Shown piece after piece: positions 1-64,000 of a DNA stretch of 64,000 nucleotides (the stretch's first letter is position 1; every line of letters starts with the position of its first letter). This DNA comes from an uncultured Pseudomonadales bacterium. Lineage in GTDB: Bacteria; Patescibacteriota; Microgenomatia; UBA1400; PJMF01. The stretch lies in contig CAZVBO010000003.1 of assembly GCA_964625685.1 (NCBI GenBank), positions 64,298-128,297 on the forward strand, in the 5' to 3' direction. Under the pieces are notes generated by a model that was not told where the DNA came from, searched no databases, and worked only from the letters and a program-made list of their open reading frames with translations. Both the position numbers and the translations under genes were made by a program.

Positions 1-2586
1 CACTTTTTTAGATGATGGATCGAAACTAACATATTCACCAGTCTTTAGATGCTTAACTCTAATGCCTCCTATTGCACCACGTCCTAATTCCCGAGCTCTT
101 TGTGCCCCGTGAGAAACCAATCCAGCGTTTTCAATCACTAAGCCATCAGCTTGAACAATTAGAGGATCATGACTCAAATTCATCTGAGAAGCGACCAAAA
201 CAATGGGTAATGCTTGGTTACGATAAAAAACAAGTACTTCTCTAGCTGCTTCGACAGTTTCAAAATCTTCGATATTAACGATGATGGCTTCGGCTAAAGC
301 CTGACCCTGAGCTAGAAGTTTGCCAAATAGTTCAAAATGATCAGTAAGATCCTCATCTTCTTCACCCAACTGATCGATATCAGATTCACGAATTACAGGT
401 GGTAAATCAACAAAGCTATATTTATCAAACCGTTCTTGACGCTCCGCTATTTGTGCCTCAAATCTTTCAGGATTTTGAACAAATTCTTCAATCTCTCTAG
501 GATCAAGTGAAAAAATATCCTGTTCATCGATATTATAACGATCAGCTATTTCAACCAAAACATCCCTTAAAAGCGAGTATTCTTTGACAAATTGGTATTT
601 CACTGTCTCTCTTAGAGCCATATATGTTTGAGAAGCTCGCATCACCCTCTGAAACTCTACCTGTAAGTCAGGTTGAGAATCTAGGAGAGACAAAAGCTGT
701 GCTTCACTTCTCTCACGATCAGATTTTTGTCTCTCAAACTCGGAAGTATATTGATCTCTGGCACTATAAATACCTTCAACGTAATTATGGAGCGCATTTT
801 GGTCATCCTTCAATCGAGGATGTCGAATTTCAAGCATCTCTCCAGTGCTGTAATGACCTACTACTCGTTGGCCAATAGTTAATGCACTATGAAAATCATC
901 TGCACCCGCAATAAATAGATTTGCTTGTGTGATTTCACTACCTTCTAAACCTTGATTAAGTCCTGCAAAAGTGGCATTCACTTCATCTGGGCTCATGCCA
1001 TAATGCTCACCTAGCATCCCTTGCAATCTTTGTGAGTAATAAAATCCTAAACGAGCTGATTTTACAAAATGAACGCATGAAACAGTTCGCATATGCTCGA
1101 GGATGGATTGAGCTTGAATTACTAATTGATCAACAGTTAATTCCTGTAGATCAACCGCTTCCATTGCTTGAATGAATTCGTCTGTATCAGGTTTTCCTTC
1201 CTGTAAGTACTCAGCCATGAATGTATCTGCATGTCTAGCCATTCTGGCTTTAAAGTCTTGGTAAGTTCTAAAATACTCAGCACCCTTTTCTTGACCGTAA
1301 CGACTGTTAAGATCTTCTAAAGTTGGATCCTGAAGATATAAGCCCATCTCTGGGTACTCACCTTTTTCTGGGTCCATTTGAATTTGATCCAAATACTCAC
1401 TTACTAGTGTTTGATTGTATTCTTCTCTAGTTTCTGGAAACCCTGCATAAAAAGTATGGGCATCCCGAGCGATACTAAAATATGGCTTTCCGCCTACATA
1501 ATGCATAAACCCTACTGATTCATCACCCAACGGGTAGCCCATTTGCTGACGACCTAATTGAATTGCACCAGGAACACCACCACTTCCAGTAAAGATATAT
1601 GCAAAAACTCCAAAATCCATTTCCTTTGGCCTTGGCAAAAGTTCACTGAAATTGCTATCACTTAGCACAACAGTTTCGGAATTAAGATCTTGCTTTTCTT
1701 GGTGAATAATTTGTCTGACTCTTTCCTGTGTGTGTTGCACAATATCTTCACGACTCATTTCTAGATTGATCCCATTAACTTCTGTAGTAAGTGTTCTAGC
1801 CTGCAAAATATAAAGTTGTCCATCCTGAATGGCAAACTCGATATCTTGTGGAAGATTATCGAATGACTCTTTGATTTGAAGTGCTAGTTCAGACATATCT
1901 TCCACTTGCTCCTCAGGAATGCTAACTAGATCTGTATTTTTAGATTTGGTAATTCCTTTTTGTGTTGGAGAATAAATTAAAGTGCTCCCCTCAGTAATAC
2001 CATCAACTATCTGATTACCAAAACCAGTCGTATATTGGACTAAAATGCCTTCACCATCGACATCGGTATATATGACTCCTGAAATATCTGGTTCAATCAA
2101 TCTTTGCAATACAACAGCCATCTCAACTTGTGACCCTCCATTTTGATGAAGACTCAAATACTCTTGTACTTGTTGAGATTGTGCTTGTTCGTAAATCGCC
2201 GTCAAAGCCTCTTCAATAGATTGATCAGGAGATTGTAAATAAAATGTTTCAAATACTCCTGCCATACTCAAATCACGACCATCTTCACAAGTAGCAGAGC
2301 TACGAACAGCTACTTTCCCGCCCATTGATTTACGAATTCTTTCAAGCTCACGAATCAGTGAGGAATCAATTTGTCCAGTTTGCTGATAATGAATGAATGC
2401 TTCAGTAGAAACGCCAACAGCGGCTGGAACTGGAAAACCAGCGTGTGTTAGCTCGGCTAAATTTTTTGCTTTACCACCTACTAGATGCCCGTGTCCATTA
2501 ACCATTTTTTCAATGGTCAAAATATGATTGTGTCTCGGGACAATCATTTCATGATTGTATTTTTTATCTCTTTCTCTTCTTTGCAT
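1..2586 (-). CDS. PEP-utilizing enzyme, PEP synthase / rifampicin-phosphotransferase-like; N-terminal ATP-grasp region and C-terminal mobile His domain; C-terminus truncated by the window edge
   Basis: The minus-strand frame is open from a start near 2586 (MQRRKRDKKYNHEMIVPRHNHILTIEKMVNGHGHLVGGKAKNLAEL...) to position 1. A sampled internal stretch (revcomp of 1490-1640) has no stops. Near the window start the frame encodes VSHGAQRARELGRGAIGG, matching the phosphohistidine motif TSHAAIVARELGIP of PEP-utilizing enzymes. The His domain lies more than 800 residues from the N-terminus, as in ~860-aa RPH-like proteins rather than classical ~790-aa PpsA. Only small plus-strand ORFs are listed in this interval, consistent with them being antisense. 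Confidence 0.7.
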   Translation of the reverse strand, partial: MQRRERDKKYNHEMIVPRHNHILTIEKMVNGHGHLVGGKAKNLAELTHAGFPVPAAVGVSTEAFIHYQQTGQIDSSLIRELERIRKSMGGKVAVRSSATCEDGRDLSMAGVFETFYLQSPDQSIEEALTAIYEQAQSQQVQEYLSLHQNGGSQVEMAVVLQRLIEPDISGVIYTDVDGEGILVQYTTGFGNQIVDGITEGSTLIYSPTQKGITKSKNTDLVSIPEEQVEDMSELALQIKESFDNLPQDIEFAIQDGQLYILQARTLTTEVNGINLEMSREDIVQHTQERVRQIIHQEKQDLNSETVVLSDSNFSELLPRPKEMDFGVFAYIFTGSGGVPGAIQLGRQQMGYPLGDESVGFMHYVGGKPYFSIARDAHTFYAGFPETREEYNQTLVSEYLDQIQMDPEKGEYPEMGLYLQDPTLEDLNSRYGQEKGAEYFRTYQDFKARMARHADTFMAEYLQEGKPDTDEFIQAMEAVDLQELTVDQLVIQAQSILEHMRTVSCVHFVKSARLGFYYSQRLQGMLGEHYGMSPDEVNATFAGLNQGLEGSEITQANLFIAGADDFHSALTIGQRVVGHYSTGEMLEIRHPRLKDDQNALHNYVEGIYSARDQYTSEFERQKSDRERSEAQLLSLLDSQPDLQVEFQRVMRASQTYMALRETVKYQFVKEYSLLRDVLVEIADRYNIDEQDIFSLDPREIEEFVQNPERFEAQIAERQERFDKYSFVDLPPVIRESDIDQLGEEDEDLTDHFELFGKLLAQGQALAEAIIVNIEDFETVEAAREVLVFYRNQALPIVLVASQMNLSHDPLIVQADGLVIENAGLVSHGAQRARELGRGAIGGIRVKHLKTGEYVSFDPSSKKV

Positions 2587-2894
2587 TTTATTCCTTTATT
2601 TTTTTATTTCTTTCTCCCAATAAAAAATCCGCCAAGGAGGCAGATTAGGGGAGAAATATACAACTAACCAGCTCCTGCTTTATTTAGCTGAGCTGCCACC
2701 AAGAATAGTGATAAATAGTTGATTTATTTCTCATTACAGAAAACGAGTTTAACCTATCACTACTTCTTTGTAAACTAGCAAACTAGTACACAAGTGCAAA
2801 TAGATTGACATATATGGAAAAATAAGATCTATTCTGATATAATCTGAGCAATTTGCTTCTCGAGTAAATTAGCTCTTTAACAATTCATATCAGT

Positions 2895-2948
2895 CGGCAA
2901 CGCAGAGAGGTAAACAATGTTACTTTTTTGCGTTGCCGATTGGCAACA
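2895..2948 (+). promoter_or_regulatory. Leader structure with mutually exclusive hairpins (CGGCAACGCA...TGCGTTGCCG, and GTTGCC-GATT-GGCAAC) upstream of the membrane-protein gene; candidate operator or attenuator
   Basis: The 10-bp arms 2895-2904 and 2919-2928 pair. The GTTGCC segment (2922-2927) can instead pair with GGCAAC (2932-2937). The same palindrome recurs at 4153-4170. Confidence 0.35.
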
Positions 2949-2988
2949 CTAAAGTAAAAGCGCAACTAGTCCAAAAAAGGAGAAAAAC

Positions 2989-4011
2989 ATGGACGCGCAA
3001 CTAAGCAAAAGCAAGCCTCTCTGGTCAGTTTTCCTGATCGCATTGGGGTCAGCTCTGTTTCTGACCATCGAAAAAATCGTTGACAGTGTCATTAGCAATA
3101 ACTATGCCATTGCAAGCGATCCCATCACAGCGGCCTCAGCATACCTGTTTATCGGTGGCTGGTTTGGTCTGCTCGTTTCCATCGTTCTCGGTAAAGTTCT
3201 GGGTCGGCGTATTCCGGGTCACACCAAAATCGCCTTACCCAGCGCACTGCCGATGCGTCTTTCAGTTTTCGCTGGCATCTCGGCGGCCTTTGCCACTCTG
3301 CTGTTCCTCTGGGGCAATCAGCTCTTTGACCTCAGCATCATGGTAGCCATCTCAAACGGCTACGTATTGATGATCGTCATCTACGAGTGGATGGCTGGTA
3401 AGATCAAGGCTAACAAGTTCTTGCTCCCTGGCCTACTGACCGTGGTGAGCACGGTGCTTGTGGCATTCAACCCTGAGTGGTGGAATGACAGTGCGGTACT
3501 GCATGATGAAGCAGCGAAGTTGTTGATCATCTTCCTCGGCTTCAATCTGTTGGTCGCTTTTGATCGGCTGGTTACCAAGCCTGCCGTCGATCATAGCGAT
3601 CCCATCAATGTGCAGGTTGTCCGTATTGGTACACTCGCTATCACGGGGACTCTGTCTGCCTTCGTTTTGGCAATTACCCGTCAGGAATTCCCAGCCTTTG
3701 TGGAAGCATGTTCGAATATCATCACGTCTCCCGCTGTGTACTTCTTCCTGTTTTTGCTGTTCGCAGCAGTTTTTCTGGGCCAGGTTCTGGAACTGTGGGC
3801 GAAGCAGATCAACGTTGATGTATCCAGCATCGTGATCGTAATCGGACTCCATGTCGGTTTGGGATTTGTGGCCGCGTTGGTCATCGATGCCATTGCTCCC
3901 GGATTTGTAGGTGAGGTACCCGCAGAATGGACCACGCGAATCGTGCGCTTAATCGGTGTTGCCGGTTTGATCTTTGCCACTGTTCTCTTGCAGAACAAAA
4001 AGGCGAAGTAA
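2989..4011 (+). CDS. Polytopic integral membrane protein (~10 predicted TM helices), possible transporter; family unassigned
   Basis: 340-aa ORF with an AGGAG-like RBS (aaaaaggagaaaaac ATG). Hydrophobic helices throughout. GC-richer codon usage than the flanks. Confidence 0.55.
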   Translation: MDAQLSKSKPLWSVFLIALGSALFLTIEKIVDSVISNNYAIASDPITAASAYLFIGGWFGLLVSIVLGKVLGRRIPGHTKIALPSALPMRLSVFAGISAAFATLLFLWGNQLFDLSIMVAISNGYVLMIVIYEWMAGKIKANKFLLPGLLTVVSTVLVAFNPEWWNDSAVLHDEAAKLLIIFLGFNLLVAFDRLVTKPAVDHSDPINVQVVRIGTLAITGTLSAFVLAITRQEFPAFVEACSNIITSPAVYFFLFLLFAAVFLGQVLELWAKQINVDVSSIVIVIGLHVGLGFVAALVIDAIAPGFVGEVPAEWTTRIVRLIGVAGLIFATVLLQNKKAK

Positions 4012-4029
4012 TAACAATCGGTAGCTTTT

Positions 4030-4063
4030 GGTGGGGTGCATCGCGAGGTGCACCCCCACCCTC
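4030..4063 (+). terminator. GC-rich hairpin (GGTGGGGTGCA...TGCACCCCCACC) after the membrane-protein gene; no clear U-tract
   Basis: Inverted repeat seen directly in the sequence. It does not match the T-box consensus. Confidence 0.3.
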
Positions 4064-4152
4064 ACACTGATATGAAACAATGTGAATAACGCTCGTTAAC
4101 AAGTAAATATACTTATCGGTAACACTTTGTGTCTCATTTTTGGGATATAATG

Positions 4153-4170
4153 TGTTGCCGATAGGCAACA
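4153..4170 (+). promoter_or_regulatory. Palindrome TGTTGCC-GATA-GGCAACA immediately downstream of a TATAAT-like box (4146-4151), upstream of trpS; candidate operator
   Basis: 7-bp perfect arms with a 4-nt spacer. Near-identical to the copy at 2922-2937. Confidence 0.4.
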
Positions 4171-4217
4171 AACCGTGAACTATCTCAATCCAACTTAAGT
4201 TGAAGGAGTTAAATCAA

Positions 4218-5240
4218 ATGGCAACAAAAGTCGTACTCACAGGTATGCGTACCACCGGTTCTCTCCACTTGGGCCACTATGTTGGTGCCCTCAAGCAGTG
4301 GAAAGAAATTCAAGATGCAGGAGAGCATGAATGCTACTTCCTGCTCGCTGATGTGCAGGCATTGACCACTCACGCCGATAATCCGGCATTGCTGACACGG
4401 TCAGTGATCGAAGTCACCAAGGACTGGTTGGCGGTGGGTCTAGACCCCACCTTGCCCTATGTCCACTTTGTCCAGCAATCGCAGGTGCCCGAACGCTATG
4501 AACTGTCGGCTTTGCTCATGATGATCGCGCGTTACAGCGAGGTCATGCGCAACCCCACCCTCAAAACGGAACTGGAACGCCAAGAAAACGCCTCTATGGG
4601 TTTTATGGCTTACCCGGTTGATCAGGTGGCGGATATCTATATGGTCAACCCATATCCAGTTAGCCGCGGGGACGAAGTTCTTGTCCCTGTGGGTGAGGAT
4701 CAGGTTCCCCACCTCGAATACGCACGTGACCTTGCCCAGCGTTTCAACCGTGACTATGGGCGTGTGTTTACGCCCTGCAAGCCGCTAGTTGGCGAAGTGG
4801 GTCGTTTGGTTGGCACCGATGGTCAGGCAAAAATGTCAAAGAGCATGGGTAACACCATTCAACTCAGCGACTCTGCCGATGAAGTCAAGAAAAAGGTAAT
4901 GGGGATGTTTACTGACCCGAATCACTTGCGGGTCGATGACCCAGGTGATTCCAGCGACAACAACCCTGTCTTCATGTACCTTCGCGCATTCGACCCCAAT
5001 CAGAACGAAGTCGAAGAACTGGCCGCCCACTATGCGGGTGGTGGTCTGGGCGACGTGGCAGTTAAACGCCGCCTTGTCGCCGTCCTGAACGACTTTCTGG
5101 ACCCGATCCGCCAACGTCGTGCGGAATTCGACAACGCTGACATTGGTCAGTTCATCTATGACGGCTCCATGGCCGCTCGTGAAGCTTGCACCCCTGTTGT
5201 ACAAGCTGTGCGCGAGCACATGGCTCTCGTCATCCCGTAA
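4218..5240 (+). CDS. trpS: Tryptophan--tRNA ligase (class I aaRS)
   Basis: HIGH-type motif TGSLHLGH and an exact KMSKS motif. Length about 340 aa. Start at MATKVVLTG, preceded by the AAGGAG RBS; the longer ORF start at 4200 is rejected. Confidence 0.85.
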   Translation: MATKVVLTGMRTTGSLHLGHYVGALKQWKEIQDAGEHECYFLLADVQALTTHADNPALLTRSVIEVTKDWLAVGLDPTLPYVHFVQQSQVPERYELSALLMMIARYSEVMRNPTLKTELERQENASMGFMAYPVDQVADIYMVNPYPVSRGDEVLVPVGEDQVPHLEYARDLAQRFNRDYGRVFTPCKPLVGEVGRLVGTDGQAKMSKSMGNTIQLSDSADEVKKKVMGMFTDPNHLRVDDPGDSSDNNPVFMYLRAFDPNQNEVEELAAHYAGGGLGDVAVKRRLVAVLNDFLDPIRQRRAEFDNADIGQFIYDGSMAAREACTPVVQAVREHMALVIP

Positions 5241-5318
5241 GCATTCACGGTTTTCCTATCGCAACAATCAACTTCAAACTACAAGCCTTGAAAGCCAAGT
5301 GCTTTGTGCTTTGAGGAT

Positions 5319-5349
5319 TGATCCAAACAAAAGCACATCTTTCGGGGTG
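5319..5349 (+). terminator. Rho-independent terminator for trpS (AAGCACAT...GTGTGCTT followed by TTTTTT)
   Basis: Stem-loop plus a T-run seen directly in the sequence. Confidence 0.6.
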
Positions 5350-5351
5350 TG

Positions 5352-5383
5352 CTTTTTTCATAAAAAAAGACCAGTCGTATTTC
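5352..5383 (-). terminator. Terminator for the convergent minus-strand gene (AGACCAGTC...GACTGGTCT with a T-run on the minus strand)
   Basis: 9-bp stem. The A-run 5352-5358 is a T-run on the minus strand. Confidence 0.55.
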
Positions 5384-5422
5384 AGACTGGTCTATTCACC
5401 TCTCGATGATCTTCATTCACGC

Positions 5423-6031
5423 TCAGCGTGGCTGAATTCCCATCTTTTGTAATGCATCTCGTTCTTCGTACTGAATGACCAGCTTTCCTGCAACTTGCTC
5501 TTCGCGAGCGAATTGCTCTCGAATGACCTGCGTTTTCCTGGTTGAACTCCAACCACTTGGATTGTGTTCTTCGATCCGGTAGCCAGATTGAGCCAACCAA
5601 TTTGCTGAGTATTGAGGGTCTTCTTGCTCATAAAAGAAGATAGCCTCAATAACACCGGGATTTGCTGGCTCATCCATGATGTTTTCAAAACCTGGTGGAC
5701 GGTAGCTGAACTGAAGCTCTGGGCATTGGTGTCCTTTGAATCGCCAGCACTCTACGGTTATTTGTTGACCAGGTTCCAGGATGTATCCGAGACCTTGCTC
5801 GAGCATCTCGAGACCGTCAACTATGCACAGGCCGTCCATGCTGACCACTGCAACGGCACGACGATTGCTATTATTTCTTAGGGAGATTGAAAAGCTTGCT
5901 CCCTTAGGACCATGAACGAATACTTCTTCATTGTGGAGATACTCTGTGAGAGTAATTCCACCCATCTTAATTCCCATACTGAACTGTGAATCTTGTGAAA
6001 TCACGATCTTTCTCCTTTGATTTTGATGCAT
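5423..6031 (-). CDS. Hypothetical protein (202 aa)
   Basis: Complete ORF, convergent with trpS and followed by a terminator. No family recognised. Confidence 0.4.
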   Translation of the reverse strand: MHQNQRRKIVISQDSQFSMGIKMGGITLTEYLHNEEVFVHGPKGASFSISLRNNSNRRAVAVVSMDGLCIVDGLEMLEQGLGYILEPGQQITVECWRFKGHQCPELQFSYRPPGFENIMDEPANPGVIEAIFFYEQEDPQYSANWLAQSGYRIEEHNPSGWSSTRKTQVIREQFAREEQVAGKLVIQYEERDALQKMGIQPR

Positions 6032-6186
6032 TAACAGAGAGATGATTTTGGCACAAACAATTTTAAAACTTTCTCAATGCAGGCGATCTGCAAAAGAAGT
6101 TCACCGGTTCATACCAAAATAACTCTCTGCTCTATGTTAAAGAGCGAAAAGTACCCGAACATTATAGCTTATGAGGTAAAAAATCT

Positions 6187-6681
6187 CTATTCGACAGGAT
6201 TATCTTGCTTGTGAATACCCGCTTTTATTTTTTCTGAACCCTTTTTAAACATATCCTCTTCAGTTAAGGGGCTCATCTTTATAGTTGTGGTATATTCCTC
6301 ATGTAAAGATTGTGTTGCCTTGGTTAACTCTTCATCACTCATTGTTTCAGACAAAATCTCTTTTAAGAATCTTGCCTTATGTTTTAAAGCGGTGAAATTA
6401 TGACCTGCGGTACTGAATTCTTTATGTTTCTTTGATGGATCGAGTACACCAGAAATTGCTGCTATGGCTGCAGTAAAAACCGAAAACCAAATAGTCCATT
6501 CAGGAAAAACACCAGCTCCTGTTAAAATTCCACTGATCGCAGATGCTGTAGCGGGGACTATTTCAAAGATGTACTTTGTCCTCCTTGCACGTTTTGCTGA
6601 GAGATAGTGTGATTCAGCGATGTATTCACAATTATCTCTAATAACCTCACATTCGTTAACTAACTTTTTTTTCAATGTCAT
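6187..6681 (-). CDS. Small 2-TM membrane protein, SLATT-like candidate effector partnered with the upstream nucleotidyltransferase
   Basis: 164 aa. Two adjacent hydrophobic helices (IVPATASAISGILTGAGVFPEWTIWFSVFTAAIAAISGVL). Its start overlaps the stop of the upstream gene (ATGA overlap at 6678-6681). Confidence 0.45.
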   Translation of the reverse strand: MTLKKKLVNECEVIRDNCEYIAESHYLSAKRARRTKYIFEIVPATASAISGILTGAGVFPEWTIWFSVFTAAIAAISGVLDPSKKHKEFSTAGHNFTALKHKARFLKEILSETMSDEELTKATQSLHEEYTTTIKMSPLTEEDMFKKGSEKIKAGIHKQDNPVE

Positions 6682-7622
6682 TCAACCTCCTCTGGGAAAA
6701 CGGTTCCAAATAATTCCCTCCAACCTGCAATTCTTGTAGTCTCTGGCAGGTTGGGGTTCAAGAGAGATATCATATTTTCTGAAATAATTGGCAAAGCTCT
6801 GGTCAAATATGATAAGGCTGGCTCTCGGATATAACGATCTGGAAAGTGAGAGCCTTGGAAATTAATCGGTTTATTCAGGTATTTCTGCATTTCGTTCACC
6901 ATATCAATTAGAAGCAGCGGAGTATTGATTGGAAAGTTATTTGCAATTCTGCGAGCTATAAGTCCTGGAAGTAACTCCGTTGCAAGTATTTCTAAATGGA
7001 CAGAGTCTAACCCCTCAATATCTAGAACATGACGCTTTAGGGCTTTGAGAACTTTGATAAAGGGTATTAATCTTCCACCTGTGGCTTTATTCATTTCTGT
7101 CAAGTAAACAACCTCAAAGTCGTAGTCAGCTATTTCCCAGCCATGTCCTTTCGCAACCCAATAACATCGGCCTTGTTGATAGGATTGAGCCCCATCTAAT
7201 GAAAGGCCTATGTTGTCACGGTATGCGGGAACGAGTTCTACCTTGATTTTTCCATCACCGTAAGGGAAGGTTACCGTTGGAGCATCTTGAACAGGATTCA
7301 TTGCAGAATATCTGTTGCTTCTTTGCAGTAATTCATCAAGAGTTCTAAGTGCTTGGTTGGAACTCAAGCCAGAAGGACTTCTAGTAGAGAAGGTGCCAAG
7401 TATCACTAGGATATCAATATCGAAAACATCATCTGGTCTTGGATGCACTCTGGTTTGTCTTTGCAATGAACCAATAAGCTTTGTTTCTATGGCTCTTGTC
7501 GAGTTATTTTCAAGATAAGTTCTTACTGCATTATGTCGCTGCTCAACCAAGCCCTGGTGAGTATCCTTCAGCTCGAGGTTTGATTGCAGCTTGGTAAAAT
7601 GTTTTCCTAAAAAAATTGACAT
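6678..7622 (-). CDS. Nucleotidyltransferase-fold protein, SMODS / CD-NTase-like candidate second-messenger synthase
   Basis: GS...[DE]h[DE]h pattern: IGSLQRQTRVHPRPDDVFDIDILV. 314 aa. Translationally coupled to the downstream 2-TM gene. Confidence 0.5.
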   Translation of the reverse strand: MSIFLGKHFTKLQSNLELKDTHQGLVEQRHNAVRTYLENNSTRAIETKLIGSLQRQTRVHPRPDDVFDIDILVILGTFSTRSPSGLSSNQALRTLDELLQRSNRYSAMNPVQDAPTVTFPYGDGKIKVELVPAYRDNIGLSLDGAQSYQQGRCYWVAKGHGWEIADYDFEVVYLTEMNKATGGRLIPFIKVLKALKRHVLDIEGLDSVHLEILATELLPGLIARRIANNFPINTPLLLIDMVNEMQKYLNKPINFQGSHFPDRYIREPALSYLTRALPIISENMISLLNPNLPETTRIAGWRELFGTVFPEEVE

Positions 7623-7831
7623 ATTTATTAACTTTACTTATATGGCAATTTTACAATATAAAACCGGATATCCCAATTACAAAACGTGCTCTGCCTGCAG
7701 TGCTACCAATGCTACCAGCACCAGATAGCATTCAATCCTTCTGGACCCTGCAAACATGGTAAGACTGGCAACAAAAAGCCCCATCCATAAGATGAGGCCT
7801 TCATTAGCGTTTTTATAAAAAGAACTTGCTA

Positions 7832-8299
7832 TTACAGTCCAACGCTGTCAGCACCGTAAGCAGCTTGTTCAGTGGTGAAACCTTCAAATTCTAGTTGTTT
7901 TATAAGACCATCTCTTGAGAAGCCTGACAAATCTTGATAGCTTTTAGCCTTTTTGGCAGCCTGTTCATTCCAGTCTGGACTAATTTTATCTACTGCGTAG
8001 GTAGCATCTTCTGTTGAGAATTTTTCAAATTCGAGCTGCTTGATTAAGCCACTTCTTGAAAAACCTGTCATACTGAGGTAAGAATTTGCTTTTCTAACAG
8101 CATTCTTCTGTGCTGTAGTCTCATTGGAAGTTTCTTCGACTTCGGCTGCTTCCTTAGCGTCACCTTTTTCCATTACTTCTGCTGATGGAGTTGAGTTATC
8201 AGATTTAGGTGTTTCATCTCCTGAACCAGCGATGGCGCCAATAACAAAGAGTACTACTAATGCGATAGCACCCCATTTGAGTAATTTTTTCATATTCAT
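7832..8299 (-). CDS. Ltp-family (phage superinfection-exclusion type) membrane-anchored protein with two tandem repeat domains
   Basis: N-terminal TM/signal region. Two repeats of KA(N/K)SY..(M/L)(T/S)GFSR.GLIKQLEFE.F(S/T)(T/E)E.A.Y.(V/A)D, matching the host cell surface-exposed lipoprotein (Ltp) repeat. Confidence 0.55.
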   Translation of the reverse strand: MNMKKLLKWGAIALVVLFVIGAIAGSGDETPKSDNSTPSAEVMEKGDAKEAAEVEETSNETTAQKNAVRKANSYLSMTGFSRSGLIKQLEFEKFSTEDATYAVDKISPDWNEQAAKKAKSYQDLSGFSRDGLIKQLEFEGFTTEQAAYGADSVGL

Positions 8300-8360
8300 C
8301 CTTTATTTGGTATTTCTATCTGGGTGGTTCCAATATTATCACAATCTTTCTATATATGGA

Positions 8361-8636
8361 ATGGCTAAATATGGAAAGCACAACCAGAATAAAGATGTGC
8401 CAATAAGTATCAAAAATGACCAGTATCTGCCATATCGTGAGAAGCTTGGTGAAAGAATCAAGGACCTCAGGAAGAAGCGTGGACACACTCAGGAAAGCTT
8501 TGCTCTTGATGTAGTAAAGATGAACGTGTCTTATTTGGCGAAGATTGAAAACGGTTACGTCAACACATCTGTAAACTACCTTATCCGCATCGCCAAGGGC
8601 CTGAATGTGAAGGTCCGTGACTTGATTGAGTTCTAA
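8361..8636 (+). CDS. XRE-family (Cro/C1-type HTH) transcriptional regulator
   Basis: HTH signature ...GHTQESFALDVVKMNVSYLAKIENGYVNTSVNYLIRIAKGLNV. Start taken at MAKYGKH; the long ORF from 8124 is rejected. Confidence 0.65.
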   Translation: MAKYGKHNQNKDVPISIKNDQYLPYREKLGERIKDLRKKRGHTQESFALDVVKMNVSYLAKIENGYVNTSVNYLIRIAKGLNVKVRDLIEF

Positions 8637-8722
8637 ACTTCCTTTTTTTTGCTTCACTTTCGTGCTTTTTACTGGTAATCTGGTCTAACTCGTATTCAAA
8701 AAGTGTAAAAAAGTATCGAACC

Positions 8723-9769
8723 ATGCCAAAACTACCGTCAAAAAAAGATAACGAAGCAATTGAAGGGGAAATAATATCACCCTCAGAATTAAACGAAATT
8801 TCTAAGCTGGGAAAAGCAATTGGCAGTCAAATAATCCCAGACCTTAAACCCATTATATTTTCTCCTCCTAATCTAAATGATTCCTCCCTGTTTAAAGCTA
8901 TCCAAACTACTTCGTCAATATCGAAAGCCCTATCTCCCACTGTTTTTACTACTGAAATACCAACGAATGATTTGGTAAATAGTCTTAATCTAGGTATAAG
9001 TTTCTACAAAAAATTTGGTGAGGTCATAAGTAACACTATGAAAAAGTGGACTACAATGTTTGATGTAGTCCAGCTGTTGCAAGAGAAACTTGCCAAAATA
9101 GTTGAAGTAATTACAAAGCCACTAATAGATCCATCTTTTTTTAGAATTGTTACACCAGCTATCCATATTGGTCAAAAATATCACGAACAAGATAGTTACA
9201 CAGCTTTACCTCACTCAACTGATAATATTGATAGCTCTCAAAGGTATCTTGAAGAAAGAAGAAGGAAAGAAAACAGGCTACTTGATTTGCAAATTGCTTT
9301 TTATGAAAGGCAGATTGGTTTATCTCAAGGCAGCAAACCTGGTACTGTCAGAATGACACAAGAGGTCAGGCCACTCAGTGCTGTTAATTTAAGCAACCCT
9401 ACGAAAATGTTTCAGTTAAATGAGCCTTCCCAAGTAGTTAATTGGGGAAAGCTATCACTTAATATCAACACAGGTCTATCTACTTTTGGAGAACATACTC
9501 ATCGCTATAAGTTAAATGGACCTCAATTTAAGTTGCTAAAACTTCTTATTGAGAAAAAAGGCTCAGAAGTAAAGTGGAGCGAGTTCTTTGCGGCCGTTCC
9601 GAAACAACTAGAAGATAAAAATGATTTTAATGAAAAAAGAGAATACATCAAGCAAAAAATCAGAGAGATAAGACGATACTATAAGATCAATACTCAGACC
9701 AATCCCGAATCTGAAGTTTTTCTTCCTACAGGAGATGGTTATAAGTTAATCACTCCTATCCACTCCTAA
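8723..9769 (+). CDS. Hypothetical protein (348 aa), AT-rich, phage/plasmid-like
   Basis: Complete ORF. No recognisable domain. Confidence 0.4.
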   Translation: MPKLPSKKDNEAIEGEIISPSELNEISKLGKAIGSQIIPDLKPIIFSPPNLNDSSLFKAIQTTSSISKALSPTVFTTEIPTNDLVNSLNLGISFYKKFGEVISNTMKKWTTMFDVVQLLQEKLAKIVEVITKPLIDPSFFRIVTPAIHIGQKYHEQDSYTALPHSTDNIDSSQRYLEERRRKENRLLDLQIAFYERQIGLSQGSKPGTVRMTQEVRPLSAVNLSNPTKMFQLNEPSQVVNWGKLSLNINTGLSTFGEHTHRYKLNGPQFKLLKLLIEKKGSEVKWSEFFAAVPKQLEDKNDFNEKREYIKQKIREIRRYYKINTQTNPESEVFLPTGDGYKLITPIHS

Positions 9770-10003
9770 CCACTCTTTTCCCCTTTTGACCGCTCCCAGG
9801 TATGCAAAGCTAGACTTGCTCTACTTATTAAATACGTGGAGCACAAGTGGAAGACAATAATCTTCAAGCTATAACATCCCTTAGATCCCAACTTGATTCC
9901 AATGAGGAAGAAATTGTTGCAGGATCGTTTCATTCACTCGCAGAGCTCCTCTTGTCTTTTGTCAATAGATTAGAAGAACAAGAAAAAAGAAAGGAGCATT
10001 CAA

Positions 10004-10291
10004 GTGAAAAACATCAGTGAAATTGAGCTCATCCCTATAAGAGCCATAAATGGCCTTACTTTCTTCGCAAACTTTGTAATTGACCATGATTTTTATGTAG
10101 GCAATGTTGCCGTTTTTACAAAAAGAGACGGAACAGGTTTCCGCTGTGTTTACCCAACCAAAAAACTAAAAAATGGTTCTGAGGTTCCTATTTTTTACCC
10201 AATCAACTATGAAGTTGGACAACAAATTGAAGAAGCAATAACACAAAAAGCATATGAGCTCCTTATGCCAGAGGAAGGAGAGCTTATGTAA
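10004..10291 (+). CDS. Hypothetical small protein (95 aa)
   Basis: GTG start with an AAAGGAG RBS 9 nt upstream. Confidence 0.4.
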   Translation: MKNISEIELIPIRAINGLTFFANFVIDHDFYVGNVAVFTKRDGTGFRCVYPTKKLKNGSEVPIFYPINYEVGQQIEEAITQKAYELLMPEEGELM

Positions 10292-10339
10292 AAAATATTT
10301 TCAACCCAATCTTAGTTACAAATTACACAAAGGAAAAAT

Positions 10340-10726
10340 ATGTCATCAAAAAACATGACCCTAACCGTAAAAACAACCAGTGCTCCTGAGCCAATACCAA
10401 CAGGCGTATATCAGGCAAAGCTATCAGATCTTGAAAAGAGCGAAGGTGACTTTGGTCCCTACCTCAAACTCACGTTTCTCATTACTGACGGTGAGCACAA
10501 GGATACCGAGAGGACCACCATCGCCAGTATGAAACTCAGCACAGGTGCTAAGAATACCAAGCTCTACGATATCGTAGCCGCACTCATGGGTAAGTCACCT
10601 GAAACAAGTACTGAGATTGACCTGGGTGCTTTGGTAGGTAAACCCTGCCAGATACTGGTCAAAGATAAGCCTGGTGATAAAGATGGCTGGCAAATTATTT
10701 CAGAAGTAATGCCAGCAAGTAAATAA
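10340..10726 (+). CDS. Hypothetical protein (128 aa)
   Basis: AAAGGAAAAAT ATG ribosome-binding-site context. No family recognised. Confidence 0.4.
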   Translation: MSSKNMTLTVKTTSAPEPIPTGVYQAKLSDLEKSEGDFGPYLKLTFLITDGEHKDTERTTIASMKLSTGAKNTKLYDIVAALMGKSPETSTEIDLGALVGKPCQILVKDKPGDKDGWQIISEVMPASK

Positions 10727-10741
10727 AACGAAAGCAGGAGG

Positions 10742-13087
10742 GTGTGTCCGACTGGATGCACCCTCCCACAGATTGATATGTCTACTATAACAAACCGCAT
10801 ACCAGCAAACAATCAAGAATGGAGAGAACTTGGTGAGTACTACTTGAATCTTGGTTGGTCTATTATTCCAGTCACAAGTGACAAGAAACCGTTGATTAAG
10901 TGGAAGGAATTTCAAACCAAGCAACCAGCTACAGAACAAGTTGGTGAATGGGCTTCCAGCTCAAAGATAGCTGGCTATGCCCTCGTCACAGGCTCGATCT
11001 CTGGTGTTGTAGTTCTTGACCTTGATGAGGGTTCTGAATTTGACACCTCTACTTTACCTACTACGCCTTTCTCCCAAACTGGTTCTGGTGGCCGACACTA
11101 TTTCTTCAAATCACCTGATAAGACTATTAAAAATGCCGCTGGTTTTGTCAAAAACACTGACTTTCGAGGTGAAGGTGGCTATGCCATCTTGCCACCCAGC
11201 AAACATCCCTCTGGGAATCAATACTTTTGGCTGAGCAATCCAGAAGATACCGAATTGGCTGAAATGCCTGGGAGTCTTATCGACTCAATCAATGGTAACC
11301 AACAGTTAAAACTTAGCGTAAAAAGCGATGAAAATGTCTTTGAAGGTGTAGAAAAGTCTACACGTAATCACTCGGCTACTCAGGTAGCAGGATCGCTTCT
11401 CAGTCGTTACCCAAAAGACGAATGGGAAGCAGTCGTTTGGCCTCTGCTACAAGGTTGGAATACACAAAACAAACCACCTCTTTCAGCAACCGAGCTGAGA
11501 GCTGTATTTGACTCGATAGCCGAGCGTGAAGAAGGTCAGCCAGAACAAGATGAGGGAGGCTCCAATCGTCCCAGCCAAGCCAAACTGTTAGTTGAGATGG
11601 TCCTGGGCAGTAGTATCAAGCTTTTTACTAATCAGTTCCACGAGCCAGTCCTCACTTCACTTGAGACTGGATTCTTAACCTTCAAAATTAGTTCTTCCGC
11701 TACAAAACAGCTTCTCTTCAAGATGTTTTGGGATAGTGAAGGCAAACCACCTAGCTCCGAAGCTGTGAGCAATGCTATTACTACTCTCCAAGGCATTGCA
11801 ACCTATGACCGAGATAAAATCACTGTCTTCAATCGTGTCGGTAGACATAAAAACACAATCTACTATGACATTGGCGATGGCACTCATGTAATAGCTATCG
11901 ACAAAGACGGCTGGAGCATTGACAGTAGCTGCCCTGTCTACTTCAACCGTTTCTCTCACCAAAAACCACAAGTATTGCCCAAGCGTGGTGGCAATCTGGA
12001 AGAAATTCTTGCTTTCATGAACGTGCAGGACCAACAGCAAAAGTTACTAATCTTGACCTTCTTGGTTGTTAGCTTAATTCCAGATATCCCACGAGCCATG
12101 CTGGTACTTCATGGCGATCAGGGTTCGGCAAAATCAAGTCTGCTACGTATTCTCAGAGAAATGATTGATCCCAGCCAAGTGCCACTTCTCACTCCACCTG
12201 ACTCTATTCGTGAGTTGGTTCAGTTTGCCAGCCATCACTATGCCGTCTTTTTGGACAACCTCTCAACCTTGTCTGTTTCATTATCTGATGCCCTCTGCCG
12301 TTTGATAACTGGTGATGGTTTTACTAAAAGACAACTTTTTACTGATGATGAGGACGTACTCTATGCCTACAAGCGAGTGGCTGGCCTTTGTGGTATCAAC
12401 CAAGTCGCAACAAAAGCTGACCTGCTAGATCGTAGCATCATTGTGCCTTTAGAGCGAATATCTGACGGGGATAGACGTGAAGAAAAAAATCTGTGGCATC
12501 GTTTCAAAACAGACAAATCTCTTATTCTTGGAGCCTTATTTGATGCCGTAGCCGCTACTCTCCACACTGTACACGATATTGAACTTACTACCAAACCTCG
12601 CATGGCAGATTACTTCAAGTATGCCACAGCTGCAGCAATCCACTTGGGATATACCGAGCAAGATCTCTCTGATGCCTTCAATCAAAACGTCAAACAACAA
12701 AATGAAGAAGCCATCGACTCTTCACCTGTTGCTCAAACCATTATGGAGTTCATGAGGAACAAATCAAACCAAGAGCTACGCAGTTCAGATCTTTACAAAG
12801 AACTTTTTGAGATAGCTGAGAACCTCAAAATCAAACAGGGTTTTCCCAAATCACCCACTTGGCTGTGGCGGAAAATCAAAGATGTCCGACCTAATTTGAT
12901 GGCCTATGGCCTCAATGTCACCAAAGAAAAAATGGAGGATGGTACTTACATAAGAATCATAAAAACTGCCACCACTGCTTCCAGCACCTCTACATCAAAC
13001 AACTCTGGTCCTGAAAGCACTGGCAACACTGACAACAAAACCGTAGAAAACATGACCGAGGAGGAGATCGAGGAGGCACTCTTCTAA
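10742..13087 (+). CDS. Replication protein: N-terminal bifunctional primase-polymerase (PrimPol) domain plus C-terminal P-loop NTPase/helicase-like region
   Basis: PrimPol motifs VVVLDLDEG, GSGGRHYFF and DFRGEGGYAILPPS. Downstream Walker-A-like HGDQGSAKSS. GTG start at 10742 with AGGAGG just upstream; the alternative ATG is at 10778. Confidence 0.65.
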   Translation: MCPTGCTLPQIDMSTITNRIPANNQEWRELGEYYLNLGWSIIPVTSDKKPLIKWKEFQTKQPATEQVGEWASSSKIAGYALVTGSISGVVVLDLDEGSEFDTSTLPTTPFSQTGSGGRHYFFKSPDKTIKNAAGFVKNTDFRGEGGYAILPPSKHPSGNQYFWLSNPEDTELAEMPGSLIDSINGNQQLKLSVKSDENVFEGVEKSTRNHSATQVAGSLLSRYPKDEWEAVVWPLLQGWNTQNKPPLSATELRAVFDSIAEREEGQPEQDEGGSNRPSQAKLLVEMVLGSSIKLFTNQFHEPVLTSLETGFLTFKISSSATKQLLFKMFWDSEGKPPSSEAVSNAITTLQGIATYDRDKITVFNRVGRHKNTIYYDIGDGTHVIAIDKDGWSIDSSCPVYFNRFSHQKPQVLPKRGGNLEEILAFMNVQDQQQKLLILTFLVVSLIPDIPRAMLVLHGDQGSAKSSLLRILREMIDPSQVPLLTPPDSIRELVQFASHHYAVFLDNLSTLSVSLSDALCRLITGDGFTKRQLFTDDEDVLYAYKRVAGLCGINQVATKADLLDRSIIVPLERISDGDRREEKNLWHRFKTDKSLILGALFDAVAATLHTVHDIELTTKPRMADYFKYATAAAIHLGYTEQDLSDAFNQNVKQQNEEAIDSSPVAQTIMEFMRNKSNQELRSSDLYKELFEIAENLKIKQGFPKSPTWLWRKIKDVRPNLMAYGLNVTKEKMEDGTYIRIIKTATTASSTSTSNNSGPESTGNTDNKTVENMTEEEIEEALF

Positions 13088-13132
13088 TCTCCCCTCTACC
13101 CATAACTGTTACTAATAAACCAGGAGAAAACT

Positions 13133-13516
13133 ATGCAATGCACTTATATCAAAGCTAATAATCAACCTTGTAAGGCTCATGCCATGAAAGGAAGTGAGTT
13201 CTGTTTTACTCACAATCCCGAAACTCGTGATGAACACGCCCAAGCTGTAGTGCTTGGTGGACTCAACTCATCCAGAAAAGACAGCGTTGAGTTGCCTGCA
13301 ATTGATGTCCGTCAGCCTGATGGTGTGGTCCAGTTACTGGAAGAAACAATCAATGGCGTTCGTGATGGCAGTATCCCACCCAAAGTTGCCAGTACTGTTG
13401 GTTACTTGGCTGGACACTTACTAAAAGCCATTGAATCAGCAGATCTCGATAAACGATTAGAGGTGATTGAACGAGTGATTTTGGAACGCAAATCCATAAT
13501 GAAAGGTTCCAAATGA
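13133..13516 (+). CDS. Hypothetical protein (127 aa) with an N-terminal Cys/His cluster
   Basis: AGGAG RBS. C..C..H..C..H pattern in the first 30 residues. Confidence 0.4.
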   Translation: MQCTYIKANNQPCKAHAMKGSEFCFTHNPETRDEHAQAVVLGGLNSSRKDSVELPAIDVRQPDGVVQLLEETINGVRDGSIPPKVASTVGYLAGHLLKAIESADLDKRLEVIERVILERKSIMKGSK

Positions 13517-15021
13517 AAAACTTCTCTATCCAAGCTCTAGCTGGTGTCTTAACGGCAAAAGAACGAGCCAAAATCATTGCAGAATACATCGTCAAAGGTG
13601 ATGAGACTGGTGAAGATTTAGGCCATGAAATCAACAAGATAAAGATGAATATGAGCAATAATCAAATAACCGAATTCAACTTCTACATGGATATGATCCA
13701 AACCGTTCATGTGGTCATGGAAGCCGACTTTCAGACCATGTATTTACGCTTTTTTCTTTATTCTCAGCAACTCGAAAAAATATATCAGCAGTGGTCGATG
13801 AGTATCTACAGCCACTTCACTCGCCGAGATCTGAACTGGTTACCTAAAATTGTCACTCCACAAGGTTACCAAGAATTGTACGAAGAACAAAAAGCCCAAG
13901 AATTATCAGCTGTTTTCTCTCTAGAAACTTTGGCTGAACACGAGGCACTCGCCAAACTCCAGTCAGAAGGTTGGTGGAAAGACACCGATCTATTTATGGT
14001 CCACAAACAGCTGGTAGCTGATGCCAATAAAACCGAGGACCAACTGATTGATGAGTATCTTGACCATGTTGAAGAGCGATTAGCTGCTTATCTCGAATAC
14101 AAAGATAAGAAAAATGCCTTTCTACACCTTTATCAGGAATATGCAGAGTATGAAGGCAAAAGTCGTGACGAAATGAGAGAAATGGTGACAGCCAAGTATG
14201 ACTTTACTCCCACCGATCCAGCTGACACTCAAAAATGGCTTGGTGAGATTGAAAATCAAAAACAACGACTGCAAAAGCTGATTGACAATGGAGTGCTTGA
14301 AGCCGCCATAGTCGGCAATGAATTTGGTTTTTACGGGACCTCAGAGGATAAGGGCAAACCAGGAATCACAGCTACCAGTTGGTATAACTACTCAAAAAAG
14401 TACGATATAGGCTTCAACGATTTTGTTGATGATGTCGATAACCTCATTTACTTTTGCCACAACGATGTAGCTATTATTCAGACCAAACAGAGTCAAGAAA
14501 AGAAAACTGGTGAGCTTACTGCCAATATCATTAAGAAACGAATGCTTGAACACCTTGACCACTTCAACGCAATTACTTACGAACCAATAAGTGGTGATAA
14601 AAAATTGCACCTAGAAGCCAAGACCTTGGAACAAATTAAGCAGTTGCTTTTCTCAATATCAGTAATCAAATTAAGACTCCTTGCCTATATTAGAGTGATT
14701 GAAGCAGTTGAGAACTTTTACTTTGATGGTACTCAGATTGTGTCTCGTAAGACCTGGTATGCCAAAGCCGCTCAAGAGCACTATGATTTTATGCTCCAAC
14801 AACATCAGCAGTACGTTGATTTTGTCTACAACTATTTTGGCAACTTTACTATTGGCTCAGAGGACCCTATTTTTGACTGCCATGATGACATTCAATTCGC
14901 AGAACCAACCGAGGAAGAAATTCAAAAAGTCACTAAGGAGCAGATGAGCTTCATGTTAGAAAAGGCTACTAAAGATAGTCATTTTCGCCCATCACGAACT
15001 CCATTTGACGAAAGAGTATGA
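13513..15021 (+). CDS. Hypothetical protein (502 aa)
   Basis: ATGA overlap with the upstream gene (translational coupling). No domain recognised. Confidence 0.4.
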   Translation: MKNFSIQALAGVLTAKERAKIIAEYIVKGDETGEDLGHEINKIKMNMSNNQITEFNFYMDMIQTVHVVMEADFQTMYLRFFLYSQQLEKIYQQWSMSIYSHFTRRDLNWLPKIVTPQGYQELYEEQKAQELSAVFSLETLAEHEALAKLQSEGWWKDTDLFMVHKQLVADANKTEDQLIDEYLDHVEERLAAYLEYKDKKNAFLHLYQEYAEYEGKSRDEMREMVTAKYDFTPTDPADTQKWLGEIENQKQRLQKLIDNGVLEAAIVGNEFGFYGTSEDKGKPGITATSWYNYSKKYDIGFNDFVDDVDNLIYFCHNDVAIIQTKQSQEKKTGELTANIIKKRMLEHLDHFNAITYEPISGDKKLHLEAKTLEQIKQLLFSISVIKLRLLAYIRVIEAVENFYFDGTQIVSRKTWYAKAAQEHYDFMLQQHQQYVDFVYNYFGNFTIGSEDPIFDCHDDIQFAEPTEEEIQKVTKEQMSFMLEKATKDSHFRPSRTPFDERV

Positions 15022-15040
15022 AATCAGAGAAAATAGCTAT

Positions 15041-15112
15041 GCACTCAACAATCAGCGATAGAACTTTTTTAATGGCCGTCTTGGACAACCGAAGTTCTTT
15101 CGCGTTGAGTGC
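15041..15112 (+). repeat. Imperfect inverted repeat (GCACTCAAC...GATAGAAC / GTTCTTTCG...GTTGAGTGC) around a ~29-bp core, immediately upstream of the serine recombinase gene; candidate recombination (att) site
   Basis: Arms 15041-15064 and 15094-15112 seen directly in the sequence. The position mirrors attP-next-to-int layouts of large serine recombinase elements. Confidence 0.35.
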
Positions 15113-15138
15113 ACCAGGGCGGCCATTTAAGTATAAGG

Positions 15139-16773
15139 ATGAATATGTATCAAAGCACAGACACCTCACAGTTTGACCACGTTAAGAACTGTCTCATTTA
15201 CGCTCGTGTTAGCACTAGCCGCCAAGTTGAGGAAGGTCACTCACTTGAAGATCAAATTGAACGCCTAACTAAATTTGCTAAAGACCGTGAATGGCGAATC
15301 CTCGAAGCGTTCAAAGACGGCGGAAAAAGTGGTGGTTCAACATCAGGACGAGCTGAATTCAATCGTATGCTGGAACGTTGTGCTGATGATCCTGACGTTC
15401 ATGCAGTTTTACTCGAAGAAACTGATCGCTTTGCTCGTAATGCTCAAGACCACTTGGCCGTCAAATCATTTCTCAAAAAACATAACGTGGTCCTGATTGC
15501 TACCCAGCAGCCTAACTTTGGTGATGACCCTGTGGGCAACTTTGTTGACCTCATTATGGCTGGAGCCAATCAGCTGCAAAGAGAAATAACTGGTGTTAAG
15601 ACTAAACGTACTATGGTTGGTTTGGCAGAAAAAGGATTACAACCAGGTGGGGCTGTTCTTGGCTATCTCAACTCATATGAGAAAGGTGTGCCCTGGAAAA
15701 TAGATAAAGAGCGAGTGTACTATGTAAAAGAAGCCTTCCGCCGATATAACACTGGTAACTACTCTATCCATACCCTTGGCGATGAAATTTATGCAGAAGG
15801 CTTTCGTACTCGAAATGGCAAACGTGTTCATTCAAGCAACATTCAAAAAATCCTAACCGATGTTCGTTATCTTGGTTGGGTCAAGTACGATGGCAAAATC
15901 TATAAAAATGGCCAGCACCCTCAACTTATCAATATCACGGAATTTAAAAAAGCGGAGGCAATTATGAAAAAACACAACAAAGGAGCAAATAGGTCACGAA
16001 AGCACAACTGGTTTTTGGCAGGGTTAGTCTACTGCCAACACTGTGGCTCATTGATGTCTGGTGAGAAGCATGAAAAAAGCACTGGCAAAATCTACAAGTA
16101 CTATCGCTGTATGGGACCTAAAAATCATGGTCATACTTGCAACGAACCCTATGCCAACATCGAGAAGGTCCATGACCAACTGTACAAATGGATCACTGGC
16201 TTGGAATTCACCGACACCTTTTTTGATGGCCTTCGCCAAGAGCTAATGTCTCTCATGGAAAACCAAGGCGATACTGTAAAAGACAGACTCGACACTCTCC
16301 AAAAGCGTAAAGAATCAATAGAAAAGAAAATGGATAAGCTGGAAGATCAAATGCTTTCAGAGGTTATTCCACAGGATAGAATCGAGAAAAAGTACAAACC
16401 CTTGCGAGATGAGCTAACAGCCGTTGAAGCCAAAATCGAGAAACTCAATATGCCTTCAAATAATATGGATGAGGAAAAGATCGAAACAATTATCAAGTTC
16501 ATGAAACGCTTGCCAGAACTTTATGATGCCTTCAACAAAAAAGAACGTAAACAATTTCTTAAGTGGTTCACCACAAAGATCATGATAAAGGATAAGAAAA
16601 TTGTTGATATTGCCTATACACCAGGCTTTCAAGCCATGGTTGATAGAGACATCGTTCGGATAAGCGAAACGTGGCTCGAGAAATGGTATGAATTCGGAAA
16701 AATTGATTGGGTCAGCGAGCTGGAATATCCGGAGTGGACGGTAAAGGAAGTGGGGAGGTTCTTACAATATTGA
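15139..16773 (+). CDS. Large serine recombinase (resolvase/invertase N-terminal catalytic domain, recombinase domain, zinc ribbon, coiled coil)
   Basis: CLIYARVSTSRQ (catalytic Ser region), ...DGGKSG..., and zinc ribbon CQHCGSLMSG...YYRC. About 545 aa. Start moved to MNMYQ behind an AAGGA RBS. Confidence 0.85.
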   Translation: MNMYQSTDTSQFDHVKNCLIYARVSTSRQVEEGHSLEDQIERLTKFAKDREWRILEAFKDGGKSGGSTSGRAEFNRMLERCADDPDVHAVLLEETDRFARNAQDHLAVKSFLKKHNVVLIATQQPNFGDDPVGNFVDLIMAGANQLQREITGVKTKRTMVGLAEKGLQPGGAVLGYLNSYEKGVPWKIDKERVYYVKEAFRRYNTGNYSIHTLGDEIYAEGFRTRNGKRVHSSNIQKILTDVRYLGWVKYDGKIYKNGQHPQLINITEFKKAEAIMKKHNKGANRSRKHNWFLAGLVYCQHCGSLMSGEKHEKSTGKIYKYYRCMGPKNHGHTCNEPYANIEKVHDQLYKWITGLEFTDTFFDGLRQELMSLMENQGDTVKDRLDTLQKRKESIEKKMDKLEDQMLSEVIPQDRIEKKYKPLRDELTAVEAKIEKLNMPSNNMDEEKIETIIKFMKRLPELYDAFNKKERKQFLKWFTTKIMIKDKKIVDIAYTPGFQAMVDRDIVRISETWLEKWYEFGKIDWVSELEYPEWTVKEVGRFLQY

Positions 16774-16786
16774 GAGGAAGGAGATG

Positions 16787-17902
16787 TCAATTGAACTTCT
16801 TAGAGTTCTTCTTATTTATTGGGGTAATCGCACCAAGTGAAGATTCTTCATCGGGAGTAGATACATTTCTATAAAACTTCTTCGCTTCTGAATTAAATTT
16901 TTCTACCATATTTCTCATCCTTGAGTTCTCGGCAACCTTACCTTTAATTTCAATTACACGAGCATTTTCTAGGAACCTAGTCATCTGATCCAGCTTAGAA
17001 AAGAATGAGTCAGCCGTTTCCGGCCTATCTCGAGCAACAACTTCCTTTGCTGCTGGGATAGCCTCTTCAGGAGATTCATCAAGAAATACCTTTCTCGCAG
17101 GTTTACACCTCAAAATATCAGCTAAGTCTTTCCTCACGTCATAAGCAGCTGAACGAACTCTCCCAGCTAATACCCATTTAATAAACTTTTCATCAGTTAA
17201 TAAATCTGGACTTTCTTTCTTGATTTTTTGCAAATCGGCACTGCGACAATATTCATAAAAGATGCTAAATTTTTTAATCTCAGCCTCTTTATCATCAATC
17301 TTGGAAATATTGGGGAGATACCTATCTCGCATTAACTCATAGGCGGCAATTTGGGTCCGTAAGGAACTAACATTCATTCCAACTATTTGGGAGATTTCCT
17401 GAAGACTCATCCCATTCTCATCGCTCATTTTATAAATATAGCTAGCTTTTTCGTATGGATCCCATTGTGTTTTCCCCTCAATATGAAGTTTTCCCAACAG
17501 TAAAAAGAGATCTCTAACGTCTATTTCTTGAAGCAGCCTTTTTGCCCGAATCTTTCTCCATTTGTTCTTTTGTCCTTCCGGAGCATTCTTATACAAGTGC
17601 CTATAAGCACAAAGCCTTGTATTACCCTCAACAGCTTGTCCATTTAGCACTAATATTTCTTCAAGTAGCCCTCCATTTATTCTTATGTCTTCAGCTAAGT
17701 CTTTTGTTGAGTCCAACGCCCATAAACTCTTTTCAATAAGATCTTGTCCAAGGTCTTTGCCGTATTTACTTAAAACATAGTTTATTCTTGGATTTTCCGG
17801 ATAATAATCGAGTTGGAAGATATCTATTTCCTCAGTACTAACTGGGATCTTTTTATTCCCTATCGTCATGAAAGAAGTGGCTTGTTTATCTGGCATATCC
17901 AT
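16787..17902 (-). CDS. ParB/Srx-fold N-terminal domain protein with a C-terminal HTH-like region (ParB-like 1)
   Basis: ParB box-like motifs YYPENPR and GGLLEEILVL...EGNTRLCA. Shares the WDPYEKASY[IL] motif with the paralog at 19714-20730. Its start is 3 nt after the SNF2 stop. Confidence 0.55.
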   Translation of the reverse strand: MDMPDKQATSFMTIGNKKIPVSTEEIDIFQLDYYPENPRINYVLSKYGKDLGQDLIEKSLWALDSTKDLAEDIRINGGLLEEILVLNGQAVEGNTRLCAYRHLYKNAPEGQKNKWRKIRAKRLLQEIDVRDLFLLLGKLHIEGKTQWDPYEKASYIYKMSDENGMSLQEISQIVGMNVSSLRTQIAAYELMRDRYLPNISKIDDKEAEIKKFSIFYEYCRSADLQKIKKESPDLLTDEKFIKWVLAGRVRSAAYDVRKDLADILRCKPARKVFLDESPEEAIPAAKEVVARDRPETADSFFSKLDQMTRFLENARVIEIKGKVAENSRMRNMVEKFNSEAKKFYRNVSTPDEESSLGAITPINKKNSKKFN

Positions 17903-17905
17903 ATT

Positions 17906-19318
17906 TTAATTCAATAACTCAATTATTTCCTCTTTTGTTAAATAATTATCATGATTTATTTCTAGTGAATCACCCTGAATTACTCTAGCAACATCTTGTT
18001 TTTTCGCTAATCTGTCTTCAACAAATAGATCGATTGAGTCAGAACAAAGAAGCTTAATAATCCGGCAACGTTTCTCCTGTGAGATTCTATGTATTCTGTC
18101 CTGAGATTGTAGATAATCGACCAAGTTAAAAGATCGATCAAGGTAAATGGCATTATTAGCGGCGGTGAGGGTCAACCCTTCCCTTGCTGCAGAAGGGTTG
18201 GCAACCATAACCTTATATTCAGGATCCTCCTGAAAAGATTTAATATATTTATTTCTCCGAGCAATCTCAACTCCACCATAAATATTAAGAGATCCATACT
18301 TACGGTATCTAGACTTTAGTCCTTTGACATTGTCAACAAATGAGGACCATATAATTACCTTTTCTCCGCTGTGAACAATTTCCTTAACCAATTTATCTAG
18401 AGCAGTAAATTTTGCAGGAGTTTCCTTATAGTCCTTCACAACCAAACCTGGGTTACTAGATATTTGAACTAAGCGTAGAAGCTTTTTTAATATTGATTTG
18501 GCTTCATCAACAATTTTTTCTTCAGGAGTATTGATTATTTCAATGAGTAGTTCTTTTTTGAGTTTCTCATATATTTCGGATTGTTTGGGTGCCATGTCAA
18601 CCACAATCTGCTCATACACTTTCTCTGGAAGCTCAAGAACATTTTCCTTTAAACGTCTTATCGATATCGGGGATATTTTTTTCTGTAATTCTAAATAAAG
18701 ATCCGTTGAACCTTTATCCAAGTTCCCATACCGTTTTTTAAATACCTTAAAATCTTTCCCAAGACTTTCTCCTTTATCGAGAAAATAAAACTGTGCCCAA
18801 ATATCCGTTGGTTTGTTTGCTACAGGCGTACCGCTCAGAATATATCTCCTGGTGGCCAATTTAGATAAACCATTAATTGCTTCAAAGGTTTGGCTCTCTG
18901 GATTCTTAATCCTCTGTGACTCATCAAGAACAACCACAAATTTTTGAGACTCTAGAAGTAACTCAACAATCTCCAATTCCGCTTTAACACCCTCATAATT
19001 AAGAATAAAAATATTCGCAGAAGTAAGAAATCTGTATCCCTTTGATCTGCCACTGCCAGTAATTACAGCTGGAACTAAAAAACTGTGTTTCTTAATTTCA
19101 GACTGCCAGGTATACATTAACGTTTTTGGACAAACGATTAATGCGGCGTCTGTTTTTTTAGTCTTTAACAAAGAAATTATTGTATCTATGACTTCCTTGG
19201 TCTTACCGACCCCTTGTTCATCAAAAAGAGCTGCGTTTGGTTTGGAAACAAGAAAATTTATAGCTTCAAGCTGATGAGGGAAAGGTTGTGTTTTCTTCCT
19301 AAGGTAGTTTTTAGTCAT
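17906..19318 (-). CDS. SNF2-family (SF2) helicase/ATPase
   Basis: Motif I DEQGVGKT, motif II VVLDESQRIKN, motif III LSGTPVANKP and motif VI QSQDRIHRISQ. Start taken at MTKNYLRK, 2 nt after the upstream stop. Confidence 0.8.
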   Translation of the reverse strand: MTKNYLRKKTQPFPHQLEAINFLVSKPNAALFDEQGVGKTKEVIDTIISLLKTKKTDAALIVCPKTLMYTWQSEIKKHSFLVPAVITGSGRSKGYRFLTSANIFILNYEGVKAELEIVELLLESQKFVVVLDESQRIKNPESQTFEAINGLSKLATRRYILSGTPVANKPTDIWAQFYFLDKGESLGKDFKVFKKRYGNLDKGSTDLYLELQKKISPISIRRLKENVLELPEKVYEQIVVDMAPKQSEIYEKLKKELLIEIINTPEEKIVDEAKSILKKLLRLVQISSNPGLVVKDYKETPAKFTALDKLVKEIVHSGEKVIIWSSFVDNVKGLKSRYRKYGSLNIYGGVEIARRNKYIKSFQEDPEYKVMVANPSAAREGLTLTAANNAIYLDRSFNLVDYLQSQDRIHRISQEKRCRIIKLLCSDSIDLFVEDRLAKKQDVARVIQGDSLEINHDNYLTKEEIIELLN

Positions 19319-19319
19319 A

Positions 19320-19712
19320 TTATTCTGGTAGCAACCTATCGGGGATTGGCAGCAATAGTATGTTTCCATCCTGGGAGACCCCACCTACTAAACCCTGAAT
19401 CCGATTTTCTGCTGAGATTGGAAAACCCAAATATATTTTTAAATCAGTAATTACATCTTTTTGCGCAGATATAAAATCCTCCAGCTGTTCATGGGTTCTT
19501 GTACCAAAATCATCAGCGGTTTTTGCTTCTCCGATTGCCAAGCTACCTGACTTCATACCAATGAGATCCGGGCGGTGCCTCTTTATTTTTGGTGGTAATG
19601 ATATCTTTTGCTCATTTTCTGAATAACCCTCAAAGGAGATAACCTCATAGCCGTCAAGGATCATTTTCCTAGCTACTAGCTCGGCTATAAACTGATGCGC
19701 TTTTGAAGCCAT
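19320..19712 (-). CDS. Small protein (130 aa) with a PD-(D/E)xK-like motif; candidate nuclease
   Basis: RPDLIGMKSGSLAIGEAKT fits the PD...E-x-K pattern. Tightly coupled on both sides: 1-nt gap upstream, 2-nt gap downstream. Confidence 0.35.
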   Translation of the reverse strand: MASKAHQFIAELVARKMILDGYEVISFEGYSENEQKISLPPKIKRHRPDLIGMKSGSLAIGEAKTADDFGTRTHEQLEDFISAQKDVITDLKIYLGFPISAENRIQGLVGGVSQDGNILLLPIPDRLLPE

Positions 19713-19713
19713 A

Positions 19714-20730
19714 TTATTTCAATACGGATTGAGCAGTTATTATTAGCTGTTCAATCTTCGCTTTCTTGGCAGGTTCCTCTTCTCTTATTTGCGTTACCTC
19801 ATAATGTCTTAAATGCTTAAGTTGTTCAGTTACCTTTTCTATATCTCTAAATAGTGGCGAGACAACATCAGGTTTAACTGAGGCAAGTAAATCCATCGCT
19901 TCGTCATACCCTTTTTTCTTGAAGACTTCTGCAACTTCATCACTAGAAAAAATTTCTGGTAAATCACGAACGTCAATTGCTCGTGGTATTTTTTCTTCAG
20001 CAACCCATCGACAATAATCGTCTATAGAAAACTCACCAGAACGCAGTAAATTCCTTACCTTCTGCTTTCCAACCAACTCGACAAAATAACTGTACTTTTC
20101 TAAAGGATTGTCAACATCTTCTCCGTAATGAGGTAGGAAGTTGTCCCTCATAACTTCAAATGCCTTGATATCATGTTTGATTTCTGTCTCACTAGATCGA
20201 GCTTCTCTGGCTAATCTTTCCGTTGTGTATCCATTCTCCTTTAAATTAAATAGATAACGGGCTCTTTCATAGGGATCCCAAGCTTGCTTTCCTCCCAGGT
20301 GATATTCAAGTCTGAGAAAAGCAATTGTCTCCTGTGGTGTAGTGGAAGGTAAAACCCTAGCTTTAATTGTCTTCCATTCTTCTTTGTGGGGGTATTTGCG
20401 TGAAAGATCTTCAAACACTAGCCTGCGAGTGTTTCCCTCGATAACAATGTATTCATCACGCTGTTGGACAACCCAAATAGGTTCTAAAAGTCCTTTTGTC
20501 TCAATCGATTCCTTAAGAGAGTCATACTTGGCTTTTGTCTTAACCTTCAAGCCAAGCATAAGTTGTTTTTGAGTAACGTCTTTTTGCTTAACCCCCTTGG
20601 AAATATAGCTATCAATCAAAAACTGAATTCTTGGGTTATCAACATCGAGAAATACTTTATCAATGGGAATTTCTTGAGAAGGTACACTCCCTATTAGTTC
20701 TGATGATAGCTTTTGTTTCTTCATATTCAT
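19714..20730 (-). CDS. ParB/Srx-fold N-terminal domain protein (ParB-like 2)
   Basis: IDKVFLDVDNPR, GLLEPIWVV...YIVIEGNTRRLV, and the WDPYERARYLF motif shared with ParB-like 1. Confidence 0.55.
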   Translation of the reverse strand: MNMKKQKLSSELIGSVPSQEIPIDKVFLDVDNPRIQFLIDSYISKGVKQKDVTQKQLMLGLKVKTKAKYDSLKESIETKGLLEPIWVVQQRDEYIVIEGNTRRLVFEDLSRKYPHKEEWKTIKARVLPSTTPQETIAFLRLEYHLGGKQAWDPYERARYLFNLKENGYTTERLAREARSSETEIKHDIKAFEVMRDNFLPHYGEDVDNPLEKYSYFVELVGKQKVRNLLRSGEFSIDDYCRWVAEEKIPRAIDVRDLPEIFSSDEVAEVFKKKGYDEAMDLLASVKPDVVSPLFRDIEKVTEQLKHLRHYEVTQIREEEPAKKAKIEQLIITAQSVLK

Positions 20731-20739
20731 GATTGATTA

Positions 20740-21591
20740 TCATTTCGAATTGTTATTGAAAATCATAATTTCTTCAACAACTCTTCTTTTGCTTGTAAAA
20801 CCAGCAATGCTTCTTCTGACGGAGACCGTTTTAAAATTGAATCCTTCCTTTAGTAAATCAGCTTCTTCGGACTCAGCATAACTTACAACAAACTGGATTC
20901 CCTTTTTATCGAGTCTGTCCATCCATTTCTTGAGGCACATTATATCATTCATTCCGAATATTGACTTGTCGTATTTGTTAAATATTTTTTTTGATCTCAC
21001 ACTAAAAGGAGGATCCATATAAACAAAGTCACCTTTACGAACTTTTTTCAAGGTTTCTTCAAAACCATTTGAGTGCAATTCAGCATTTTTTAACAATTTT
21101 GCCGCAGTGAAGAAAACCTCGTCTGTGGGCATAACACCCTTATCATCACCACAATACGGAACATTAAATTCTCCTTTACTGTTTGTTCTATACAACCCAT
21201 TGAAACAAAATCTGTTTAAGTAGATAAACCTTGCAGCTCTTTTATTCGGAGACAGTTTGTCGGGCTTTAACGCTCGAATTTTATAGTAATCCTCTTTGCT
21301 TTTATTCAGCTTCTTTATCGCTTTTAGGACAGAGCCAGTATCATTTGAAATCTGTCTATAGGTAGTAATTAATTCTTCATTAATGTCACTCAACAACGCT
21401 TTTTTAGGAGCCAGGCTAAAAAATAAACAGGCTGAGCCAACAAATGGTTCAACGTACCTATTAAAGTCATCACTCCAAAATTCAGATAAAACAGGAATGA
21501 GTTGTCGTTTACTTCCAGCCCATCTTAAAAAGGGCTGAGCAACACTAGTGGTTTTATTATTTTTTTTCATATTTAAACACCAACTAGACAC
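20740..21591 (-). CDS. DNA N6-adenine methyltransferase, Dam/T4Dam family
   Basis: N-terminal FLRWAGSKR, motif I EPFVGSACLFF and motif IV DPPF. Start at either 21591 or 21570. Confidence 0.8.
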   Translation of the reverse strand: MSSWCLNMKKNNKTTSVAQPFLRWAGSKRQLIPVLSEFWSDDFNRYVEPFVGSACLFFSLAPKKALLSDINEELITTYRQISNDTGSVLKAIKKLNKSKEDYYKIRALKPDKLSPNKRAARFIYLNRFCFNGLYRTNSKGEFNVPYCGDDKGVMPTDEVFFTAAKLLKNAELHSNGFEETLKKVRKGDFVYMDPPFSVRSKKIFNKYDKSIFGMNDIMCLKKWMDRLDKKGIQFVVSYAESEEADLLKEGFNFKTVSVRRSIAGFTSKRRVVEEIMIFNNNSK

Positions 21592-21807
21592 TATGTTAAT
21601 TCAGTATACGATAGCGGATCACCTTTGGCGATCCTCATTGTTCTTTAGCAACTGTGACCGATTACGACCGCTTTTGTGGGACGTTTGTTACTTGGTTGGA
21701 CTAGTTATACCCTGGAAACAAAGTCTGGAGAATTTTAAGGCATTCATTGAAGACTAATAGCAACAATCTTTAACGTTAACCCAATCAATAGGGGGAAAGG
21801 TATCAAG

Positions 21808-22629
21808 CTATATACTGTGTTTTTCCTCAATGTAATGCCCTGCCAGATTATCATCTCTTGAAGTCCAGGTTATTGTGGATTTTGTCTTAAGATAAAGCTC
21901 GTGGGCCAGGCTAATGAATTTTTTGTGCCGAGTGGACAGTTTTCCTTTTCGAAATTGTTTCTCATGATATTTGCCCCAACCTCTGACAGCCCAATTTGCC
22001 GCAATCTTACTATCAGTCTTAACTTCAGTTGGTTTGCCCTCAGAAAAACCTCTTAAACAGGCAATGATGCCCAATATTTCACCTTCGTTGTTCGAAAAAT
22101 CGCCAATCCACTTTTCCATAAGAATGGTGCCTTCTTCATCACAGACAACGACAATTGTTTGTTGCCGCCCCTTTTGTCCATTGTTTTTTGTACCCGCATC
22201 ACAAAACAATATCTTTTGGGGTGTTGGTTTAGGATTAGCCTTTTTGGAAGTAGGCGTGTTATCAACTGCGCCGGGGATGGAGACAGAGATGTTTGACTTC
22301 AGTTTTCCCTTATTTTGTTGAAGCTCGGCCGCAATACGAAAAGCCACTTCTTTTCCAACTTCTTTGATAAATGCTTTCGAAGGCTTCCAAGTTATATTTA
22401 AGCCAGGCTGATAAGTCGTGGCATGTGTTCCGCATTTTTTGCATTTTACCCACAAACCTTTAGTTAGACTGCTAAGAGTGTAATATCCCTCACAAAGAGT
22501 AGAACAACGCTCACATCTTACTTTTTCGAAAGCATCATTGTTATCTTCTTGGTCAAATAGTCCGGCTGATTTCATATTTTTAGAATTTCTACTCAATTCT
22601 GATGATACAGAAAAACTGATTTCTATCAT
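21808..22629 (-). CDS. Zinc-ribbon plus RNase H-like domain protein
   Basis: N-terminal CERC...CKKC ribbon. C-terminal RNase H-like acidic residues: FCDAG, EGEILGII, KTDSK and RDDNLAGH. Confidence 0.5.
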   Translation of the reverse strand: MIEISFSVSSELSRNSKNMKSAGLFDQEDNNDAFEKVRCERCSTLCEGYYTLSSLTKGLWVKCKKCGTHATTYQPGLNITWKPSKAFIKEVGKEVAFRIAAELQQNKGKLKSNISVSIPGAVDNTPTSKKANPKPTPQKILFCDAGTKNNGQKGRQQTIVVVCDEEGTILMEKWIGDFSNNEGEILGIIACLRGFSEGKPTEVKTDSKIAANWAVRGWGKYHEKQFRKGKLSTRHKKFISLAHELYLKTKSTITWTSRDDNLAGHYIEEKHSI

Positions 22630-22843
22630 AGTTGACCATCATAGAAAATCTTAGTTGAGAGTTTTTGCCGGATTACCGGTATTTTTCACTCAATTTTCTA
22701 CTTGCGATTGCTGACAAACACGAGCCCTGAGCCACTGTGGCCGCTTTTGTGAGGCTTTCCGACCTCACCTGGCAGTTGTTTGGGGGTCTCAACAAATAAA
22801 ACGCCCGTTTGGGGAGTTGTTGGAGAAATTCAAACAAATATTA

Positions 22844-23455
22844 TCAATCACCATGAAGATAAACCACTGCACCGACAATTTTATCATCCATCACGTAAGG
22901 AACAATAACTTCCGCCTCTGAGTAAAGGTCGTTAAGATATGTCATTCTCAGCCCATTAACATTAGCTTGTAAGCCATAAAGCTTGTCCCTCTTACCCAAC
23001 AGGATATCTTTTATCAAAGCTTCTTTGCGCGTCTCAATTGACGTGGTGATAACACCGCCTGAGAAGAACAGCTTTACAATTCGGTCCTGATCCAAGGTAA
23101 TAAAATACATGGGTTGATTATTGGCTAAACTCACATCGCTGAAGTATCCGGGAACGTCTATGGTAGAGGACTCAGATGCGGTAGCTTCTGTTAATAAATC
23201 CAATCTGGATCTAATGTCTGCCACACATTCAGCATTCCCATTGCATTCAACTGCTTCCGGCAGTATCTTGGTAAAAACTTCATCAAAGAACTGTGGATTC
23301 TCCCGCATTAACTCGGAAACCTGAGCGCTTCTGAGTGTATAGACCCCCTTACCACTCTCATACAAACGCCAAGATACGAAGGCAAGTCCAACAAGTACTA
23401 AAACAATAAGAGCAGTAGCAATACCTAAAAGAGGTTTAGTGAAACGTTTTTTCAT
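22844..23455 (-). CDS. Hypothetical membrane-anchored protein (203 aa)
   Basis: N-terminal TM helix. No family recognised. Confidence 0.4.
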   Translation of the reverse strand: MKKRFTKPLLGIATALIVLVLVGLAFVSWRLYESGKGVYTLRSAQVSELMRENPQFFDEVFTKILPEAVECNGNAECVADIRSRLDLLTEATASESSTIDVPGYFSDVSLANNQPMYFITLDQDRIVKLFFSGGVITTSIETRKEALIKDILLGKRDKLYGLQANVNGLRMTYLNDLYSEAEVIVPYVMDDKIVGAVVYLHGD

Positions 23456-23472
23456 ACTGACTTAATTTTAGC

Positions 23473-24465
23473 TTAAAGCTTCTCGATCTCCCAGCCATCA
23501 TTGTCATAAACAATCACCTGGCCACCTTGAGTGATGGTAAGGCTAACGGTTGGGTAGCGGGTGTTTTTGATTGAAGCACACCAGACACCATCGTCTCGTT
23601 GATAGGCAGTTTCAAGAGTCTGGTCCGTGTCTCCACATTGCTCATACTCTTCCGTGTGAGGATCCTCGTAATCAACCCACCTGACAAAGAAGTTGCCAGG
23701 TTTAGTACCTTGAAACTCATAAGTCATCTGAGCGATATCAACACCCAGAATATCCTGATGATCTTTCATAAACTTTTCTGCCACCGGCCGGATGGCTTCG
23801 GCAGTAGTGTAGCGGGGAGTATTGTCATATTCTGGCTGTGGATCAAACCAACGGGAATCATCATCATTAGTACCCCATCTGCGCTCAGCCTCTCCAACTT
23901 CAACAATGTAGTTGGTGTTGGGATCAACAGTAAAGCCAAACCCACCAGCTGAGTAATGTTCTGAAGCAGGACTGGAATAATCGGTCCCAGTATCATCGGG
24001 ATTGCCATTAAAGCGACTACACAAAAACTCAACCGGCATGTCAGAAGATCCTAGGAACTTCTGAATATTAGTCACTGCTTGTTCTCGCTCTTGTGCAGAG
24101 CGGGCAGTCAACAAACAAAACTTCTCTCGGGCTTCTTTATAAACCTGCGTATCCTTATTAGGGTTTTCCTCCATTACTGCCAGCAATTCTGAGATTTCTG
24201 TAGCCTTTTTTAACTCAGAGGATTGATCACCCAAAAGAAGCCTAACTGAGTCATTAAACGACAACTTATCAAAACAACCAGTGAAGTAATTCCATTTATC
24301 ACCCTCCATCTGAGTTGTGATCGGGAACTGCATATGGGTTTGGGCAAGACAATACCGCTCCTTCGCACCTTTGACACGCAGTACACCAATAAACAGAAGT
24401 ATCGAGAGAATAAACAGCACCCCGACAAGAGGTATAAGACGATTTTTAGATTTCTTCATTGTCAT
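23473..24465 (-). CDS. Hypothetical membrane-anchored protein (330 aa)
   Basis: N-terminal TM helix. No family recognised. Confidence 0.4.
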   Translation of the reverse strand: MTMKKSKNRLIPLVGVLFILSILLFIGVLRVKGAKERYCLAQTHMQFPITTQMEGDKWNYFTGCFDKLSFNDSVRLLLGDQSSELKKATEISELLAVMEENPNKDTQVYKEAREKFCLLTARSAQEREQAVTNIQKFLGSSDMPVEFLCSRFNGNPDDTGTDYSSPASEHYSAGGFGFTVDPNTNYIVEVGEAERRWGTNDDDSRWFDPQPEYDNTPRYTTAEAIRPVAEKFMKDHQDILGVDIAQMTYEFQGTKPGNFFVRWVDYEDPHTEEYEQCGDTDQTLETAYQRDDGVWCASIKNTRYPTVSLTITQGGQVIVYDNDGWEIEKL

Positions 24466-24616
24466 AGTATGTTCCTTTCTCCAAAGTTTGCCGATGTTAG
24501 CTTCCTTTGCTGCTAAAAGTCAAGTTTCTGCCAACATCTGCTACCTGGCTAATTTTAGCATAAATGATGACAAGGAGTCCGTGTTAGATGTGACTGAGAG
24601 TCACTACCCTAGAGAC

Positions 24617-24844
24617 ATGGGTAAACCAATTTCACACCAACACATTCTTAAGAAGTTCGGAGCTAAATTGCAAAAGACCAGGAAAAGCAAAGGCGTAACG
24701 CAGGAAGAACTGGCGTTTAGGATGTCCATGGATCGGACTTATATCGGCATGATTGAGCGCGGTGAGCGCAATCCGACTATACGAACGCTCTACAAAATCG
24801 CCAAAGCGCTGAAAGTTGATTCTTCGGAATTGTTGCCGTTTTAA
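24617..24844 (+). CDS. XRE-family HTH transcriptional regulator
   Basis: KGVTQEELAFRMSMDRTYIGMIERGERNPTIRTLYKIAKAL. Start at MGKPISHQ. Confidence 0.65.
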   Translation: MGKPISHQHILKKFGAKLQKTRKSKGVTQEELAFRMSMDRTYIGMIERGERNPTIRTLYKIAKALKVDSSELLPF

Positions 24845-24923
24845 TTTTTTTCTTACACCTAAACCCATTTAATCCCCGCTTCATCTTGCGTGATGTAGAA
24901 TATAGCTAAACCCATTCAGGGTT

Positions 24924-25205
24924 TTGAATATGTCAGGATTGTTATCGCTAAAATATACAACGTTGTATAAAGCCTTAACCCACCCTATCAGGTTGGAGTT
25001 AGTTAACTTGTTGTTTGAAAAACGTCAGGATGTGGGAAGGCTTGGTGAACAACTCAGCATCAGACAATCAAATGTCAGCCAGCATTTGCAGGTGTTAAGA
25101 AAAAATGGTTTTGTCTTATCTGAAAAAGTGGGCAAACGCAGGATTTACTCTCTAAATCCTGAGTATAAAAAGATAGTAAGCTACTTGATGAAATTTGAGC
25201 CATGA
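24924..25205 (+). CDS. ArsR/SmtB-family metalloregulator
   Basis: LTHPIRLELVNLL...SNVSQHLQVLRKNGFV winged-HTH. Stop overlaps the response-regulator start. Confidence 0.65.
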   Translation: MNMSGLLSLKYTTLYKALTHPIRLELVNLLFEKRQDVGRLGEQLSIRQSNVSQHLQVLRKNGFVLSEKVGKRRIYSLNPEYKKIVSYLMKFEP

Positions 25206-25879
25206 AAATACTAATTATTGAAGACGACCAAATTCTTGCCAAAAACCTGAAAGAGGTGTTAGTAAAGGACGGCTTTGCAGTCGACGTCGCCTTCTCTAAG
25301 GATGGTGGCTTGGTGGAAATAGAAGTCAATGAGTATGACTGTGTAGTGCTCGATATAAATTTGCCTGATGGCAGCGGCTTTGATTTGTTGAAAGAACTTC
25401 GTCAAAGTGAAAATCAAACACCAGTAATTATCGTCACTGCCCGTGGTGAGATTGAAGATAGAGTAAAAGGACTTAATCTAGGCGCCGATGATTATGTACC
25501 TAAACCGATTGATTCCAATGAACTTATTGCCCGCATCAGAGCAGTTATTCGCCGTAATAGTCAAAGTGCCTTGCCAGTGATTACGATAGGTGATCTGGTG
25601 GTAAAACCAGCAGATCACCTTGCAAAAGTTGGAAACAACACCTTAGATTTAACCGCCAAAGAGTTTGCGGTTCTTGAGTACCTCGCCCAACACAGCGGAC
25701 AAGCCGTGACCCGCACCATGCTGATGGAGCATATCTGGGGTAGTGATTTTGATACTTTCTCCAACGTCATTGATGTCTATATCCGAAATTTAAGAAGAAA
25801 ATTAGAAAAACACTCTAAAGACAAACTAATCACTACAATCCGTGGTAAAGGCTATATTTTGGGCAAACATGAGAAATAA
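25202..25879 (+). CDS. OmpR-family response regulator (receiver domain plus winged-helix output)
   Basis: MKILIIEDD...DLNLPDGSGFDLLKELR receiver motifs. C-terminal trans_reg_C-like ...TRTMLMEHIWG.... Confidence 0.85.
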   Translation: MKILIIEDDQILAKNLKEVLVKDGFAVDVAFSKDGGLVEIEVNEYDCVVLDINLPDGSGFDLLKELRQSENQTPVIIVTARGEIEDRVKGLNLGADDYVPKPIDSNELIARIRAVIRRNSQSALPVITIGDLVVKPADHLAKVGNNTLDLTAKEFAVLEYLAQHSGQAVTRTMLMEHIWGSDFDTFSNVIDVYIRNLRRKLEKHSKDKLITTIRGKGYILGKHEK

Positions 25880-27230
25880 ACTACGACACATAACCAGAAC
25901 ACTCAGAGGTAAATTGTCTTTGTGGTATTTGACCTCTGTGGCTCTGATTATCGCCGTCTTTCTAACTGCTGCCGGCATCTTGTTTTGGGTCACTCTGCAA
26001 GACCAAATTGACCATCATGTCCATATTGCCGTTAACGAGGCCAGTGAAATTGTCCAAAATTACCAGGGTGAAGAAAGAGACGAACTTCTGAAAAATCTGG
26101 TCAGCGCACAGGGGATGACCATCATTGTTTTATCTCCTGACGGTGCACCTGTTCTAGAAACCAATAGCCCAGATGTTGCCTTGGTTACTGAACATCAGTT
26201 GCAGAAAATCCTGACCTCCAGTAGCCTCTATGAATCAGCTCCGGTTCACTTCACCGAAAGCAATATCCGTTTTGCAGCCATGCCGGTACAGATCAGTGCC
26301 GGTAAGGGTATTCTGGCGGTGGGTTATTCCACCCAGGTGCTGTATGCCACCTTTAGCAAAATGTTGTTGATTGTCGCCGGCATCGTAGTTCTCCTGGTTT
26401 TACCTATCACCTTTCTTGGTTACCGTCTTCTTAAGAAACAGCTTCAACCCTTAGAAAGTATCGCCAGTCAAGCCGAAAAAATCAGTGACAGTTCTGCTCT
26501 TACTAAACGCATAAGTACCAATTCAGCCACAGAAGAATTGGTTGCCATTCAGACTGCCCTTAATTCCATGCTGGCACAGCTACAAAAAATCTTCTCCAGC
26601 GAACGTCAGTTTTTCTCTGATGCAGCTCACACGCTCAAAACTCCTCTGGCGGTACTACGATCACAAATAGAAACAAGTGACATCACCCAAAAAATGAGAC
26701 AGGAATTGCTATCCACTATTGATACCACTAGTGACACCATTGGCGACTTGCTTTTTCTCTCTAAGGTCGGCGGTAAATCACAGAGGATAGAGAAACTTTC
26801 ACTCACTCAACTTGTGCAAGACTTAGCGGAGTTAACTACAACTTTAGGAGAAGACAAAGGATTGAAGGTTACCTCAGATATTCAGGACAATGTTCAATTT
26901 AAGGCTGACAAAAAACTACTCCAGCGTGCTTTGGCAAACATCGCTCACAACGCAGTTTCATATAATCGTCCTAAAGGGACTATCAATATCAGTCTAAAGA
27001 AACAAACCGGAAAAGTTATTATTAAGATCTCTGATACCGGAATGGGCATCAAAAAAAGCGATCAGACAAAACTCTTCACCCGTTTTTTCAGGGGAGAAAA
27101 CGCCGTAAGTAAAGGCTCAGGGCTGGGGCTGGCAATTGCCAAGGCAGTTGTTGAGGATCTGGGCGGGAAAATAGAGCTTAAATCCGTGGTTAACAAAGGG
27201 ACATCTGTCTTAATTACCCTTCCGGCATAA
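25869..27230 (+). CDS. Sensor histidine kinase (two TM helices, HisKA, HATPase_c)
   Basis: H-box FFSDAAHTLKTPL, N-box HNAVSYN, and G-boxes DTGMGI and GSGLGLAIAK. Overlaps the response-regulator stop. Confidence 0.8.
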   Translation: MRNKLRHITRTLRGKLSLWYLTSVALIIAVFLTAAGILFWVTLQDQIDHHVHIAVNEASEIVQNYQGEERDELLKNLVSAQGMTIIVLSPDGAPVLETNSPDVALVTEHQLQKILTSSSLYESAPVHFTESNIRFAAMPVQISAGKGILAVGYSTQVLYATFSKMLLIVAGIVVLLVLPITFLGYRLLKKQLQPLESIASQAEKISDSSALTKRISTNSATEELVAIQTALNSMLAQLQKIFSSERQFFSDAAHTLKTPLAVLRSQIETSDITQKMRQELLSTIDTTSDTIGDLLFLSKVGGKSQRIEKLSLTQLVQDLAELTTTLGEDKGLKVTSDIQDNVQFKADKKLLQRALANIAHNAVSYNRPKGTINISLKKQTGKVIIKISDTGMGIKKSDQTKLFTRFFRGENAVSKGSGLGLAIAKAVVEDLGGKIELKSVVNKGTSVLITLPA

Positions 27231-27314
27231 CTTCTCCACTACTATACATTTCATCTTCTTTTCATCTTAGGGCTGTTAATCTGCATACAAATACCTTAAT
27301 CAGGAGAAAAAAGT

Positions 27315-28310
27315 ATGCAAGATAATCCAACACCAAGTATTAAAAAGCGATCCAAAACTGCTAAGCTTCAGCAATTGGTTGAAAAGACAGGTTTCTGGAA
27401 GGGTATGGCGCTTATCCTCTTTGCCGTTATTGTTCTGACTCAGGTTTTCGAAGTCAGCATAACTCCCAAACTCTCTTTCCTGAAAGGATTTTCCAAAAAA
27501 CAAAATATCGCGGTAGAGCCTGGTAGTACGACAACCTTCAAAGTTGATACAGCTTCGCTCACCAGCCAGGTGCTTCCAGAAGAAGGTGTGACCCTACCTA
27601 TCACCTGGGGAGATCTGGGCCAGCGGATGGTTGCCGATGGGGTAATTGATGAACAAAAGTTCAGAGCCTTGTTTGAAGGAGGGTTAACCAATACCGAAGA
27701 ACAAATGCTTTCCGGCAATAGTAACCAGCCAGTTGTACTAACTCAGCAAAACAGTCGTTATTTATTGGATCTTTTGTGGGCATTTGGCCTAGCTAACAAA
27801 AACGATATTTTGGAAAACGGCGAAATGACTGATGAAAAATACGGAGGTGATGCGAGTAAATTTGCGGCTACTGGCGGATGGTCATTAGCCAAAGGGGCAG
27901 GCTTTGATCACTACAGCAAACATGCTTATGTGACATTGAGCGATGAACAACAAGCATTAGTGGACAAAGTCTCCCGGGGTATTTACAGGCCATGTTGTGG
28001 TAACTCGACTCATTTCCCTGACTGTAATCATGGCATGGCCATGTTGGGACTGTTGGAGCTGATGGCCAAAAATGGCGCCAATGAACAACAAATGTATGAT
28101 GTGGCTCTCAAAGTTAACTCCTTCTGGTTCCCACAAACTTACATTGATCTGGCTACCTACTTCAAAGAACAAGGTCAAGATTGGGATCAGGTAGATGCCA
28201 AAACCGCTCTTAGCGCTGAGTACTCCAGTGCCCAAGGTTATCAACAGACCCGTCAGAAAATTCAGAGTCTTCCTAAGCCCCAACAAGGCGGTGGTGGCTG
28301 CGGAGCATAA
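27315..28310 (+). CDS. Hypothetical membrane-anchored protein with a Cys/His-rich motif (CCGNSTHFPDCNH) and a C-terminal GGGGCGA tail
   Basis: N-terminal TM helix and a conserved-looking Cys cluster. First gene of a plus-strand operon downstream of the two-component system. Confidence 0.4.
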   Translation: MQDNPTPSIKKRSKTAKLQQLVEKTGFWKGMALILFAVIVLTQVFEVSITPKLSFLKGFSKKQNIAVEPGSTTTFKVDTASLTSQVLPEEGVTLPITWGDLGQRMVADGVIDEQKFRALFEGGLTNTEEQMLSGNSNQPVVLTQQNSRYLLDLLWAFGLANKNDILENGEMTDEKYGGDASKFAATGGWSLAKGAGFDHYSKHAYVTLSDEQQALVDKVSRGIYRPCCGNSTHFPDCNHGMAMLGLLELMAKNGANEQQMYDVALKVNSFWFPQTYIDLATYFKEQGQDWDQVDAKTALSAEYSSAQGYQQTRQKIQSLPKPQQGGGGCGA

Positions 28311-28315
28311 ACACC

Positions 28316-29110
28316 ATGAAGCAGAAACTCAAATTCTCACCACGCAAACTCTTCTGGCAGGTAGCCGCACTTCTGGGGTTAGTTATCCTCTTTGCCAGCC
28401 CGCTGACCTCAGCCGCTCAGATGCTGGGAATGAAACACCAAATCAATGTTCCTTCCGCAGTCTCGGTGGTTGAAGCCAAAGAAATTTATCCAATGTTTAC
28501 CTGCCCCTGCTGTGGTCAGCCACTCAATAAAGAAGAACCTTGCTGCGGAGCCATGACCCAGATGATTGACTTTATCGATCAGAAGGTTACGACAGACGCT
28601 AACAAAGATGAAATTGTTCTGGCCACGGCTCAGGAGTTCGGGTTGGAGAGACTCACAGAGGAATCAGACAGGCTGGCTCTGCGCGAACAACTACTAGCCA
28701 ATGCTCCTGAGAATGCTCCCAGAATTGCCACCAATGAAACCAAACAGGATTTAGGTATCGTCAGGCAGGCAAACGGTATAGTGACAACTGAGTTTATTAT
28801 CAAAAACGAGGGTAAAAGCGATCTTGTTATCAACAAGCTTTCATCTTCCTGTGGCTGCACCTCAGCCAGTTTAGTTTATCAGGAGCAAGAAGGTCCACGC
28901 TTCTATATGGCCGGACACGGACATGATGAGCCTGATGCCAGCTGGCAGGTAGCCATTGCTCCAGGTGATGAAGCCACTATCAAAGTTTACTATGACCCGA
29001 CTGTTCATCCTGACTTGACCGGACCGGTCACCCGCACGGTCTCAGTCCACTCTAACGACCCAGTTGATTTTGAAACCAAGTTAACAATTACCTTAGAACA
29101 GGAGAAATAA
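28316..29110 (+). CDS. DUF1573-type CxC protein with an N-terminal signal peptide and a Cys-rich CPCCG...PCCG segment
   Basis: C-terminal LSSSCGCTSASL resembles the DUF1573 CxC core. N-terminal FTCPCCGQPLNKEEPCCGAM. Confidence 0.45.
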   Translation: MKQKLKFSPRKLFWQVAALLGLVILFASPLTSAAQMLGMKHQINVPSAVSVVEAKEIYPMFTCPCCGQPLNKEEPCCGAMTQMIDFIDQKVTTDANKDEIVLATAQEFGLERLTEESDRLALREQLLANAPENAPRIATNETKQDLGIVRQANGIVTTEFIIKNEGKSDLVINKLSSSCGCTSASLVYQEQEGPRFYMAGHGHDEPDASWQVAIAPGDEATIKVYYDPTVHPDLTGPVTRTVSVHSNDPVDFETKLTITLEQEK

Positions 29111-29111
29111 T

Positions 29112-29657
29112 ATGAATCACGATTGCTGCAATCCTAAAGATAAAAAACATAACACCAAGAAGGGTCCAGATTCCTTTTTAATTGGAATCATTGTAGTCAC
29201 ACTTCTAATCCTAGGTGGAGCCGTTTACTTTGGCTCCAAAATTGGTGCTACTTCTCAGGTGACGGCCGATTCTCAAGTCAGCATGATGGTGGGAGAAAAT
29301 AGATACGATTGGGGCACTATCGATATCAACGGTGGCACGGTTAGCAAATCTTTTGCTATCGAAAATAAAGGTTCTACCCCACTTAAACTTTACGATATTA
29401 AAACTTCCTGCATGTGTACTACTGCCCAGCTAAAAACAGCGGACCAGACTTCTAAAAAATTTGGCATGCACGAAAAGAACTCCAGCGTCTTTGAGGTCAA
29501 ACCGGGAGAAACAGCCGAACTAGTTGTCGAATTTGATCCGTTGTTCCACGGCCCTAGTGGAGTCGGTCCCATCAGCCGAACCGTGACCATGAATACCAAC
29601 TCAGAGGACAATCCAACTCTATCATTTCAGTTAGCAGCCAATGTGGTTAAAAAATAA
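29112..29657 (+). CDS. DUF1573-type CxC protein (membrane-anchored)
   Basis: IKTSCMCTTAQL core. N-terminal TM helix. Confidence 0.45.
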   Translation: MNHDCCNPKDKKHNTKKGPDSFLIGIIVVTLLILGGAVYFGSKIGATSQVTADSQVSMMVGENRYDWGTIDINGGTVSKSFAIENKGSTPLKLYDIKTSCMCTTAQLKTADQTSKKFGMHEKNSSVFEVKPGETAELVVEFDPLFHGPSGVGPISRTVTMNTNSEDNPTLSFQLAANVVKK

Positions 29658-29664
29658 GGCAAGT

Positions 29665-30426
29665 ATGAATAAAACAAAACTAGTACTGAGTATTCTTGTG
29701 GCAATTATCCTAGCCGGATGGGGAATCCGATGGGTGATGAGTCAAAACCAACAATCCAACAAAACTTCAACACTGACTCAGGAAACAATAAAGGGAGCAA
29801 AAGTTTCTCTCGTTAGCCCACAGGAATTTGCAAAGTTGGCTCAAGCCGAAAATGCTTTTGTGGTTGATGTTCACACGCCGGAGCAAACTCATATTCCTGG
29901 CACAGATGCATTCATTCCAGATACAGAAATTAGTGCCAGAGCTAGTGAATTGCCTCAAGACAAATCCACCCCAATTTTAGTCTATTGTCGCTCCGGCAGT
30001 ATGAGTCAGCGAGCTAGCCAAGAAATAGCCGATTTAGGTTATACCAATGTTTATGATCTAAAAGGTGGCACTAATGCCTACAAAGAACAACAGGTTTCCG
30101 TTCAGCTCTGGCCGAATAAGCAGGAACTAGGCACCGTCATTTATGGTGATGTAGCTACTACCAGCTTTACCCTAACCAACTACAGCCCATTGCCTCTTAA
30201 AATTACCCGTGTTTCTACTTCGTGCGGTTGTACTAAAGCCAGTGTAGACAAGGAAGAATTGGGAGCTTATGAAAGCACAACAGTCAATGTCTCCTTTGAT
30301 CCGGCGGTGCATAAAGATGACACTGACTTGGGCGAGCTAACCAGAACTATTTATGTGGAAACTGACAACCCTAATTATTCTGATTTAGAAACTATAATCA
30401 CAGCCAACGTGATTAAGAAAAATTAA
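29665..30426 (+). CDS. Rhodanese domain fused to a DUF1573-type CxC domain
   Basis: Rhodanese active-site loop VYCRSGSMSQRAS. C-terminal VSTSCGCTKASV. N-terminal TM anchor. Confidence 0.55.
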   Translation: MNKTKLVLSILVAIILAGWGIRWVMSQNQQSNKTSTLTQETIKGAKVSLVSPQEFAKLAQAENAFVVDVHTPEQTHIPGTDAFIPDTEISARASELPQDKSTPILVYCRSGSMSQRASQEIADLGYTNVYDLKGGTNAYKEQQVSVQLWPNKQELGTVIYGDVATTSFTLTNYSPLPLKITRVSTSCGCTKASVDKEELGAYESTTVNVSFDPAVHKDDTDLGELTRTIYVETDNPNYSDLETIITANVIKKN

Positions 30427-30427
30427 G

Positions 30428-31273
30428 ATGGACACCTTATTTCAACTCTCCCTATTAGCTTCATTTATTGCCGGTATGGTGGCTCTGTTTGCTCCCTGCT
30501 GTATTACTTTCCTGCTTCCGGCTTACTTTGCCAACGTTTTCAAAGAGAAAAAGCGGGTTGTCTTAATGACTTTTATTTATTCTTTAGGAATATTTACCGT
30601 TATGTTGCCGGTAGTATTGGGCGCCAAAGCCCTGAGTCAGATGTTCTTCAACCTGCATGATAAAACCTATATCATCGGTGGTTTATTTTTAATCTTTGTC
30701 GGCTTCGGATCATTACTTGGTTTCAAGTTACCCATGCCGCGCTTTAGTTTCACCAAACAAGCTGACGATCCACTTTCAACCTACATTCTGGGAATCATCT
30801 CCGGTATTACTAGCGCCTGCTGCGCACCAGTGTTGATCGGAGTAGTTGCCTTATCAACTCTCAGTCCAACCATGGCCCAGTCGTTACTAGTTGGTTTCTT
30901 TTACGTACTAGGGATGGTCACACCTCTTTATCTAGCCAGTCTATTTATTGATAAAAGAAACTTTCTTGCTAAACCTATCTTTCGTAAACCTTTTAGAGAA
31001 GTAACATTCCTGGGCAAAACTCATATGATTACTGTCTCCAATATGGTCTCGTTTGTAATGTTTGTGGGCATGGGGCTTCTAACTATCTTCCTATCATTAT
31101 CAGGAAAATTGGCTATGAACAGGAGTGAAGAAAGTGTGACTCAAGCGATTCAAAATGTGGCGGTTTCAGTGACCACCTTTGTCCAAAAGATACCAGGGCT
31201 GGATATTATCTTTACCTTGGTAGCCTTCTGGTTACTTTACAAATTCCTAAAGTACATCAATCGGGAGAAATAA
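30428..31273 (+). CDS. CcdA/DsbD-like integral membrane thiol-disulfide transfer protein (two CC pairs in TM helices)
   Basis: LFAPCCITFLLP and ITSACCAPVLIG. Polytopic. Confidence 0.45.
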   Translation: MDTLFQLSLLASFIAGMVALFAPCCITFLLPAYFANVFKEKKRVVLMTFIYSLGIFTVMLPVVLGAKALSQMFFNLHDKTYIIGGLFLIFVGFGSLLGFKLPMPRFSFTKQADDPLSTYILGIISGITSACCAPVLIGVVALSTLSPTMAQSLLVGFFYVLGMVTPLYLASLFIDKRNFLAKPIFRKPFREVTFLGKTHMITVSNMVSFVMFVGMGLLTIFLSLSGKLAMNRSEESVTQAIQNVAVSVTTFVQKIPGLDIIFTLVAFWLLYKFLKYINREK

Positions 31274-31277
31274 TCTC

Positions 31278-31553
31278 TTATTTCGAGGCAATTAGGTTAT
31301 AAACAAACACAAACGAGTAAACTCCCAAGAAACTGATTGCGGCCGCTTCAATCATTCCGCCAACCAATCCCATAAAGCTTAGATTGAAAAACATATGCCA
31401 GGAAGCCATCGCTTCAGCTGCTGATACATAAAGTCCCATCTTGGCTAGTACCCAAAGCAATAGCATTACTAAAGCTGACCAAACTGCCAAAGCAGTTGCT
31501 GCGGGCTGAGCATTAAGCTTCCCTCTTCTGTTATGCATATTTTGCATGTTCAC
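31278..31553 (-). CDS. Small membrane protein (91 aa)
   Basis: Two hydrophobic helices. Confidence 0.3.
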   Translation of the reverse strand: MNMQNMHNRRGKLNAQPAATALAVWSALVMLLLWVLAKMGLYVSAAEAMASWHMFFNLSFMGLVGGMIEAAAISFLGVYSFVFVYNLIASK

Positions 31554-31565
31554 CTCCTTTTTAAT

Positions 31566-32018
31566 TTATAATTGCCAACTAAAATCCTCAGTTTCATTAT
31601 CAACCCCTTCAAGAGTCAGTGTCAATTGTTTTGGGTCTCCGTTAAGGGGAGTAAAAATCAATTGTCCTGAAAGGTGATGCCCACTGTTTCCACCGGTCCA
31701 TGTCGCGGGCTTATAAGTATTGCCACTATCATCCGCTAACATTGCGATTTGGGTATAGTCATAATTTAACTCTACCGAGTGAGTATTCATCGACAATTCA
31801 AAAACAATATCCTTCCCTGGTTGTATCGAAACCGGCTTTACCTCAACTTCTACTGCACCCATGGTTTTGGATTGCGATGATATTCCTGAAGCTTGCACAT
31901 TTGTTTCTATTGTCGGGGAAGTCGTTGCAGAAGCTTCCTGTTTCTGTTTTGCCGTTATTCCAAAAACAACCACTCCCGCAAGAACAAGCAGGATGATAAA
32001 AAATATTTTTGAATTCAT
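31566..32018 (-). CDS. Secreted/anchored hypothetical protein (150 aa)
   Basis: N-terminal signal/TM. No family recognised. Confidence 0.35.
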   Translation of the reverse strand: MNSKIFFIILLVLAGVVVFGITAKQKQEASATTSPTIETNVQASGISSQSKTMGAVEVEVKPVSIQPGKDIVFELSMNTHSVELNYDYTQIAMLADDSGNTYKPATWTGGNSGHHLSGQLIFTPLNGDPKQLTLTLEGVDNETEDFSWQL

Positions 32019-32527
32019 AACACCTCCTTTTGTTTATGAGAAATCGAGTTAAAGATAACTGCTAACTTAGGACGGCCAGTAATAAACCAGAGCATCATGC
32101 CGACCCTTATCAGATTAGCCAGAACGCCAAAAATCAAAAGTTGCTCTTGATACTCGCTCAAAAATAAGGCAGCGGCAGATAAACCCAATATGGGCAAAAG
32201 ATCAACAGCATGATGAGCACAGCAGGCCACCATGGCCATGCCAGAAACGGCAGTACTAGTACCAGCTGCCATTTTAGAATCTTTCTTCTCCTGAAGATTA
32301 AAATGAATGCCTTTTCGCATCAGCCAGAATAACCCCATCTGAACTCCAAAACCGACAATCAACAGGCTCATCCAAGGTTGAAATAGTACAAATTGAGTTA
32401 GGGGATGATTAGGATCTCCGGTTACAACAAAAAGAAGCAGGTAATAAAAAGCACTTAATCCCAGTAACCCTAAAAAGAATCCCTGAATAAAGATTGACCA
32501 AGGTCTGCTCGAAGCATTACTTAACAT
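32015..32527 (-). CDS. Membrane protein with a CCAHH motif (possible metal ligand)
   Basis: Polytopic. AMVACCAHHAV. Stop/start overlap with the neighbouring gene. Confidence 0.35.
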   Translation of the reverse strand: MLSNASSRPWSIFIQGFFLGLLGLSAFYYLLLFVVTGDPNHPLTQFVLFQPWMSLLIVGFGVQMGLFWLMRKGIHFNLQEKKDSKMAAGTSTAVSGMAMVACCAHHAVDLLPILGLSAAALFLSEYQEQLLIFGVLANLIRVGMMLWFITGRPKLAVIFNSISHKQKEVL

Positions 32528-32567
32528 GATTTCACTATACGAGAGCTAAGATGAAACCAGGATGAAA

Positions 32568-34706
32568 TTAAACCTCTAACCTTACCTTACGGAGTGTCAT
32601 GGCATTTATCACCACAATTACCGAAGACATACTCATCAATAGTGCTCCGACTGCAGGGGTCAGTCTAAAACCAAAAGGAATAAATAATCCTGCTGCGGCC
32701 GGAATAGCCAGGACGTTATATCCCAGCGCCCAGAAAAGATTTTGCAGCATCTTGGAATACACTTTGCGAGATAAAATAATTAAGCGAACAATATGCTGAG
32801 GGTTTGATTGGGTCAGAACAATATCCCCAGCTTCCACCGCTACATCAGTGCCTGCACCAATCGCCACACCAGCATTAGCCTGAGTCAGAGCAGGGGCATC
32901 GTTAACTCCGTCTCCAGCCATGACTACTACATTACCTTTATCTTGTAACTCCCTGATGTGCTTATATTTGTCTTCAGGTAATACTTCGGCAAAGACCGTA
33001 TCAATTCCTAATTGCTTTGCTATCGGGGTAGCCGCCGCCTGACTATCGCCGGTGAGCATCGCTACTTTTACTCCCAATTTATGAAGCTCTTCCACCGCCT
33101 GTTTGGATTCCGGCTTAACCTGATCACTGAGAGCAATTACTCCCAGAACTTTGTCCTTATCCGCCACAAAAACAGGTGTCTTCCCTTCTGAGGAAAGCTC
33201 GTCATAAACTGTAGCAACTTCTTTATTCCAAACTTTCCTCTCTTCCATTAGACGTTTATTACCCAAGAAATATTGTTGCCCACTATAAATGCCTTCCATA
33301 CCCTTGCCGGCCAGATTTTTAATTTTTGTTGCCTCAGAATAATTTACTTTCTTTTCTTTCAGATGCGAAACAATCGCCATCCCGATAACATGAGACGAAT
33401 GAGACTCAATGCTACCAGCGATTTGTAACAGTTTCTTTTCATCTCCCGAGAGCGTATGTATACCCGTCACTCCGAATTCTCCTTTAGTTAAAGTGCCGGT
33501 TTTATCAAAAACCACATAATCGGCATTTTTAACTACCTCAATCTTGCCCATGTCTTTAATAAAGACTCCGTTTTTGACTGCCAGTCGGGTAGCAATGGTT
33601 GAAACGGTGGGGATAGCCAACCCCAAAGCATGAGGACAGGCAATCACCAACACAGTAATAGCTAAGGTAGCCGCAAAGACAAACGGCTGACCCACAACCA
33701 CAGCCCAAATAAACAAAGATAAGATAGAAACACTCAAGGCAACAAATGTTAACCATTTAGCAGCCCGGTCGGCTAGTTTTTGGGCGGAAGGCTTGGTTTG
33801 TTTGGCTTCGGAAATTAGATTCTGAATCTGGCCAATGGTGGACGATTCGCCAACGCGCATCAGTCTAACTTCTACAGAGCCATCAATACTGATGGCTCCG
33901 GCTACTATTTCCATACCAGTCTCTTTTTCAACAGGTTTTGATTCACCGGTAATATGAGCCTCGTTAAAATTTCCATTACCTTTAACAATCTCACCATCGG
34001 CTGGGACTTTCTCCCCAGGTTTCACAATCACCACATCACCTTCTTTTAGTGAGGCGAGTTCTACTTCTTTAACACCATTCTTAGTTTTCAAATGGGCTTC
34101 TTTCGGCAATAACTTGGCAACTTCCTTTAAGGCGTCTCCAGCCGCTGTTGAAGACTTGGCTTCCAGGAAATGACCAAACAACAGTACCCAGATCAGAGTA
34201 GAAATTTCCAGATAGAACTCGGTGCTAATGGCAGGAATAAAGGTCGAAGCGGCAGAGAAAAGATAGCCGGCACCGACTCCCAAGGAAACAAGCGTCATCA
34301 TCCCGTACTGCTTCATCTGAATTTCCATCTTGGCGTGCTCAAAGAAAACCAAACCAAAATAGAAGATGACGGTAGCAATACCAAACTCCAGCAAAGAACG
34401 CAGAGCAAAGTCAGGTACTCCCAGAAACTTAACCGCCGGTTCGGAGAAAATGGCTAGAGGGACAAGCAAAGCAGTGACTATGAAGAATCGCTTCAAAAAG
34501 TCGGCTGCCGCTTCCGGACTAGCCATCATGCTGGCATGGTCATGCTCAGCGTGCCCTGAATCCATGTCACTTTTCTTGACTAAATCCATGCCACCACACT
34601 TGGGACACTTACCCGGCTTATCTTCTTTGATTTCAGGATGCATAGGGCAGGTGTAGTAGTCCCTGCCACCTTCGTGCTGGTGATTATGATCCATATTGTG
34701 TTTCAT
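32568..34706 (-). CDS. Copper-translocating P1B-type ATPase, CopB-like (CPH motif) with a His-rich N-terminus and a CPMHP...CPKCGM heavy-metal-binding domain
   Basis: MKHNMDHNHQHEGG...YYTCPMHPE...CPKCGG. TM motif IACPHALGLA, phosphorylation site DKTGTLT, hinge GDGVNDAPAL. Confidence 0.85.
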   Translation of the reverse strand: MKHNMDHNHQHEGGRDYYTCPMHPEIKEDKPGKCPKCGGMDLVKKSDMDSGHAEHDHASMMASPEAAADFLKRFFIVTALLVPLAIFSEPAVKFLGVPDFALRSLLEFGIATVIFYFGLVFFEHAKMEIQMKQYGMMTLVSLGVGAGYLFSAASTFIPAISTEFYLEISTLIWVLLFGHFLEAKSSTAAGDALKEVAKLLPKEAHLKTKNGVKEVELASLKEGDVVIVKPGEKVPADGEIVKGNGNFNEAHITGESKPVEKETGMEIVAGAISIDGSVEVRLMRVGESSTIGQIQNLISEAKQTKPSAQKLADRAAKWLTFVALSVSILSLFIWAVVVGQPFVFAATLAITVLVIACPHALGLAIPTVSTIATRLAVKNGVFIKDMGKIEVVKNADYVVFDKTGTLTKGEFGVTGIHTLSGDEKKLLQIAGSIESHSSHVIGMAIVSHLKEKKVNYSEATKIKNLAGKGMEGIYSGQQYFLGNKRLMEERKVWNKEVATVYDELSSEGKTPVFVADKDKVLGVIALSDQVKPESKQAVEELHKLGVKVAMLTGDSQAAATPIAKQLGIDTVFAEVLPEDKYKHIRELQDKGNVVVMAGDGVNDAPALTQANAGVAIGAGTDVAVEAGDIVLTQSNPQHIVRLIILSRKVYSKMLQNLFWALGYNVLAIPAAAGLFIPFGFRLTPAVGALLMSMSSVIVVINAMTLRKVRLEV

Positions 34707-34712
34707 TTTTAT

Positions 34713-35303
34713 TTACTTTTTATGCGCTCTTCGAAGGAAAAAGTACGTACCGGAAGCCAAGAAAGCGATTGCCATAATCCAAGTTACTGTCCCCAAAATT
34801 CCATAGCCACCGTAACCCATCATCGAACCAAAGCCCATCATTCCGGTTGGGGCATTAAAATTACGATTATTGTTATAGCCCATCATGTCTCCACCCATCA
34901 TCATTCCTGGTCCATAGTTGGTATTACCGTATCCTAAATAAGCTTGCCCCATATTGATATGCATCTGCCTCAAAGACTCTGAACCTTCGCCACCCATCAT
35001 TCGGTCCATAACTTCGTGGGCTTCACCTGGATGCTGGAGTTCCATGACCGCATCACCCAAACGTTCCCAATCATCGTCACTAACTTTGGAAAGATCAAGT
35101 TCCTGAACTGTCGACACATTCTGAGATTCAAGAATACCCTGCAACACGACTTCCACTGACTCAGCGTGACCTTCTTTCGTCTCCACCTCAGTTTCCTCGT
35201 TATCTAAACCCATCATTGAACCCATTTGAGCATGAGCCAAACGAGTGTTTAGAAAAAACAAACTGCTAAAAATTACAAAACTGGCAAGAATTATTTTCTT
35301 CAT
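34713..35303 (-). CDS. Secreted Met/Gly-rich protein with a C-terminal TM anchor (putative Cu-binding, low complexity)
   Basis: Signal peptide. MMG/GY repeats. Paralogous to 36209-36890. Confidence 0.4.
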   Translation of the reverse strand: MKKIILASFVIFSSLFFLNTRLAHAQMGSMMGLDNEETEVETKEGHAESVEVVLQGILESQNVSTVQELDLSKVSDDDWERLGDAVMELQHPGEAHEVMDRMMGGEGSESLRQMHINMGQAYLGYGNTNYGPGMMMGGDMMGYNNNRNFNAPTGMMGFGSMMGYGGYGILGTVTWIMAIAFLASGTYFFLRRAHKK

Positions 35304-35317
35304 ATTTGATTCCCTTC

Positions 35318-35716
35318 TTAACTAACCGCCTGGTGCAGGGCAGCACTAAGTTTTGATTCTACTTCCCGAGCTATCTTTGCTACAGTCACATTTTCCGATA
35401 ACATCAAAGCGGCTGTCGGTTTCATCACACCTATGTATACTGTACCATTTTCCTCATAAACGATCACGTTGCAAGGCAACAATAAACCAACTTCTTTCTC
35501 TGCCTGGAGAGCCTTATAAGCATTGGGAGGATTGCATGCTCCCAGAATTACATAATTGGGATAGTCAATGTTAAGCTTTTTCTTCAAAGCTTCTTTGACA
35601 TCTATCCGAGTTAGAATCCCAAAGCCTTGTTTTTCGAGTTCCTGAGTAATGGCAGTAACAGCCTCTTCGAAGGCGCCATCATATTTTTGTTTGATTGAAT
35701 AGATAGGTTGATTCAT
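35318..35716 (-). CDS. DUF302 domain protein
   Basis: ...GFGILTRIDV...YVILGACNP... typical DUF302 pattern. 132 aa. Confidence 0.55.
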   Translation of the reverse strand: MNQPIYSIKQKYDGAFEEAVTAITQELEKQGFGILTRIDVKEALKKKLNIDYPNYVILGACNPPNAYKALQAEKEVGLLLPCNVIVYEENGTVYIGVMKPTAALMLSENVTVAKIAREVESKLSAALHQAVS

Positions 35717-35719
35717 AGT

Positions 35720-35923
35720 TTATTCTCCGATATATTTTTCCGGATCATCTTTAAAATGCTTTTGACAATGATCTGAGCAAAAATAATAGGTTTTACCTTT
35801 ATAATTTGCTTTGTATTGCGTTTGACCAGTAATCTCCATGCCGCAAACCAAATCTATTTCATTAGCTTTAGTTTCAACTTGCATCCCCATTTTTGATAAA
35901 AGCTTGTCTGTTAGTTTAGTCAT
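35720..35923 (-). CDS. YHS-domain metal-binding protein
   Basis: CGMEI...YYFCSDHCQKHFKDDPEKY. Confidence 0.55.
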   Translation of the reverse strand: MTKLTDKLLSKMGMQVETKANEIDLVCGMEITGQTQYKANYKGKTYYFCSDHCQKHFKDDPEKYIGE

Positions 35924-35992
35924 ATTTGTTCCTTATTTAACTGATCTACGGCAACTATATACCAGCAAAGATGAAACCAAGATGAAATACCA

Positions 35993-36202
35993 CTATTGAG
36001 TAGTCTCATCCTGTTTAGGAGGGCATTTAGAATCAGCATAAGAGCAAAAAACACAACATTCTCCTTCTTTGGGCTTGAGGACTTCATCGCAATTAGTGCA
36101 CTTGTAAAAATGCTGGCAGGCATCAGTGGGCATCTGTTCTTCTTTTTCGAAACCACACTTTGGACAGGTAATGGTGGCTTTTGTTTTTATTTTTTTATCC
36201 AT
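35993..36202 (-). CDS. Small Cys-rich protein (9 Cys in 69 aa), putative metal-binding
   Basis: CPKCG...C..C..C..CC.FC...C. Confidence 0.4.
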   Translation of the reverse strand: MDKKIKTKATITCPKCGFEKEEQMPTDACQHFYKCTNCDEVLKPKEGECCVFCSYADSKCPPKQDETTQ

Positions 36203-36208
36203 AGATTT

Positions 36209-36890
36209 TTATGTTAAATCTTTCTTCTTTTTTTCAAACTCTTTTTTTTCAATTTCTCCCTTGGCGTAGCGTTCTTTGAGGATTTCAAGAGCAGATTTAT
36301 CTTGTGTTTGGCTTTTTCCCTGATTAGCTATCCATTTGATCAAGGCGATAATGCCTACAATAATCAGCCCCCAGAACAAGATCATAAAGACCCAGCCAAA
36401 ACCCCAACCAAGTAAACCCATTGGGTTAGTACCGAAATTTCCCATCATATAATTTCCTCCTCCTCCCATCATACCCATCATTGGTATCATTCCGCCACCT
36501 ATCATTGTTTGAGGTATGGGAGCATCAGCTTCACACCCGCTCATCCGTTTACCCATCCCAATGTGCATTTGATCTGCACCCTCCTCACCCATCATTCGCT
36601 CCATCATTGAATCCATTTCCTCATGAGATTCACCAGCCATCAAACCCATAAAGTACATGCCCAGATTATGAAAATCATCATCTGACAAATTCTCACACCC
36701 TATCTCTTGTGCCTGTAACTTGTCCCAAATTCCTTTTCCCTCGGCCTCTCCCTCGGCGGTATGGCCATCGCTTGACTGCTCACCGGAATTATTTACTCCC
36801 ATCATATTCATTATTCCCTGAGCGCCTACAAAAGAGGGAGAGAATAAACCGAAAAGAGTGATTAAAATCAAACTGATAAGAACTTGTTTC
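36209..36890 (-). CDS. Secreted Met/Gly-rich protein with a C-terminal TM and SHOCT-like tail
   Basis: Start taken at MKQVLISL. MMG repeats. TM WVFMILFWGLIIVGIIALI, then ...LKERYAKGEIEKKEFEKKKKDL. Confidence 0.4.
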
Positions 36891-36896
36891 ATGGTT

Positions 36897-37279
36897 TTAC
36901 TTAGATTTATCAATAATGCTTCTGATAGTCTTATCAACTTCCTCAGACAAACTTCCTAACTTGGCTTCAGGGAAAAATTGCGGCAACACAATCGGTCTCA
37001 TGCCTGAAATGAATGTTTTGCCGTCTTTGACATAAACATTGATTTTGCAGGGGAGACAAAGGCCAATTCTAATATCAGCCTGCAGTACGGTATAAGCACT
37101 TTTGGCATTGCAAATCTCGATGATTTTAAACGGTCCGATTTCAAAACCTTTGGCACCGATTGTTTTTTGGACATCATGGATATGTATACCTTAAATCCCG
37201 CTTTAGCAGTTTCTTCCTCCACAGCAGAAATTGCCCTGTTAAATGTTTTCTTGGTTTTGACTGTATAATCAAATTCCAT
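36897..37279 (-). pseudogene. DUF302 family gene disrupted by a frameshift
   Basis: Frame A gives MEFDYTVKTKKTFNRAISAVEEETAKAGFKVYI.... Frame B continues HDVQKTIGAKGFEIGPFKIIEICNAKSAYTVLQ...LPCKINVYVKDGKTFISGMRP.... Both parts match the intact paralog at 35318-35716. The junction lies near 37190-37200. Confidence 0.45.
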
Positions 37280-38159
37280 GGTAACCATTATTACACTCAA
37301 TCCCCGAACAGTACTCTTTTGTCTCTAGCTCTATAGTAGAGTGCTCTATGTGATGATTTGAAAGCTCGTCTTTGATGACTTTTCTAGTCTTGTCAGTATC
37401 TTTCAAAAGACTTTCGTCAACAACTATATGTCCCGTAAAGATATCCGTCTCGCCCTCCAGTGACCAAACATGAATATCATGGACTCCCAATACGCCCTTT
37501 GTTTTCATCAACCCCTCTTTAATATGATTTATGTCAATATGCCCAGGAACGCCTTGCAAAAATATATTTAGGGTTTCTTTAAGGTTCTTACCCACACCCC
37601 AGAGAATAAAGACCGTATAACCAATAGTCATTATCGGATCAACGATATGGCTGTCCCAAAAAAGAATAATGATACTACCTATAAGAACAACAACCCATCC
37701 TAATACATCTTCCAATAAATGCCAGGTTAACACCTTTTCATTCATGCTGGCGCCTCTTTTTAATCTCAAAGCGCCCGCTCCATTAACAACGACACCCAAT
37801 ACTGCCAGAAGAATCATACCCTGGGCATTAACGTGCTCGGGATTAATAAGGCGGGGAATGGCTCTTGAGAGAATAAAAAGTGAGCCTCCGGTAAGCACTA
37901 TCCCTGCAAAGATTGCAGATAAAAGGGATAATCGCTGGTAGCCGAAAGTACGCCGCTGATCGGGTTCCTTTTGAGACTTTTTCTCTAAAACATACGAAGA
38001 AATTAAAGTAACCGAATCACCAAAATCATGCAGGGCATCTGATAGGATTGTTAAACTGTTTGTTAATAATCCTCCGACAACTTCTACAACTGTAAAGAAA
38101 ATATTTAGAGCGACTACAACTTTGATATTTTCTGATCTTTTGTTTTCGTGATTGTGCAT
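37269..38159 (-). CDS. Cation diffusion facilitator (CzcD-like) metal efflux protein
   Basis: Six TM helices with an HDxxD-like LHDFGD motif. C-terminal cytoplasmic domain. Confidence 0.75.
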   Translation of the reverse strand: MHNHENKRSENIKVVVALNIFFTVVEVVGGLLTNSLTILSDALHDFGDSVTLISSYVLEKKSQKEPDQRRTFGYQRLSLLSAIFAGIVLTGGSLFILSRAIPRLINPEHVNAQGMILLAVLGVVVNGAGALRLKRGASMNEKVLTWHLLEDVLGWVVVLIGSIIILFWDSHIVDPIMTIGYTVFILWGVGKNLKETLNIFLQGVPGHIDINHIKEGLMKTKGVLGVHDIHVWSLEGETDIFTGHIVVDESLLKDTDKTRKVIKDELSNHHIEHSTIELETKEYCSGIECNNGYHGI

Positions 38160-38307
38160 ACAACAATTGTAACAGCCAAGCTCTTGGTGTTCACTCTTGA
38201 TTCCTCTAGCCCCTCACAACTTCTTTCTGTAAAAATAGAAAACTATGTCTTTTGAAGATTTGCGTTTTCCTAAAATAAAGAATGGTGAGGTGAGTCACCA
38301 TCTCTCT

Positions 38308-38961
38308 TTATTTGACAACTTTCGTACCAGTTACCAAACGCGATGCACTAATGTGTTTTTCTTGGGTAGAGGAAAATCCAGTTTCTCGCAGAGCTTCTTC
38401 CAAGTCCTCCTTTATAAACTCGAAGACAGAGCGTGGCTCAAAGAATCGTAAATAAAGAGAGAGTGGATACTTAGACCAATTAGTAACTTGACGAACATCC
38501 AAAATTACAATTTTCCCGTCGGTTTTGAGAGTGCGGAAAGCCTCTTTTAATGCCGCATCTCTTTCATCCTTTGGCATTTCGTGCAGCGCAAACGAGATTG
38601 TAACAGCGTCAAAATAAGAATTAGGGAACGGTAAATTCTGCGCTGTTCCCTCCATAAAAGATATGTTAGGAAGCTCGCCAGCCTTCCTTGTGGCAACATT
38701 AAGCATATCTGATGAGAGATCCAGACCAAACACCTGAGAAGTCGATCTAGCTTTGGCTAGCCGGGTAGTTACTGTGCCTGTTCCACAGCATAAATCCAAA
38801 ATATTTCCATCTCTATCAATCTCCTCAATGACCGCCCCTCTTAAACGTTCAGCTTGGGGAAATAATTCAAAGAGGTCGTAAAACCTTGCCCAGTTGCCAA
38901 ATTTCCTTTTTGTTTCATTGTGAAGCGCTTGTTGTCTTGTGTTTTTCATTCTCTCTGACAT
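38308..38961 (-). CDS. Class I SAM-dependent methyltransferase
   Basis: Motif I ILDLCCGTGTVT. UbiE/COQ5-like. Confidence 0.6.
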   Translation of the reverse strand: MSERMKNTRQQALHNETKRKFGNWARFYDLFELFPQAERLRGAVIEEIDRDGNILDLCCGTGTVTTRLAKARSTSQVFGLDLSSDMLNVATRKAGELPNISFMEGTAQNLPFPNSYFDAVTISFALHEMPKDERDAALKEAFRTLKTDGKIVILDVRQVTNWSKYPLSLYLRFFEPRSVFEFIKEDLEEALRETGFSSTQEKHISASRLVTGTKVVK

Positions 38962-39002
38962 GGATTTTAAATAACTTTCCTCCGAAATTTATTTTTCTTT
39001 AA

Positions 39003-40883
39003 TTATTTCGCTACTCTGAGTCCATTCCCGATTGCCAGCAATTCTCCCACCTCATGGACAGCAACGGCAATAGTAATTGTCATGATACCTGCTAAGGCCG
39101 AGGGAATAAGCGCAGCCAAAAGCAGAAGGGAGAATATAATATTCTGTCTGCTGATAGCGCGTGCCTTCTTGCCAAGCTCAATCGCATAAGCAACTTTAGT
39201 AATATCATCACTCATCAAAGCTACATCCGCTGCTTCAATTGCCGCATCAGCCCCAGCAGTTCCCATTGCCATGCCGACTGTCGCGGTAGCGAGGGCTGGG
39301 GCATCGTTGACTCCATCGCCAATCATCACAACATCTTGGTATTCCTTTTTAAGTTCGTTAATCGCGGCAATTTTATCTTCTGGTTTGAGATTCGCTCGCA
39401 CATCATCCATATCAAGTTCTTTTGCAATTGCCTTAGCTGTGACTTCATTATCTCCCGTGAGCATTGCTACTTTTACTCCCATGTGATGAAGTTCCTCAAT
39501 GACTGCTTTTGCTTGCTCCCGTATTTCATCTCGGATCGCTAGCGCTCCCAGAATACTACTTTTGCCACCGACATAAATAACCGTTTTTCCATCCTGTCGC
39601 AACCTATCCATTTTGGCAATGAATCCCTTGTCTGCGTTTTCAAATAACTCTTGTTTGCCTACCTGAATAATTTGTTTTCCAACTTTCGCTACCGCGCCAG
39701 CTCCCGTCAGAGCTTTGAATGATTCTGTTTTTTTTAAATCTATGTCCATTTCTTTTGCTTTTGCAACAACAGCCCGCGCCAGCGGATGTTCTGAAAACTG
39801 CTCTAAACTCGCCGCGAGTTTTAACACCTCTGTCTCACTACCGTTGACTGCTGCGATATCTGTTACTACTGGTTTTCCAAGTGTGAGTGTTCCTGTTTTG
39901 TCAAAGGCAACTGCTTGGATTTTGCCAACATTTTCTAAATGCATACCACCTTTTATAAGCACCCCATTTTTACCGGCTGTTCCTATGCCGGTAGCGACAG
40001 CGACCGGTGTTGACATGACAAGTGCACAAGGAGCAGCGGCTACCAAAAAAACGATCGCTCGCTCTGCCCAAAGAGAAAATGAGAGCCCGAACAAAGGAGG
40101 CAAAACAAGAAGCAACAATCCCACTAATAATACGATAGGAGAGTACTTCTCGCCAAACCTTTCAATAAAGACTTGAGCCTTGCTCTTTTTATCTTGGGCC
40201 TCTTCAACTAGATGTACCATTTTGGACAACGTATTATCTGCAAATGCAGCTGTCACTTTTATTTCCAAAACACCTTCTTGGTTTATAGTAGCGGCGTAAG
40301 CCTTCATGCCCACTTCTTTTTCAACCGGAATAGACTCGCCTGTAACTGGTGCTTCGTTGATGCTGGATGATCCTTTTACAATCACTCCGTCAGTTGGCAG
40401 GGATTCACCAGGACGAACAATAAAAATGTCATCGACTTGTAATTTTGTTGCTGCAATCGTTGCCTCCTTTCCATTTTTTAGAACCCGCGCTTTTTTCGGA
40501 GCGAGATCCAACAACTTTCGAATCGACGCTCGGGTTCTGGCGAAAGTATAACCCTCTAACCCTTCTGCCGCCCCATAGATGAATACCAGTAGCGCCGCTT
40601 CTTCCCAGAGACCTAAGACTCCTGCTCCGATTGCTGCGGCCAGCATCAACAGTTCAATATCTACTTCTTTGCAATGAATCAATTCATCGATGCCTTCTTT
40701 TGCCCAGTAATAACCACCTATTATCATCGCGGTGATATACAAAATCGTTGAAAAGTACGCCTGGATAACGCCAAAGCGGAATAAAAAATACGATACGCCA
40801 ATTATTGCCCCTGCGATAAGAGCATTTCGCATCTGCGGATAGGTATACCATTTGTACTCAGTAATCGATTCTCTTTTACTCAT
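39003..40883 (-). CDS. P1B-type heavy-metal ATPase without an N-terminal metal-binding domain (APC TM motif)
   Basis: AAAPCALVMSTP, DKTGTLT, GDGVNDAPAL. Start taken at MSKRESITEY to avoid overlap with arsR. Confidence 0.75.
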   Translation of the reverse strand: MSKRESITEYKWYTYPQMRNALIAGAIIGVSYFLFRFGVIQAYFSTILYITAMIIGGYYWAKEGIDELIHCKEVDIELLMLAAAIGAGVLGLWEEAALLVFIYGAAEGLEGYTFARTRASIRKLLDLAPKKARVLKNGKEATIAATKLQVDDIFIVRPGESLPTDGVIVKGSSSINEAPVTGESIPVEKEVGMKAYAATINQEGVLEIKVTAAFADNTLSKMVHLVEEAQDKKSKAQVFIERFGEKYSPIVLLVGLLLLVLPPLFGLSFSLWAERAIVFLVAAAPCALVMSTPVAVATGIGTAGKNGVLIKGGMHLENVGKIQAVAFDKTGTLTLGKPVVTDIAAVNGSETEVLKLAASLEQFSEHPLARAVVAKAKEMDIDLKKTESFKALTGAGAVAKVGKQIIQVGKQELFENADKGFIAKMDRLRQDGKTVIYVGGKSSILGALAIRDEIREQAKAVIEELHHMGVKVAMLTGDNEVTAKAIAKELDMDDVRANLKPEDKIAAINELKKEYQDVVMIGDGVNDAPALATATVGMAMGTAGADAAIEAADVALMSDDITKVAYAIELGKKARAISRQNIIFSLLLLAALIPSALAGIMTITIAVAVHEVGELLAIGNGLRVAK

Positions 40884-40893
40884 AATAGTTATT

Positions 40894-41208
40894 TTAATAC
40901 CTTGTGCACTTGAACAGCTCTTTTGAGTGTTGGCTGACAATCTTTCGCGCCTTTTTGATAACCTCTTTTACTTCGTCCCCTGATAGTTGATAGTATGAAT
41001 TTCGGCCTTCTCTCTTGTTTTGTACGAGCCCGCAATCTAAAAGACATGCCAAATGGGTTGAGGCGTTCGGCTGCGACAGCTTTGTTTCTTTAACTATTTC
41101 TGAAACAGTTTTTGGGCCGTCCAAAATGGTTTCTAATATTGAAAGCCGAGACTGGTCAGCGAATCCTTTAAAAAGTTTAGCTTCTAGTTGCACTTGTCTT
41201 CTAGTCAT
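40894..41208 (-). CDS. ArsR/SmtB-family metal-sensing repressor
   Basis: LSILETILDGPKTVSEIV...ASTHLACLLDCGLV. Confidence 0.7.
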   Translation of the reverse strand: MTRRQVQLEAKLFKGFADQSRLSILETILDGPKTVSEIVKETKLSQPNASTHLACLLDCGLVQNKREGRNSYYQLSGDEVKEVIKKARKIVSQHSKELFKCTRY

Positions 41209-41218
41209 AGTAATATAA

Positions 41219-41242
41219 ATATATCAGTAATCACTTATATAT
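41219..41242 (+). promoter_or_regulatory. 12-0-12 imperfect inverted repeat ATATATCAGTAA/TCACTTATATAT in the divergent arsR-dsbA intergenic region; candidate ArsR operator
   Basis: 10 of 12 positions symmetric. Located between divergent starts. Confidence 0.35.
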
Positions 41243-41256
41243 ACAACCTGATTAAT

Positions 41257-42003
41257 ATGAACATGGAAGAAACAATTCAATCCCAACAGCTTACAAAAAA
41301 AGAACGTCGGGAACTAAAAATACAGCGCAAATTAGAAGCTCGCAAAAAACAAGAACGACAAAAGCGGATTAAGAAAATTAGTCTATGGTCGGTTATTCTC
41401 TTGGGAGTTGTTGCAGTTATTTTTGCTTTTAAGCTAAGTGGTGGTTCATCGTCAGATCAACCCACTTTGTCAGTTGATGCAGTAGCTACCACTGATCAAA
41501 CCAAGGGCAACAGCGAATCAAAGGTATTGCTGGTGGAATATAGCGATTTTCAGTGTCCAGCTTGCGGCCGTTACTATCCACTTTTAAAGCAGTTAAATCA
41601 AGAATTGGGAGATAAAATTCAGTTTGTCTACAGACACTTCCCCTTAAGACAGGCACACCGTAATGCAGAACCAGCGGCATTTGCAGCAGAGGCAGCAGGC
41701 AGACAAGGAAAGTTTTGGGAAATGCACGATCTTATTTTTGAGGGACAAAAAAACTGGTCTGAAAAGGGAAACGCCAAGAAGACCTTTATTGAATATGCCG
41801 AGTCTTTGAATCTTGATATTGATAAATTTAAGACCGATATGGGATCAAAAGAGATAAAAAATAAGGTTAGAAATGATTATAGTAGTGGTATAAAAGCAGG
41901 AGTCAATTCCACTCCCACACTCTTTTTAAACGGTGAGAAGCTGCAGAATCCAAGAGATTATGAAGCATTGAAAAAGCTTGTCGAGGAATCATTGGGTCAA
42001 TAG
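41257..42003 (+). CDS. DsbA-like thioredoxin-fold protein (CPAC) with a K/R-rich N-terminus and TM anchor
   Basis: FQCPACGRYY. Confidence 0.6.
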   Translation: MNMEETIQSQQLTKKERRELKIQRKLEARKKQERQKRIKKISLWSVILLGVVAVIFAFKLSGGSSSDQPTLSVDAVATTDQTKGNSESKVLLVEYSDFQCPACGRYYPLLKQLNQELGDKIQFVYRHFPLRQAHRNAEPAAFAAEAAGRQGKFWEMHDLIFEGQKNWSEKGNAKKTFIEYAESLNLDIDKFKTDMGSKEIKNKVRNDYSSGIKAGVNSTPTLFLNGEKLQNPRDYEALKKLVEESLGQ

Positions 42004-42024
42004 CCGTGTATACGATAAAAGGAG

Positions 42025-42228
42025 GTGAGAATTATGTTTGAACAACCAATAAATTTCTGGTCAAAGCATGTTATCCTGTCAAATCTGTCTCATTTTTCAG
42101 GCGGATTTGGAGCAGCTGTTTTGTTGCAGCACTATCTCGCTGGCAACGTATTTTTGCCAGCAATTGTCGGATGGCTTGCTATTGCTTTTACATTAATAAC
42201 ACACTTTATTGCTTATACTAGTAAGTAA
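42025..42228 (+). CDS. Small membrane protein (67 aa)
   Basis: AGGAGG RBS and two hydrophobic helices. Confidence 0.35.
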   Translation: MRIMFEQPINFWSKHVILSNLSHFSGGFGAAVLLQHYLAGNVFLPAIVGWLAIAFTLITHFIAYTSK

Positions 42229-42296
42229 GTGGAAAGACTGGGTAATTAAATAAGGAAGTGATAACTTATGAACTGGAAAGAAGTAAAGCAAATAAA

Positions 42297-43511
42297 ATGA
42301 ATATCACAAAAATAAGACAAGACTTTCCCCTGCTACAGTACGGTCTGAAGGGCAAGCCCGTCGTCTATTTTGACAACGCTTGCCAGACACTACGACCTTT
42401 ATCTGTTATTGACGCTGTTAATCAATACTACCGGGAGTATCCGGCCTGTGCTGGGCGTAGTGTGCACAAATTGGGAGAGCTTGTAACTAAAAAATGTGAT
42501 GAGGCCAGAAAATTAGTAGCTGATTTTATTGGCGCTAAAAGGAAAGAAGAGATTATCTTTACCAGAAACACCACCGAAGGGATAAACTTAGTTGCTCATT
42601 CCTTGGGATTAAGAACAGGTGACATTGTCATTACCACCGACAAAGAACACAATTCTAACTTGGTTCCTTGGCAAAGACTGGCTCAAAAAATCGGCATTAT
42701 TCACAAGATTGTTCCTTCAAAAAAAGACAACACCTTTAACCTGGAAGCCTTTGCAGAAATCATGAATGATAAAGTGAAACTGGTTTCCATGGTTTACACC
42801 TCAAACTTGGATGGTGTTACCATTCCGGCTGAAAAGATTATAAAAATTGCCCACAGTCACGGAAGCAAAGTCTTACTGGATGCTGCTCAAGCAATCCCTC
42901 ACCAGAAAATAAATGTCAGGAAACTTAATGTAGATTTCTTAGCCTTTTCAGGACATAAAATGCTGGGCCCATCAGGCACGGGCGTGCTTTATGGTAAATA
43001 TAAACTTCTGGAAGAACTGGAACCATTTTTAGTAGGCGGTGATACGGTTGAATACTCCACCTACAAAGATCATCAATTCCTGCCTTTACCTGAGAAATTT
43101 GAGGCAGGACTACAAAACTATGCTGGTATTGTTGGATTAGGAGAAGCGGTTAAATATTTGGAGCAGGTTGGTTTAAAAAACATTGTCGGGCAAGAATACA
43201 AATTAAACAAATTTATAACTAATGAGCTAACCAAAATTGCCCGGATAAAAATCATCGGTCCTCAAGACCCTGCATTGCGAGGGGGAATAGTGTCTTTTTG
43301 TGTTGAAGACGTAGATCCACATCAGATCGCACTTATCTCAGATGAATCGTCCAACATCATGATTCGTTCTGGTCAGCACTGCGTTCATTCCTGGTTTAAT
43401 GCTCACAATATCCCAGGATCGGCCAGAGCATCACTGTATTTTTATAACACTCTTGAGGAAGCGGAAACATTTATTACCAATTTACAAAAGACCGTTAAGC
43501 TTTTAACCTGA
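42297..43511 (+). CDS. Cysteine desulfurase-like class V aminotransferase (SufS/NifS-like)
   Basis: PLP-lysine region SGHKMLGPSGTGVLYG. Active-site Cys context SGQHCVH. Start taken at MNITKIRQ. Confidence 0.7.
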   Translation: MNITKIRQDFPLLQYGLKGKPVVYFDNACQTLRPLSVIDAVNQYYREYPACAGRSVHKLGELVTKKCDEARKLVADFIGAKRKEEIIFTRNTTEGINLVAHSLGLRTGDIVITTDKEHNSNLVPWQRLAQKIGIIHKIVPSKKDNTFNLEAFAEIMNDKVKLVSMVYTSNLDGVTIPAEKIIKIAHSHGSKVLLDAAQAIPHQKINVRKLNVDFLAFSGHKMLGPSGTGVLYGKYKLLEELEPFLVGGDTVEYSTYKDHQFLPLPEKFEAGLQNYAGIVGLGEAVKYLEQVGLKNIVGQEYKLNKFITNELTKIARIKIIGPQDPALRGGIVSFCVEDVDPHQIALISDESSNIMIRSGQHCVHSWFNAHNIPGSARASLYFYNTLEEAETFITNLQKTVKLLT

Positions 43512-43514
43512 ATT

Positions 43515-44441
43515 ATGTTTTGTCTACTTGCTTTAATCATATTTTCTATTCTGGGTATCTTTAGCGCCAGTCATAGACAGTTGGCTAAAGAAGCTTTTGA
43601 CTGCGTTTTTAGAAGAATAACACTGCGTCCTTGTAACACCGGCTTTGATAAAAAAATAAAAAGTAAGATTGTCGGCAAACTGTTAAATAGATCAGAGTTT
43701 GTAGCTAAGCTACTGAACAAGCACTTTGAAATGGTCTCGTGGGTTTTCTTTATCATACTTTTGGGGAGTGGTTTATGGGTAGTAAAAGGAGGATACAACT
43801 TTTATATGTATGGCAGCTGTAACGGCCTGAATGCCTCAGGTTTCTGCGCATTTGACCCAACAGGAGAAAATAACAAGGTCTCTCAAATTAGTGATAGCTG
43901 TAGTTTAAATCCTCCCTCAGAAAGCGACTTGGATTTAGCAGCAATCAACTTGAGTGAGTATCCTACGAAAGATGCCGGCTCAGAAGATAGCTTAGTATTT
44001 ATCGGCTGTTACAACTGCGATTATACCCGTAAAGCCTATCCGTTGATACAAAAATTGCAAGATAACTATGAATTTAATTACACTTTTGTTCATTTCCCTG
44101 TTAAAGATGAAACTTCGTATATATCCAACTATGTTTATTGTGGCAATTTGCAAGATCCAGAAAAACTTTGGCGGTTCAATGGTAAATTATTTGCTTCAAG
44201 TAAGGAGGATGTTTCTAACAATGGGTATGTAGATAAAATTGCAGTAGAAGTGGGATTTGATGTTGATGCCTTACAAGCATGCGTTACAAGTGAAGAAACG
44301 CAAAAGATAGTTGATAATCAATTTGAACAAGTACGCGCAACCGGAATTTACGGCACTCCCACTATTTTTATCAATGACAAGGCCCTGGTAGGTCCTAAGC
44401 CATACAGGGTTTATCAAAGAATGCTGGGGAAGTTTTGGTAA
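43515..44441 (+). CDS. Membrane-anchored DsbA-like thioredoxin-fold protein (CYNC)
   Basis: N-terminal TM helices. FIGCYNCDYTRKAYP. Confidence 0.5.
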   Translation: MFCLLALIIFSILGIFSASHRQLAKEAFDCVFRRITLRPCNTGFDKKIKSKIVGKLLNRSEFVAKLLNKHFEMVSWVFFIILLGSGLWVVKGGYNFYMYGSCNGLNASGFCAFDPTGENNKVSQISDSCSLNPPSESDLDLAAINLSEYPTKDAGSEDSLVFIGCYNCDYTRKAYPLIQKLQDNYEFNYTFVHFPVKDETSYISNYVYCGNLQDPEKLWRFNGKLFASSKEDVSNNGYVDKIAVEVGFDVDALQACVTSEETQKIVDNQFEQVRATGIYGTPTIFINDKALVGPKPYRVYQRMLGKFW

Positions 44442-44468
44442 TGAACAACCACTTCGTAGTTAATTGTT

Positions 44469-45101
44469 TCACCTGGCAAGCTTTTCTGGGGATTGGTTTT
44501 TGTAGGTGTCAATATATTTCTGAAGTAAAGCTTGGTCTACTTCCTCTAACTTCATCATCCTGCTCCAAGATACAACTGCAATTTTTGCGTCATTAGCATT
44601 CCTGGGCGAAATAATCACGCTTTGAGAATTTTGCTTTCCAATTTCTTCCAGTATGTTTTTTGTCTCCTCATCCACATTCTTATAGGAGATCCAAATACCT
44701 CCATGCTCTAGTCCATGAACTGCTGCTTTGTCCTCTATTTCTTTGCTGTAAACACCCCATTTTTCCGCTTGGGCTAAGTGTCCACCCGAAGTGGGAGGGT
44801 TAGTCTTGTATTCAACAGTGGTTCCTAACGGCACATGATCTCTGCCTTCGATCGGAAACTCTTCCACCTTTCCGTCCAGGGAAACCGTTTCAACTTTTTG
44901 TTCAAACTCAATCCGTTCAGGAGACTTTTTAGTTAGTTGTAGGTAGCCAAATATTGCAACAACTAGTACCACGATGACAAAACTCCAATTGCGGATCATT
45001 TTGATCGTCTCGGTTTTGCGTTCATTCTCCCGCCTCAACGCCTTGAGCTTTTTCTTGCGCTCGTGCTTGGGTAGCTCGTTCCATTCTTCTGGATAATCCA
45101 T
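44469..45101 (-). CDS. DUF3105-like membrane-anchored protein
   Basis: Start at MDYPEEW, 1 nt after the upstream stop. HGLEHGGIWISY motif. Confidence 0.4.
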   Translation of the reverse strand: MDYPEEWNELPKHERKKKLKALRRENERKTETIKMIRNWSFVIVVLVVAIFGYLQLTKKSPERIEFEQKVETVSLDGKVEEFPIEGRDHVPLGTTVEYKTNPPTSGGHLAQAEKWGVYSKEIEDKAAVHGLEHGGIWISYKNVDEETKNILEEIGKQNSQSVIISPRNANDAKIAVVSWSRMMKLEEVDQALLQKYIDTYKNQSPEKLAR

Positions 45102-45102
45102 G

Positions 45103-45744
45103 TTAGTGTCCTTCTCCTTCCCCCGTGTGGCCAGGGCCACCACAGCCGTCCAGCATATCCCAGAGATCAGCCACCTGCTGACCGTCATAGCCCTTTTCAG
45201 CAATAAGATACTTGGCTAAGCCTTCAAACGCCGTCCAGCGCCAACATTTACAGCAACAAGGTCCGCCTTCATCGGACATTTCCATGGCAGTGTCATATAT
45301 GGACTGCTGATCTTCATTTAAGGTAATAGTCTGTTGGTATTCGAAAAGTTGCTTGGCTAGAGCTACGGGAATGTTGTATGGATCCTCGGGAATAACATCT
45401 ATATCGGAATATTTTTTTAGCCTTTCAACCTGTTCCTGATAACGATGAAAGTCCATGGCTCCACAACAGGCTCCCTGAATACTCTCTTCATCTGAAAAGC
45501 CGTCAACAGTCGTTGGTTGCAGCCCACAAAAACTACTAGTGGCTGTTTTTGTGGTTGAAAGATAGTTAAATGCCTCTTGAGTTCCGGCAGCAAAGGCAGA
45601 TTTAACTCCGAAAGTGGCATTTTTTGAGCCGTTTCCAAAAATGTCATTTAAGTTAAATTTAAGACCGCCTGTAGCGCCTACGCCGACAACGAAAGACAAC
45701 ACAACTGCACCCAAGATTAAAAAATAGGAATATTTCTGTTTCAT
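45103..45744 (-). CDS. Secreted Cys-rich hypothetical protein
   Basis: Signal peptide. GACCGAMDFH, GGPCCCKCW and DGCGGPGH. Confidence 0.4.
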   Translation of the reverse strand: MKQKYSYFLILGAVVLSFVVGVGATGGLKFNLNDIFGNGSKNATFGVKSAFAAGTQEAFNYLSTTKTATSSFCGLQPTTVDGFSDEESIQGACCGAMDFHRYQEQVERLKKYSDIDVIPEDPYNIPVALAKQLFEYQQTITLNEDQQSIYDTAMEMSDEGGPCCCKCWRWTAFEGLAKYLIAEKGYDGQQVADLWDMLDGCGGPGHTGEGEGH

Positions 45745-46280
45745 GATGTACTTCTTACCCCACACACGAGTGGGTCATTAATTTTTTTCATAGTAAAGTG
45801 AATAGCAAACAATATAACGCCTATGCCCAAGAAACCGAATTCCTGACCTCTAAAGGGAAGGAATCCCAACACAGCCGTAGCCGTTCCAAAGCCAATAAGA
45901 GAAGTTAAAACTACCGACCCACAAGAAGCGCAGCCTACTCCCAACAAGCTGGTTGCTACTCCCAGAGTCGACATACCCATGGACCGCTGCAATTTAGCAG
46001 TTTGACGCGTGTAATAACCTAAGAGGCTCACCTGTACCCCTGCCAATCCAGCACTAACAAAAGTTACAGCCCGCGAAAGCGCGGTGAAGTTAGTTTGCAA
46101 AGAACCCAACAGACTAGTCATGAGATTGGTTTTCTGCCACAAAGTCATGGTTGAACTAGTCATAGTCTTGGTTATTAAATGAAGATTTGGCAACCAGGCG
46201 GCAAAAGCAATTACAGCCAATGAGACTGTAATTGCCACTGCTAAATATTTCGGTTGTCTAATTATTTCTATAACTGTCAT
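45741..46280 (-). CDS. Integral membrane protein with GCASCG in a TM helix (possible membrane thiol oxidoreductase)
   Basis: Polytopic. ATGA overlap with the downstream gene. Confidence 0.4.
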   Translation of the reverse strand: MTVIEIIRQPKYLAVAITVSLAVIAFAAWLPNLHLITKTMTSSTMTLWQKTNLMTSLLGSLQTNFTALSRAVTFVSAGLAGVQVSLLGYYTRQTAKLQRSMGMSTLGVATSLLGVGCASCGSVVLTSLIGFGTATAVLGFLPFRGQEFGFLGIGVILFAIHFTMKKINDPLVCGVRSTS

Positions 46281-46282
46281 GG

Positions 46283-47056
46283 TTACTCTAGTAATGGGTC
46301 AATCACTGCCTGGAAAGCAGCGTATGGCTGAGCACCCACTACTAAGTCACCATCAATTTCACCATTGCCAGCTGACTTACCAATCACAAAGGTGGGGGTT
46401 CCCGATGCCCCAGCCGCAGATCCGTCCGCAATATCCTTTTTGACTTCATCCGTTTGGGAGGTATCAGCGATACAGGTATTAAACGAATTTAGATTTAATC
46501 CCAAATCAGTAGCAATAGTTGTCAGATCAGCACCAGATAAACCATTGCCGTTTGATTTGGTTCGGGTAAAGATCTCGTCATGATACTGGAAGTATTTGGA
46601 GTCACCCCCTTGCTCACGGGCACAGTTGGCAGCTACTGCTTCTTTGGTGGCCATCGGATCATGGAAAGATAACGGGAAATCCCGATAGACGATTTTTACC
46701 TTGCCAGTATCCACATAATTTTTGATTAACTGAGGTAAGGTTTCGTCAAAGTGGCGTTTACAAAACGGACATTCATAGTCAGAAAATTCTACAATAGTAA
46801 TTGGTGCGTTTTTATCTCCCAGAACAGGGTCGTCATCAACCGATGCCACACCTTTGGTGGGTTGCTGGGGCTGAGGAGCGGCAGCCTGAGCAGGTTGTTG
46901 ATTATTAATTGAACCTTGCACTGTTCCTTTTTCCAGCATCTGCACTTTGGTATAGAGGGAACCAACTAAAAAGGCAGCCACTACTAAAGCTGCGGTCAAT
47001 ATGGGAACTAATTTCCCGGAAAAAAGCTTCGTTGTTAGTTTTGTAGTTTCACTCAT
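46283..47056 (-). CDS. DsbA-family thiol:disulfide oxidoreductase (CPFC), membrane-anchored
   Basis: FSDYECPFCKRHF. Confidence 0.65.
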   Translation of the reverse strand: MSETTKLTTKLFSGKLVPILTAALVVAAFLVGSLYTKVQMLEKGTVQGSINNQQPAQAAAPQPQQPTKGVASVDDDPVLGDKNAPITIVEFSDYECPFCKRHFDETLPQLIKNYVDTGKVKIVYRDFPLSFHDPMATKEAVAANCAREQGGDSKYFQYHDEIFTRTKSNGNGLSGADLTTIATDLGLNLNSFNTCIADTSQTDEVKKDIADGSAAGASGTPTFVIGKSAGNGEIDGDLVVGAQPYAAFQAVIDPLLE

Positions 47057-47123
47057 ATGCTCTCCTTAAAAGTTTGACAGGCTTTACTATCTCCTACAAC
47101 TGTAGGTGATTATTTTTCTCTTG

Positions 47124-48119
47124 TCAATGAGAAGATGAAAGCGAAAAAGAAGCGGGCACTAAGGGAGTAAAATTATGTGTATCTTTGGTCTCATGACCGG
47201 AGCAATCAGTGGTTTGACATCCCTCTTCCACCCTACAAACACCACCCGTTTCAAAAGCAAATTCAGCAGCTACCTGACTTGGCTGAACAATGGCAATTCC
47301 CAACATTAGGGCTAGGCTAAATATACTCACGGACAATGGCTTCATGCCAATCCGCTCAAACGAGAGCTTGTTGCCTACCAAAGATTCAACTCGTCTTTCA
47401 ATCGGCGAGGTGGCAAAGTGCGGAAAAGAGTCGCCAGCATACTGTAAATTCAGCGCCAGTGAGCCACACAGATGGTCCCGTGTTTTTTGCTTATCAACCA
47501 CGAAGGCATCTGCCGCTAATTCAAACTCAGTCCTCAGCTCTCGAGCCAGGTGCTCAATCAGCGGAATAAAGAAAAACAGAGAACTGATCAATCTGGAGAA
47601 CAGTAGCCATAAGACATGATTGCTTCGAAGATGATACAACTCATGGAGAATCACCGCTTCCAATTGTTCTCTTGAGAGTTTTTGGATTAACAACCGAGAA
47701 ACAACAATTTTGGGTTTAATTAAACCAATAGTATATGCACTCAATTTACCACCTTTGACTACTAAAATTGTCTTTTCTGTAAGGTCGTGCTTATTTATGA
47801 TCCACTGCAACTTGTCGGGTGTTCTCTCGATCGCCCTGAGTTGGTGTAGTCGCCGGTGAGCTATCAAAAACCGTACCAATTGCCGCAATGCCAAGCCAAC
47901 TCCAACGGCAGCAATCAGCAATACGAACGAGGACACTACGCCGTCAGGATTAAAGTGAATGTGTTCGCCGACATCCTTCAGGATTTCACCACAGGCAGTA
48001 ATGAAAAACTGAGGATGCAGACTGGTTTTAGTAGCTAGCAAATATGATCCCAGCAAAAAGATGGCGCTTGAGACGACTACGAATATGGTAAATAGATTAA
48101 TCCTTATTTTTATTCTCAT
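47124..48119 (-). CDS. M56-family (BlaR1/MecR1-like) zinc metalloprotease signal transducer with a short Cys-rich C-terminal tail
   Basis: HELYHL (HExxH). N-terminal TM helices. C-terminal TM then CRVEEGCQTTDCSGH. No beta-lactam sensor domain. Confidence 0.6.
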   Translation of the reverse strand: MRIKIRINLFTIFVVVSSAIFLLGSYLLATKTSLHPQFFITACGEILKDVGEHIHFNPDGVVSSFVLLIAAVGVGLALRQLVRFLIAHRRLHQLRAIERTPDKLQWIINKHDLTEKTILVVKGGKLSAYTIGLIKPKIVVSRLLIQKLSREQLEAVILHELYHLRSNHVLWLLFSRLISSLFFFIPLIEHLARELRTEFELAADAFVVDKQKTRDHLCGSLALNLQYAGDSFPHFATSPIERRVESLVGNKLSFERIGMKPLSVSIFSLALMLGIAIVQPSQVAAEFAFETGGVCRVEEGCQTTDCSGHETKDTHNFTPLVPASFSLSSSH

Positions 48120-48520
48120 TTTTTCTGTAATTTCTCTATTAGCTTCTGGCGAGTATCTTCTGAGATATCATCCAAACCGTCCACAAAAGCAATCAAAGCT
48201 TCCTCACCAAACTGGCCAGTGAAGTTTCCCATTGTCTGATTAATCAGGGATGACAAAATGTTTTTTTGCTTGGCTGCCGGTTTATAGACATGAGTTTTGC
48301 CCTGCAATTTTCTTTTAAGCAACCCTTTGTCCACCAAGCGGGTCATGATGGTTTGCACGGTGTTGTAAGCGATCTCCCGATCCTGGCTAATACAATCCAC
48401 AATATCTCTGGCCGTACAGGTTTTCTTTTCCCAAATACAAGCCATCACTTCCTGCTCCAGCGGTCCCAAAGAAACTTTTTTCATACCTACAAGTGTAGGA
48501 CTAAATACACAATATTTCAA
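48116..48520 (-). CDS. BlaI/MecI/CopY-family transcriptional repressor
   Basis: LGPLEQEVMACIWEKKTCTARDIV...YNTVQTIMTRLVDKGLL. Start overlaps the M56 gene. Confidence 0.7.
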   Translation of the reverse strand: MKYCVFSPTLVGMKKVSLGPLEQEVMACIWEKKTCTARDIVDCISQDREIAYNTVQTIMTRLVDKGLLKRKLQGKTHVYKPAAKQKNILSSLINQTMGNFTGQFGEEALIAFVDGLDDISEDTRQKLIEKLQKK

Positions 48521-48639
48521 CGAGAATTAAGTAAATACTTAGTTGCTTACATTAGTAAACATAAATCACCACAAAGTTTATTGAGATAAACATAAGACTC
48601 CCGCTAGGCTGGACATAGTTAATTCCAATTTGAATTTCT

Positions 48640-48894
48640 ATGTCACAGCCAAAACCTGCCACTTACCTTACCAGCGATCTTGCTCTCGCTACCACTATCT
48701 CCCTCAACTTTCCCATTGAAGATATTGATCGAACCAATCCGCGCAAAGCGGTTTTTGTGTTTCGCAGGTCTCCAGAACTAGAGGAGCTTGTTGATTCTTA
48801 CTTCTCCAATCAGCTTAAGGTCTCACCACAAGTCTTTTTCAACCAATTGCGCGATGTCAAAGCCAGATTATATGCGGAAAAACGACCATGGTAA
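48640..48894 (+). CDS. Hypothetical protein (84 aa)
   Basis: ORF only. Confidence 0.3.
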   Translation: MSQPKPATYLTSDLALATTISLNFPIEDIDRTNPRKAVFVFRRSPELEELVDSYFSNQLKVSPQVFFNQLRDVKARLYAEKRPW

Positions 48895-49059
48895 GCCGAC
48901 AACTATTACTCGAGCTGAAGAAAATTATTGAAGAAGACTATGGAATCAAATTGACCTTGGCCGAAGTGATGGAAGTAGCCACTACATTGGTGGACTTTGC
49001 AGAAACGGCCATGAAGATTGAAGCCAAGCCCGATACCTCATAAAGAGCTTGGTTAATAA

Positions 49060-49557
49060 ATGAAAATGAAAATGTCAAAACAACCACCAACAGACAACCT
49101 GTACCTCCAAATCTGGAGAAATCCTATCTTCAAGGAACTTCTTTTAGCGCAGGTAACAGCCGATCAATGGCATACTTTCACTGCTTTGGCAGTCTTCATG
49201 AACAAAAAGGGTGAGTGTTATCCCTCTCAAAACAGACTCAAACAAATTCTTGGTTTAAATAGCGTGGCCAGTGTAAGCAGAAGAATTATTTCTTTGGAGA
49301 AAGCCCGTTTCAAAGGCGAGCCTCTGATTACAGTCTTTCGAGATAAAAAGATGAAACGTAAAGGTAAATTCCTCTTTGCCAGCAATGGCTACCAACTCAA
49401 CCAAAACATCATCACTATCTTCGCTCCGCATGACACCACCGTCGCACGGAGACAACAACAAATGGAAGATTTTCAAGCAAACAAGGCTAATCTCGTCAAT
49501 AGATTGCACATCAATGCGTCACGGAAAGACGATAAACAAACTAGAAGGAGTTTTTAA
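49060..49557 (+). CDS. Winged-HTH protein of the phage/plasmid replication-initiator-associated type
   Basis: ...CYPSQNRLKQILGLNSVASVSRRIISLEKARF.... Confidence 0.4.
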   Translation: MKMKMSKQPPTDNLYLQIWRNPIFKELLLAQVTADQWHTFTALAVFMNKKGECYPSQNRLKQILGLNSVASVSRRIISLEKARFKGEPLITVFRDKKMKRKGKFLFASNGYQLNQNIITIFAPHDTTVARRQQQMEDFQANKANLVNRLHINASRKDDKQTRRSF

Positions 49558-49586
49558 CAAAAAATTTAACGAAAACAGCGCCGTTT

Positions 49587-50012
49587 ATGAAAGACAAATC
49601 AGTAGCAAAACCAACAGAAAAACTTATAAGGAAGATTGGTCAATTCTTGGTCAAAAATTGGTCGACTTTTCAGGGTGGGCAGCATGTGGGCAAAATGAGG
49701 GCAGATTTAGAGGAGTTTAAGGCTAAACAGGGTGTACAAAAGGTGGACAGAAATAGGACAGAAAACCTGCACCAACTCTTCGTCAAAACTGCGCCAACTA
49801 AGGTTCACCGGTGCTTCACTGAAACTTCACCGGATTTTGGAAGCTTTAGCCTAAAAACCCTTCGGTATGGTGACGGTGAAATGTCGGTGGTTTTTGACCC
49901 TTCATTTGTCCTGTTTCCGCGTATAGCCCAGTATATGCGGAAAGTCCTGATTCAATTTGATATTCCCTCGAGTTACCTATATGTTGTTGTGTTGAAAAGA
50001 GTCTGCCTATGA
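49587..50012 (+). CDS. Hypothetical protein (141 aa)
   Basis: ORF whose stop overlaps the recombinase start. Confidence 0.3.
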   Translation: MKDKSVAKPTEKLIRKIGQFLVKNWSTFQGGQHVGKMRADLEEFKAKQGVQKVDRNRTENLHQLFVKTAPTKVHRCFTETSPDFGSFSLKTLRYGDGEMSVVFDPSFVLFPRIAQYMRKVLIQFDIPSSYLYVVVLKRVCL

Positions 50013-51595
50013 AAAGCGTTATATTCTGCCGAGTCTCCAGCAAAGAACAAGAAGAAACGGGCTACTCCCTCCCGGCGCAGGAGAAGTTCCTGCGAGAATA
50101 TGGCGACAAGCAAGGCTTGGAGGTTAAAAAGGTCTTTGCCATCTCTGAGTCTGCAGCAGGCAAAAGCCAACGCAAGGTCTTTGAGGAAATGATCGCCTAT
50201 GTCAGAAAACAAAATATTTGTGCCATCATTGTCGAAACCACGGACCGTTTAACCCGTAACTTCTCTGATGTGCCCACCATCGACCTCTGGATCACCGAGA
50301 GTGAAGAACACCAAATCCACTTGGCCAAAGAAGCCTGCATCTTGCACAACTCTTCCCGCTCACACGAATGGTTTATGTGGCGAGTCAAAGTTGCTACCGC
50401 TGAATATTATGTCCGCCTGCTTTCCGAGAACGTTAAGAAGGGACAAAAAGAAAAACTGGCTCAGGGCTGGCTGCCAACCAGACCACCACTAGGATATAAA
50501 ACCGTTGGCGAAACCGGTCACAAGATCCACATTGTTGATGAAGGTGCTTCTAAACTAGTGATCAAGATGTTTGAACTTTATGCCTCCGGCGATTATTCCA
50601 TCAAGAAACTGGCCAACACCATGTATCAAGAAGGCATGAGATCTCCTCAGGGCAACAGGCTGGCCATCAGCCGAACTCACTCCCTACTGCGCGATCCTTT
50701 CTATATGGGTAAGATTAGATGGAATGATGAAATTTACGAAGGCAAACAAGAGCCATTAATCAGTAAAGAATTATTTGATAAGGTTCAGAAGTTACTTAAA
50801 AGCAAAACCACTCCCACTTATATGAAACACAGCTACTTATTCAAAGGCTTAATTCGCTGCACTACCTGCAAAGGGCTGATTACCTGGGAACTACACCGAG
50901 GTCATCGCTACGGACACTGCAACCACTACAACAAATGCCCTCAGAAAACATGGGTTAAGGAGCCTGGGACCGAAGAACAACTCTTGAGAGGATTTGAGAA
51001 TCTAAGAATTAAGAACAAACGAGTCACCGAATGGCTCAAAAAAGCACTCAAGGAAAGCCATCAGGACGAAGTCCAGTATCACAACAGCACTGTGGGCGAA
51101 CTAGAAACCCGCTATGAGGCGGTTAGTAGACGAATGGACAAGTTATACGATGACAAACTTGATGAAAAAATCACTCAGGAGTTTTATAACCGTAAGTTTA
51201 AGCAGTACTCCAAAGAAAAAGACGAACTCACCGAAACCATTAAACGCCACTCCACCGCCAGCACAGGTTATCTTAACCTAGGCATTAATCTATACGAACT
51301 CTCGCAACGAGCCAAAGAAATCTACCTCACTGCCAAAAAGAAGGACATGCTGGACGAACAACGCGCCCTTATCAGACTGGTATTCAAAAAGCTCATCTTA
51401 GACGAAGGCAAACTCAGCTGGGAGTACTCCCGAGCCTTTAAGATCCTGTCTGAGGCAGTAAGTCAGACAAATTGTTCTAAAGTGGAAAATTTGGAGGGTT
51501 TGGAAAAAGAAACTTTCGAACATCACGAAAAGAGCGATGTTACGGGACAAAAAGACTCTTTGTCGCCCTCTCATCCCATCTGGCTCCCCGAGTAG
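50009..51595 (+). CDS. Large serine recombinase (second copy)
   Basis: VIFCRVSSKEQ, resolvase domain, recombinase domain, zinc ribbon CTTCKG...HCNHYNKC, coiled coil. The last 15 nt overlap the tRNA-Asn 3' end. Confidence 0.85.
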   Translation: MKSVIFCRVSSKEQEETGYSLPAQEKFLREYGDKQGLEVKKVFAISESAAGKSQRKVFEEMIAYVRKQNICAIIVETTDRLTRNFSDVPTIDLWITESEEHQIHLAKEACILHNSSRSHEWFMWRVKVATAEYYVRLLSENVKKGQKEKLAQGWLPTRPPLGYKTVGETGHKIHIVDEGASKLVIKMFELYASGDYSIKKLANTMYQEGMRSPQGNRLAISRTHSLLRDPFYMGKIRWNDEIYEGKQEPLISKELFDKVQKLLKSKTTPTYMKHSYLFKGLIRCTTCKGLITWELHRGHRYGHCNHYNKCPQKTWVKEPGTEEQLLRGFENLRIKNKRVTEWLKKALKESHQDEVQYHNSTVGELETRYEAVSRRMDKLYDDKLDEKITQEFYNRKFKQYSKEKDELTETIKRHSTASTGYLNLGINLYELSQRAKEIYLTAKKKDMLDEQRALIRLVFKKLILDEGKLSWEYSRAFKILSEAVSQTNCSKVENLEGLEKETFEHHEKSDVTGQKDSLSPSHPIWLPE

Positions 51596-51655
51596 GATTC
51601 GAACCTACAACCTTGAAGTTAACAGCTTCCTGCTCTGCCATTGAGCTATCGGGGA
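51581..51655 (-). tRNA. tRNA-Asn (anticodon GTT), encoded CCA
   Basis: Manual cloverleaf. Acceptor UCCCCGA/UCGGGGA, D stem GCUC/GAGC, anticodon loop CU-GUU-AA, T arm GGUUCGAAUCC. Starts with U like E. coli tRNA-Asn. Confidence 0.75.
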
Positions 51656-51680
51656 TAGAACACTCATTCTATCGAATACT

Positions 51681-52001
51681 TTAACAGTTTCCTGCCCTGC
51701 CTCCTCCAGCTGGCGGAGAGCTATCGGGAAATTGTGCTAAATAATTTTTAAGGCAACTTTTAATAAATTCACGACCGCGATATGATTTTAGCTGTTTTTC
51801 TCTCTGTAAGCAGGATACTCTATCTCTACACATTTCATGATATATGAGTATCCACTTTCCATCATATCTACTTGTATATGAATTTTTAAAAGTATGATTG
51901 TTGTGTAATTTTAATCTATTTTCTAAATCCTGTGTTTGACCAATATATAGTTTTTTATGATTTAAATTATATATTGCGTATACACAATAATTCATACACA
52001 T
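51681..52001 (-). CDS. GIY-YIG nuclease domain protein; its 3' end reads through the tRNA-like fragment
   Basis: VYAIYN...KLYIGQT and downstream R/E residues. 106 aa. Confidence 0.55.
   Translation of the reverse strand: MCMNYCVYAIYNLNHKKLYIGQTQDLENRLKLHNNHTFKNSYTSRYDGKWILIYHEMCRDRVSCLQREKQLKSYRGREFIKSCLKNYLAQFPDSSPPAGGGRAGNC
51683..51721 (-). other. Degenerate duplicate of the tRNA-Asn 5' half (pseudo-tRNA fragment / att-like remnant)
   Basis: The reverse complement TTCCCGATAGCTC...CAGGGCAGGAAACTGTT matches the tRNA 5' half TCCCCGATAGCTC...CAGAGCAGGAAGCTGTT, with the D-loop replaced. Confidence 0.45.
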
Positions 52002-52077
52002 ATCGCTTCAGCGACAACTTGAGATTATAACAACACTTGTGGCAAAAAACCAGTCTGAGCCAAAGAGAAAGAAGAGC

Positions 52078-53229
52078 TTAATCCAAGAAATCTTGCAGTT
52101 GTTTGCGGCGACTGGGATGGCGTAGTTTGCGCAAGGCTTTAGCTTCAATCTGACGAATTCGCTCTCGAGTAACCCCAAACTTTTGACCGACTTCTTCTAA
52201 AGTCATCGCTCTCCCACCATTCAAGCCGAAACGCATACTCAGCACTTTGGCTTCACGATCAGATAAAGCCCCCAAAACTTCCGTAATATTCTCGCGTAAC
52301 ATTTGCTGACTGGTCGCTTCATAAGGCGAAACCTGATTTTCGTCGGCAATAAAATCACCCAAGACACTATCTTCTTCATCTCCAATTGGAGTTTCCAGTG
52401 AGGTCGTATTTTGAGAAATTTTGAGAATTTCCCGGACTTTATCGGGATCCATGTCCTCCATGGCATCGGCAATTTCCTCAGGAGTAGGCTCTCGCCCTAA
52501 ATCCTGCATTAACTTACGAGAAGTCCGCATCAACTTGTTGATGGTTTCGACCATGTGAACCGGAATCCGAATAGTCCGAGCCTGGTCAGCAATAGCTCGA
52601 GTAATAGCTTGGCGAATCCACCACGTGGCGTAGGTAGAAAATTTGAAACCCTTGGTCCAATCGTACTTTTCCACCGCTCGGATCAAACCCTTATTGCCTT
52701 CTTGAATTAAATCAAGGAAAGTCATACCTCGCCCAATATATTTTTTGGCAATCGACACCACTAACCGTAAGTTAGAAGCAGTCAGCTTTTCTTTCGCCGC
52801 GGTGTCACCTGATTCAGCCAGTTGAGCCAACTTAATCTCTTGTTCTCGAGTTAACAGCGGAATGCGACCAATTTCCTTGAGGTACATTCTGACTGGATCA
52901 GACACCCCGGTGTAACTCAAACTATTGAGCACTTCCAGCTCCCGCTCCATTTGAGAGACGTCTTCCGTCTTGTCATCGACGGTTACCGACTCAAACACAT
53001 CAATATTGTTATCGACAATTTCGGAATAGAAATCATCCAGTAAGTTCAAGTAACTTTCTGGTTCCACAAACACTTCCAAGACATCGTCTTGAGTCACAAA
53101 TCCCTGTTGCTTGGCTTTTTTGAGTAAAGCATCGACCTCCCGTTGGAGGGCTTTCGGAATTTTGGCATCGGTTGGTTGAGTTGTTGAAATAATTGAAGTT
53201 GAAGCAGTTGATTGAGAGTCTTTGGCCAT
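52078..53229 (-). CDS. rpoD: RNA polymerase primary sigma factor (sigma-70)
   Basis: Regions 2-4 [54 protein letters not shown]. Start at MAKDSQ behind a GGGGA RBS. Confidence 0.9.
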
Positions 53230-53274
53230 AGTTTTCCCCACTAAAATCACAAGATGAAGTCAAATTATACTGAT

Positions 53275-53302
53275 ATTTATGCCGTTGTCAACTTTGGAAA
53301 AG
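53275..53302 (-). promoter_or_regulatory. Sigma-70-type promoter for rpoD (TTGACA-16-TATAAT on the minus strand)
   Basis: -35 at 53297-53302 and -10 at 53275-53280, about 45 nt upstream of the start codon. Confidence 0.55.
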
Positions 53303-53418
53303 GATACTCGTCTAGTGACTATTTTATCGTCATCCTGAACTTGATTCAGGATCTAGGGCGTTTTCAACAAATCCTGGATCCTGATTTTCATCAGGATGAC
53401 ATTATAAAAAAAGTCAAT

Positions 53419-54726
53419 TTAAACCCGTCCCCGTAGCAACATCGCATCCACTACACTCTTCACCGCCCCCATATACGTGGCCATCCGACCATTGACTTGA
53501 GAAATAGCTTTTTGTTGCCACATCTGGTCAAAGGCTTTTTCCATGAGTGGTTGCAGTTTATTGATCACTTCTTCATGTGACCAATAATATCCTTGTAAGT
53601 TCTGAACCCATTCAAAATAAGAAGTGGTCACTCCGCCGGCATTGGCTAAGACATCAGGAATCACTAAAATCTTCTTTTTATTCAAAATTTCATCCGCCTC
53701 AGGTGTAATGGGGCCATTGGCCATTTCGATAATGGCTTTAGCTTTAACCTTATCGGCATTCTCAGCCGTAATTACATTTTCCAAAGCCGCTGGCACTAAA
53801 ATATCGACATCAAGTTCCAAGACTTCTTCATTGGTTAAAGTCTTGCCCAAACTTAAATCGCAACTGTCCTGGTCACAGGCACATTGACTAATTGAGCCAG
53901 ATTGCTTTTTACATTCCAATGTTTTGGCTGGATTGAGCCCCGATTCCACATAGATGCCTCCTTTAGAATCAGAGACTGCCACCACCTTGTAGCCCAACCG
54001 ATCGGCGTGATAAGCAAACCAATAGCCCACATTCCCAAAACCTTGAATGGCAACTGTCACATCTTTTTTGCGCTCATAACCCAGTTCTTTAACGAGTTTC
54101 TCTAAAATAAAGACTCCACCCAAGCCCGTAGCTTCATCTCGACCTTGAGAGCCACCTAGCTCCAGTGGTTTTCCCGTAAAAGTCGCCAAAGGATTTTCCG
54201 TGACTTGACCTTGTTCTCGTTGAAACTGTTCATATTCATCCACCATCCAAGCCATGATTTGACCGGTGGTATTGACGTCGGGAGCAGGAATATCGGTCCA
54301 AGGGCCAACAGAGTCAGCAATTAAGCGCGCATAGGCGCGACTCAAACGCTGTAATTCACCCTCACTCAACTCTTTAGGATCAACTACGACCCCACCTTTT
54401 CCCCCACCATAGGGAATGCCGGTGACCGCACATTTCCAGGTCATCCAGGTAGACAAGGCTTTAACTTCATCTAAACTCACATTTTGGTGAAAGCGGATTC
54501 CCCCCTTGAATGGACCACGCGCATTATTGTGCTGAGAACGGTAGGCTTGAAATTCTTTGGTCGAGCCATCATCCATTTTCACTTTCAGCTTGCCTTCAAC
54601 TAAATTTTGTGGTTCTTTCAGTTGGTCAATGGCCGCATCAAATCGTTTTTTATCGTGATACTGCTCCCGTAACAGCTTGGCCACGGCTTCAAGTTGGTGA
54701 ATGGAATTGGTATGAGGATTATTCAT
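53419..54726 (-). CDS. gdhA: Glutamate dehydrogenase (NAD(P)+)
   Basis: KCAVTGIPYGGGKGG and GFGNVG motifs. 435 aa. Confidence 0.9.
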   Translation of the reverse strand: MNNPHTNSIHQLEAVAKLLREQYHDKKRFDAAIDQLKEPQNLVEGKLKVKMDDGSTKEFQAYRSQHNNARGPFKGGIRFHQNVSLDEVKALSTWMTWKCAVTGIPYGGGKGGVVVDPKELSEGELQRLSRAYARLIADSVGPWTDIPAPDVNTTGQIMAWMVDEYEQFQREQGQVTENPLATFTGKPLELGGSQGRDEATGLGGVFILEKLVKELGYERKKDVTVAIQGFGNVGYWFAYHADRLGYKVVAVSDSKGGIYVESGLNPAKTLECKKQSGSISQCACDQDSCDLSLGKTLTNEEVLELDVDILVPAALENVITAENADKVKAKAIIEMANGPITPEADEILNKKKILVIPDVLANAGGVTTSYFEWVQNLQGYYWSHEEVINKLQPLMEKAFDQMWQQKAISQVNGRMATYMGAVKSVVDAMLLRGRV

Positions 54727-54738
54727 AGTCTCCTTTAA

Positions 54739-54768
54739 TTGTCATCCCGCGTCAGACGCGGGATCCAT
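54739..54768. repeat. GC-rich palindromic element TTGTCATCCCGCG-loop-CGCGGGATCCAT (REP-like); copies also at 58337-58365 and, inverted, at 56131-56156
   Basis: Three intergenic copies seen directly in the sequence. Confidence 0.5.
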
Positions 54769-54873
54769 CTGCTACTATACACCCATAAATAAGTAAATTT
54801 CAAAAATACATTCCAAAGCTGTTTCATCGACGAGATTCTAAACTTGTTCAAAGTTGAAATATATTTTTCCTAA

Positions 54874-56067
54874 TTACGAGTCTATTGATACCTTTCTGAT
54901 TGCCTCAACAATCGCTGGTACCACCCGTTTATCAAATGGTTCCGGAATAATCGAGTCAACACTCGGCTGTGTAATTAGCGCAGCCAAGGCTTGAGCCGCC
55001 GCTTGTTTCATGTCATGAGTAATTTTGGGCAATCTCAAATCTACGACTGCTTTAAAAATCCCGGGGAAAGCCAACACATTATTAATCTGATTGGCGAAAT
55101 CACTCCGCCCAGTGGCAACTACCATCGCGCCTGCTTTTACAGCCACCTCCGGCATAATTTCTGGCACCGGGTTGGCCATGGCAAAGACAATTGCCTTATC
55201 CGCCATCTGCGAAATCATCTCAGGAGCTATCGTTTCCGGCCCAGACACACCAATCACCACGTCCGCGCCTGTCAAGGCATCAGCTAAAGATCCCGTTTGG
55301 TGAACTTTATTGGTCACACTCGCAATCGCTTGCTTGTAAACATTCAGATCCTGACGCTCGGGGTAGATGGCACCTTTACTATCCACTACAATCACATCTT
55401 TGACCGATCGTGCTCCATCCTGAATTCGACAGCCAAACTGGCTACACTCTAAACCGAGTAACATTTTAGTAATGGCTAAGCCAGCTGCACCGGCCCCTAC
55501 TACCACCACTTTTAATTCTTCAAAAGGTTTGTTGACTACTTTGGCGGCATTGGTTAATGCTGCAGTCACTACAATTGCCGTGCCATGCTGATCATCATGA
55601 AACACCGGAATCCCAATCTCCTGAAGTTCATCCTCAATTTGGAAACAACGGGGCGCCGAAATATCTTCTAAATTAATCCCGGCAAAAGTGGGAGCGACTT
55701 GTTTGACAAACTGAACAATATCACCGGGCTGTTGAGAATTAATAACCAGGGGAAAAGCATCAATTCCCGCAAACTCTTTCATCAACAGTGCTTTACCTTC
55801 CATCACCGGCATGGCTGCCTCGGGGCCAATGTTCCCTAAACCTAACACCGCACTGCCATCCGAAATCACCGCCACCGTTCGACCCCTCAACGTCAGCTCA
55901 AAAGATTTAGTCACATCTTTAGCAATTACCCGACTCACTTCAGCCACTCCAGGAGTATATACTTGAGATAACTCAGTCCGATTGGTGACACTCACCCGAG
56001 AGGCAACTCCAAGTTTCCCCTGATGTTGTTGATGGAGGTCGACTGATTGTTGATAGACGTTATCCAT
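54874..56067 (-). CDS. NAD(P)-dependent malic enzyme (short type)
   Basis: VVVGAGAAGLAITKML and the general malic-enzyme fold. Start at MDNVYQ behind GAGGTG. Confidence 0.8.
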   Translation of the reverse strand: MDNVYQQSVDLHQQHQGKLGVASRVSVTNRTELSQVYTPGVAEVSRVIAKDVTKSFELTLRGRTVAVISDGSAVLGLGNIGPEAAMPVMEGKALLMKEFAGIDAFPLVINSQQPGDIVQFVKQVAPTFAGINLEDISAPRCFQIEDELQEIGIPVFHDDQHGTAIVVTAALTNAAKVVNKPFEELKVVVVGAGAAGLAITKMLLGLECSQFGCRIQDGARSVKDVIVVDSKGAIYPERQDLNVYKQAIASVTNKVHQTGSLADALTGADVVIGVSGPETIAPEMISQMADKAIVFAMANPVPEIMPEVAVKAGAMVVATGRSDFANQINNVLAFPGIFKAVVDLRLPKITHDMKQAAAQALAALITQPSVDSIIPEPFDKRVVPAIVEAIRKVSIDS

Positions 56068-56334
56068 AAAAAGCACACCTCGTCATTTCCTCGAAAGAGG
56101 GAATCTGGGACATTGGTTGAGCTCTTCCAGATCCCCGCATTCGCGAGGATGACAGACTATTTTTTAAAAAAAATTTTGGTTTCTGACTTCCCCGCCTGCA
56201 GCAGCTTTGCTGCAAGCAATGCGGGCAGGTGGCTTTAAACCTTTACCCCTCTATCCCTTTTAAACCTGAATACTTTCTTTCCGCCCAAGGCGGACCAGCC
56301 TCGGGCTGGCTTTCAACTTTCTGGCTTCTGGCTT

Positions 56335-57408
56335 TCAACTTTTTTGATTCATTTCCAGCCACTTTTCGGCATCCAGTGACGCCGCTGTGCCTTGACCAGC
56401 GGATGTAATGGCTTGCTTGTAGCGTAAATCAACCACATCGCCAGCTGCAAACACACCTGGCACTGAAGTCATACTGGGATAGACAATCAGTCCCTCTTCA
56501 TTCAAAGCTTGTTGGGCCATCGTCACCCCAGCTTGACTGGCACTTTGAGGCGTAACTACATAACCATGAGCATCTAACTCTACCTGACCTTGAAATAACT
56601 GAGTCAAAGGTTTGTGGCCAATCGCATAAAATAAACCATCAGTCGGCACGACTCGAGGTTCTTGACCCATAGTTTCTAACTTAATTTGCGTTAATTTGGT
56701 ATCTCCCAAGGCTTCGACCACTTGAGTATTCCACAAGACCTCCACTTTAGGATGATTGAGTACTCGCTCCTGCATGATTTTACTGGCTTTAAAACTATCG
56801 CGGCGATGGACCACTTTAACTTCTTTAGCAAACTTAGTCAGAGCCAACGTATCTTCCATGGCACTATCTCCACCACCCACCACATAAGCTACTTTATCTT
56901 TATAAAAAGCGGCATCACAGACAGCACAAGTAGCAATCCCTTTCCCAAAAAACTGATCTTCTCCAGGGATTCCTAACATGATAGCGGCGGCGCCAGTGGA
57001 GATGATCACACTTTCTGCTTCAAAGCCAGGTGGTTGCTCCATCACCTGCTGGCGAAAATCCTTCATTTGGTCAGGCGTTAAGTACTCAAACTGAGTCGGA
57101 TCAAATTTATCAGGTAAGTTGGTCCAAACTTTGAACGGCCGCTGTGAAAAATCGACCGCACTCACCCACGCATCCACGATCTGCGTTTCAAACCGAGCGG
57201 CTTGTTCGCGCATCTCAATCATTAAATCAGGTCCATTTTTGCCTTCCTTAAATCCAGGAAAGTTTTCAACTACGCCGGTATTCATTAATTGACCACCAGA
57301 TTTTAAGCCCCCAATTAAGATAGGGGCCAGCTTGGCCCGGCCGGCATATATGCCAGCCGTAAAGCCAGCTGGCCCCGAACCAATAATTAACAACTTTGTT
57401 TTTTGCAT
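56335..57408 (-). CDS. trxB: Thioredoxin-disulfide reductase
   Basis: N-terminal GSGPAG FAD motif. Redox-active CAVCD. 357 aa, slightly long for the family. Confidence 0.85.
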   Translation of the reverse strand: MQKTKLLIIGSGPAGFTAGIYAGRAKLAPILIGGLKSGGQLMNTGVVENFPGFKEGKNGPDLMIEMREQAARFETQIVDAWVSAVDFSQRPFKVWTNLPDKFDPTQFEYLTPDQMKDFRQQVMEQPPGFEAESVIISTGAAAIMLGIPGEDQFFGKGIATCAVCDAAFYKDKVAYVVGGGDSAMEDTLALTKFAKEVKVVHRRDSFKASKIMQERVLNHPKVEVLWNTQVVEALGDTKLTQIKLETMGQEPRVVPTDGLFYAIGHKPLTQLFQGQVELDAHGYVVTPQSASQAGVTMAQQALNEEGLIVYPSMTSVPGVFAAGDVVDLRYKQAITSAGQGTAASLDAEKWLEMNQKS

Positions 57409-57767
57409 ACTTTATTCCTTTGGCTTTTAATATATTCTTGAACCGCTTGTTCAACACCTTCTAAATTTCTTTTAACTTCGTTATCAGCAAATCGCAAAAA
57501 ATGCAATCCTACTTGCTCTAATCTAATTTGTCTTACCTCATCATAATCTCCTTTATAATCATGACTGTCTCCATCGATTTCTATAACTAACTGAAGTTTT
57601 TGACAATAGAAATCTACAATGTAATTCAATAAAGGTTTTTGGCGATTAAAAGTATATCCTCCAATTTTGGTCTTTAAGACCTGCCAAAGTAAAATTTCAG
57701 AAAGAGTACTTTGGTTTCGTAATTTTCTTGCTTTTGTTTTTAATGTTGGATTGTAATAAATTCGCAT
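57387..57767 (-). CDS. DUF559 (Vsr/restriction-endonuclease-like fold) domain protein
   Basis: ...YTFNRQ...IVDFYC...LVIEIDG.SH...D..R...L...G...LRF. Start at MRIYYNPT behind an AGAGG RBS. Overlaps the trxB start by 22 nt. Confidence 0.5.
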   Translation of the reverse strand: MRIYYNPTLKTKARKLRNQSTLSEILLWQVLKTKIGGYTFNRQKPLLNYIVDFYCQKLQLVIEIDGDSHDYKGDYDEVRQIRLEQVGLHFLRFADNEVKRNLEGVEQAVQEYIKSQRNKVCKKQSC

Positions 57768-57775
57768 AGGATAAA

Positions 57776-57829
57776 TGCCTCTGTCTGGATTTCTCCAGAC
57801 GTCTCCTCTTAGAAAGAGGAGATTTTGAG
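57776..57829. repeat. Structured element X, copy A: two consecutive hairpins (TCTGGA-TTTC-TCCAGA and TCTCCTCTT-AGAA-AAGAGGAGA)
   Basis: The second copy at 60873-60925 has compensatory changes in hairpin 1 (TCTCGCTATCGCTAGA). Confidence 0.5.
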
Positions 57830-57865
57830 TTAATTTATCTCTCATGTATTACAACAAAGTGACCT

Positions 57866-57932
57866 AGTCCCCTTTTCCTAAAAGGGGCATCAAGTCAGGC
57901 ACTTCAAAGTGCATGACCTGATGGGGCATTTA
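57866..57932. repeat. Structured element Y, copy A (CCCCTTTTCCTAAAAGGGG hairpin, then CATCAAGT...ACCTGATGGGGCATTT)
   Basis: The second copy at 60813-60866 has conserved flanks and a variable middle. Confidence 0.5.
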
Positions 57933-58286
57933 CTCTAATGCTTTATCAAGCATCTCTCTGTATCCATCCTCCCCAGGAAAACCAATTTTCCGGTCAACTT
58001 CTTCCATTTGATCACCTTTTTTCTTCATTACCACCACCGTCGGAATACTCATTACTCCAAACTGACCAGCCACATCTCGATTTTCATCCACATCAAGTTT
58101 GGCAATCACAGCTTTGCCTGCATACTCACCAGCCAACTTGTCTACAATGGGAGCTGCCATTTTACAAGGACCACACCATTGGGCAAAAAAATCAATGAAC
58201 ACTGGTTGATCTCCAGCATCTTTTAAGGTTTGTTTGAAGGTGTCTTCGCTTAAGTGAAGAGCGCCTTTCTGAGTATTATCGGCCAT
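57930..58286 (-). CDS. trxA: Thioredoxin
   Basis: WCGPCK active site. 118 aa. AAGGAGG RBS. Confidence 0.85.
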   Translation of the reverse strand: MADNTQKGALHLSEDTFKQTLKDAGDQPVFIDFFAQWCGPCKMAAPIVDKLAGEYAGKAVIAKLDVDENRDVAGQFGVMSIPTVVVMKKKGDQMEEVDRKIGFPGEDGYREMLDKALE

Positions 58287-58288
58287 AG

Positions 58289-58328
58289 AGCCTCCTTATT
58301 AATATTTAATGATTAATGTCTAATGTCT
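58289..58328. repeat. Heptad (TAATGnn / CAnTAAy)n tract immediately upstream of trxA
   Basis: TTAATGATTAATGTCTAATGTCTAATGTCTAAC, 7-bp periodicity. Related tracts at 58428-58458, 60575-60624, 60780-60808, 60988-61019 and 63680-63715. Confidence 0.6.
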
Positions 58329-58458
58329 AATGTCTAACACTGGATTGTCATTCCCGCGAAGGCGGGAATCCATACTTATTTAACTTGCCCTAGATTCTGA
58401 GTTAAACTCAGGATGACAGTTAAACTGTAAACATTAACCAATAATCATTAGTCACTAA

Positions 58459-58746
58459 TTAGTATCTAAATACTTCCTTTAGAATCTCATCCAAATCACC
58501 CAGCCGGCGTTCTTTGGAACAATGACTGGCTTCACTGGTCAGTAAGTCCCGAGCCACTCGGCCCAGCGAACTGCGAGCCGCAATCACTTGCCGCACAATA
58601 TCCACACAGGCTCTTTCATCTTCATACATCTTAATCACGCCGTCAAGCTGACCTCGGATTCTCTTGAGTTGAGTCAGCGTTTGATCAGAACTTGCAGCCG
58701 GCGAGTTTTTAGCAGCCGTTAATTTCAGTTTCATCATGGCTCTCAT
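58459..58746 (-). CDS. CsoR/RcnR-family (DUF156) metal-sensing repressor
   Basis: ...LKRIRGQLDGVIKMYEDERACVDIVRQVIAARSSLGRVARDLL..SHC. Confidence 0.55.
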   Translation of the reverse strand: MRAMMKLKLTAAKNSPAASSDQTLTQLKRIRGQLDGVIKMYEDERACVDIVRQVIAARSSLGRVARDLLTSEASHCSKERRLGDLDEILKEVFRY

Positions 58747-58789
58747 GATACCCCTAGGGGGTATGTAGTGTCAATGGGAAAAGGGGCGA

Positions 58790-60571
58790 TTAGTTTTTGC
58801 GTTTTAATAACACAATTTGTTTTAATAGCTCAGATTGGCGAGCTTCTTCTTGAGGAGTTTTTTCAGCCTTAGCATCCAGCTGATCCAGTTCATGAGTGAT
58901 CTGAGCCACTGCTTCTGCCACTGAGAGCGCCTTCAAATCTTTGAGGGTGTTATCCCACTCTTTCTCGAGGTCTAATTCATCGACAATTTCAATATAGTCA
59001 GGCTGAAGATAAACTTCAGACACCAACTGTTGTTGATCTTCTGGCAGTTGCTTCATAAACTGGGTCAAATCAAAGCTACTAGACTGCTTTTCTAAAGTTT
59101 GAACCAGTGGTTTGACACCTATTTTTTTCCATCGCAAATTTTTTAGTTCAGATACTCGATGAGTCTCAAACGGCATTCGAAAGAATAAGAAGAGAATATA
59201 ACTTTCCAGTCTTTCCCGGCGAGTTTGAGGCTGGTCTTTTTCCACTGGTTCAACTGAAGTAGCAGCTTTTTTAGAACTAGCAAAAAGCGTCGTTTTATCT
59301 TTAAAGGTGTCAATATCTTTCCGCACCACTTCATCTTTGACTCCCAAAACTTGAGCCAACTTTTTAATGTAAAAATCTTGTTCCACCGCATGAGGAATAC
59401 TGCCAAAGATAGGTGCTAACTCATCAATGATTTGCCGTTTTCCTTCTGGAGTTTGGGTGCCATATTGATTGACTGCATTTTGCAAAAAGAATTCGTAGAC
59501 CGAGACAGAAGTTTTGGTGGCTTCTCGCCACGCTTTCGGATCAGTTTTGGCTAGCTCATCCGGATCTTTACCTGAGGGTAACTTCAAAACTCGTAGCTCA
59601 ATTTCAAACTCGCGAGCTAAAGTAATGGCTCTCTTGGTTGCTTCTCGGCCAGCACTATCCATGTCGAGACTTAACAATACTTTTTTGACCGTTCGCCGCA
59701 GTAACTGCAATTGTTCTCGAGTCAAAGCCGAACCTTTAATCGCTACAATCTGATTCACATGCGCCTGAGTCGAGGAAATAACATCTAGTTCTCCCTCAGC
59801 CACAATTACTTCCTGAGCTTGACGAATGTGCTGGTAGAGCTGAGAGTAGCCAAACAACAATTCTGACTTGTGATACAGCATCGTTTCCGGACTATTAATA
59901 TACTTAGCTTCTTTAACATCTTTTTTCAAAGTCCGACCAGAAAAGCCAACAATTTGCCCTCGAGCATTAGTCAGTGGAAACATGACTCGATCTCGAAATC
60001 GATCGTAATACCGACCATTTCGGCCTTTAATAATCAAACCAGCCGCTTCTAAATCAGCTAAACTATACTTTTTCTTTTGATGCAAGTATTTAATTAAGCC
60101 ATCCCAACCAGGCAAAGCATACCCCATCTGGAAAATTTTGATCGATTCTTTGACAATTCCCCGTTGATGGAGATACTCCCGGGCTGGTTCACCTGCCGGG
60201 TGAGTGGTTAGTAGATAGTGATAGTATTCTTTGGTTAAATCTAAAATATCCAGCAGTCGTTCTCTTTGTTCGTCCTGAGGAGTAGCTTGATAGTCTTTGA
60301 GCTCAATCCCGGCCCGATCAGCTAAATACTTCAAACTTTCGTAAAAGCTCATCCCTTCATACTTTTCTAAAAAGTTAAATACATCACCTGATTCTCCACA
60401 GCCAAAACAGCGATAGCGTTGGAGCTGTTCATTCACAAAAAAAGAGGGTGACTTTTCACTATGAAAAGGACACAATCCTTTGTAATTGACTCCAGATCGT
60501 TTGAGTTCAACTCGCTCCCCAATGATCTGGACGATATCGCTGGCATCTTTGACTTGTTTGGCTTGGGACAT
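58790..60571 (-). CDS. dnaG: DNA primase
   Basis: Zinc-binding CPFHSEKSPSF...CFGCGESGD and TOPRIM EGELDVIS...DMDSAG. 593 aa. Confidence 0.9.
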   Translation of the reverse strand: MSQAKQVKDASDIVQIIGERVELKRSGVNYKGLCPFHSEKSPSFFVNEQLQRYRCFGCGESGDVFNFLEKYEGMSFYESLKYLADRAGIELKDYQATPQDEQRERLLDILDLTKEYYHYLLTTHPAGEPAREYLHQRGIVKESIKIFQMGYALPGWDGLIKYLHQKKKYSLADLEAAGLIIKGRNGRYYDRFRDRVMFPLTNARGQIVGFSGRTLKKDVKEAKYINSPETMLYHKSELLFGYSQLYQHIRQAQEVIVAEGELDVISSTQAHVNQIVAIKGSALTREQLQLLRRTVKKVLLSLDMDSAGREATKRAITLAREFEIELRVLKLPSGKDPDELAKTDPKAWREATKTSVSVYEFFLQNAVNQYGTQTPEGKRQIIDELAPIFGSIPHAVEQDFYIKKLAQVLGVKDEVVRKDIDTFKDKTTLFASSKKAATSVEPVEKDQPQTRRERLESYILFLFFRMPFETHRVSELKNLRWKKIGVKPLVQTLEKQSSSFDLTQFMKQLPEDQQQLVSEVYLQPDYIEIVDELDLEKEWDNTLKDLKALSVAEAVAQITHELDQLDAKAEKTPQEEARQSELLKQIVLLKRKN

Positions 60572-60574
60572 GGT

Positions 60575-60624
60575 TTAATGATTAATGTTTATTGGTTATT
60601 GATTATTGATTATTGTTTAATTTC
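60575..60624. repeat. Heptad (CAATAAT-like)n tract abutting the dnaG start codon
   Basis: Gene-sense ATTAAACAATAATCAATAATCAATAACCAATAAACATTAATCATTAAACC-ATG. No Shine-Dalgarno sequence. Confidence 0.6.
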
Positions 60625-61033
60625 ACAATCTCAAGATGTTAGTTTTTTTCCCTTAACTTGGAATTTGCCTGCCTGCGCAGACAGGTTTGGATTTTGGAAT
60701 TTGGAATTTATAGCCTCATTATCAAGTATACCTTATTTCTTGCAACTAACAATCAAAACCCGAATGGAAAAGCAAGTGATTAGTGTCTAATGTTTAATGG
60801 TTAATGACAAATCCCCTTTTTCTAAAAGGGGCATCAAGTGAGTGAAACGAACCTGATGGGGCATTTCAGTAATGGCTTAAACACCTCTGTCTCGCTATCG
60901 CTAGACTTCTCCTCTTTGATAAGAGGAGATTTTCTATTTATTCTTCGCATACCATTCACAACTGACACGAAATACTGGCACTAATCACTAACCAATAAAC
61001 AATAACCATTCGCTTCCCTGTTATAATGAAGGT

Positions 61034-61387
61034 ATGTCTAAAAAGAAACGCAATCAACAAAACCCTGCCTTCGCTACCCCTTTCGGCAAATACTTTAAAC
61101 TGCTGGATGAAGTCGACAAGGGTCAACGTTACTCTAAAGAATTTGGCTCCATCCTGATTTTGGGACTGGTTGAAGAAATTGGCGAGATGGCTCGAGCCTA
61201 CTTAGCTAAGCATGGTCGTAAAAAAACCAATCTAGCAGCTCAAGCTGATGAAACTTATGAGCAAGAACTCGGTGATATCTTACTGACCATTATTCGGTTT
61301 GCCCGCGTTAAGAAAATTAATCTCGATGAACGCATCATGTATTCACTCCAAAAAATCGAAAAACGGAAAACCGAACCGAAACGATAG
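61034..61387 (+). CDS. MazG-like nucleoside triphosphate pyrophosphohydrolase family protein
   Basis: EExGE...A....E.GD.LL pattern: LVEEIGEMARAYL...ELGDILLTII. Confidence 0.5.
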   Translation: MSKKKRNQQNPAFATPFGKYFKLLDEVDKGQRYSKEFGSILILGLVEEIGEMARAYLAKHGRKKTNLAAQADETYEQELGDILLTIIRFARVKKINLDERIMYSLQKIEKRKTEPKR

Positions 61388-61514
61388 AGAATTTTTTGCA
61401 GCTAATGACTACCTAATTAGTTCAAAGTATATCAATCCCTCGAGGTTTGTCAATAACTTTGGGAAGAATTGCTGGTTTAGATTTTTCAAAAAAGGAATCC
61501 TTTGAATAATCAGA

Positions 61515-63245
61515 TTATAATCCGATACTTTGGATTGAATTTGCAATTGCTTGTGCTAACGCTATGTGTCCATCCGGGTTCGGATGTATACCATCAACAG
61601 TATGGGAAGCTCCATCATCATCTGCTTTGAGTATAACTCTTTCGTCAGCCACTACATGAGCCCAATTACGACCTGAAATAACTTGTGGAATATAGGTGTC
61701 TCCTATGCTATCCCAAAGAGAATCGCTTCCCCTTCTCCATGGTTTTACTATTCCTATTTTTGCGTTTGGCTCGAAAACGTGAGCGGTATCTAGCAAATAC
61801 TGATAGTCTGTAACCCACTGAGCTTCATTTCCAGACAAATTTGCTGAATCATTAACACCTAGACTAAAAATAATCCAATTGGTCCCATGATATCGACTTG
61901 CAAAATCGTCATTAATAACCGAAGTGAACTTTAAACTACCTGTCGTGCCGTAGTTAACTCCGTAAGAATTTCTTCCATCGCGCAATGGGAATTCATTCCA
62001 AACTAAACCAGTAGAAGATGTTAGTAAATCGCGAGTACGAGCAGCAAAACCATTTTCATATTGAGGATATGTATTTGTATCATCCCCACTTCCAACTGTT
62101 TTGCTATCACCAATAAACAAAATACCTTTATCAACAGTAGAGGTACCAGTGTATAGATCAACAAAAAGAGGAAAACACTGCAGTTCAGATCCTGCATGGC
62201 TTACCTTTACTCCAGTCGCCATAAAATTACTACGAGCATTATTATATTCAACCTTAAAAGTGGTGTTTACATAGACTCTGATTGCATAACGATCCAATTC
62301 AGCCCAAACTCTATATGTTGTGCCACTTGTCCAAGTATGGGAGGTGCTGGCACGTTCTGTTTCAGTACCACTAGATTTCTCGATGATTTTGATAGTACTA
62401 TTTGCCTGATCCATTCTAATTATCCAGCAATTATTATCATCGGTTTGTCTGACTATTAGTTCCTGAGTAATGCCTGTTTGCGCAGTAATTGTGTGATAGA
62501 TTTGCGCATCAGCTTTACTTGTTGCTGTGTCGTTGTCGACGGTTGTTGGTTTTCGACTCGTAACAATACCAAAGCGATCACGAAAGTTAGAAGGTAGTCT
62601 AGTTGTAACACCAATCTGCTGAAATTTTAATGGACGATTAACGTCGTTAAAACGCCATCTGATATTAGCTGCTGTTTGAGTTTCATTTACATGGGATAGT
62701 GTCCACTTACTTTCACCAATGAAACGTTTAAAGTAGAATGCACCAGGAAAACGACTTACTATCAGCTGTTCACAAATTGTTGGTTTGCTAGTGTATACAC
62801 CATTAATCTGCCCCCATGCCTTCCTGTCGTCAACGTTTTGGGCGCGAAAATTATTATAGTACTGAGTGAAGTACATCAAATCAGTGCTTGAGGCGTTAAT
62901 ATCGCTATCAAAACCTAAAAAACCATTTGAACGACGTGCATCCCAAATTTTAACTCTTGCATACGCAGCTATACCTATCTGGTTAGAAAATTCTGCGCTA
63001 TGAATTTCAGGATCGTTATATGATAGATAAATAGTATCTTCCCGTTCTAGCTCATTATTGTTGATGTTATAGAGAGCAGTCGAATCATTTATATTCAAAC
63101 TACCCAATTCAACATATGGTGATCCTAAAACTCCATTGATGCTATTATCATCTGGTCCCTGAAATGAAGCCGAAAGTAAATTAAAAATTAACCTTTTTTG
63201 ACCTGTTTTAGTCGCGAAATTAACTCTTTGTCTTGCTAGTTTCAT
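61515..63245 (-). CDS. Large secreted/surface protein with a C-terminal SGNH/GDSL hydrolase domain
   Basis: GDSKTVGSGDD (block I), GVNDSANL (block III), DGIHPNPDGH (block V). The N-terminal ~360 aa are beta-rich and unassigned. Confidence 0.5.
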   Translation of the reverse strand: MKLARQRVNFATKTGQKRLIFNLLSASFQGPDDNSINGVLGSPYVELGSLNINDSTALYNINNNELEREDTIYLSYNDPEIHSAEFSNQIGIAAYARVKIWDARRSNGFLGFDSDINASSTDLMYFTQYYNNFRAQNVDDRKAWGQINGVYTSKPTICEQLIVSRFPGAFYFKRFIGESKWTLSHVNETQTAANIRWRFNDVNRPLKFQQIGVTTRLPSNFRDRFGIVTSRKPTTVDNDTATSKADAQIYHTITAQTGITQELIVRQTDDNNCWIIRMDQANSTIKIIEKSSGTETERASTSHTWTSGTTYRVWAELDRYAIRVYVNTTFKVEYNNARSNFMATGVKVSHAGSELQCFPLFVDLYTGTSTVDKGILFIGDSKTVGSGDDTNTYPQYENGFAARTRDLLTSSTGLVWNEFPLRDGRNSYGVNYGTTGSLKFTSVINDDFASRYHGTNWIIFSLGVNDSANLSGNEAQWVTDYQYLLDTAHVFEPNAKIGIVKPWRRGSDSLWDSIGDTYIPQVISGRNWAHVVADERVILKADDDGASHTVDGIHPNPDGHIALAQAIANSIQSIGL

Positions 63246-63249
63246 AATG

Positions 63250-63687
63250 TTAGCTCATATTCTGGCCAGACAAAAAGCCAAACCAATTAGTACCGTCAGG
63301 AGAGAAAAAACCAATAACATCAATCGCCCCTATTGCGGTTGAGAGAGTAGGATCATTGCCATTATCCCATTTCACTTCTGAAGGCCAGGTGATAGTATAA
63401 CTACCAGAACCACCTTGTTTCACAACTACAGTCAGTGATTGTCCAGCCACAGCAGTGGGGAAAGTAAGAGTACAATTTTGAGTTAGAGTTAAATAATGAA
63501 TTCCAGCACTGGTTGGTGCTGGCAGAGTATAAGAAGCACCTGCATCTGATTGAGTATTCACGACATCAGTAACAAGTCCAGTGGAAAGACCATGGGTTCC
63601 ATCTGAGTTATGCTCAACTTCCAGAAACTCATTTAAAACTGTTCCCCAGTTGCCATCATCTCCATTTACGGTTGGTAGTCTTGCCAT
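63250..63687 (-). CDS. Hypothetical protein (145 aa), possible surface or structural partner of the SGNH protein
   Basis: ORF 5 nt upstream of the SGNH gene. Gly/Thr-rich. Confidence 0.35.
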   Translation of the reverse strand: MARLPTVNGDDGNWGTVLNEFLEVEHNSDGTHGLSTGLVTDVVNTQSDAGASYTLPAPTSAGIHYLTLTQNCTLTFPTAVAGQSLTVVVKQGGSGSYTITWPSEVKWDNGNDPTLSTAIGAIDVIGFFSPDGTNWFGFLSGQNMS

Positions 63688-63743
63688 ACTTTAATGATTA
63701 TTGGCTAATGGTTAATGGTTAATCCTACCAATGCTGATAGGAT

Positions 63744-63947
63744 TTAAGCACCATAGGGACCAGAGCCAAAACCTCCTCTTACTAACTTTGACTGTTTTTT
63801 ATTGTTGTTTACTAAATTCGGGTCTGAGATGGTACTCATTAAACTTGAAATTCCCGTGATAGCAAGCATCAGTAACCCTAAGTGAAGTAAGAATTCTCTC
63901 CTGGTCATTTGCTTGGTCAATAATTCATCAAAGGAAAATATTTTCAT
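63744..63947 (-). CDS. Small protein with a twin-arginine (RREFLLHLG) signal-like N-terminus
   Basis: MTRREFLLHLGLLMLAITGISS. Confidence 0.3.
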   Translation of the reverse strand: MKIFSFDELLTKQMTRREFLLHLGLLMLAITGISSLMSTISDPNLVNNNKKQSKLVRGGFGSGPYGA

Positions 63948-64000
63948 CTTCCTTCACTATAGTATAGAGTGAAAATCACAGTCAAGCGGGGAAAATCATG

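Follow-up and report, generated by a model that had tools for sequence, protein, structure and literature searches.

A pattern scan of the 64-kb window (the whole stretch of DNA that was analysed) identifies exactly six tracts of at least five tandem heptads of the form C-A-n-T-A-R-n, spanning positions 58298-63724, in the vicinity of csoR, trxA, dnaG, mazG and a gene for a 145-aa protein (Table 1). The tracts comprise 5-7 degenerate 7-bp units of consensus CAnTAAy, cluster within 5.4 kb, and are confined to 3-4 of the 28 intergenic gaps measuring 60 nt or more (~13% of intergenic bases); the scan finds no CAnTAAy-type tract of four or more units in the other 58 kb of the window. A preliminary description of this DNA had listed at least six such tracts, at coordinates within a few bases of those from our independent scan, and had reported none elsewhere in the window; both statements hold.

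Table 1. Heptad tracts and associated features in the window (tract units are written 5' to 3' on the strand given).
Feature	Position	Strand	Units or content	Context
T1	58298-58332	-	CATTAGA CATTAGA CATTAAT CATTAAA TATTAAT	right arm, inverted pair 1
Composite 1 core	58333-58424	-	small hairpins, including GTCATTCCCGCGAAGGCGGGAATC and CTGAGTTTAACTCAG	
T2	58425-58459	+	CTGTAAA CATTAAC CAATAAT CATTAGT CACTAAT	left arm, inverted pair 1
T3	60574-60622	-	(AATTAAA) CAATAAT CAATAAT CAATAAC CAATAAA CATTAAT CATTAAA	followed by CC and the dnaG ATG (60569-60571)
Second heptad family	60682-60714	-	AAATTCC AAATTCC AAAATCC	within the putative dnaG leader; homologous tract in L001
dnaG promoter, putatively ancestral	60725-60752	-	TTGTTA-N16-TATACT	best-conserved intergenic segment
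T4	60772-60806	-	CATTAAC CATTAAA CATTAGA CACTAAT CACTTGC	left arm, inverted pair 2; upstream of dnaG promoter
Composite 2 core	60807-60978		repeated module TCCCCTTTTTCTAAAAGGGGCATCAAGTGAG; terminator-like hairpin (60908-60929)	
T5	60979-61013	+	CACTAAT CACTAAC CAATAAA CAATAAC CATTCGC	right arm, inverted pair 2
T6	63690-63724	-	GATTAAC CATTAAC CATTAGC CAATAAT CATTAAA	followed by GT and the ATG (63685-63687) of the 145-aa gene

Periodicity and composition of the tracts

Matches to four consecutive CAHTARN units number 8 in the window vs. 0.00 expected (100 shuffles), and matches to three consecutive units number 14 vs. 0 in shuffles. Self-similarity at a lag of 7 identifies six regions, all inside 58.3-63.7 kb, self-similarity at lags of 3, 5, 6, 9, 13 and 15 identifies no regions in the window, and period 7 is the sole enriched period in the window. 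The sequence of T6 is the same in six independent Logan assemblies, which derive from different sequencing runs; we conclude that T6 is not an assembly artefact. A phase-variable contingency simple-sequence repeat was considered and rejected: T6 is identical in the window and the six assemblies, with no length polymorphism, and the units are imperfect.

Each of the six tracts contains 0-2 G residues and has stop codons in all three frames; T4 contains one AUG, GUG or UUG, and the other five contain none. Tract composition is ~50% A and ~20% C, and the start-proximal tracts are all in the G-poor orientation. We rejected a coding function, given the stops in every frame of the sense strand, and set aside a Rho rut site, because the tracts are A-rich, not C-rich. 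More than half of the ORFs examined lack a Shine-Dalgarno sequence (SD; background on genes lacking an SD is given in Nakagawa et al., 2017, PMC5397173), and TANNNT is enriched 5-9 nt before ATGs in the window too weakly to call leaderless genes genome-wide. An Rfam search, at gathering thresholds and at E≤1, found no known RNA family for the tracts or the hairpin cores. The same search matched a tRNA-Asn and, below threshold, FtrB, which we regard as chance.

Tract boundaries in the csoR-trxA and mazG-dnaG composites

The tracts are delimited exactly by four kinds of functional boundary (ATG, SD, extended −10 element and stop codon). Four of the six are arranged as two inverted pairs, each with a hairpin core between its arms. 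In the csoR-trxA spacer, T1, which has two G residues in 35 nt, no start codon and stops in three of three frames, lies directly 5' of the canonical trxA SD (AAGGAGG, 58291-58297; ATG, 58284-58286). The last base of T2 overlaps the csoR stop codon (58459-58461), and T2 is antisense to the csoR-trxA operon; the polarity relative to the downstream gene that was said to be shared by the tracts is thus correct for some of them and incorrect for T2. In the operon RNA, T1 and T2 are predicted to base-pair, giving a long hairpin of −59.2 kcal/mol (z = −4.0). The csoR-trxA spacer is 18 nt in the close relative L001 vs. a 162-bp composite in the window, and the composite core is missing in L001. A promoter scan calls TAGACA-16-AATCAT in T1. 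The region also contains a CsoR palindrome, ATACCCCCTAGGGGTAT, which is the real operator of the region and is distinct from the heptad tracts.

In the mazG-dnaG spacer, the module TCCCCTTTTTCTAAAAGGGGCATCAAGTGAG of the composite core has a second, 94% identical copy at 57868-57898, and T5 is 88% complementary to T3. Neither of the two tracts of the inverted pair lies directly before a start codon. T4 is upstream of the dnaG promoter (about −54 to −88), ~200 nt from the ATG. T5, just upstream of the mazG promoter (about −21 to −55), ends 5 nt from an extended −10 element, TGTTATAAT-N6-ATG (TG, 61019-61020; TATAAT, 61022-61027; ATG, 61034). Because the extended −10 element intervenes between T5 and the mazG ATG, T5 is probably outside the mRNA: the mazG promoter is probably of the leaderless type, with T5 upstream of it and not transcribed.

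Start-adjacent tracts of dnaG and the 145-aa gene

T3 and T6 reach to 2 nt from the ATGs of dnaG and the 145-aa gene, respectively, and no SD was found at either start, in agreement with what had been described. The 3' end of the tract is identical at the two genes, TAATCATTAAA-N2-ATG, with N3 in L001. T3 has no G in 49 nt and is fully unpaired in the predicted minimum-free-energy and centroid folds, and the dnaG initiation region (−40 to +20) has the weakest predicted ensemble energy among 68 ORFs, −0.4 kcal/mol. The 145-aa gene initiation region has average predicted structure (rank 20 of 68 ORFs). T6 occupies a 56-nt spacer downstream of a gene for a 67-aa membrane protein (63744-63947); in orthologues of the 145-aa gene, which are 81-85% identical, the corresponding spacer is no longer than 20 nt, carries AAGGA and lacks the tract. 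The 145-aa protein is phage-like; no att repeat of the tRNA-Asn, sought as a boundary of a putative island, was found.

In relatives, 5-6 nt separate the dnaG promoter element AGGTATACT from the ATG, whereas the element is ~150 nt upstream in the window and L001; it is invariant in L002 and L124 and is the same one as in the window and L001. In at least 10 relatives the dnaG −10 box is 5-8 nt ahead of the ATG, in forms such as TATACT-N5/6-ATG and TAAAAT-N8-ATG. From these comparisons, dnaG appears to be ancestrally leaderless, with its conserved promoter now ~150 nt upstream. Conservation of the far-upstream promoter argues for an extended leader rather than a promoter newly formed in the tract, and we infer solely from this conservation that T3 would be transcribed as leader. 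The number of units in the dnaG tract is 6-7 in the window vs. 4 in L001, a difference of 14 nt, or two units. The putative leader also contains one more heptad tract, the seventh, which belongs to a different family (AAATTCC) and which the preliminary description had overlooked.

Distribution among relatives and other bacteria

Three consecutive CAHTARN units occur in none of 24 related loci, and the dnaG tract is shared with L001 alone (81% protein identity). A metagenome scan with DnaG found no relative above 68% apart from L001, and the conservation test covers one close relative, L001. In that comparison the dnaG tract is kept, and the tracts of trxA and the 145-aa gene are missing from the orthologous spacers. 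The empty site in L001 is compatible with a TAA/TTA duplication; no target-site duplication is definable. Comparison of these spacers identifies the tracts of trxA, dnaG and the 145-aa gene as apparent recent insertions or expansions. The proposal of a lineage-specific simple-sequence family is supported by the absence from the 24 related loci, by the presence in L001 alone, with a two-unit length difference, and by related heptad families in L002 and L018. In L002 (GCA_015657875.1), other heptad families reach the ATGs of 4-5 of 27 genes, which argues that periodicity and composition matter more than the specific word. In L018, a Paceibacterota genome, the layout of inverted tracts around a hairpin core recurs. 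The two composite cores in the window are unrelated to each other, no further copy of either composite occurs in 151 loci, and the same hairpin modules are scattered through other core intergenic regions.

A pattern scan of species genomes for such heptamers returned at least 120 stretches. Among the matches listed, CAnTAAy-like heptamers are present in many phyla, and arrays of CATTAGT and of CAATAAC from cyanobacteria are numerous. In a polarity test of 98 tracts from various bacteria among the matches listed, 22 are sense vs. 13 antisense within 40 nt, which is not significant; without cyanobacteria the ratio among the matches listed is ~21:10 (sense:antisense), also not significant.

Discussion

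The CAnTAAy tracts are a variant of a known heptamer-repeat oddity, not a new system. Intergenic direct repeats of the heptamer TAACTGA are found in marine Beggiatoaceae, and also in some Cyanobacteria and Bacteroidetes; they end ~1 nt from start codons, ~90% without an SD, and have no predicted RNA structure, and binding of S1, Csp or CsrA has been proposed (MacGregor, 2015, Front Microbiol, PMC4679880). The tracts in the window share with the TAACTGA repeats the arrangement of 7-nt units in tandem, with ~2-6 units per set and frequent interruption by related heptamers (PMC4679880), and the mostly intergenic, 'forward' placement, ending 1-2 nt ahead of a start codon (here those of dnaG and the 145-aa gene, with a 2-nt gap). 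As with the TAACTGA repeats, the genes downstream usually have no SD, a smaller number of sets end just before one (here, trxA), forward frames contain stop codons, no RNA structure is predicted, indels between relatives come in 7-nt steps, and the repeats are missing from orthologous spacers of close relatives. The differences are that three of the six tracts here do not fit the forward, start-adjacent pattern; that the unit is degenerate CAnTAAy (CATTAAT, CATTAAA, CAATAAT, CACTAAT), no register of which matches TAACTGA; that the host is, by its DnaG homologues, one of the Patescibacteria, with ~40% G+C; that four of the six tracts lie in inverted pairs around hairpin cores; and that the dnaG tract belongs to a 150-nt insertion that separates a leaderless-type promoter from its ATG. 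TAACTGA dimers occur in the window no more often than by chance.

Other repeat classes resemble the tracts in part. The STRR of (heterocystous) cyanobacteria are non-coding tandem heptanucleotide arrays with several sequence families per genome, usually perfect, often of 10-30 copies and not typically at start codons. Mazel et al. reportedly described them in 1990 as short tandemly repeated repetitive heptanucleotides. The tracts, too, are tandem heptanucleotide arrays in non-coding DNA, but sequences (CCCCAGT, TTGGTCA and CAACAGT in STRR) and phylum differ. Like REP/BIME, BOX and MITE elements, the composites are small, modular, hairpin-forming repeats in intergenic or intercistronic spacers, are missing at orthologous sites and are predicted to form long stem-loops in operon transcripts, and, like MITEs, they have terminal inverted repeats (T1/T2 and T4/T5) flanking a short non-coding core; unlike these elements, they have heptad arrays as arms and cores that differ between copies, and no cognate transposase was found for them. 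Finally, there are unstructured A/U- or CA-rich leaders that allow SD-independent initiation, as well as S1-dependent and CA-repeat enhancers. The tracts share with such leaders a predicted G-poor, single-stranded stretch directly 5' of an SD-less AUG, and differ from them in being periodic.

The mosaic architecture bears on the possibility that the tracts are purely selfish or neutral DNA, that is, slippage products and/or non-autonomous MITE/REP-like ends, tolerated with no effect on expression. Two inverted pairs around hairpin cores with the same architecture in L018, tracts that halt exactly at an ATG, an SD, an extended −10 element and a stop codon, orthologous sites without tracts, the confinement of all tracts to 5.4 kb and the dispersal of the hairpin modules over other core intergenic regions are what such DNA would look like. 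We nevertheless consider this possibility unlikely: the cores are unrelated, with no definable target-site duplication and no second composite copy; the essential dnaG gene has lost its leaderless layout and its SD, yet the tract at its ATG has been kept to 81% protein identity; and the start-proximal copies are all in the G-poor orientation. Binding arrays at the level of DNA, for a regulator or nucleoid protein, or as UP-element-like A+T-rich DNA modulating the divergent mazG and dnaG promoters, would suit the position of T4 and T5 just upstream of those promoters and the equivalence of two helical turns to three heptads; this reading is highly improbable, given that T3 and T6 lie between the promoter or upstream gene and the ATG, that units are degenerate, that the CsoR palindrome is distinct from the tracts and that the strand symmetry of dimeric DNA binders is absent.

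Two further possibilities assign a direct role in expression to the tract sequence. Multivalent mRNA arrays for a single-stranded-RNA-binding protein (S1, cold-shock or KH-domain), recruiting ribosomes or co-regulating genes, would account for a YCAY-like or UAA-containing word that recurs regularly every 7 nt in unstructured RNA, for repeats in the place of a missing SD and for the identity of the 3'-terminal units CATTAAT CATTAAA at dnaG, the 145-aa gene, trxA and L001, and the mechanism is that already proposed for TAACTGA repeats (PMC4679880). The degenerate units (CAA, CAT or CAC; any of the four bases at position 7) and the unrelated heptads in the same position in L002 argue against a sequence-specific reader; moreover, two tracts are outside sense transcripts, trxA, dnaG and the phage-like 145-aa protein have no common functional theme, and there is no candidate binding protein. 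We regard such arrays as distinctly unlikely. Very unlikely, in our assessment, is an outward promoter at the tract 3' end, with AATCAT as −10 element, restoring a leaderless mRNA (or, for trxA, a short leader with SD). It would explain the fixed terminal sequence and distance: AATCAT-N6-ATG occurs at dnaG and the 145-aa gene (N7 in L001), the spacing equals that of the putatively ancestral leaderless dnaG promoters, and the promoter scan called a promoter in the trxA tract. But AATCAT matches TATAAT at 4 of 6 positions and at dnaG has no TG extension or usable −35 element, and was therefore not called there by the scan; −10-like words are frequent in sequence with 80% A+T; and no intergenic segment is better conserved than the promoter 150 nt upstream, contrary to what its replacement would lead one to expect.

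The explanation that we favour, tentatively and as something short of an even chance, is that the tracts are a lineage-specific heptanucleotide simple-sequence family, tolerated in the orientation that leaves the mRNA poor in G, that would provide a passive, unstructured landing pad for SD-independent initiation. The tracts are periodic, clustered, recent, variable in unit number and predicted to be unstructured; they would, as transcribed leaders, permit or assist translation. According to this hypothesis, heptad arrays and short hairpin modules would together make up a mosaic of small intergenic repeats, which recently entered or grew in a few spacers of this Paceibacteria-like chromosome, and tracts would persist mainly in the orientation with a G-poor RNA copy, unable to fold stably. 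At dnaG and the 145-aa gene, the tract would passively hold the initiation region in single-stranded form, without decoy start codons, and ribosomes, which would already translate many SD-less or leaderless mRNAs in this host, would start at the AUG without an SD, while the inverted tracts of csoR-trxA and mazG-dnaG would pair as a long REP/MITE-like hairpin. The earlier suggestion of translational enhancers for leader-poor mRNAs is compatible with the SD-less starts of dnaG and the 145-aa gene and inapplicable to the mazG tract, T2 and T4. Since only two of the six tracts adjoin an ATG, one is outside the predicted mRNA and one is antisense, one function cannot cover all, and much of the repeat family may be neutral. 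The fixed 3' end, TAATCATTAAA-N2-ATG, counts against a purely passive landing pad, which needs none. A bolder proposal, which we rate as a long shot, is that G-free tracts in heptad register are an alternative ribosome-binding signal, read in place of the SD by a single-stranded-RNA-binding factor with a 7-nt footprint, that arose in or was transferred among Patescibacteria, Beggiatoaceae, Bacteroidota and Cyanobacteria and that let the essential, putatively ancestrally leaderless dnaG gain a regulated 150-nt leader.

To our knowledge, the start-codon heptamers of giant sulfur bacteria, cyanobacteria and Bacteroidetes have never been explained. The locus described here extends the start-codon heptamer phenomenon to the Candidate Phyla Radiation and provides a natural experiment: the essential dnaG gene is leaderless in most relatives, as judged from promoter position, and two genomes have a 150-nt leader with a G-free, SD-less tract, the putatively ancestral promoter being kept. 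Should translation require the tract, it would represent a sequence-periodic, SD-independent initiation signal; should the tract be dispensable, it would show how deep selfish simple-sequence DNA reaches into the sequences that control an essential gene.

Detection and neighbourhood of the tracts

A heptad-run scan of the 64-kb window (C-A-n-T-A-R-n, with no more than one mismatch among the 5 fixed positions of a unit) recovered the six tracts that the preliminary description had placed at 58289-63715, T1 to T6, each of 5-7 heptads; the remaining matches were four three-unit runs ascribed to chance. CAHTARN x4 gave 8 overlapping matches where 100 dinucleotide-preserving shuffles averaged 0.00, and CAHTARN x3 gave 14 matches, against 0. 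A motif-free periodicity test (self-identity at lag k, 21-nt span, at least 16 matches) flagged six regions in the window at lag 7, each within 58.3-63.7 kb, and none at lags 3, 5, 6, 9, 13 and 15. No CAnTAAy tract of four or more units lies in the other 58 kb, as had been claimed. One of the six regions is a separate heptad family, TTTGGAA/AAATTCC, absent from the earlier list. Tandem Repeats Finder gave the same arrays. Intergenic gaps of 60 nt or longer number 28 in the window and sum to 6.3 kb; the tracts are confined to 3-4 of them, corresponding to ~13% of intergenic bases. T6 is identical at every base in 6 Logan assemblies from six sequencing runs, and is therefore not an assembly artefact and has no visible length polymorphism. 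We conclude that the heptad tracts are real and non-random.

Features of the window (gene identities in the tract region from Pfam)
Feature	Position	Strand
SMODS	6678-7622	
Prim-Pol	10742-13087	
Large serine recombinases	15109-16773; 50009-51595	
SNF2 helicase	17906-19384	
D12 methylase	20740-21591	
tRNA-Asn	51581-51655	
REP-like hairpins	53330-53400; 54745-54770; 56085-56165; 58345-58370	
nnGAAAG/GAAAGCC heptads	56290-56335	
trxB	56335-57408	-
DUF559 gene	57387-57845	-
Terminator-like hairpin	57801-57823; 60908-60929	
~60-nt hairpin module	57868-57930; 60812-60870	
trxA	57930-58286	-
T1	58298-58332	-
T2	58425-58459	+
CsoR/RcnR-type repressor (csoR)	58459-58746	-
Palindrome	58745-58774	
dnaG	58790-60571	-
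T3	60574-60622	-
TTTGGAA/AAATTCC heptads	60682-60714	
dnaG promoter block	60725-60752	-
T4	60772-60806	-
T5	60979-61013	+
MazG-like gene (mazG)	61034-61387	+
GDSL-hydrolase-like, 576 aa	61515-63245	-
145-aa protein gene (weak PF26209 match)	63250-63687	-
T6	63690-63724	-
67-aa membrane-protein gene, preceding 145-aa gene	63744-63947	-

By its DnaG homologues the organism falls in Patescibacteria/Paceibacteria, and about half of the window ORFs lack a Shine-Dalgarno sequence (SD). Most of 6-51.6 kb (about 6000-51655) looks like integrated mobile DNA, comprising one or more elements beside tRNA-Asn and also encoding two P-type ATPases, which partly accounts for the lack of host-specific repeats there; an att repeat for the tRNA-Asn-adjacent element was looked for and not found. 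The ~2.1-kb stretch 879-2988 has no listed ORF of at least 80 aa, yet its minus strand looks coding, perhaps for a gene that has been disrupted or frameshifted.

The N-terminus of the 145-aa protein is conserved (MARLPTVNGDDGNWG...). Proteins 60-85% identical to it occur on many short contigs, some labelled Chloroflexota and Bellilinea, and the gene downstream is not constant, coding for a GDSL hydrolase here but for BNR or LRR proteins in other cases, which suggests that gene and partner form a horizontally mobile, phage-tail-like cassette. Within the csoR promoter TTGACA and TATCAT are separated by a palindrome, ATACCCCCTAGGGGTAT, conserved in the close relative L001 and in L002 (GCA_015657875.1); it is probably a CsoR operator, implying autoregulation of csoR(-trxA).

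Position, polarity and pairing

T3 (dnaG) and T6 (145-aa gene) each end 2 nt from the ATG with no SD, bearing out the claim that at these two genes the tract runs to the start codon. The claim of a single polarity relative to the downstream gene fails for the set as a whole. The 3' end of T1 abuts the trxA AAGGAGG, and T2 runs opposite to its host csoR-trxA operon and overlaps the csoR stop codon. T4 is upstream of the dnaG promoter; T5 ends 5 nt short of TGTTATAAT-N6-ATG of mazG, an extended -10 at leaderless distance, and so probably lies outside the mazG transcript. Inverted pairs T1/T2 and T4/T5 bracket cores of 92 and 172 bp built of small hairpins, and T3 is 88% complementary to T5. As RNA, the csoR-trxA spacer is predicted to form a single long hairpin with a T2:T1 stem (-59.2 kcal/mol, z = -4.0), and the mazG-dnaG composite is predicted to behave alike (z = -3.8). 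An unrelated Paceibacterota MAG (L018, 2540-2700) has this layout too, with a GC hairpin flanked by inverted heptad arms.

Promoter, putative leader and orthologous loci

More than 10 relatives have a -10 box 5-8 nt upstream of the dnaG ATG (GGTATACT-N5/6-ATG or GTAAAAT-N8-ATG), and dnaG therefore appears to be ancestrally leaderless in this clade. Comparison of the window promoter block with L002 9985-10000 and with a further locus, L124 3975-4000, shows that the invariant AGGTATACT and the upstream TTCGGGTTTT...TTG block are kept in the window and L001 (DnaG 81% identical), where the conserved promoter is displaced to ~150 nt upstream of the ATG. A relic ATG (ATGAGGCTATAA) is found at the old start position. 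The sequence between displaced promoter and ATG is homologous in the two genomes and comprises, in order, AAATTCC heptads, a middle part that varies and the CAnTAAy tract, which has 6-7 units in the window vs. 4 in L001 (14-nt difference) and ends CATTAATCATTAAA, then 2 or 3 C, then ATG. The persisting strong conservation of so distant a promoter speaks for a long leader, which would include the tract.

At other orthologous sites the tracts are missing. The csoR-trxA spacer of L001 is TAATCATTATTAGGAGG only, and on this comparison only the window lineage has the 162-bp composite. In operons orthologous to that of the 145-aa gene (L148-L151, 81-85% identity) the spacers contain AAGGA and do not exceed 20 nt, vs. 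56 nt with a tract and without an SD in the window. CAHTARN x3 was not found in 24 fetched loci, among them all dnaG relatives of at most 68% identity and all 145-aa orthologues. Conservation in relatives, a check proposed in the preliminary description, thus extends to the dnaG tract in L001 and to none of these other loci; by such comparisons the tracts are evolutionarily young.

L002 (68% DnaG identity) carries other heptad families, AAATGnC, GATACnA and ATTACGA, which reach the ATGs of 4-5 of its 27 genes; at lag 7 a score of at least 19/37 is reached by five genes, vs. 0-3 at other lags. The trait shared by the clade is therefore 7-nt periodicity with A-rich, G-poor composition, not one word. 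Heptad-periodic AGCAAGT/GGCAGTA units also occur inside L002 dnaG (11330-11445), in the DnaG linker coding region, so arrays can occupy frame-tolerant ORF parts. The nnGAAAG/GAAAGCC family downstream of trxB is conserved in position in L001 (4141-4249).

Other small repeats were noted. Two copies of a ~60-nt module of two adjacent hairpins (TCCCCTTTTyCTAAAAGGGG plus CATCAAGT...ACCTGATG GGGCATTT) are 94% identical over 31 nt; a terminator-like hairpin (TCTCCTCTT..AAGAGGAGA TTTT) is also repeated, and the order of the two differs between sites. They could be a small RNA or mobile module; Rfam gave no match for either. A family of REP-like hairpins with conserved flanks (GTCATyCC-stem-loop-stem-GGrATC, e.g. 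GTCATTCCCGCGAAGGCGGGAATC, GTCATCCTGAACTTGATTCAGGATC) is dispersed over core-genome intergenic regions and is found in L001 as well (146-170, 2975-3015).

Discussion

In the CAnTAAy orientation the tracts contain 0-2 G each (T3, zero in 49 nt) and a stop codon in each of the three frames; ATG, GTG and TTG are absent from five of the six, T4 having one. In the predicted fold of the putative dnaG leader the entire tract to the AUG is unpaired in MFE and centroid structures, and predicted ensemble free energy over -40..+20 is the weakest among 68 ORFs for dnaG (-0.4 kcal/mol) and ranks 20 of 68 for the 145-aa gene. We propose that the tracts form a heptanucleotide simple-sequence family comparable in kind to STRR and TAACTGA, embedded among small intergenic repeats. 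This mosaic would have spread recently inside a ~5-kb neighbourhood. Copies would survive where no signal is destroyed, mainly in the message-harmless orientation: G-poor, with few decoy starts and every frame closed. The option of a lineage-specific simple-sequence family, raised in the preliminary description, is borne out by the unit-number change relative to L001, the absence from orthologous sites and the varied heptad words in the clade; the translational-enhancer option is plausible for dnaG and the 145-aa gene only. At these two genes the tract would take the place of a leaderless or SD arrangement, most likely letting ribosomes start at an AUG in obligatorily single-stranded RNA. Genes without an SD use other initiation routes. 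Their initiation is among the subjects addressed by Nakagawa et al., 2017 (PMC5397173).

The tracts may instead be purely neutral or selfish DNA, or, by analogy with a proposal for TAACTGA, an mRNA protein-binding array (S1, Csp or KH); T4 and T5 may be DNA-level regulator sites or an UP-element. The tract 3' end may also be an outward promoter with AATCAT as -10: at either gene this hexamer is found 6 nt from the ATG, and in L001 7 nt from it, a distance that matches the ancestral leaderless promoters, and such a promoter would account for the fixed terminal sequence. However, AATCAT is a weak -10, and the conserved old dnaG promoter would be left unexplained.

The closest description is that of the TAACTGA heptamer repeats (MacGregor, 2015; PMC4679880), which are mostly forward, end ~1 nt upstream of the start codon, lack an SD in ~90% of cases, are predicted to be unstructured, are interrupted by related heptamers, vary between strains by indels in 7-nt steps, and have also been described from Cyanobacteria and Bacteroidetes. 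In a CAHTARN x4 scan over species-representative genomes, the matches listed include arrays in Cyanobacteria, Bacteroidota, Planctomycetota, Chloroflexota, Acidobacteriota, rumen Clostridia, Vibrionaceae, a Parabeggiatoa and one Paceibacterota, and several of the listed Bacteroidota arrays reach an ATG (e.g. L021, L075, L078, L107, L120). The CAnTAAy family lacks the sequence-defining features of TAACTGA and of STRR1-3, and differs in its degenerate units, partly inverted-pair layout and phylum, but is the same kind of object. Heptamer repeats of a known kind are thereby extended to a new phylum, Patescibacteria.
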